DNA of 19,694 bases from the NCBI GenBank assembly GCA_043812195.1, contig JBDRML010000034.1, forward strand, positions 1 to 19,694, in the 5' to 3' direction. Positions 1 through 19,694 of this stretch are shown here, piece after piece. The stretch is from Candidatus Woesearchaeota archaeon. Lineage in GTDB: Archaea > Nanobdellota > Nanobdellia > SCGC-AAA011-G17 > PNOQ01. A program made the position numbers and the translations under genes. Positions within the stretch are counted from its first letter, which is position 1. Each line of letters begins with the position of its first letter. The notes beneath the pieces were generated by a model. The model did not search any database, was not told the origin of the DNA, and saw only the letters and a program-made list of their open reading frames with translations.

Positions 1-2
1 AC

Positions 3-131
3 CTTATGAAAGGAAAATACGAAACCAGAATATATGAAAACATGCTAAAATCATACTCAAACAGACTATCAGAAATAGAAGAAAAACTCGCAATGGCAGA
101 TGTAAAAAAAGCCTTCAAAAAAGTAAAGTAA
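3..131 (+). CDS. 3' end of a gene truncated by the window edge; hypothetical protein with a helical C-terminus resembling the cytoplasmic segment of 1303..2565
   Basis: Frame 3 is open from the window start: LMKGKYETRIYENMLKSYSNRLSEIEEKLAMADVKKAFKKVK, TAA at 129-131; codon style matches neighbouring genes. Confidence 0.7.
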   Translation, partial: LMKGKYETRIYENMLKSYSNRLSEIEEKLAMADVKKAFKKVK

Positions 132-192
132 AAAATATACAAAGCAACCAAAAACAAAACCTTTAAAAAAGAAAAGAGGTATTAAAGATATA

Positions 193-1299
193 ATGAAAAA
201 AAAGGGATTTTTTGGCAAACTATTTGGTTCAAAACCAAAAGGAAAAAAAGATAAGAATACCATTAAAGATAATTCTACTCCAAAAATTAAAAAAAAATTA
301 GAAAATAAACCAGTTAAAGTCAAAACTCCAGTAAAAATCCAAAAACCAATTACTAAAGAAAATAAAAAATTACAGAAAAAAATTCAAAAAGTTGAAATGA
401 GATTAGCCAAAAAAATAGCAACAAATCACTTAATAATGCACATTCATGCTGAAAAAGATATGAAGAAATCTAATTCTGAGTCAGATCAAAAAAAAGGAGA
501 GATGGGACAAAATTCAAAGCCAAAAAAAACTTTTGACGAAATGTACACAAAAACAGGAATAACAGGTTTTGATGCTTTATTACAAGGAAAAGGAATTCCT
601 ACAGGAACAAGTGTATTAGTTGAAGGCGGGCCAGGAAGTGGCAAAACAATTTTTTGTTTACAAACAGCATATAACGCTTGTGTGCAGGGTAAAAAAGTAT
701 TATATATGAGTTTTGAAGAACCAGAAGAGAAATTAATAGAACATATGGAAAAATTTGGATGGAACGCAAGAAAATATGTTAAAAGCGGCCATTTAAATAT
801 TAGAAGATTTAATGCATTAGATATTGCAAGATCAGTAGAAGCACTTTTATCAGAAGCTAAAAAAGAATTATTAATTGAAGTTCAACCAATTTTAATACCA
901 CAAGATATCCAACCAGATTTAGTATTTGTAGACTCTTTAACTTCTATTGCATCAGCATTCTCAGGAGAAGAAAGTAGATTCAGAATTTATATGGAACAGT
1001 TGTTTAGATATCTTGAATCACATAACATGTCTTCATTATTAATAAGAGAAGTTCCAAATCCAACTCATGTTGGCCAATCTGCTACAGGCAGAGAAGAAGC
1101 TACAAGTTTTCTGTCAGATGGAATTATAGTTTTCTACAATGTAATTTACGCAACAGGAAAAAGAACAAGAGCAGTGGAAATATTAAAATTAAGAGGAATG
1201 CCATTTGATAGAAAAATAGTAGAAGCTGAAATAGTGAACAAGAAAGGCCTAGTCATATATGCAAATAAATCCATATCTGGTAATTATAAATTGACTTAA
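193..1299 (+). CDS. KaiC/RAD55-like RecA-superfamily ATPase (single domain) with Lys-rich N-terminal extension
   Basis: TGITGFD start of domain, Walker A GGPGSGKT, SFEE motif, Walker B VFVDS, DGII and RAVEILKLRG C-terminal motifs; about 115-aa basic N-terminal extension. Confidence 0.9.
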   Translation: MKKKGFFGKLFGSKPKGKKDKNTIKDNSTPKIKKKLENKPVKVKTPVKIQKPITKENKKLQKKIQKVEMRLAKKIATNHLIMHIHAEKDMKKSNSESDQKKGEMGQNSKPKKTFDEMYTKTGITGFDALLQGKGIPTGTSVLVEGGPGSGKTIFCLQTAYNACVQGKKVLYMSFEEPEEKLIEHMEKFGWNARKYVKSGHLNIRRFNALDIARSVEALLSEAKKELLIEVQPILIPQDIQPDLVFVDSLTSIASAFSGEESRFRIYMEQLFRYLESHNMSSLLIREVPNPTHVGQSATGREEATSFLSDGIIVFYNVIYATGKRTRAVEILKLRGMPFDRKIVEAEIVNKKGLVIYANKSISGNYKLT

Positions 1300-1302
1300 A
1301 AA

Positions 1303-2565
1303 ATGAAAAATAAATTATTTATCCTATTATTTATCCTAATTTTATTAATCCCTGTAATTATAAACGCAAGAGCAGAAGATGGAAAATTAAGCACAGAAGA
1401 AGAAAAATTAGCAGAAATCAACGAAATACAACTAAAACTATATGATGCAGGATTGATTGTAGAACAATTAGAAGAAGATGGCTTTCCAACACAGAGAGTT
1501 AATGATATTTTAGCATCAGCACAACAAATTCTCGAAGCTCAAACAGGGCGTGCAAATTCAGATTTTACATTAGTATTAAAATATTTAGAAGATTTAGAAT
1601 TAATTAATGGGCAAGCTTATGAAGCAAGAGATGAAGTTAAATATGTTAATGAGTTACTTGCACAAACAAAAGAAGATAGTCCAAATATTGATTTAACAGA
1701 ATCTGAAATAACTATAGGAGAAATGAATTCTGAATTCAACGCAGAAAAATATGGTGAAGCAATAGAGTTAGCGCAACAGGCATATGCAAAAATACTGAAA
1801 CAAGAAGGAGAACAAACTACAGCAAAATTAGCATTAGCATCTACTCAACAAACCATAAAAAATTTCTTTATAAATCACTGGTGGAAATTACTAATCGTTT
1901 TTGGTGCAGGAGTTATATTATTTTTAGTTTTTAGAAACAGATTTTTCTATTACAGAACAAAGTGGAAAATCAAGAAATTAGAAACAGAAGCTAAAGTAGT
2001 TGAAGAATTAATCAAAACATCACAATTAGCGTATTTCGAAAAAGGTACAATGGCAGAATCATCATATAGAATCAGAATTAAAAAATTCTCAGATTTAGTT
2101 AGAGACATAGACAGACAAATCCCATTATTAAAAGAAGAATTAGCTAAATGGAGAAAATCAAAAACATTCAATGCAGATGAACTAGCACAGAAAAAGAAAG
2201 ACGATATTAAAAATGGAAAAAAACCTGAAAATAACGGACCTAAACAAATGGATTCTAAGCAAATTCAAGATGAAAAGAAAGCACAAGAAGAACAAGTAGC
2301 AAAAGTAACTAAACAAACAAAAAAACAAGAAAGCAAGCTAATAAGACTTGATCTAAAAATAGCTGGCATTTTCAAAAATCTAACAAAGATTAGAAAAGAC
2401 ATTAAAAAAGTTAATAAATCAAAGAAGAAAATACTAAAAGCAAAAGAAAAGAAAGTTAAAAAAATTATCAAACCAATTAAAGTAGTAAAACCTAAAATCA
2501 TAAAGAAAAAGCCTAAAATCATAAAAAAGAAACCAGTAAAGAAAACAAAAAAGAAAAAGAAATAA
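1303..2565 (+). CDS. Hypothetical single-pass membrane protein: signal peptide, acidic helical/coiled-coil ectodomain, TM helix, Lys-rich cytoplasmic tail
   Basis: MKNKLFILLFILILLIPVIINARA signal; WWKLLIVFGAGVILFLVF TM segment; KPKIIKK repeats at C-terminus; starts 3 nt after the KaiC stop. Confidence 0.8.
   Translation: MKNKLFILLFILILLIPVIINARAEDGKLSTEEEKLAEINEIQLKLYDAGLIVEQLEEDGFPTQRVNDILASAQQILEAQTGRANSDFTLVLKYLEDLELINGQAYEARDEVKYVNELLAQTKEDSPNIDLTESEITIGEMNSEFNAEKYGEAIELAQQAYAKILKQEGEQTTAKLALASTQQTIKNFFINHWWKLLIVFGAGVILFLVFRNRFFYYRTKWKIKKLETEAKVVEELIKTSQLAYFEKGTMAESSYRIRIKKFSDLVRDIDRQIPLLKEELAKWRKSKTFNADELAQKKKDDIKNGKKPENNGPKQMDSKQIQDEKKAQEEQVAKVTKQTKKQESKLIRLDLKIAGIFKNLTKIRKDIKKVNKSKKKILKAKEKKVKKIIKPIKVVKPKIIKKKPKIIKKKPVKKTKKKKK
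2491..2525 (+). repeat. Coding tandem repeat, period 21 nt (PKIIKKK x2)
   Basis: cctaaaatcataaa at 2491-2504 and 2512-2525. Confidence 0.75.
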
Positions 2566-2589
2566 AAACCCCCTAGATTTCTATAATAT

Positions 2590-3288
2590 ATGAAATACGA
2601 CCAACATTTCCTAATAAATGAAAAAGTAATTCAAAGAACTATAAAAGAAGCCAATCTTAAAAAATCAGATATAGTTTTAGAAATAGGACCAGGAAAAGGA
2701 ATTTTAACTAAAGAACTAACTAAAAAATCTAAAGTTATTGCAATAGAGATAGATGAAAACCTAAAATTAAATATAAAAAATCTAAAACTAATTCATGGAA
2801 ATGCTTTAAAATTAATTAATAAAGTAAACTTCAACAAAATAATATCAAACATCCCTTATTCAATTACAGAACCATTATTCAAAAAACTATTCAAGAAAGA
2901 CTTTGATTTAGGAATTTTACTAATAGGAAAAAATTTTTACGATTTAATACAACAAGATTCCAAATGGTCAATAATCATACCAGAATTCTTTAAAGTAATA
3001 AAACTAATGGAGGTTCCAAAAGCATCATTTGAGCCAAGACCAAGAACAACATCAGTTCTAATTAAATTAACACCAAAAAAGAAAAATAAAGTAATACACA
3101 AATTAATCTTACAATCAGACAAGAAATTAAAAAATGCACTCCTTAAAATTTATTGGGACTCAAATTTAACAAAAAAACAAGCAAAAGAAAAAATAGAATC
3201 TTTAAGCATTCCAGAATCAATTCTAGAAAAGAATATAGACTATTTATCAAACAAACAATTTGAACTTGTCTATAAACAAATATCATAA
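2590..3288 (+). CDS. rsmA: 16S rRNA m6,2A dimethyltransferase KsgA/RsmA/Dim1
   Basis: QHFL, VLEIGPGKGILT SAM-binding motif, IEID, SNIPYSI, FEPRP. Confidence 0.93.
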   Translation: MKYDQHFLINEKVIQRTIKEANLKKSDIVLEIGPGKGILTKELTKKSKVIAIEIDENLKLNIKNLKLIHGNALKLINKVNFNKIISNIPYSITEPLFKKLFKKDFDLGILLIGKNFYDLIQQDSKWSIIIPEFFKVIKLMEVPKASFEPRPRTTSVLIKLTPKKKNKVIHKLILQSDKKLKNALLKIYWDSNLTKKQAKEKIESLSIPESILEKNIDYLSNKQFELVYKQIS

Positions 3289-3319
3289 TTTATATAAATA
3301 AAATATAAACAATGATTCT

Positions 3320-3727
3320 ATGAAAAAAGTAGCAGTTTCGGGTTATTTTACAGTTTTACACAAAGGCCATGTAGAACTCTTTAAAGAAGCTAAAAAATTA
3401 GGAGACGAATTAATTGTCATAGTTAATAATAATGACCAACAAATAGGAAAAAAAGGCAAGCTTATTCATGATGCACATGATATAAAACATATAATAGAAC
3501 ATCTCAACATGGTAAATTCAGTTGTTATTTCTGTTGACAAAGATAAAACAGTATGCAAAACTTTAGAAATGCTTAATCCCCACATATTTGCTAATGGGGG
3601 AGATAGAACAGGAGATAACATACCAGAAGTTCAAACCTGCAAAGATAAAGGCATAGAAATGATATTTAATGTTGGTGGAAACAAATACAACAGCTCATCC
3701 GATATCTTAAAAAGAGGCAGTTCATAA
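3320..3727 (+). CDS. HIGH-class nucleotidyltransferase (cytidylyltransferase-like; TagD/RfaE-II/RibL family)
   Basis: SGYFTVLHKGH (HxGH), GDELIVIVN, FANGGDR, C-terminal SSS motif. Confidence 0.88.
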   Translation: MKKVAVSGYFTVLHKGHVELFKEAKKLGDELIVIVNNNDQQIGKKGKLIHDAHDIKHIIEHLNMVNSVVISVDKDKTVCKTLEMLNPHIFANGGDRTGDNIPEVQTCKDKGIEMIFNVGGNKYNSSSDILKRGSS

Positions 3728-3777
3728 CTATATTAATATCAAAATCTATATAAAAACGAAACAATCTAATTCTATAC

Positions 3778-5163
3778 ATGAAAGACTTAGCAGAATTTTC
3801 AATTAAATTCTTACAAGAAAAAGGAGCAAATTATGCAGAAGCCAGATTAGAAAAGACTACATCAGAAGGATATATTTTAAAAAACGGAAATCCAGAAATT
3901 TCAGGGTTTAACAAATCAGAAGGAATAGGAATAAGATACTTAATGAACAATAGATTGGGGACTGTTTCTATAAATAATATTACAAAAGAAAAATTAAAAG
4001 AAGCATTACTAAATTCTTTAAGAATAACAAAAAACGCCACAAAAATATCTAAAAAAATTGAATTATCTCATAGCACTCCAAACATAAAAGACTATAAAAT
4101 AACACCAAAAGAAAATCTATCAGTAGATCAAAAATTTAAATTCTTAAAAGATTTACACAAAAATTTAAAAGCAGAAAATTCTTATCTTTCACTTTCAAAT
4201 AATTTAAGAGAAAAATACTATATAAATTCAGAAGGTTCTAAAATAAACTCTTCAATTCCAAGAGTAAGCCTGCTTTATTTCTTAACTCTAATAGAAAATC
4301 AACAATCAATTCAAAGATATTTAGAATTTGCAGCAGCCTCAGGATATGAATCATTCAAAAAATGGAAACCAATAGAACATATTTCTAATGAGATAAAAGC
4401 TCTAAGAAAAAATATCAAACATGGAGTTAAAGCACCAAAAGGAGTTTTTGATATAGTTTGCGGGCCAGAAGTTGTAGGTATAGCAGTTCACGAATCAGTT
4501 GGCCACCCATATGAAGCAGATAGAATTTTAGGAAGAGAAGCAGCACAAGCAGGAGAATCTTTTATAACTACAAAAATGCTTAATACTAAAATAGGTTCAG
4601 AAGAAGTAACTGTAGTTGATGATCCTACATTACCTAATAGTTATGGTTTTTATTTATATGATGATGAAGGCATAAAAGCACGAGAAAGAATTTTAATCAA
4701 AAATGGAGTAATAAAAGAATTCTTACACAATAGAGAATCAGCCCAAGAAATGGGAATTCAGAGCAATGGTTCTTCTAGAGCAAATAATTATTCAAATGAA
4801 GCTATAGTCAGAATGGCAAATACATACTTAAAACCAGGAAAAGCTAAAGAAGAAGAATTAATTAAAGATATCAAAAAAGGAATCTATCTTAAAAACTTCA
4901 TGGAATGGAATATTGATGATAAAAGATACAACGCAAAATATACAGGAAGTGAAGCTTATTTAATAGAAAAAGGAGAAATCACAAAACCAGTTAAAAATCC
5001 AGCTTTAGAAATCACAACACCAAAATTCTGGTCAGCTATAGATCTAGTAGCTAATAACTTAAAATTCTTTGCAGGTAATTGCGGAAAAGGAGAGCCGATG
5101 CAAGGCATCCCAGTTTACATGGGCGGGCCTTCTATAAGATTAAGAAAAATTAAAATGTCATAG
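3778..5163 (+). CDS. tldD: TldD/PmbA-family metalloprotease (TldD-type)
   Basis: HESVGHPYEADR (HExxxH), VVDDPT, YDDEG, RMANT, C-terminal GNCGKGEPMQ with the conserved Cys. Confidence 0.92.
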   Translation: MKDLAEFSIKFLQEKGANYAEARLEKTTSEGYILKNGNPEISGFNKSEGIGIRYLMNNRLGTVSINNITKEKLKEALLNSLRITKNATKISKKIELSHSTPNIKDYKITPKENLSVDQKFKFLKDLHKNLKAENSYLSLSNNLREKYYINSEGSKINSSIPRVSLLYFLTLIENQQSIQRYLEFAAASGYESFKKWKPIEHISNEIKALRKNIKHGVKAPKGVFDIVCGPEVVGIAVHESVGHPYEADRILGREAAQAGESFITTKMLNTKIGSEEVTVVDDPTLPNSYGFYLYDDEGIKARERILIKNGVIKEFLHNRESAQEMGIQSNGSSRANNYSNEAIVRMANTYLKPGKAKEEELIKDIKKGIYLKNFMEWNIDDKRYNAKYTGSEAYLIEKGEITKPVKNPALEITTPKFWSAIDLVANNLKFFAGNCGKGEPMQGIPVYMGGPSIRLRKIKMS

Positions 5164-5193
5164 TAAAATATCTAAAGTTGTAATTAGTTTATA

Positions 5194-5218
5194 GCGAGAA
5201 GTGTCTCGCGCTCTCTTT
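5194..5218 (+). terminator. Short GC-rich hairpin followed by a pyrimidine run downstream of tldD; possible terminator
   Basis: gcgaga-agtg-tctcgc (5194-5209) then gctctcttt, 30 nt after the tldD stop. Confidence 0.4.
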
Positions 5219-5344
5219 AAATATTTTTATATAAGATTACTATGTGCAGACATAATAAACATATATTTTATATATCATTAGATATAGTTGGGATGTATAC
5301 ATCTCCATTATTTACAACAATAAAAATTAGCAAATTTTAAAAAC

Positions 5345-5388
5345 AAAGTGTTCACTGTCAATGCACAAAAGTGTTCACTGTCAATGCA
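5345..5388 (+). repeat. Perfect 21-bp direct repeat (period 23) immediately upstream of a TATA-like box
   Basis: aaagtgttcactgtcaatgca at 5345-5365 and 5368-5388. Confidence 0.92.
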
Positions 5389-5392
5389 AACC

Positions 5393-5400
5393 TTTATAAA
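5393..5400 (+). promoter_or_regulatory. Archaeal TATA-like box for the AAA ATPase gene (leaderless)
   Basis: tttataaa ending 22 nt before ATG 5422. Confidence 0.55.
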
Positions 5401-5421
5401 CAACAAAATCAGTGTTTTTTT

Positions 5422-6642
5422 ATGATACTTAAAGAAACCCTAAGAAAAGTTGTAAAGTCTCAAAGAGAAGAATTGTATAAACTAGAACTTGGGATTCAAA
5501 GAGAAGAGCTTAAAAAAATAAAGCTTGATCTTCCATTCGCATTAGTCATATCTGGAATAAGAAGATGCGGAAAAAGTACATTATTAAAACAACTAACAAA
5601 TAAGGTAAAAGGATTTTATTACTTCAATTTTGAAGATCCAAGAGCAATAAATTTTGACTTAAAAGATTTTGAAAAGCTTAATGAGATATTTATAGAAGAA
5701 TTCGGAGACCAAGATTATTATTTTTTTGATGAAATCCAAAACGTTCAAAAATGGGAGCTATTTATAAGAGCAATGCTTGACAAAAACAAACATTTTTTGA
5801 TTACTGGTTCTAATGCATCACTATTAAGCAAGGAATTAGGAACAAGACTCACAGGGAGACATTTAAGACAAGAGTTATTTCCATTCAGTTTTAAAGAATT
5901 TTTAGAATTAACTAAAAAAGAACAAAATAAAGATTCCTTCAAAAGCTATTTATCAAAAGGTGGTTTTCCAGAATATCTTAAATTTGAAAAATCTGAAATA
6001 TTGCATGAACTGCTAAATGATATAATTTTCAGAGACATTGCTATAAGATACAAAATTAAAAATACAAAAGCCCTTAAAGAAATAGCTCTATACTTAATCA
6101 CAAATATTGGAAAAGAATTTTCATATAATCATTTAAAGAAAATATTCAATATTGGTTCTATAAACAGTATTATATCATTTATATCTTATTTCGAAGACGC
6201 ATATCTCTTGTTTACAGTTCCAAGATTCAACTACTCTCTAAAAAAACAGATAATTAGCCCCAAAAAAATATATTCAATAGATAATGGTATTTCAAATGTT
6301 AATTCAGCTTCATTCTCAGAAGACAAAGGAAGAATGATTGAAAATATGGTTTATTTGAACTTAAGAAGAAAATACAAAAATATTTTTTACTTTAAGGAAC
6401 AAAAAGAATGTGATTTCATAATCAAAGATGGCAATAAAATCAAGGAAGCACTGCAGGTTTGTTATGAGTTAAATGAAGAAAACAAAGATAGAGAAATAGA
6501 AGGTTTAACAGAAGCACTTGAAGAATTTAAACTAAAGAAGGGCTACATACTCACATTCAACCAGACAGATAAGATAAAAATAAAAGATAAGGTGATTATA
6601 ATTACGCCAGTATGGAAATGGATGCTTAAAAAACAAATATAA
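5422..6642 (+). CDS. AAA+ ATPase of the AAA_14/DUF4143 family (ATPase-wHTH-PD-(D/E)xK-like)
   Basis: GIRRCGKST Walker A, FFDEIQ Walker B, TGSN, GGFPE, PKKIYSIDNG, ENMV...ECDF...QVC. ATG 5422 preferred over GTG 5371, which lies inside the direct repeat upstream of the TATA box. Confidence 0.9.
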   Translation: MILKETLRKVVKSQREELYKLELGIQREELKKIKLDLPFALVISGIRRCGKSTLLKQLTNKVKGFYYFNFEDPRAINFDLKDFEKLNEIFIEEFGDQDYYFFDEIQNVQKWELFIRAMLDKNKHFLITGSNASLLSKELGTRLTGRHLRQELFPFSFKEFLELTKKEQNKDSFKSYLSKGGFPEYLKFEKSEILHELLNDIIFRDIAIRYKIKNTKALKEIALYLITNIGKEFSYNHLKKIFNIGSINSIISFISYFEDAYLLFTVPRFNYSLKKQIISPKKIYSIDNGISNVNSASFSEDKGRMIENMVYLNLRRKYKNIFYFKEQKECDFIIKDGNKIKEALQVCYELNEENKDREIEGLTEALEEFKLKKGYILTFNQTDKIKIKDKVIIITPVWKWMLKKQI

Positions 6643-6681
6643 AAACATTTTTATACTAAAATTTCCAAAATTTCATTAAAA

Positions 6682-6688
6682 GAGGTGA
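6682..6688 (+). promoter_or_regulatory. Shine-Dalgarno site for rpiB
   Basis: gaggtga 4 nt upstream of the TTG start at 6693. Confidence 0.7.
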
Positions 6689-6692
6689 TAAT

Positions 6693-7136
6693 TTGAAAAA
6701 GATTTATATTGGTTCGGATCATGCAGGGTTTATTCTAAAAAATTCTATTAAAACACATTTAACTAATAAAAAACATAAATTTATAGATCTAGGTAACTTA
6801 AAATATGAAAAAGAGGATGATTATCCAGATTATGCAGAAGAAGTAGCAAAAAAAGTAGCAAAAGAAAAAACAAAAGGTATTCTAATTTGTGGTTCAAGCC
6901 ACGGAGTATGTATCGCAGCAAACAAAATAAAAGGAATTAGGGCAGTTGCAATTAATAATACAAAAGATGCTAAAATTACAAGAGAGCATAATGATGCAAA
7001 TATTCTATGTTTGTCTGAGTGGCATCTAAAAGAAAAAGAAGTTGGAAAAATAATTGATGTCTGGTTAAAAACAAATTTTAGAAAAGATAAAAGACATATA
7101 AGAAGAATAAACAAAATAAAGAAATTGGAAAGATGA
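6693..7136 (+). CDS. rpiB: Ribose-5-phosphate isomerase B
   Basis: GSDHAG, DYPD, ICGSSHGVCIAANKIKGIRA, REHNDANILCL, RHIRRINKI; TTG start with SD. Confidence 0.93.
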   Translation: MKKIYIGSDHAGFILKNSIKTHLTNKKHKFIDLGNLKYEKEDDYPDYAEEVAKKVAKEKTKGILICGSSHGVCIAANKIKGIRAVAINNTKDAKITREHNDANILCLSEWHLKEKEVGKIIDVWLKTNFRKDKRHIRRINKIKKLER

Positions 7137-7756
7137 ATTATCAAATAATACCGGCAATAATTGCTAAAAATCAAAAGGAACTAAATGTGAGAATTGTAAA
7201 AGTATACAGATATTTTAAAACAATACAGTTAGATGTAATGGATGGCATCTTTGTCAAAAATAAATCATTAATATTTAATTTTAGACTACCAAGAAATAAA
7301 AAATACGAAGCCCACTTAATGGTTAAAAATCCAATAAGCTGGATTAAAAAATATGATAACAACGTTCAAAGAATAGTAGTTCATGTAGAATCAGAAAATG
7401 TTGAAAAAGCATTAAATTTAATTAAAAGTATGAAAAAACAGGCAGGAATAGCTATAAATCCAAAGACACCACTTAATAAATATTTAAAATTTTTAAAAAA
7501 AATAAATTATGTAACAATATTAGCTGTAAATCCTGGAAAATATGGTAGCAAATTTATTCCTTCAGCACTTAAAAAAATAAAGGAAATTAAAAAAATAAAT
7601 CCTAAAATAAATATCGAAGTTGATGGTGGATTAGGAGATAAAAATATTAAACAAGCCAAAAAAGCAGGCGCAAATTTATTCATTTCAGGCTCATATCTTC
7701 AAAATTCAAAAGATATTGAATCCTCTATTAAAAAATTAAAATCTTTAATAAAATGA
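7133..7756 (+). CDS. rpe: Ribulose-phosphate 3-epimerase
   Basis: IIPAI, LDVMDGIFV, EAHLMV, GIAINPKTP, VNPG, EVDGG, GANLFISGS; ATGA overlap with rpiB. Confidence 0.92.
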   Translation: MNYQIIPAIIAKNQKELNVRIVKVYRYFKTIQLDVMDGIFVKNKSLIFNFRLPRNKKYEAHLMVKNPISWIKKYDNNVQRIVVHVESENVEKALNLIKSMKKQAGIAINPKTPLNKYLKFLKKINYVTILAVNPGKYGSKFIPSALKKIKEIKKINPKINIEVDGGLGDKNIKQAKKAGANLFISGSYLQNSKDIESSIKKLKSLIK

Positions 7757-9618
7757 AAAATATAAAAATAATGATGATTGTAATTTTGGTTTTTTGTATT
7801 CTAGTTATTTCTGGATGCGAATTACAATTATCCCAACCTAAAGGAAACGCACTTATTAACAAATCTGAGGCCACAGACACTTTAGAAGGAAGAGTTAGTT
7901 TAATAGCTATTGATGATTTTGATAACCCACAAAATAGTAGATTAGAATGGTTTATTAATACACCACAAGGATCCTTTATTTTAAGAGGAGATAACCTATT
8001 TTCATTAACGCCTGGCTCTAAAATTAGAGTTAGCGGGAAATTAGATGGTACGGATTTAACTATCACAGATGAAATTGTTATTCTTAGAGATGTAGAATTG
8101 CCAGGACCCGAATTTAATTTAGGAGAAAATAAAATTTTAATAATATCGGGAGAATACGGTGATTATCCAACTAATCTAGATACAGAAGAAATAAGACATT
8201 TTACATTTGAAGGATTTCCATCTATAAACGGTTATTATGAAGAAAACTCATACGGCAAGAGTTGGTTTGAAGGAGATGTTATCGGACCATTATATTTAGG
8301 AGACATAAAGCCTACAGGCATGCCTTGTTGGCCATTGAATCATCAAAATAAAATTACCATTACAGAGGATTTCATAGAAGCAGTAGATTCATTAATTAAC
8401 TTCACAGAATACAAACGTATCATTTTTTTATTGGGAGACAATTGTGCAAACGGATTTGGAGAAATTGGACCAGCAGTACATGAAACCTCAGACGGTGAAG
8501 TGATTCAGACTTGGGCATGGGTATCATCATATAGAGTTTCTGATTTCATTCATATCGCGTCTCACGAATTAGGGCACAATTTTGGAACTCTACATTCTAA
8601 CTTCGCATACTGCGGAAATATTGATTTTGGAGATAATTTTAGCAATTGTGAAAGTTGGGAGTATGGAAATATCTTTTCAGTCATGGGGGGTAATTCAAGA
8701 CTTGGACATTTTACAGTTAATTATAAGGATCAAATAGGGTGGATCAATATTGATGAAAAAATAAATGTAACTTCTGGAAAATATTTTTTAACACCATTAG
8801 AAATCGATAATGGTCTAAAAGAAATTATGATACCCTATGGGGTTATTAATGCCCCTTCTTTTACTTCATTTTTAGGTAATGTAAGTGCCTATTATATAAT
8901 AGAATATCGACAACCTCTTGGCTATGATAATAATTGGAACCCAGACTATAACTATTCAAATTACACATATGCAACACCTGAAATAAATGGGACATTTGTT
9001 ACGTTTAGAACTATTCCATACGACGACTTATTTTTCAACCCATACTTTAATTCAAATGAACATTTAATAGACTCCACACCTGAGGAATGGGAGTTGAATG
9101 GAACGAAAATGCCACAGGAAGATTCTATGTTATTAGAAGGACAAGAATTTCATGATAATAATATTGGAATAACAATCAGAGTTCTTTCGATGAATTCATC
9201 AGGAGCAGAAATTGAAATAATAAGAACTAAAGTTCCATCATGGACAGAATGTAACACAGAAACACAACCAAAAGATTGTAACGCTGTATGCACAGATTTA
9301 AATACAACATGCGTTGAAGAATGTACAACAATTAGTAGAGTTGAAAATGCAGGAGCAGAAATATTTATAGATGTAAACGACTGTAGTTTAGATTATTCTT
9401 ATGAAAGTGGTTGTTTCAACACAATACCAACCGGTTCAAGTAGGCATTGTTGTTGTTTAATTGAATCAGTTGGCGAACCAGAGCCTCCAAGTGGCGGAGG
9501 CAAAGAAGTATATCAACAAGCATTATTAGAAGAAGAAGGCTCACAATTGTCAAAAGAATCAATATTTACTAAAATAATAAACATAATTAAAAATATACTA
9601 ACAGCAAAAATAAAATGA
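7753..9618 (+). CDS. Secreted lipoprotein-type zinc metalloprotease (metzincin, M11 gametolysin/M6-like) with C-terminal Cys-rich domain
   Basis: Signal with lipobox LVISGC; YYEENSYGK; HELGHNFGTLH (HExxHxxGxxH) at 8563; Met-turn EYGNIFSVMG; IEYRQPLGYD; 10-Cys domain shared with 11454..15293. Confidence 0.85.
   Translation: MKNIKIMMIVILVFCILVISGCELQLSQPKGNALINKSEATDTLEGRVSLIAIDDFDNPQNSRLEWFINTPQGSFILRGDNLFSLTPGSKIRVSGKLDGTDLTITDEIVILRDVELPGPEFNLGENKILIISGEYGDYPTNLDTEEIRHFTFEGFPSINGYYEENSYGKSWFEGDVIGPLYLGDIKPTGMPCWPLNHQNKITITEDFIEAVDSLINFTEYKRIIFLLGDNCANGFGEIGPAVHETSDGEVIQTWAWVSSYRVSDFIHIASHELGHNFGTLHSNFAYCGNIDFGDNFSNCESWEYGNIFSVMGGNSRLGHFTVNYKDQIGWINIDEKINVTSGKYFLTPLEIDNGLKEIMIPYGVINAPSFTSFLGNVSAYYIIEYRQPLGYDNNWNPDYNYSNYTYATPEINGTFVTFRTIPYDDLFFNPYFNSNEHLIDSTPEEWELNGTKMPQEDSMLLEGQEFHDNNIGITIRVLSMNSSGAEIEIIRTKVPSWTECNTETQPKDCNAVCTDLNTTCVEECTTISRVENAGAEIFIDVNDCSLDYSYESGCFNTIPTGSSRHCCCLIESVGEPEPPSGGGKEVYQQALLEEEGSQLSKESIFTKIINIIKNILTAKIK
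9229..9480 (+). repeat. Cys-rich domain, copy 1 (copy 2 at 14757-15008)
   Basis: KVPSWTECNTETQPKDC...SSRHCCCLIESVGEP; 75/84 aa identical to copy 2; 47-nt exact match 9385-9431 = 14913-14959. Confidence 0.97.
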
Positions 9619-9621
9619 AAA
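9562..9621 (+). repeat. Conserved C-terminal tail plus stop/start junction, copy 1 (copy 2 at 15237-15296)
   Basis: 57/60 nt identical; last 33 nt exact (aaaaatatactaacagcaaaaataaaatgaaaa). Confidence 0.95.
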
Positions 9622-11402
9622 GAGAACTTCAAGAAATAGCAAACATTCTAAGAAGAGACGTAATAAAAATGACTACAGCAGCAGAAAGCGGTCACCCAAC
9701 TTCTTGCATGTCATGCGCAGAAATAATAAGTGCATTATTCTTTAATGAAATGAGATATAATAAAGATCCATTTAATCCAGACAATGACGAATTTATTTTA
9801 AGCAAAGGTCACGCAGCACCAATTTTATATGCAGCATTACACAGAGCAGGCAGATTAAAAGAAAAATTAACAAATCTAAGAAAATTAACAAGTTCATTAG
9901 AAGGTCATCCTACTCCAGAACTAAAATGGATAAAAGTTGCTACAGGTTCTTTAGGTCAGGGTTTATCAGCAGGAGTTGGAATGGCTTTAGCAGCAAAACT
10001 ACAAAAAAGAAAATTCAGAACTTATGTTTTAATAGGCGACAGCGAATCAGCAGAAGGCTCCAATTTTGAAGCAATACAATTAGCAGCACATTACAAATTA
10101 AACAATTTGTGTGCAATACTAGATGTAAATAGACTAGGCCAAACAAAACAAACAATGTTAGGCCACAATGTAGAAGAATACAAAAAAAGATACGATGCAT
10201 TTGGCTGGAATTCTATAATTATAGATGGACACGACATAGAACAAATCCTTAAAGCACTCAAAAAAGCTAGAGAATCAAATAAACCAACGATAATAATTGC
10301 AAAAACATTCAAAGGAAAAGGAATAAGATTTTTAGAAAATGAAATAGGACATCATGGAGAAGCACTAGACCACAAAAAAATGTTAATGGCACTAAAAGAA
10401 CTTCCAAATCCTAAATTTCCATACATAAAAATTCAAAAACCAACAAAAACAAAATTCAAAATAAAATTAAAGAAACCAAATAATATAAATTACAAATTAG
10501 GAGAAGAAATAGCAACAAGAGAAGCATATGGAAATGCTTTAGCTTCTTTAGCAGAAAGAAATCAAAATATTTTAGCAATAGATGCAGAAGTAAGCAACTC
10601 AACATTTTCAGAAGAAGTAAAAGAAAAAACACCAAAACAATTCATAGAAGCTTACATAGCAGAACAAAATATGATTGGGATGGCTTTAGGACTATCTAAA
10701 AAAGATTTCAATGTTTTTGCATCAAGTTTTTCAGCTTTTTTATCAAGAGCCCATGATCAATTAAGAATGGCAGCAGTTTCAGATGCAAATTTCACAGTCT
10801 GCGGCTCACATTCAGGAGTTTCAATAGGAAAAGATGGCGCCTCTCAAATGGGATTAGAAGACATATCAATGTTCAGATCTTTACCAAACAGCATTATTTT
10901 TTATCCATCAGATGCAGTCTCAACAGAGAAATTAACAAAACTATGTGCAAAATTAAAAGGAATAAAATATATTAGAACTACAAGACCAAAAACTCCAGTT
11001 ATTTATAAAAATTCAGAAAATTTCAAAATAGGAGATTTCAAAGTTCTTAAAAAATCAAAAAAAGACAAAGCAGTTGTAGTTGGTTCAGGAATAACAGTTC
11101 ATGAAGCATTAAAAGCTTACAAAGAATTAAAAAATATTGCAGTCATAGATTTATATTGTATTAAACCATTTAACTCAAAAAAATTCATAAAATTCATAAA
11201 AAAACACGGAAATAAAGTTATCATAGCAGAAGATCATTACAAGGAAGGCGGAATTGGTGAAATGTTAATCTCAGAACTTAAAAATACAAATATTAAAATC
11301 AAACATCTTTATATACCAGAAATTCCACATTCAGGTACACAAGAACAATTATTAAACAAATACAAAATAAATTCAAAAGCAATAATAAAAGCTGTAAAAT
11401 GA
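9615..11402 (+). CDS. tkt: Transketolase (single-chain)
   Basis: SGHPTSCMS, LSKGHAAP, LEGHP, TGSLGQG, TPP motif GDSESAEG...DVN, IAEQNM, DGASQMGLED, EDHY. Confidence 0.95.
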   Translation: MKRELQEIANILRRDVIKMTTAAESGHPTSCMSCAEIISALFFNEMRYNKDPFNPDNDEFILSKGHAAPILYAALHRAGRLKEKLTNLRKLTSSLEGHPTPELKWIKVATGSLGQGLSAGVGMALAAKLQKRKFRTYVLIGDSESAEGSNFEAIQLAAHYKLNNLCAILDVNRLGQTKQTMLGHNVEEYKKRYDAFGWNSIIIDGHDIEQILKALKKARESNKPTIIIAKTFKGKGIRFLENEIGHHGEALDHKKMLMALKELPNPKFPYIKIQKPTKTKFKIKLKKPNNINYKLGEEIATREAYGNALASLAERNQNILAIDAEVSNSTFSEEVKEKTPKQFIEAYIAEQNMIGMALGLSKKDFNVFASSFSAFLSRAHDQLRMAAVSDANFTVCGSHSGVSIGKDGASQMGLEDISMFRSLPNSIIFYPSDAVSTEKLTKLCAKLKGIKYIRTTRPKTPVIYKNSENFKIGDFKVLKKSKKDKAVVVGSGITVHEALKAYKELKNIAVIDLYCIKPFNSKKFIKFIKKHGNKVIIAEDHYKEGGIGEMLISELKNTNIKIKHLYIPEIPHSGTQEQLLNKYKINSKAIIKAVK

Positions 11403-11422
11403 AATAATTTTAAAAAGATAAT

Positions 11423-11430
11423 TATTTAAA
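11423..11430 (+). promoter_or_regulatory. TATA-like box for the C25/FG-GAP gene
   Basis: tatttaaa ending 24 nt before ATG 11454, the same spacing as at 193, 3320, 3778 and 19585. Confidence 0.5.
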
Positions 11431-11453
11431 TCAGTTTAAGCATTTTTAATTAC

Positions 11454-14400
11454 ATGAAAAAGAGGTTCATATTTATAATTCTAATCTTATTAGTTTTAGT
11501 TATCTCTGGATGTGAAGAATGGAGATCTGGTCCTGAAAAAAATAAGGACATTAAAAAGAAATATCTTACTGAATCTGAATTAGGATTAACTACTGATTTG
11601 TTTAAAGCAGAACAAATTTTTTCAGTTCAAGATTTAGAGAAAAACAAGAATCTTAGAAAATATTTAAAAGGAGATAAGTCTATAAGCCAGTACGATTATG
11701 TTGAAGTAACAAAATGGGCAGATCCAATAAGAAAAGAGCCATTTGGTTATAAAGAATATATAAAAGAAAGGGAATTTTTTGAAGCTACTTTAATTTATTC
11801 CTCAGAATCTGAAAATGATGATTTGCTTTTCTTAATAATCGATAGTAATCTATATCCTTACATAGAGAATGAACTTTCTATTTTTATCGGCGATTTAGAA
11901 AATGATGGGTACAATATTGAGATGTATACAGTAACGTATGGCGATCCAGAAGACTTAAGATCTTTTTTACAAACAGCTTATCCATCTCTTGTTGGAACTA
12001 TTTTAATAGGAGATATATCTACCGCTTGGTATGAAATTTATTATGATGAATTTCCCATAGATTATTTTTATATGGACCTAAATGGAAATTGGATAGATGA
12101 AGATAGCAATGGTTTATTTGAAAATCATACTGGTAGTGTGGAACCAGAAATATGGGTGGGAAGAATAGACGCAACAACATTAGAAGGTGACAATATAGAA
12201 CTATACAAAAATTATTTTAATAAAAATCATAAATACAGAACAAGTGAATTAAAGTTGCCAACAAGAGCTCTTGTTTATGTAGATAATGATTGGGCATATG
12301 GTTCACAATGGGAACAAGATCATGAATACTTATACGAATATATTAATTATGTAGATAATCACGATGGAACTAATGCATTTGATTACCAAAACCGCCTGAA
12401 TTGGGATTATGAATGGATAACAGTAATGGCACATTCTAGTTCTGGGGGGCACATTTTTAGCAGTAAATTTGAAGGAGATGAATATTTCGATAATTGGGTT
12501 TCTTCAAATGATATAATGGAACTAGATCCAAACGGTTTATTTTATAATCTCTTCGCATGCTCATCTGCTCGATTTACTGAATATGACTATATTGCCGGGA
12601 GATATCTTTTTGCAGATACATATGGTTTAGGTGTTGTTGGTTCAACTAAATCAGGAAGTATGCTACAATTTGGGTATTTCTATCAACCACTTAGTTATGG
12701 GAAGAATTTAGGAAGTGCGTATAAAGATTGGTTTGATTACATTGCAACAGATGGTTTTGATGAAGGAGAGATATCCTGGCATTATGGAATGGTTTTGCTT
12801 GGCGATCCAACTTTAAAACCTAACGTCCCTAATGAAATTCCTATTGCTGATATTAATATGGAAGATTATACTGAGATATCGTCATTAAATGATATAGTTG
12901 GAACTGCTAAAAAGGGAATTGAAGAAGGATCAACATTTGATAATTATAAATTATATATTGGCTTAGGAGTAAACCCTGAGGAATGGTCAACTAATGGAAT
13001 AACAGTAATCGAAAATGGGTCAATTGAGATAAATAAAAATTTACTTGGCGAATTTGATACGACTAAAACAAATGAAAAATTTAACACATTAAAATTAACT
13101 GTTAATGGATCTGAAACACAAACCAATTATAGAATAGTTATTGATGTAAATAATATTTATTTTTCTGATCCACTAAATAATGATTTTAAAAAAAGTGGAG
13201 AAAATATACAAATTATTGGTACTGTTATGGGAACCGATTTTTCTAACTATACTATTGATTATGGTATCGGTATCGAACCTACAACATGGTTTACTGAAGG
13301 GATTATATTAACTAATGGAGGTCTAAATCAAGTGATTGATGATGTTCTTGCTGTATGGGATACATCTACTATACTTGAAAATAACTTCTATACATTAAGA
13401 ATTACACGGTACGATGTTGATAGATTTCAAGTAACAGAAAAAATAATAATTTTTTTTGATCTAGAGTATTTGGAGGGATGGCCACAAAAAGTTAACTTTA
13501 GATTAGTAGCACCTTCTGTTGGTGTTGGAAGCATAGAGTCTAATAATGAAAAACATTGGAAAATTGTAGCTGGAGAATTTAAATATAGTGAATATTATAC
13601 ACCCAAACAAATTTATTTATTTAATTACGATGGTAAAGATGTACCCAACTGGCCTAAGGAAATCTGGAGCCAAGGTACTAGATCTCTATCAACATTAGCA
13701 AATATAGATGAAGGAGATAGTTTAGCGATTTACATTGGTGAAGAATTTCTATTATGGGGGTGGAATTATGACGGCAATACTTTTGGTAATTGGCCTTTCG
13801 AAATTGAACCATTTAATAGTGAAATTTATAATGGTCCAACAATAGGGGATATAGATAATGATAATGAACTAGAAATTATAGCTACAACATTAGTATTGGA
13901 TGAAATAGGAAGTTACATCGGAGTTTGGGATAAAAATGGAAATGTAGAAGATGGTTGGCCATTTATTTTAATAAATAGTACTATTGTAGGTAGTACACCT
14001 GCTATCTCTGACGTAGATAAAGATGGATTTTTAGAGATATTTATTGGATCCACAGACAAAGTTTACGGATTTAATCATGATGGTACACTTTTACCGGGTT
14101 GGCCAATATCAATAGATGGATTTATATGGAATTCACCTGTTATCGTAGATATTAATCAAGATGGTAATCTTGATATTATTTTTTGTTCTGATAAAGTCTA
14201 TGCATTTAATTTTAATGGAACTAATGTGGATGAAGATATTTGGCCAGTAGACATTAGTTGTTATATTGGATCTCCAGCAGTTGGAGATGCTGATGGTGAT
14301 GGAGATATTGAAATAGTGTTATCTTCTTATTTAGAGGGAGATGATCAGATTATTATAATCAATCATGATGGTACAATTTTACCTGGTTGGCCAGTTATCG

Positions 14401-15293
14401 CTCAAGGAACATCATTTACATCTCCTATATTAGGTGATATCGATGGAGATTATGATATAGAAATTTTAATTTCGAGCAACATAAATATTGGCAGACTTTA
14501 TGCATTTCATCATAATGGAAGTATAGTAAATGGTTGGCCAAAAATATTACCTACTCCAATTATAAATGAACATAGAGCTATAGAGAGAGGAACTCCAATT
14601 ATATCAGATCTAGATGAAGATGGAGATGTAGATATTATACTTGGTTATGAAAATTATCTTTTTGTGTGGGATTTAAACACACCTTACAATTCATTTACAA
14701 TGGAATGGCCAATGTTCCAACATGATCCTCAACATACTGGACTATACACAAAACCAAAAGTCCCAACATGGACAGAATGCAATACAGAAACACAACCTAA
14801 AGATTGCAACGATGTATGTGAAGACTTAAACACAACATGTATAGATGAATGTACAACAATCAGCGGAGTTGAAAATGCAGGAGCAGAAATATTCATAGAT
14901 GTAAATGACTGCAGTTTAGATTATTCTTATGAAAGTGGTTGTTTCAACACAATACCAACAGGTTCTAGTAGGCATTGTTGCTGTTTGCTTGAATCAATTA
15001 GCGAGCCAGATTTTTGTGGAGACGGGAATTGTAATGGTAATGAAACAGATATAAATTGTCCTGAGGATTGTGGTTGTCAGGCTGCTGGATGTGATACATT
15101 TGCTCCTGGAGACTGTTATTGTGATTCTGTATGCGTTGAATATGGAGATTGTTGTTCAGATGCATGCTCAGAGTGTGGATATTGTCCTAGAGGAGGAGGA
15201 AAAAAATTATATCAACAACTATCAAAAGAACCAACCATATTTACTAAAATACTAAACACAATCAAAAATATACTAACAGCAAAAATAAAATGA
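11454..15293 (+). CDS. Large secreted lipoprotein: C25 (gingipain-like) cysteine peptidase, two Ig-like repeats, FG-GAP repeats, Cys-rich domain and somatomedin-B-like domain
   Basis: LVISGC lipobox; ILIGD, DYFYMDL, PEIWVGRI, MAHSS (His327), FACSS (Cys369), LLGDPTL; repeated GWP...SP.(I/V).D(I/L)DxDGxxEI; WPMFQHDPQHTG; CGDGNC..NCPEDC; CYCDSVCVEYGDCCSD. Confidence 0.85.
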   Translation: MKKRFIFIILILLVLVISGCEEWRSGPEKNKDIKKKYLTESELGLTTDLFKAEQIFSVQDLEKNKNLRKYLKGDKSISQYDYVEVTKWADPIRKEPFGYKEYIKEREFFEATLIYSSESENDDLLFLIIDSNLYPYIENELSIFIGDLENDGYNIEMYTVTYGDPEDLRSFLQTAYPSLVGTILIGDISTAWYEIYYDEFPIDYFYMDLNGNWIDEDSNGLFENHTGSVEPEIWVGRIDATTLEGDNIELYKNYFNKNHKYRTSELKLPTRALVYVDNDWAYGSQWEQDHEYLYEYINYVDNHDGTNAFDYQNRLNWDYEWITVMAHSSSGGHIFSSKFEGDEYFDNWVSSNDIMELDPNGLFYNLFACSSARFTEYDYIAGRYLFADTYGLGVVGSTKSGSMLQFGYFYQPLSYGKNLGSAYKDWFDYIATDGFDEGEISWHYGMVLLGDPTLKPNVPNEIPIADINMEDYTEISSLNDIVGTAKKGIEEGSTFDNYKLYIGLGVNPEEWSTNGITVIENGSIEINKNLLGEFDTTKTNEKFNTLKLTVNGSETQTNYRIVIDVNNIYFSDPLNNDFKKSGENIQIIGTVMGTDFSNYTIDYGIGIEPTTWFTEGIILTNGGLNQVIDDVLAVWDTSTILENNFYTLRITRYDVDRFQVTEKIIIFFDLEYLEGWPQKVNFRLVAPSVGVGSIESNNEKHWKIVAGEFKYSEYYTPKQIYLFNYDGKDVPNWPKEIWSQGTRSLSTLANIDEGDSLAIYIGEEFLLWGWNYDGNTFGNWPFEIEPFNSEIYNGPTIGDIDNDNELEIIATTLVLDEIGSYIGVWDKNGNVEDGWPFILINSTIVGSTPAISDVDKDGFLEIFIGSTDKVYGFNHDGTLLPGWPISIDGFIWNSPVIVDINQDGNLDIIFCSDKVYAFNFNGTNVDEDIWPVDISCYIGSPAVGDADGDGDIEIVLSSYLEGDDQIIIINHDGTILPGWPVIAQGTSFTSPILGDIDGDYDIEILISSNINIGRLYAFHHNGSIVNGWPKILPTPIINEHRAIERGTPIISDLDEDGDVDIILGYENYLFVWDLNTPYNSFTMEWPMFQHDPQHTGLYTKPKVPTWTECNTETQPKDCNDVCEDLNTTCIDECTTISGVENAGAEIFIDVNDCSLDYSYESGCFNTIPTGSSRHCCCLLESISEPDFCGDGNCNGNETDINCPEDCGCQAAGCDTFAPGDCYCDSVCVEYGDCCSDACSECGYCPRGGGKKLYQQLSKEPTIFTKILNTIKNILTAKIK
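14757..15008 (+). repeat. Cys-rich domain, copy 2 (copy 1 at 9229-9480)
   Basis: KVPTWTECNTETQPKDC...SSRHCCCLLESISEP. Confidence 0.97.
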
Positions 15294-15296
15294 AAA
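15237..15296 (+). repeat. Conserved C-terminal tail plus stop/start junction, copy 2
   Basis: IFTKILNTIKNILTAKIK* versus IFTKIINIIKNILTAKIK*. Confidence 0.95.
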
Positions 15297-15946
15297 TACC
15301 ATTTAAAAGAATAAAAGAGGAAATAAGTAAAGAACATTTCAGAGTTGCTATTTTTGGTTCTGCTAGGATTAAAAGAAACGATAAAAATTATCAGATGATC
15401 TATGATTTATCAAAAAAAATAGGAGCAGAAAATATTGATATAGTTACTGGTGGAGGTCCAGGAATTATGGAAGCAGCTAATAAAGGCCATAGAGCAGGCA
15501 GCACTGGAACTTCACATTCATTTGGTTTATTAATTCAATTACCAAAAGAACAAAGAACAAATAATAGTTTAGATATCAAAAGAAATTTCTCTAAATTCAC
15601 AAGCAGATTAGATAGTTTTGCAGATTTATCAAATGTATTTATAGTCGCACCAGGTGGAATAGGTACAACACTAGAATTATTTTATATCTGGCAATTAACA
15701 CAAGTTAAAAAATTAAGAGAAGAAGTCCCAATAATTTTAATTGGCCCAATGTGGTCTGATCTAATTAAATGGGTCAAAAAATGGCAACTAAAAAGAAGAT
15801 TTATTGATAGAAAAGATTTGGACGGAATATTCTTCGCCAAAACTCCAGAAGAAGCAATGAAAATAATAAATAAAGCACATAAATTAAATATCGAAGGAAA
15901 GAGACAAATATCAAAGAAATTAAGAAATCTAAAGGAACACGTTTAG
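15290..15946 (+). CDS. LOG-family nucleotide phosphoribohydrolase (SLOG Rossmann fold)
   Basis: FGSAR, TGGGPGIMEAANKG, APGGIGTTLE (PGGxGTxxE), PIILIG. Confidence 0.92.
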   Translation: MKIPFKRIKEEISKEHFRVAIFGSARIKRNDKNYQMIYDLSKKIGAENIDIVTGGGPGIMEAANKGHRAGSTGTSHSFGLLIQLPKEQRTNNSLDIKRNFSKFTSRLDSFADLSNVFIVAPGGIGTTLELFYIWQLTQVKKLREEVPIILIGPMWSDLIKWVKKWQLKRRFIDRKDLDGIFFAKTPEEAMKIINKAHKLNIEGKRQISKKLRNLKEHV

Positions 15947-15966
15947 GTAAGAGAATTAATTATAAG

Positions 15967-17403
15967 TTATCTATTTGAATAAATCCAATTCACTTCAGGA
16001 TATTCAGAACATTCAAATTCAAGTTTATAATTTTCTTCCATAATACTTTTAAGATTTTGCCATTTTTCTGTTTCAAATCCAGAATTAAACTTTGTAAAAA
16101 TAAAATAAATAGTTTTATCTGTGGAATTTAATAGTTCTTTAATTGTTTCTTCATTCAAATTATCTGGATAATAAGCACTTTCTTTTTTTACATAATATCT
16201 AAATAATGGTGGGTTTTCACTAACAATCATAAAATCTCCATTTATACTTTGAAGTTCAGTAGCTACTTCCTCAAAACATTTTGTATTTGTATTATGATAA
16301 ATACCATATTCAACAAAAAAGTAAATTCCCGAAGAAATTAAAAGAATTAAAAGAATTACAAAAATTATTAACTTTTTATATTTCTTTACCTTATCTACAA
16401 AATATCCTGAAATTAAAGCAATAGTTGGAACAATTGCTAAAATAAACCTATCTTCTTTATGTGGCATATAAATCGCCATTCCTAAGAAAAAAGCAAACCA
16501 AATTAAAAGCAAATAAAATTCTTTTTTCAAGAAATCTTTTTTATACAAAATATAAATTAGCCCAATAACAAAAATAAATCCTATTATTGAGAACATCTGC
16601 AACCAATGATCAAAAAAGAAATGCCAAGATTGAATTCCACCCCAATAAGAAGATGCCATAGCTCCATGAATAAATGCTCCTATTGGATTATTATATTCAA
16701 AAACCCCATAAATAAACCAAGGAATCAAAGCTAAGAAAAATGCTAAAATTGAATACCACAAATATCTATCTTTCAAAAATTTAAAAGATTTATCTCTTGC
16801 TAAAAAATATAAGATAAAAACAGGAATTATCCATAAAGCAGTATATCTTGATAAAAGAGCTAAAGCTAAAAAAACCCCAAATAAAACCTTATGTTTTTTA
16901 TTCTCTTTTTCATAACCTTTCCAAAAACTTAAAAATGTAAGCAAAACCAAAAAAGTAAATAAAACACCAGTTAAAATTCTTCCACTGTAAAAAGCGTGCA
17001 GAGGAATTAAAGCAAAAAATGAAGAGGAAATCAAACCAATTTTTTTATTAAATAATTCTTTCCCTAATAAATAAACAAGAACAACACTAAAAGCCCCAAC
17101 TATTGGCATTATAAAATTTATTAAAAAATTTAATTTCAAAAAATAAAATCCAGATATCAAATAAGGCAATAATGGAGCCCTAAATCCCGCGCTTAAATTT
17201 AATTGATTCCCAGGCATAAAATCAATCCAACCATGTGTAAAAGAATATTGAAAAAAATTCTTAGATAAATCATAACCAAGATTAGTATATACTGTTTCAT
17301 CCCATAATTTGACAGGCATAACAAAAACAAAAAATACCCTAATTACTAAGGCAATTGCAAAAATGCAAATAATAATTCTATTTTTTTTAATCCAATTTTT
17401 CAT
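15967..17403 (-). CDS. GT-C fold polytopic glycosyltransferase (PMT_2/ArnT-like, GT39/GT83)
   Basis: WDE loop motif after TM1, RAPL, many TM helices, KEDRF; ATG 17403 overlaps the upstream stop (ATGA); ORF track starts at 17418. Confidence 0.85.
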   Translation of the reverse strand: MKNWIKKNRIIICIFAIALVIRVFFVFVMPVKLWDETVYTNLGYDLSKNFFQYSFTHGWIDFMPGNQLNLSAGFRAPLLPYLISGFYFLKLNFLINFIMPIVGAFSVVLVYLLGKELFNKKIGLISSSFFALIPLHAFYSGRILTGVLFTFLVLLTFLSFWKGYEKENKKHKVLFGVFLALALLSRYTALWIIPVFILYFLARDKSFKFLKDRYLWYSILAFFLALIPWFIYGVFEYNNPIGAFIHGAMASSYWGGIQSWHFFFDHWLQMFSIIGFIFVIGLIYILYKKDFLKKEFYLLLIWFAFFLGMAIYMPHKEDRFILAIVPTIALISGYFVDKVKKYKKLIIFVILLILLISSGIYFFVEYGIYHNTNTKCFEEVATELQSINGDFMIVSENPPLFRYYVKKESAYYPDNLNEETIKELLNSTDKTIYFIFTKFNSGFETEKWQNLKSIMEENYKLEFECSEYPEVNWIYSNR

Positions 17404-18467
17404 TTTGAAAAAGTCCATATTTTATTGCCTAAAAAATTTATGATTAAAGCAATTCCTATTGCTAAAATTTGAGAGACTATATAATAAATCCCCAAAATTT
17501 CAGTAAAAAAATATAAGAAAAATAAGTTTACCAAAAGAGCCGAAACACTAATTAAACCAAATTGCAAGTATTTTTTCCCAACATTTAGTTTTATATTCTC
17601 TTTAAATGTCCAAACTTTATTTAAGGTGAAATTACTCGTCATAGCTACAATAAACGAAGCAATCGCAGAAAGCATATAATAAATTCCTACCTTTTCTGTC
17701 AATAGATACAAAATTAATACATTAATAACAGTTCCAATCCCTCCAACAATAGCAAACTTAAAAAATTCTTTAATTACATTTTTCTTATAAGGTAAATATC
17801 CTACCAAATTTCGAATATAATATAGAATTTCTTTTGTTCCTGCTTTACTTTTTCCTTCAACCCGATTAGTAAATGTTATTGGGATTTCTTTTATTTTTTT
17901 ATAATCTGCTTTTATGATTAATTCCAAAAGAATCTTAAAACCTTTAGGATCTATCTCTTTGTTTTTTATACAATCTTTTTCTATCATAAAAAAGCCAGTC
18001 ATAGGATCTTTAACTTTTGTATAAATTCTTGCTAAAAGCGTGGCAGTTTTAGACATTAATTTTCTTTTTAAATTCCAGCCCTTTATTGTTCCATCCTTGA
18101 TATATCTGCTCCCTATTGTAAAATTTGCTTCACCTTTTTCAATTGACCAAAAAAGTTCTTTTATTTTCTCAGGTGGATGACTTAAATCAGCATCCATAAC
18201 TCCCAAAATTTCACCATCTGCAATCTTCCACCCATCCAAAACTGCTGAAGAAAGCCCCAATTTTCCTTTTCTATGGACAACCTTAATATTTTCATATTTC
18301 TTCTTTAATTCTTCTAAAATATCTCCTGTTCCATCTGGAGAATTATCATCAACTACAATTATCTCTCCATCAATCTCATTTTTTTTAAACTCCTCTTGAA
18401 TTTTTTTAACAAGTTTCTGGATGTTATCTTTTTCGTTGTATGTTGGAATAACTAAACTTAATTTCAT
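17400..18467 (-). CDS. GT2 polyprenol/dolichol-phosphate hexosyltransferase (DPM1-like) fused to a GtrA flippase-like domain
   Basis: VIPTYNE, VVDDNSPDGT, MDADLSHPP, GSRY, DPMTGF; C-terminal FFKFAIVGGIGTVIN...NF..NK.WTF GtrA pattern; ATG 18467 has tttttaag 25 nt upstream. Confidence 0.9.
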   Translation of the reverse strand: MKLSLVIPTYNEKDNIQKLVKKIQEEFKKNEIDGEIIVVDDNSPDGTGDILEELKKKYENIKVVHRKGKLGLSSAVLDGWKIADGEILGVMDADLSHPPEKIKELFWSIEKGEANFTIGSRYIKDGTIKGWNLKRKLMSKTATLLARIYTKVKDPMTGFFMIEKDCIKNKEIDPKGFKILLELIIKADYKKIKEIPITFTNRVEGKSKAGTKEILYYIRNLVGYLPYKKNVIKEFFKFAIVGGIGTVINVLILYLLTEKVGIYYMLSAIASFIVAMTSNFTLNKVWTFKENIKLNVGKKYLQFGLISVSALLVNLFFLYFFTEILGIYYIVSQILAIGIALIINFLGNKIWTFSK

Positions 18468-18546
18468 AACATTATCAATAAACAATTCATACTTAAAAAG
18501 ATAACTAAAATAAGTGTATTAAGAAATCTAAAAGAGCACGTTTAGT

Positions 18547-19017
18547 TTATTTCAAAGAACCAATTCTACTTCTATATTCTTTTATTTCTTTTTCAGAAAG
18601 ATTAGAAACTAATTCATCAAAATTTGAGATAAAATTCTGTGCTTCTATAAGCATGGCTTCAACTTTATTTTCTTGATCTACTTTCATATAATACTGAGCA
18701 TCAATTCTTTTATCTTTATGTTCATTAATTATTTTAGTTTTATCTTCTCCTAACAAAATACCTACAGCAAGAATTGAACAAGAATGATTCTCACATTTTA
18801 CTCCAATTCGTTGAAGAAAAGAATAAAGAGAATAATATTCTGCATAATAGATTGCCACAGTTGTCCAAAGCAAATCTTTATCTTCAAAGTTTTTTCTGGC
18901 TCTTAATAAAGAAGATTTGGCTTGTTCAAGATAAGATTTTGATAATCTTTCATTCGGTTCAACTACATTTAATCCATCTTTTATCTTAAAACACCACTTT
19001 AGTTTTTTATTTTCCAT
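18547..19017 (-). CDS. HEPN-domain protein (toxin-type partner of MNT)
   Basis: YYAEYY helix, CENH, RIDAQY (Rx4Y variant); 11-nt overlap with the upstream MNT gene. Confidence 0.85.
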   Translation of the reverse strand: MENKKLKWCFKIKDGLNVVEPNERLSKSYLEQAKSSLLRARKNFEDKDLLWTTVAIYYAEYYSLYSFLQRIGVKCENHSCSILAVGILLGEDKTKIINEHKDKRIDAQYYMKVDQENKVEAMLIEAQNFISNFDELVSNLSEKEIKEYRSRIGSLK

Positions 19018-19585
19018 AGTAACTCCACATAGTATTTACATAAAAAGAATGATTGCTTAAAATTATATGATTTTCTTCAATCTCCTTTATTAAGTTTTCT
19101 TGCTCCTTGAGTGCTTTTAAAAAAGTTTTTTCACCGAAATTAAGTGGATGGACTTTAAAAGGTAACAAATGAAAGGGCAGATTTAATTCTTTTTCTGAAA
19201 TTATTAACAAATCCAAATCTGAATTTTTATCTGCTGTAAATTTAGCAAAACTTCCAAAAACAATTATAGGAGCAGTTATTTTAAGAGATTTTAAAAACAT
19301 CTTAAATTGAGGATATTTTTCTATAAATAAATCTGTTTTATAAATTTCTGCTTGTAGTAAATATAATTTAGTTTTTATATTATCGAGGTTTAATGAAAAA
19401 TATTTATTCTTTCCTTCTATTTTACTTTTAAGAACGTTAAATTTTTCTAATAATGCTAAAACATTTTGGCAGGTTTTAAGAGGTAATTTTGACAATTTGC
19501 TTATTTCTCTCAAATAAAATCTTGATTTGTAGTTTCCTATAAACAAAGAGACTACTTCCAATCCATTGTTTCCTTTTTGATACAT
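19007..19585 (-). CDS. wHTH-minimal nucleotidyltransferase (MNT) antitoxin
   Basis: N-terminal FYLREISKLSKLPLKTCQNVLALLEK wHTH; FGSFAKFTADKNSDLD (GSx10DxD). Confidence 0.88.
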   Translation of the reverse strand: MYQKGNNGLEVVSLFIGNYKSRFYLREISKLSKLPLKTCQNVLALLEKFNVLKSKIEGKNKYFSLNLDNIKTKLYLLQAEIYKTDLFIEKYPQFKMFLKSLKITAPIIVFGSFAKFTADKNSDLDLLIISEKELNLPFHLLPFKVHPLNFGEKTFLKALKEQENLIKEIEENHIILSNHSFYVNTMWSYYGK

Positions 19586-19616
19586 ATGTATCTAATTATA
19601 TACATCACTATTTAAA
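19579..19616 (-). promoter_or_regulatory. TATA-like box and palindromic operator of the MNT-HEPN operon
   Basis: Perfect palindrome gatacatatgtatc 19579-19592; near-perfect 20-bp inverted repeat atgtatctaattatatacat 19586-19605; tttaaata on minus strand at 19609-19616. Confidence 0.65.
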
Positions 19617-19694
19617 TCTTTCGGTTTTAGAATGGTTTTCTCACAAAGATTATGATAAAAGATTTAAGTATAATTCTTAATCTAAACACTCACC

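Follow-up and report, generated by a model that had tools for sequence, protein, structure and literature searches.

Two lipobox proteins of a Woesearchaeota-type archaeon share a C-terminal end, a candidate membrane anchor, on unrelated cores

Why should two neighbouring genes with unrelated cores end in the same way, and what might that ending do? The question is raised by the window analysed here, a stretch of 19,694 nucleotides in which an earlier note had proposed a conserved export and anchoring chassis that receives interchangeable catalytic payloads. The source organism is a tiny groundwater archaeon of the Woesearchaeota type, with a 90%-complete genome of 0.94 Mb. Open reading frames and BLASTP agree with the note that two lipobox proteins with unrelated cores are alike only in their C-terminal parts (Table 1): the one significant common segment pairs residues 491-621 of P0001 with 1100-1279 of P0002 (E 1e-51), and all remaining segments have E >= 0.27. 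A transketolase gene (9615-11402), missing from the earlier note, sits between them. To judge from their sequences, both are probably exported, lipobox-bearing surface hydrolases, with predicted lipidation and protease activity.

Table 1. Positions of the features discussed, numbered along the window
Feature	Position	Strand	Basis or remark
P0001, predicted lipoprotein zinc metalloprotease with 10-Cys domain and tail	7753..9618	+	ORF and translation, 621 aa
Lipobox LVISGCE of P0001	7801..7821	+	Cys codon 7816-7818
HELGHNFGTLH, metzincin-type zinc-binding motif	8563..8595	+	read from sequence
85-aa 10-Cys domain, copy 1 (P0001)	9229..9483	+	BLASTP, codon alignment
P0001 linker PSGGGKEVYQQALLEEEGSQLSKE	9487..9558	+	GGGK-x-Y-Q-Q element plus acidic stretch; varies between strains
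P0001 C-terminal predicted amphipathic helix SIFTKIINIIKNILTAKIK	9559..9615	+	hydrophobic moment 0.48; matches helix profiles A3 and hel2
10-bp direct repeat TAAAATGAAA, left copy	11395..11404	+	contains transketolase stop codon
P0002, predicted lipoprotein: gingipain-like core, FG-GAP repeats, 10-Cys domain, second Cys module, tail	11454..15293	+	1279 aa, strain-variable
Lipobox LVISGCE of P0002	11496..11516	+	read from sequence
C25 (gingipain)-like clan CD peptidase domain, residues 85-470	11706..12863	+	homologues and fold
His327 and Cys369 of this P0002 domain	12432-12434, 12558-12560	+	no variation among 60 aligned sequences
Best-scoring FG-GAP_3 stretch, residues 853-909	14010..14180	+	PF13517, E 6.5e-17
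85-aa 10-Cys domain, copy 2 (P0002)	14757..15011	+	BLASTP, codon alignment
Second Cys-rich module, 14 Cys (P0002)	15012..15194	+	common to beta-helix protein of contig C41
P0002 linker PRGGGKKLYQQLSKEP	15186..15233	+	sequence
P0002 C-terminal predicted amphipathic helix TIFTKILNTIKNILTAKIK	15234..15290	+	hydrophobic moment 0.47; matches helix profiles A3 and hel2
10-bp direct repeat TAAAATGAAA, right copy	15286..15295	+	P0002 stop codon and start codon of next gene

The core of P0001 is an M11/M6-like metzincin of predicted activity: the nearest ESM Atlas clusters to residues 30-488 are Peptidase_M11/M6 (score 0.97, TM 0.72-0.79), and Pfam Reprolysin matches lie below cut-off. The C25 Pfam model gave no direct match on P0002 in the Pfam search, and the core is identified as C25-like because homologues and fold back it. 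It has 598 homologues, with PF01364 on 32 of the 120 listed (our own count); the AF2 model of the domain reaches a pLDDT of 91.4, and its top five Foldseek matches are gingipains K and R (E 2.5e-11 to 2.1e-10, TM 0.61-0.63). FG-GAP_3 (PF13517) matches four stretches of P0002, the repeat region being larger than the best-scoring one; we take these repeats to form a propeller.

The ends of the two proteins have different histories. At the N-terminus, with the lipobox motif as defined in a passage of PMC12462473, and with signal peptides assigned by visual inspection or a rough hydropathy criterion rather than a trained predictor, a lipobox is found in 19 of the genome's 177 signal-like ORFs, about ten of them with xISGC. 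Only three of these 19 carry the helix tail, and a fourth, an S8 subtilase, has the GGK-LPYQQ element alone. The 'constant N-terminus' of the proposed chassis is therefore a lipoprotein signal of the kind that is generic in this genome.

The 10-Cys domain is private to this locus. Its two copies align without gaps, with ten Cys each, and are identical at 75 of 85 residues (the note had 75 of 84). They differ at 31 of 255 nucleotides, 20 synonymous and 11 non-synonymous (Nei-Gojobori), so the description of these differences as mostly synonymous stands. The dN/dS that had been suggested as a check is 0.10 (dS 0.555, dN 0.056), and the shared C-terminal module is under purifying selection. Searches of 1.84e9 and 5.8e9 proteins matched the domain only in P0001, P0002 and one allele, and no Pfam or NCBIfam model matches it. 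Rather than a general chassis, the domain is therefore a one-off local duplication. The second Cys-rich module of P0002 is identical to L008 at 45 of 61 residues and 144 of 183 nucleotides, and is of a widespread type, nearly all 173 matches at E <= 0.001 landing on it. C-terminal parts may thus have been copied from gene to gene, and the end of P0002 would be a mosaic of three pieces: a 10-Cys domain taken from a gene resembling P0001, a second Cys module similar to the one in the beta-helix paralogue, and a P0001-like tail.

It is the tail that travels furthest. The linkers read GGGKEVYQQ...QLSKE in P0001 versus GGGKKLYQQLSKE in P0002, and the tails that follow, IFTKIINIIKNILTAKIK and IFTKILNTIKNILTAKIK, are identical at 16 of 18 residues and 51 of 54 nucleotides. 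Such a tail closes five unrelated secreted proteins of this 0.94-Mb genome (metalloprotease, C25/FG-GAP, beta-helix, LamG/glycosidase-like and transglutaminase-core), and to this extent the idea of a portable C-terminal module on unrelated payloads holds. The GGK element is kept on six proteins, among them the allele P0005 and the orthologue P0009. AF2 models the P0001 tail as a helix, with low confidence. Hydrophobic moments of nine tails range from 0.47 to 0.77, values reached in 1/2000 (0.0015) to 102/2000 (0.051) shuffles; the window's two tails have the lowest moments of the nine, with shuffle fractions of only 0.03-0.05. They are also the least typical, with W replaced by I or T, F by I and the final F by L, and an extra TAKIK.

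Typical tails follow the consensus [NSG]-[FIL]-[FI]-x-K-I-[IL]-[ND]-[WF]-[FI]-K-[NR]-L-F, then 0-5 residues and the stop codon, and by sequence comparison the window tails are a diverged form of this motif, FFxKIINWFKNLF-COOH. Within the same order, profile A3 finds matches in 65 of 151 genomes at E <= 0.05. Among the 29 best loci, all inspected, 19 are ORFs of at least 90 aa in which no more than five residues separate the motif from the stop, and 13 of these 19 have a signal-peptide-like N-terminus (by eye); five of the 29 are dubious short ORFs or membrane proteins, and part of the 65 matches must therefore be chance. Within the same class, the motif is C-terminal in six of ten further loci. 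Across GTDB species genomes, 48 of 54 confirmed matches to I[ILV][ND][WF]FK[NGR]LF end no more than five residues before the stop. Ten are named Woesearchaeota or Nanoarchaeota and most others are Clostridia (the scan includes an Acutalibacteraceae/Clostridia version with the same core), with one each in Bacilli, Parcubacteria and Methanosarcinales. The Bacilli bearer, L117, is a Peptidase_S11/DacA-family carboxypeptidase whose alignment to the DacA model reaches its last residue, at model position 398 of 403. In PBP5 itself, the last 18 residues are described in PMC2909392 as a membrane-binding amphipathic helix that is required for function, and in the alignment the motif of L117 appears at this anchor position.

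We therefore come to a reading in which we place somewhat more than even confidence: these are lipobox hydrolases whose C-termini have been copied between genes, with a terminal helix as an outer-face membrane anchor and a fast-changing payload. The last 18-19 residues would form a cationic amphipathic helix, a diverged member of the sequence-conserved C-terminal motif, which by analogy with the C-terminal helix of E. coli PBP5 most likely sits in the cytoplasmic membrane's outer face, keeping the protein at the cell surface. P0001 and P0002 would then be doubly tethered, through a lipidated N-terminal Cys at one end and the C-terminal helix at the other, the stretch between them including a flexible acidic linker. 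Like the tailed proteins, E. coli PBP5/DacA (also PBP6 and PBP4) is exported by an N-terminal signal peptide and ends in 14-19 residues of amphipathic helix with no transmembrane segment, and L117, an enzyme of its family, carries this same motif at its end. Unlike the PBP5 anchor, the motif is conserved in sequence over many unrelated payloads and across domains, and in the window it comes together with a lipobox, the locus-specific Cys domain and a GGGK-LPYQQ linker. The likeness drawn here is one of family and position, through L117, and membrane binding by the tail is a prediction. MinD and FtsA, which have no signal peptides, are held to the inner membrane face by short amphipathic helices at their C-termini, in which Lys/Arg, Leu/Ile and Phe are abundant; the tails of some relatives, for instance ..KRLFGG in L033, resemble these, but the motif bearers here are exported. 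The membrane-anchor model gives no account of the GGGK-x-LPYQQ element.

Three other functions for the tail have to be weighed. Firstly, the motif is conserved in its sequence and not in its pattern alone: K, I, W, F, K, L and F are found in 19-27 of 30 tails, although these frequencies are in part a product of the regular expression and profile by which the tails were gathered. Conservation of this kind is commoner where a protein is recognised than where a helix simply binds lipid. The motif also occurs internally, in a large envelope protein with a transmembrane anchor (L022, L025, L035, L062), and one copy (L046) directly follows a signal peptide, so the motif need not be terminal. The tail could hence be a docking helix that binds a conserved surface protein, for example this Ig-repeat envelope protein, secreted enzymes being plugged into a scaffold by pairing helix to helix, much as dockerin pairs with cohesin. 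Strong sequence conservation would fit, as would the acidic linkers that flank the internal copies in this signal-peptide-bearing protein, in this genome and three relatives. However, a near-identical motif is found in Clostridia, Bacilli and Parcubacteria, for which that envelope protein is not shown, and on a PBP5-family enzyme it takes the anchor position; we consider docking fairly unlikely.

Secondly, GGGK-x-LPYQQ could mark the place of cleavage or attachment, with the helix as a recognition handle for a putative enzyme, a non-transmembrane counterpart of PGF-CTERM/archaeosortase or GlyGly-CTERM/rhombosortase, as the earlier note had proposed. In favour, six proteins retain the element, the S8 subtilase stops shortly behind it and lacks a helix, as would be expected of a processed product, and the tail stands where homologous payloads have known sorting domains. 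Among the 120 C25-core homologues listed, 17 have T9SS tails and 27 dockerins (our own counts), and one, P0165, has a PGF-CTERM-like end at the place of the P0002 tail; the note's analogy to T9SS-type C-terminal sorting domains therefore holds, by position only. Por_Secre_tail (PF18962) and dockerin (PF00404) are likewise modular C-terminal surface-targeting parts on C25-like cores, in other phyla, but each is a folded domain, some 60-80 residues long, whose machinery is known, whereas the tail is a single helix, and neither model matches P0002 in the Pfam search. PGF-, PEP- and GlyGly-CTERM tags resemble the tail as short C-terminal tags on unrelated secreted proteins of one lineage, but the tail lacks their transmembrane helix and basic cluster, and no NCBIfam CTERM model matches it. 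No archaeosortase/exosortase, rhomboid or sortase was matched in the 90%-complete genome, so the co-occurring processing enzyme envisaged by the note was not found there. The GGK element was not found in the 40 relatives searched, whereas the helix is widespread without it. A processed signal is thus clearly improbable, and what the tail resembles is an amphipathic anchor of the PBP5 type.

Thirdly, the tail might insert into a host membrane, bridging cells or disturbing the membrane while the protease attacks host surface proteins. In favour are its predicted cationic and amphipathic character, a weak match of one tail to a phenol-soluble-modulin model (E 0.036, short of the cut-off), the small size and symbiont-like nature of the genome, and payloads of a degradative kind. 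But free-living Firmicutes have the same motif on housekeeping enzymes, such as the D-Ala-D-Ala carboxypeptidase, and we consider insertion of the tail into a host membrane very improbable.

Strains differ sharply at this locus. P0002 is a 3,891-bp insertion/deletion flanked by the 10-bp repeat: the precise joint (11394->15286) is present in contigs of three of four runs from different studies, one of the three also having P0002-internal contigs. P0002 is absent from these joined contigs and from L064, in which the transketolase and the next gene are 98.9% and 99.4% identical to the window in nucleotides and the P0001 allele is 56% identical overall in amino acids. Between strains the P0001 core is 35-73% identical in nucleotides, whereas its flanks are 99-100% identical and the tail is 98-100% conserved. 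The note's description of the locus as polymorphic is thus borne out, P0002 being present only in some strains and the P0001 core strongly divergent between near-identical ones. That the shared C-terminus has no function of its own, being a trace of local duplication with compositional chance matches elsewhere in an AT-rich genome, is in keeping with the restriction of the 10-Cys domain to two genes, the abundance of K, I, N, F and L in the genome and the many low-scoring chance matches, but it is disfavoured, and extremely unlikely, given the low dN/dS, a tail conserved despite core divergence, and a motif lying within five residues of the stop codon in 48/54 and 19/29 cases, which chance does not give. 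In the membrane-anchor reading, conserved ends would enclose a fast-changing payload, with P0002 as a 3.9-kb cassette gained or lost at the 10-bp repeat; if so, these would be swappable surface proteases with a common anchor tail.

The C-terminal part common to the two surface-protease genes of the window is genuine, and amounts to more than a duplication. The 621-aa lipobox zinc metalloprotease (P0001) and the 1279-aa lipobox C25-like/FG-GAP protein (P0002) share one significant segment, which is C-terminal (E 1e-51) and has the composition that had been read from the sequence: an 85-aa domain with 10 Cys in each copy (75/85 aa identical), a GGGK-xx-YQQ...LSKE linker, and a helical tail (16/18 aa and 51/54 nt identical). 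The two copies of the 10-Cys domain differ at 31 of 255 nt, with 20 synonymous and 11 non-synonymous differences, and the proposal that this domain is under selection was borne out by a dN/dS of 0.10, synonymous changes predominating.

The 10-Cys domain did not prove to be the widespread chassis that the earlier note had envisaged, being private to P0001, P0002 and a divergent P0001 allele (P0005) in collections of 1.84e9 and 5.8e9 proteins. A profile search of the 1.84e9 representatives gave 173 matches at E <= 0.001, and among the 150 matches listed, profile positions 1-89 were the best stretch only in P0002 and in P0001’s own cluster (P0004). Nearly all remaining matches fall on a second Cys module rather than on the 10-Cys domain; the weak row P0118, with its best stretch at positions 20-110, has the look of a CGDG-repeat protein, judged by eye from its end. 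In the word-based search of 5.8e9 proteins, two of the 91 candidates carried the domain, these being P0004 and P0005. No relative was found in Pfam, NCBIfam, the PDB or the ESM Atlas: Pfam returned DUF4318 alone for the two C-terminal pieces (E 0.039, below cut-off), and residues 489-580 had no usable feature match in the ESM Atlas, the structure rows being unrelated families at TM 0.35-0.55. AlphaFold, applied to the Cys domain and tail with a three-row alignment, gave an AF2 pLDDT of 45.4 and a pTM of 0.29, placing a helix with low confidence at residues 113-132 of the 133-residue piece. The end of P0002 is itself a mosaic, in which the Cys domain and the tail are P0001-like, and the second module resembles that of the beta-helix protein of contig C41 (L008; 45/61 aa identical). 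This second module, of the form CGDGxC..ETDxNCPxDCG..CxCDSxCxxYGDCCxDACxECGxC in P0002 and L008, is very widespread, often in tandem, and matched by no Pfam model; its second half presumably resembles the somatomedin-B Cys pattern.

At the other end of both proteins, the lipobox V-I-S-G-C follows the hydrophobic core of the signal peptide, and LVISGCE was verified in each gene. Passages of PMC12462473 give the lipobox pattern as [L/V/I][A/S/T/V/I][G/A/S]C, and report lipoboxes and the AliA lipidation enzyme family in DPANN archaea. P0001 and P0002 fit this pattern, and are predicted to be lipoproteins. The notion of a constant N-terminus as part of a chassis had to be given up, as this feature is generic in the genome. 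A crude scan found a lipobox-like motif in 19 of the 177 ORFs of at least 100 aa with a signal-like start, about ten being xISGC; only three of these 19 carry the helix tail, and a fourth, an S8 subtilase, carries the GGK element only. Two or three of the genome’s tail bearers have a plain signal peptide. What is new and general here is the tail rather than the Cys domain or the N-terminus.

The tail is portable, as had been supposed, and is found on unrelated secreted proteins of this genome. Five of its ORFs contain the element GGK-x-(L)(P)-[YH]-[QE]-[QA]: P0001, P0002, an 868-aa lipobox beta-helix protein, a 1025-aa DUF5060/apiosidase-like/LamG protein and the 551-aa S8 subtilase. In four of them it is followed by an acidic stretch and then the helix; the subtilase ends after the acidic stretch (..GGKTLPYQQYIPEEGY), having the linker element without the helix, and no helix remnant was seen downstream in three forward frames. 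A secreted transglutaminase-core protein of 640 aa has only the helix at its end (..WYEKILNFFRNLF). Beyond this genome, only P0005 and an orthologue of the beta-helix protein (P0009) were found to carry the tail in full; in the 5.8e9 proteins the full tail was present in five of 1598 candidates, namely four proteins of this genome and P0005. The full-tail profile (A2) had no clear match in 40 relatives, with three weak matches on the helix part only. A transglutaminase cross-link between the K and QQ of the linker was considered and dropped: a secreted transglutaminase-core protein with the helix exists, nothing ties this family to the linker, and the family is common (10/14 controls).

It is the helix that extends across genomes. 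A profile of 21 positions, built from seven helices, matched 65 of 151 genomes of the same order at E <= 0.05. Among the best 29 of these loci, 19 have an ORF of at least 90 aa whose end carries the motif, 0-5 residues from the stop codon; 13 of these 19 ORFs begin, judged by eye, with a signal-peptide-like stretch, and the remaining ORFs run off the locus. The other ten comprise a 72-aa membrane protein ending in the motif, three large envelope proteins with an internal copy, one motif right after a signal peptide and five dubious cases. The motif directly after a signal peptide (..SFIDKIIEWFKNL.., L046 of genome G160) is not C-terminal. At the scale of the phylum (E <= 0.002), 16 of 201 genomes matched, all labelled as the same family, order or class, and six of ten new loci were C-terminal. 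The consensus of 30 tails is [NSG][FIL][FI]xKI[IL][ND][WF][FI]K[NR]LF followed by 0-8 residues, the way in which the tails were gathered partly determining these frequencies; the canonical version is ..FFAKIINWFKNLF. A GTDB-wide pattern scan confirmed at least 54 loci, with the motif no more than five residues before the stop in at least 48. By record title, at least 10 belong to Woesearchaeota or Nanoarchaeota and at least 39 to Clostridia (Acutalibacteraceae, Ruminococcaceae, Clostridioides, Clostridium baratii and others), with at least one each from Bacilli, Parcubacteria, Methanosarcinales, an unclassified bacterium and a Bacteroidaceae-labelled bin. Among the Clostridia loci (L070-L105), many Acutalibacteraceae and Ruminococcaceae proteins have a longer end, in which the helix is doubled and a CDxCG motif is present (..FFxKIKAFFQKIINWFKNLF); in two Clostridioides MAGs and in Clostridium baratii, three proteins with DUF1002 have the single motif at their end. 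The tail falls outside every Pfam and NCBIfam model in the approximately 22-24 bearers scanned, and no account of it was found in the freely available articles searched.

The tail would act as a self-sufficient interfacial membrane anchor, and the decisive lead towards this reading is L117, a Bacilli protein of the PBP5 family. L117 matches Peptidase_S11 (E 4.6e-57) and ends in ..FFNKIINFFKNLF; its residues 16-349 align with positions 44-398 of 403 in the DacA model NF008059, the match reaching the last residue. Hence a DacA-family carboxypeptidase ends in the tail motif, which in this protein sits at the anchor position of the PBP5 family, with the window’s own tails as diverged members. According to passages of PMC2909392, E. 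coli PBP5 attaches to the outer face of the inner membrane through its last 18 residues, an amphipathic helix required for its function. The tails are likewise amphipathic and cationic, with a hydrophobic moment of 0.47-0.48 in the window and up to 0.77 in relatives, and are preceded by acidic or Cys-rich segments. The window’s tails have K or N every 3-4 residues and a mean hydrophobicity of 0.16-0.25, and are therefore amphipathic rather than membrane-spanning. Carried on proteins with a signal peptide or lipobox, they fit the PBP5-type amphipathic-anchor class, which is a functional class and not a sequence family. Most bearers in relatives have, by eye, a plain signal peptide and no other anchor.

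Three further points fit self-sufficient anchoring. Firstly, the processing enzyme that might have been expected to co-occur was not found: in the 90.4%-complete genome there were no matches to archaeosortase/exosortase PF09721 (detected in the positive control, M. jannaschii), to rhomboid PF01694 (14/14 controls positive) or to sortase PF04203. Secondly, the tail has no transmembrane segment. It lacks the signature motif, transmembrane helix and basic cluster of a CTERM signal, and matches no NCBIfam CTERM model at E <= 1; unlike GlyGly-CTERM, the window’s GGGK precedes a hydrophilic linker rather than a transmembrane helix, and unlike LPXTG, the LPYQQ/LPHQ element has neither TG nor a transmembrane helix. 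Thirdly, the organisms that have the motif differ considerably in their envelopes. Two rivals nevertheless stay alive: that the tail docks onto a scaffold protein of the envelope, or that GGGK-LPYQQ is cleaved or attached by an enzyme for which the helix is a handle. Both draw on three observations that argue for some specific recognition: the strong sequence conservation of the motif, its internal copies in an envelope protein, and the GGGK-LPYQQ element, which the anchor model leaves unexplained. The large envelope protein (L062 on contig C22; also L022, L025 and L035) has a signal peptide, Ig-like repeats, a transmembrane helix and a Lys/Glu-rich cytoplasmic tail, its internal copy of the motif lying between acidic linkers, and is possibly an S-layer-type scaffold.

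Interfacial anchoring being the preferred reading, the tail is best classed among the C-terminal amphipathic anchors of exported proteins, as a new variant conserved in sequence, and is carried here by strain-variable surface proteases. For DPANN archaea, which live attached to other cells, little has been described of the means by which enzymes are kept at the surface. These 14-19 residues are a concrete candidate for surface retention without an archaeosortase, and tie these archaea to the experimentally grounded anchor of PBP5. That Clostridia, Bacilli and Parcubacteria have nearly the same core poses the question whether the tail converged or was transferred, and a census with a tail profile would help to annotate exported proteins better across thousands of uncultured genomes.

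The strain variability is evident at the locus itself. The genome comprises 0.94 Mb in 45 contigs, and the window, which is contig C34 in its entirety (19,694 bp), has a G+C content of approximately 25-33%. Both protease genes are wedged inside a run of pentose-phosphate-type genes and a 218-aa gene, for which all names besides transketolase were read off translations.

Features of the protease locus, nucleotide identity to the same locus in another strain (metagenome contig L064), and related genes on other contigs
Feature	Sequence	Positions	Strand	Nucleotide identity to L064
rpiB-like, rpe-like (pentose-phosphate-type genes)	window	6693-7756	+	
P0001, zinc metalloprotease	window	7753-9618	+	
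Lipobox LVISGCE of P0001	window	7801-7821	+	
10-bp repeat, P0001/transketolase junction	window	9609		
Transketolase	window	9615-11402	+	98.9%
10-bp repeat	window	11395		
P0002, C25-like/FG-GAP protein	window	11454-15293	+	absent from L064
Lipobox LVISGCE of P0002	window	11496-11516	+	
Second Cys module of P0002	window	15012-15194	+	
10-bp repeat	window	15286		
218-aa gene	window	15290-15946	+	99.4%
Identity bins	window	up to ~7715		95-100%
Identity bins	window	7816-9135		35-73%
Identity bins	window	9136-9535		79-92%
Identity bins, helix included	window	from 9536		96-100%; last bin 82%, at P0002 insertion site
S8 subtilase	L006, C41	261-1916		
Transglutaminase-core protein	L017, C15	1060-2982		
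Large envelope protein	L062, C22	588-3242		

A 4-nt overlap (ATGA) links P0001 to the gene on either side, and P0002 to the gene downstream. The 10-bp repeat TAAAATGAAA combines the stop codon of the upstream gene with the start codon of the downstream gene, and forms three junctions. In the other strain the stop of the transketolase gene overlaps the start of the next gene directly, and the P0001 allele is 56% identical in amino acids overall. Contigs from four DNA runs of four studies were compared over 7000-16500: in three of the four, a joint from 11394 to 15286 leaves out 3,891 bp, 10 bp at the joint matching either side, and one of these three also has contigs internal to P0002 without differences. 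The contigs of two runs match the window only from 9109/9110 onward, as L064 does. The earlier note’s view of a polymorphic family, with unrelated catalytic payloads swapped into one chassis, thus stands in its first part, which is supported by the absence of P0002 from L064, the divergent P0001 allele and the joint; for P0001, however, the swapped cores are homologous and divergent, not unrelated. P0002 is a whole-gene cassette of some strains only, and the diverged core of P0001 lies between flanks that are 99-100% identical, the pattern expected of molecules facing a host or predator. This shows that the surface proteases are among the fastest-varying genes of the organism. A bolder reading, which we consider improbable, is that FFxKIINWFKNLF-COOH is an undescribed surface-retention signal common to Archaea, Firmicutes and CPR, and is read sequence-specifically, through a conserved lipid feature or a receptor, rather than as a generic greasy helix. 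In this DPANN-type archaeon it would join the lipobox start and the 10-bp repeat of the gene junctions in a recombination chassis, of which it would be the fixed end and by which strains would swap or diversify an arsenal of hydrolases at the face in contact with the host.

The catalytic cores are from different families. P0001 has the zinc-binding motif HExxHxxGxxH (HELGHNFGTLH, residues 271-281), which is kept in the divergent allele, and its matches to curated models are below cut-off: 17.6 bits to Reprolysin_5 (cut-off 27), and 25 bits to the M6-domain model TIGR03296 (cut-off 110.8), covering residues 136-180 only. In the ESM Atlas, residues 30-488 adjoin Peptidase_M11/M6 clusters (score 0.97, TM 0.72-0.79), a lead towards an M11 gametolysin/M6-like family. 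PDB sequence searches with P0001 and P0002 reached a best E of only 0.026. The assignment of P0002 to C25 holds for the fold and for the branch of the family, as argued by its homologues and structural matches, the Pfam model itself having missed it. Residues 85-470 have 598 homologues, and while P0002 has no PF01364 match at E <= 0.1 in a Pfam scan, precomputed Peptidase_C25 matches to PF01364 are carried by 32 of the 120 listed (40-60% identical), hence P0002 represents a divergent C25 branch. The candidate catalytic residues His327 and Cys369 are invariant across 60 aligned homologues. The modelled fold of this region (AF2 pLDDT 91.4) is that of a gingipain-like caspase/haemoglobinase: the top five Foldseek matches in the PDB are gingipains K and R (4rbm, 1cvr, 4ief_D, 6i9a and 4ief_B; E 2.5e-11 to 2.1e-10, TM 0.61-0.63), followed by CHAT and separase proteases. 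FG-GAP repeats lie downstream of the C25-like domain. The T9SS C-terminal domain PF18962, which had been offered as an analogy, is present on bacterial homologues of this core, whereas it has no match on P0001 or P0002. Another homologue of the core, P0165, ends in ..LLPGFEAIFAIIGLLAVAYLIRRNQ, which we take to resemble a PGF-CTERM archaeosortase signal, and hence the same payload would use different anchors in different archaea.

Follow-up and report, generated by a model that had tools for sequence, protein, structure and literature searches.

A protease-like lipoprotein gene is present or absent at the tkt-LOG junction of a pentose-phosphate operon among near-identical strains of a DPANN archaeon

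The unit carrying prot2, a gene for a predicted secreted protease-like lipoprotein, is a presence/absence polymorphism among near-identical strains of a DPANN archaeon of the Woese/Pacearchaeota type (genome of about 0.94 Mb, 29% G+C), and its break points lie inside a 10-nt repeat, TAAAATGAAA. The window that we analyzed is a whole contig of 19,694 nucleotides, in which the order of genes is rpiB, rpe, prot1, tkt, 51 noncoding nucleotides, prot2, and LOG (Table 1). The rpiB-rpe-tkt-LOG operon is a hot spot where surface-protein genes vary between strains: of the two predicted secreted protease-like lipoproteins encoded within this core sugar-phosphate operon, one is a gain/loss polymorphism (prot2) and the other a hyperdivergent allele (prot1). 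The initial annotation of this DNA had proposed that both genes were cassette-like insertions at ATGA junctions, bounded by direct repeats. The repeat coordinates and gene ends that it quoted all hold on recheck. The proposal is supported for prot2, for which we found the expected empty tkt-LOG site, with insertion as the probable mechanism; it is not supported as stated for prot1, for which we found no empty site and whose repeat is within the range of ordinary ATGA junctions.

Table 1. Features of the operon, the two protease-like genes, and the repeats at their junctions
Feature	Coordinates	Strand	Basis and remarks
rpiB	6693..7136	+	PF02502, E=1.1e-47; gene 1 of the pentose-phosphate operon
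rpiB-rpe junction	7133	+	ATGA-coupled; junction sequence GGAAAGATGAATT
rpe (ribulose-phosphate 3-epimerase)	7133..7756	+	PF00834, E=2e-42; C terminus ...LIK*; stop overlaps the prot1 start
13-nt repeat AATAAAATGAAAA, rpe/prot1 junction	7747..7759	+	Sequence match; consensus of the genome's ATGA junctions; rpe stop 7756, prot1 start 7753
prot1, 621-aa lipobox protein (..LVISGC)	7753..9618	+	Translation
Cys-rich C-module plus GGGK...IFTKIINIIKNILTAKIK tail, common to prot1 and prot2	9222..9621	+	261 nt at 87% identity, 77 nt at 87% identity
13-nt repeat AATAAAATGAAAA, prot1/tkt junction	9609..9621	+	Final tail codons, stop, and tkt start; prot1 stop 9618, tkt start 9615
tkt, fused 595-aa transketolase	9615..11402	+	PF00456/PF02779/PF02780; TGA stop within ATGAAATAA
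10-nt repeat TAAAATGAAA, left copy	11395..11404	+	Left limit of the strain-variable segment
Strain-variable segment, 3,891 bp	11405..15295 (equally 11395-15285)	+	49-nt spacer, prot2, and one repeat copy
Spacer upstream of prot2	11405..11453 (49 nt)	+	Noncoding, A/T-rich; TATA-like ATTATTTAAAT some 25 nt upstream of the ATG
prot2, 1279-aa lipobox protein	11454..15293	+	Translation; PF13517, E=6.5e-17
10-nt repeat TAAAATGAAA, right copy	15286..15295	+	prot2 final codons, stop, and LOG start; 13-mer at 15284-15296
LOG-family gene, 218 aa	15290..15946	+	PF03641, E=4.7e-19

The prot2 segment is missing from the near-identical metagenome contig L102 and from contigs of three of four public sequencing runs (X1, X3, and X4); the four runs, X1 to X4, come from different studies and were compared as contigs, among the matches listed. 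L102 aligns to window positions 9109-11421 at 96.4% nucleotide identity and resumes at 15286-16295 at 98.9%. The empty joint, from 11394 to 15286, skips exactly 3,891 bases with 10 letters that fit both sides, and in L102 the crossover lies inside TAAAATGAAA, which is found once in the empty strains and twice in the filled ones. LOG, which is ATGA-coupled to prot2 in the window, is ATGA-coupled to tkt in empty-site strains, as in the direct overlap of the L102 frames for tkt (2100-3887) and LOG (3884-4540). Removal of the unit plus one repeat copy was expected from the initial annotation to restore a coupled tkt-LOG junction, and this is what L102 and the contigs of X1, X3, and X4 display. Filled and empty contigs occur together in run X1, so that both forms coexist in one groundwater sample, and X2 yielded filled contigs only. 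The filled-form contigs of X1 and X2 differ from the window by 0 to 1 letters and the empty-form contigs by 4 to 15. A chimeric assembly of the filled contig is unlikely given that its left junction has only 10 nt in common with any other place. The prot2 locus is a clean case in nature of a gene gained or lost with both neighbors left intact, by a mechanism that is unproven.

The N-terminal domain of the protein encoded by prot2 is putatively C25 (gingipain)-like; the protein also has FG-GAP repeats, the tail, and a Cys-rich C-module that contains an additional Cys-rich insert. Its own sequence has no PF01364 match at E≤5; many homologs at 35 to 45% identity carry PF01364, and an Atlas lead of 0.90 points to C25 clusters. 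The exact protein occurs on one contig only, its best homolog is 51% identical, and no donor copy was found elsewhere. The upstream spacer is presumed from its composition and TATA-like element to be the gene's own promoter, and it contains no hairpin above shuffles. prot1 consists of a putative gametolysin/reprolysin-like metalloprotease passenger followed by the Cys-rich C-module and tail. Its zinc motif, HELGHNFGTLH, occupies residues 271-281 (pattern HExxHxxGxxH); all of its Pfam matches fall under the cutoff (best Reprolysin_5, E=0.0049, 17.6 versus 27 bits), and its homologs carry PF05548/PF13688. The C-terminal modules of the two proteins match each other by BLASTP at E=1e-51 and also in a three-way alignment.

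The common tail accounts for part of the repeat pattern. Its 77-nt end includes 33 nt that are identical in the two genes, and the right-hand repeat copies (9609 and 15284) are alike because prot1 and prot2 have this module and tail in common. Given that the right copy falls within the 33-nt exact stretch of the prot1 tail, it is native to the prot2 unit. Four genes of the genome belong to the tail family, and of 239 genomes of the order, none besides this one yielded the family above weak scores. According to the initial annotation, any gene downstream of the tail takes its ATG from it; this applies to the two near-identical tails of prot1 and prot2, which end at ATGA junctions, and fails for the other two family members, which end in TAA and are uncoupled. 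The 10-mer has four matches in the window, all on the plus strand (7749, 9611, 11395, and 15286), compared to 0.92 expected, and 2 of 200 shuffles reached four. The 13-mer AATAAAATGAAAA has three matches (7747, 9609, and 15284) compared to 0.06 expected, and none of 200 shuffles reached three; the copy at 15284 was absent from the initial list. Three observations show that these shuffle tests overstate the significance of the repeats. A homologous protease tail ends in the copies at 9609 and 15284, the 13-mer equals the consensus taken position by position over the 81 ATGA junctions of the genome, and random pairs of junctions outside this contig also match, over at least 13 nt in 17 of 2,850 pairs and over at least 10 nt in 122 of 2,850. 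Of the 81 ATGA junctions, 10 have the 10-mer (7 of 76 without this contig).

We lean toward an origin in which a unit of promoter and prot2 was inserted, through recombination over short homology at its own 3' end, into the ATGA-coupled junction between tkt and LOG. The exchange would have occurred between the junction and the identical 10 to 11 nt at the 3' end of the unit, made up of the final codons plus the stop of the conserved tail (...ATA AAA TGA AA). A circular or tandem intermediate could have entered by a Campbell-type crossover; a double crossover over short homology is another possible route. As a result, tkt would have kept its stop plus a fossil ATG-AAA-TAA, and LOG would have received a new stop/start overlap with prot2. 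Later homologous recombination in the conserved flanks would then have spread filled and empty forms, as well as prot1 alleles, between strains. The context of the tkt stop is ATGA followed by AATAA; the ATG at this stop starts no gene, and the frame that opens from it is two codons long. Of the 159 TGA stops of long frames in this genome, 102 lie in ATGA.

We also considered the opposite direction, in which the filled tkt-prot2-LOG order was ancestral in the species and the empty strains lost the unit precisely, by slippage or short-homology recombination, with the two 10-nt copies alike only from the K-stop/M-K resemblance of an A-rich genome. We regard this as unlikely, though far from negligible. 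The junctions are exactly those expected if the intervening DNA was lost together with one copy of the repeat, as in short-repeat-mediated deletion by replication slippage; in contrast to such deletions, the polarity arguments here lean to gain. Small, reduced genomes are prone to deletion. The 10-mer is also common, since besides its share of the ATGA junctions it ends 14 of the 757 long frames. However, when the four frames of this contig are excluded, 10 of 753 end in the 10-mer, and a chance match at the end of tkt therefore amounts to a coincidence of about 1.3% that deletion requires. Deletion further requires an uncoupled ATGA stop at tkt, and it requires that LOG became coupled to prot2 independently, via the tail end that also links prot1 to tkt. 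In addition, empty forms were found in four data sets and vary in their differences, in contrast to the filled form, a single near-clonal sequence, and none of the relatives that we compared carries a surface-protein gene at the tkt-LOG junction.

Synteny in relatives, a check proposed in the initial annotation, showed both an empty site and other cargo: the tkt-LOG site is empty in L102, tkt is followed by LOG after a short spacer in the more distant L164 (from matches, without ORF calls), and unrelated genes occupy the same operon junctions in others. Neither prot1 nor prot2 has a match (tblastn, E≤1e-5) in 80 genome-contig loci, among which are about 27 DPANN relatives whose tkt is 55 to 67% identical; among 80 metagenome loci, only the sister contigs L102 and L103 match. 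The rpe and tkt matches in four loci (L027, L033, L035, and L151) are 18 to 93 bases apart and thus too close for an intervening gene. We infer that the empty tkt-LOG state is ancestral, and the polarity arguments favor gain over loss of the prot2 unit. No outgroup that covers the tkt-LOG junction is closer than about 64% tkt identity; precise deletion therefore gives the same data, and the direction is unproven.

A dedicated site-specific recombinase, encoded elsewhere, might instead read the tail end and the junction sequence as a very short, integron-like site, so that protease genes with the tail enter and leave stop/start overlaps in circular form. Such an enzyme would be consistent with junctions that are precise, look reversible, and have a short core in common, with the occurrence of both forms in one sample, and with the genome's four PF00589 tyrosine-recombinase matches (contigs C1, C15, C36, and C45), one TnpB-like match, and one Y1 transposase match, all on other contigs. 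One window copy of a palindromic repeat (5194-5218, at most three mismatches) can be counted in the same direction, but it is at neither protease boundary. As initially claimed, the window lacks an integrase or transposase: none of its 16 proteins matches an integrase family, no recombinase is on the contig, and the unit encodes prot2 alone. Of 283 inverted-repeat pairs, the 25 longest include none at its ends. When each end was folded as DNA on either strand (z of -0.9 to -1.5), the result did not exceed shuffles, with 21 to 26 of 200 shuffles equally good for folds at z of -1.2 to -1.5. No circle or "goes back" joint is present among the joints listed in the contigs of the four runs, and only two of the four tail genes are at such junctions. 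We consider this explanation improbable.

Every strain seen has prot1 at the rpe/tkt junction, and no empty site was found in the two near-identical contigs or the four runs. The locus is of the replacement-island pattern, with divergent content between conserved flanks. prot1 and its L102 allele have 56% amino acid identity, compared to 99 to 100% for the Rpe, Tkt, and LOG proteins, and the passenger is 41 to 73% identical per 100-nt block, compared to 96 to 100% for tkt and LOG. The alleles diverge from the start codon onward, less so in the common tail, and only their ends align. Two alleles were seen in sequence, and an X3 contig in which 7960-9110, inside prot1, is swapped for 1,146 different letters hints at more. 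The process proposed for prot2 may have left the 13-nt repeat around prot1 as an older scar, but this repeat is indistinguishable from chance: among 10 control genes with ATGA at both ends, flanking repeats were 4 to 12 nt, and the one control with 12 nt makes chance sufficient.

Exchange driven by the flanks alone would leave the repeats idle, with filled/empty and prot1 variants as old balanced polymorphisms shuffled via rpe, tkt, and LOG and the 10-nt identity as the mere switch point of any two alignments. Mosaic clusters of variants in the flanks agree with this (five variants at 7627-7675, blocks of three to four mismatches inside tkt), as does the behavior of prot1 as a replacement allele. 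L102 also differs from the window at five positions within 20 nt of the tkt-LOG junction, suggesting that these strains were separated by flank recombination rather than by the original event. Such exchange covers spread and not origin, given that some event still placed prot2 between tkt and LOG, and it leaves the exact 10-nt duplication and the fossil ATG-AAA after the tkt stop unexplained. As the whole account, we find it slightly less credible even than a dedicated recombinase.

The favored short-homology insertion resembles Campbell-type or illegitimate integration in that the unit has no mobility gene, the repeat occurs once in empty strains, and the neighbors are intact. It differs in the shortness of the repeat (10 nt), whose right copy encodes the end of a conserved protein tail, so that the prot2 unit brings its own match to the genome's commonest stop/start junction. 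Viewed as a target-site duplication, the 10-nt direct repeat is present, but its right copy is part of the tail common to prot1 and prot2. An IS element or transposon was rejected, as the unit has no transposase gene and, among the longest inverted-repeat pairs listed, no terminal inverted repeats. Archaeal integron gene cassettes have reportedly been described by Ghaly and colleagues in 2022. Like integron cassettes, the unit is a single gene slotted into a transcribed array; unlike them, it has an upstream spacer resembling its own promoter, with no IntI on the contig and no attC-like hairpin or GTTRRRY core at its ends, and we rejected this class for want of an IntI-type recombinase and attC. 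Insertion with long target duplication, in the definition given by Furuta et al. 2010 (PMC2853133), involves duplications of >30 bp. The prot2 locus has in common with that description accessory genes, a direct duplication, no other mobile element, and detection by strain comparison, and differs in a repeat of 10 nt (11 counting the next A), short of >30 bp, with one copy native to the insert. prot1 is like the replacement flexible genomic islands of aquatic prokaryotes (Lopez-Perez et al. 2014, PMC4033161) in its fixed locus, retained surface-protein function, and divergence between near-identical flanks; it is a single gene in a core metabolic operon rather than a multigene glycosylation island.

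A bolder possibility, to which we give little credence, is that the last codons of the lineage-specific tail (...ATA AAA TGA AA) serve as a built-in attachment site matching the genome's commonest stop/start overlap, so that promoter-bearing surface-protease genes could be slotted into and out of coupled junctions without polar damage, as a cassette system in a DPANN archaeon. The recombination site would then be the coding end of a gene instead of a hairpin, and the host's own recombination machinery could be the catalyst. If this were true, cassettes would be built here in a new way; if the tail end is not a recombination site, the locus is a well-documented, ordinary strain-level indel. The locus also suggests how an added gene can be accommodated at a translationally coupled junction with both neighbors still expressed. 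Surface proteins are thought to determine the attachment partners of DPANN archaea, which live on or with other cells; the locus is a concrete, PCR-testable case for how such organisms vary their surface. The similar motif that had been pointed out at a minus-strand junction near 17400 is present, as TTCAAAATGAAAA.

The genome that carries this locus amounts to 938 kb in 45 contigs with a G+C content of 27-33% per contig, and the window is the whole of one contig, C34. A 4-base ATGA stop/start overlap is found at four of the five operon junctions from rpiB to the LOG-family gene, an operon that also holds a metzincin-like protease gene between rpe and tkt (prot1) and a C25/FG-GAP-type gene between tkt and LOG (prot2). 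The best matches of tkt are 55-67% identical and lie in MAGs labelled Woesearchaeota, Pacearchaeota or Nanoarchaeota, which places the genome among the DPANN archaea.

Genes of the rpiB-LOG operon and the gap preceding prot2
Feature	Window position	Size
rpiB	6693-7136	
rpe	7133-7756	
prot1	7753-9618	621 aa
tkt, fused transketolase	9615-11402	
Non-coding gap, tkt/prot2		51 bases
prot2	11454-15293	1279 aa
LOG-family gene	15290-15946	

Scanning metagenome contigs with tkt as the query yielded two near-identical contigs, L102 and L103. L103 is 99.8% identical over window 7637-11008 and is not informative on how tkt meets LOG. In L102, which is 4,889 nt long, a match to window 9109-11421 at 96.4% is followed by a jump to window 15286-16295 at 98.9%, so that the L102 alignment follows the end of the window tkt as far as the 10-mer TAAAATGAAA and then the prot2/LOG junction of the window. 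Its ORFs are the end of rpe, a 621-aa prot1, tkt (2100-3887) and LOG (3884-4540), the last two overlapping by ATGA. We also compared window 6700-16000 with contigs from X1-X4, four public runs that each come from a different study. An empty joint, 11394->15286, which skips 3891 letters with 10 letters fitting either side, occurs in contigs of X1 (depth 5.55, shorter side 255 letters), X3 (depth 7.52, 255 letters) and X4 (depth 7.1, 131 letters). X1 additionally holds filled-form contigs with 0 differences to the window (11700-12151, 13571-14050 and 14191-14631), and X2 holds filled-form contigs without the empty joint. The two forms are therefore found together in one sample (X1), and the empty, ATGA-coupled tkt-LOG junction that the initial annotation predicted is seen in four data sets (L102, X1, X3 and X4). 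We take both forms to be real rather than assembly artefacts, given that assemblies are not mis-joined by a repeat as short as 10 nt and that the left junction of the filled contig has only 10 nt in common with any other place. Among the joints listed for X1-X4, all from contig data, there was no circle joint running from the right end of the unit (the 3,891-bp segment of spacer, prot2 and one repeat copy) to its left end.

The flanking repeats were correctly located by the initial annotation, with TAAAATGAAA at 7749, 9611, 11395 and 15286 and the 13-mer AATAAAATGAAAA at 7747 and 9609; a third copy of the 13-mer lies at 15284. Shuffled sequences reached the observed counts in 2 of 200 cases for the 10-mer and 0 of 200 for the 13-mer. 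In our reading, this improbability is lowered by the paralogous 3' ends of the protease genes and by the motif being the ordinary junction of this genome. prot1 and prot2 have in common a 261-nt Cys-rich module (87%), a 77-nt tail (87%) and 33 nt that are exact up to ATGAAAA, and given this paralogy, one homologous sequence is counted twice, at 9609 and at 15284. The count at gene junctions that had been proposed as a null identified the motif as the junction consensus of the genome: across 81 ATGA junctions with at least 80 open codons on each side, the 10-mer is present in 10 (7 of 76 outside C34), and the 13-mer consists of the modal base of each position and recurs exactly at one junction outside C34. 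Random pairs of junctions outside C34 have at least 13 nt in common in 17 of 2850 cases and at least 10 nt in 122 of 2850. Ten control genes with ATGA at both ends are flanked by repeats of 4, 12, 8, 4, 4, 5, 8, 5, 5 and 4 nt. Frames of at least 150 codons end in the 10-mer in register in 14 of 757 cases (10 of them outside C34). TGA is the rarest-but-one stop (159 of the 757 long frames), and since 102 of these 159 stops lie within ATGA, it is used mostly where a stop overlaps a start. One control, an 81-codon gene at C15:8798-9040 with ATGA at both ends and a 12-nt direct repeat around it, could in turn be a small insertion like the unit.

Of 24 genomes in the family, only 3 gave a tkt match; in these the gene is split, 36-42% identical, and has neither rpe nor rpiB close by. 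We compared gene order in a wider set of 80 genome_contigs loci (about 27 DPANN, with tkt at 55-67%) and 80 metagenome loci, where the synteny comparison suggested by the initial annotation turned up both empty junctions and other cargo. Four loci (L027, L033, L035 and L151) show the order rpiB-rpe-tkt, and the 18-93 bases that separate the rpe match from the tkt match leave no room for a gene; L164 has tkt, a short spacer and then LOG (ORFs not called). Unrelated ORFs occupy the junctions elsewhere: two ORFs, one with a CYTH domain and one of 127 aa, between rpe and tkt in L023, a 130-aa ORF ATGA-coupled to rpe in L137, and a small membrane ORF plus a DEAD-box helicase between tkt and LOG in L026. 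L042 has rpiB-tkt, and in L037 and L038 LOG is convergent to tkt. No prot1 or prot2 homolog was detected at these relatives' junctions (tblastn, E<=1e-5), and no repeat signature surrounded the other genes in the two cases inspected. These gene orders, lacking homologs of both proteases, indicate that the operon core is old and that the protease genes are newcomers in the lineage.

The observed pair of alleles fits insertion or precise deletion alike. Precise deletion, which would yield an identical pair, is the main rival, and we consider it rather unlikely; several grounds lead us to prefer insertion into a tkt-LOG junction that was once coupled. A surface protein lies between tkt and LOG in no relative, and in one relative LOG comes next after tkt. 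Two runs supplied the filled form, as a single near-clonal sequence, whereas the empty form comes from four data sets with 4-15 differences in the tkt end. The filled-form tkt stop reads ATGA followed by AATAA, that is, ATG-AAA-stop without a gene, as a duplicated LOG start would leave, and the prior for 10 nt matching by chance at the end of tkt is about 1.3%. In addition, prot1 and prot2 are both coupled downstream through the same tail end, which would otherwise be a double coincidence but is expected if the tail end recombines with ATGA junctions. Given that the right-hand copy lies within the tail and is thus native to the unit, the repeat is probably not a transposase-type target duplication. 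We lean modestly toward a mechanism in which a crossover between identical short sequences in unit and target joined the unit's coding tail end to the consensus stop/start overlap by short-homology recombination. Flank recombination could later have moved alleles between strains: L102 differs from the window at five positions within 20 nt of the junction, compared with about 1% elsewhere in tkt, a cluster which suggests such exchange, and the event separating these strains may not be the original one.

Neither inverted repeats nor hairpins were found at the ends of the unit. Sigma-70 (66 versus 54.7) and terminator (3 versus 2.7) scans were at background, and these scans are not suited to archaea. 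The unit encodes prot2 only, and the contig is without a recombinase, in agreement with the initial annotation, which noted no integrase or transposase in the window; elsewhere in the genome there are four tyrosine-recombinase matches, one TnpB-like match and one Y1 transposase match. Unlike an integron, the unit has no IntI nearby and no attC, and unlike a transposon, it has no transposase and no inverted ends; tests for both classes were negative. Furuta et al. (2010, PMC2853133) use repeats of >30 bp to define insertion with long target duplication, and the 10-nt repeat of the unit falls below that length. The unit is of a known kind, in which sister strains show an empty site and a gene unit bounded by a short direct repeat has been gained or lost where two genes meet. 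The literature searched yielded no account of insertions at stop/start overlaps. The locus offers a clean, testable, population-level case in a poorly known archaeal group, of a kind known in outline.

Although the insertion reading is supported for prot2, whose empty site was found, it is unproven for prot1, given that no empty rpe-tkt site was seen and that the 13-mer is ordinary at ATGA junctions. rpe joined to tkt was absent from L102, from L103 and from the joints listed for X1-X4. A candidate joint, 7752->9981 (one side of 22 letters, depth 31.7), was treated as a stray match since joint 10007->15537, at the identical depth of 31.7, is equally short. Only for X4 do the listed joints include a back-joint, 9635->7578, whose two sides are 10 letters apart. 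The L102 prot1 has equal length but 56% protein identity, compared with 99-100% for rpe, tkt and LOG. Per 100-nt block, nucleotide identity between the window and L102 is 95-100% in rpe, 87% in the block with the prot1 start, 41-73% in the passenger domain, 84-93% in the C-module and tail and 100% in the first tkt block. In an X3 contig, 7960-9110 is swapped for 1146 other letters. On these alignments, we read prot1 as a replacement allele, not an indel, which fits the replacement flexible genomic island pattern (PMC4033161). Pairwise distances among the C-modules of the window prot1, the L102 prot1 and prot2 are about equal, as if all three had been drawn from a single pool of tail-bearing genes. 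Five variants in a 50-nt stretch at the 3' end of rpe (window 7627-7675) are partly common to contigs of X2, X3 and X4 and are separated from the prot1 start by ~87 identical bases; this cluster looks like a small recombination tract.

Both proteins have an N-terminal lipobox signal (..LVISGC) and a Cys-rich module towards the C-terminus, followed by a GGGK-acidic linker and an amphipathic-looking tail, IFTKI(I/L)N(I/T)IKNILTAKIK. prot1 contains HELGHNFGTLH, with reprolysin and matrixin matches below threshold, and its homologs carry PF05548 (gametolysin M11) and PF13688. prot2 has FG-GAP repeats; many homologs of its N-terminal third carry PF01364 (Peptidase_C25), and an Atlas lead agrees. 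The names metzincin and C25 used in the initial annotation thus seem reasonable from the homologs, which carry the matching families, but not from curated-threshold matches on the proteins themselves. PDB sequence searches with both proteins returned nothing usable. An X1 contig (depth 3.3) skips 206 letters at window 14997-15204, most of the extra Cys-rich insert of prot2 that is absent from prot1, and derives from a shortened prot2 allele or else from a third member of the family that maps there.

The tail ends at least four large secreted proteins (window 9466-9615 and 15141-15290, C23:21447-21596 and C41:11823-11972); the C23 and C41 genes end in IFGL* and SKLY*, where the stop is TAA and the spacer an ordinary one. 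Against 239 other genomes of the order, a tail profile gave only weak, short matches in 4 (E 5e-4 to 8e-3). This lineage-specific combination of GGGK, acidic linker and amphipathic-looking helix may be a novel, putative surface-anchoring signal. No source of prot2 was found within the order (best local identity 46%, in repeat regions) or in the database (best match 51% identical, without the tail).

Elsewhere on the contig, a GC-rich, partly palindromic repeat (AGCGAGAAGTGTCTCGCGCTCTC...) has one copy at window 5194-5218, between tldD and an AAA_14/DUF4143 ATPase gene and away from prot1 and prot2, and five more copies on C1. Two tandem ~21-nt copies of AAAGTGTTCACTGTCAATGCA at window 5349-5392, immediately 5' of the AAA_14 ATPase gene start, are possibly a binding site. 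No Pfam family was matched at E<=0.01 by the 420-aa ORF that lies directly 3' of a KaiC-like ATPase gene, at window 1303-2565. On the minus strand, window 18547-19585 holds an overlapping gene pair encoding HEPN (156 aa) and nucleotidyltransferase (192 aa) proteins, the usual toxin-antitoxin-like arrangement.
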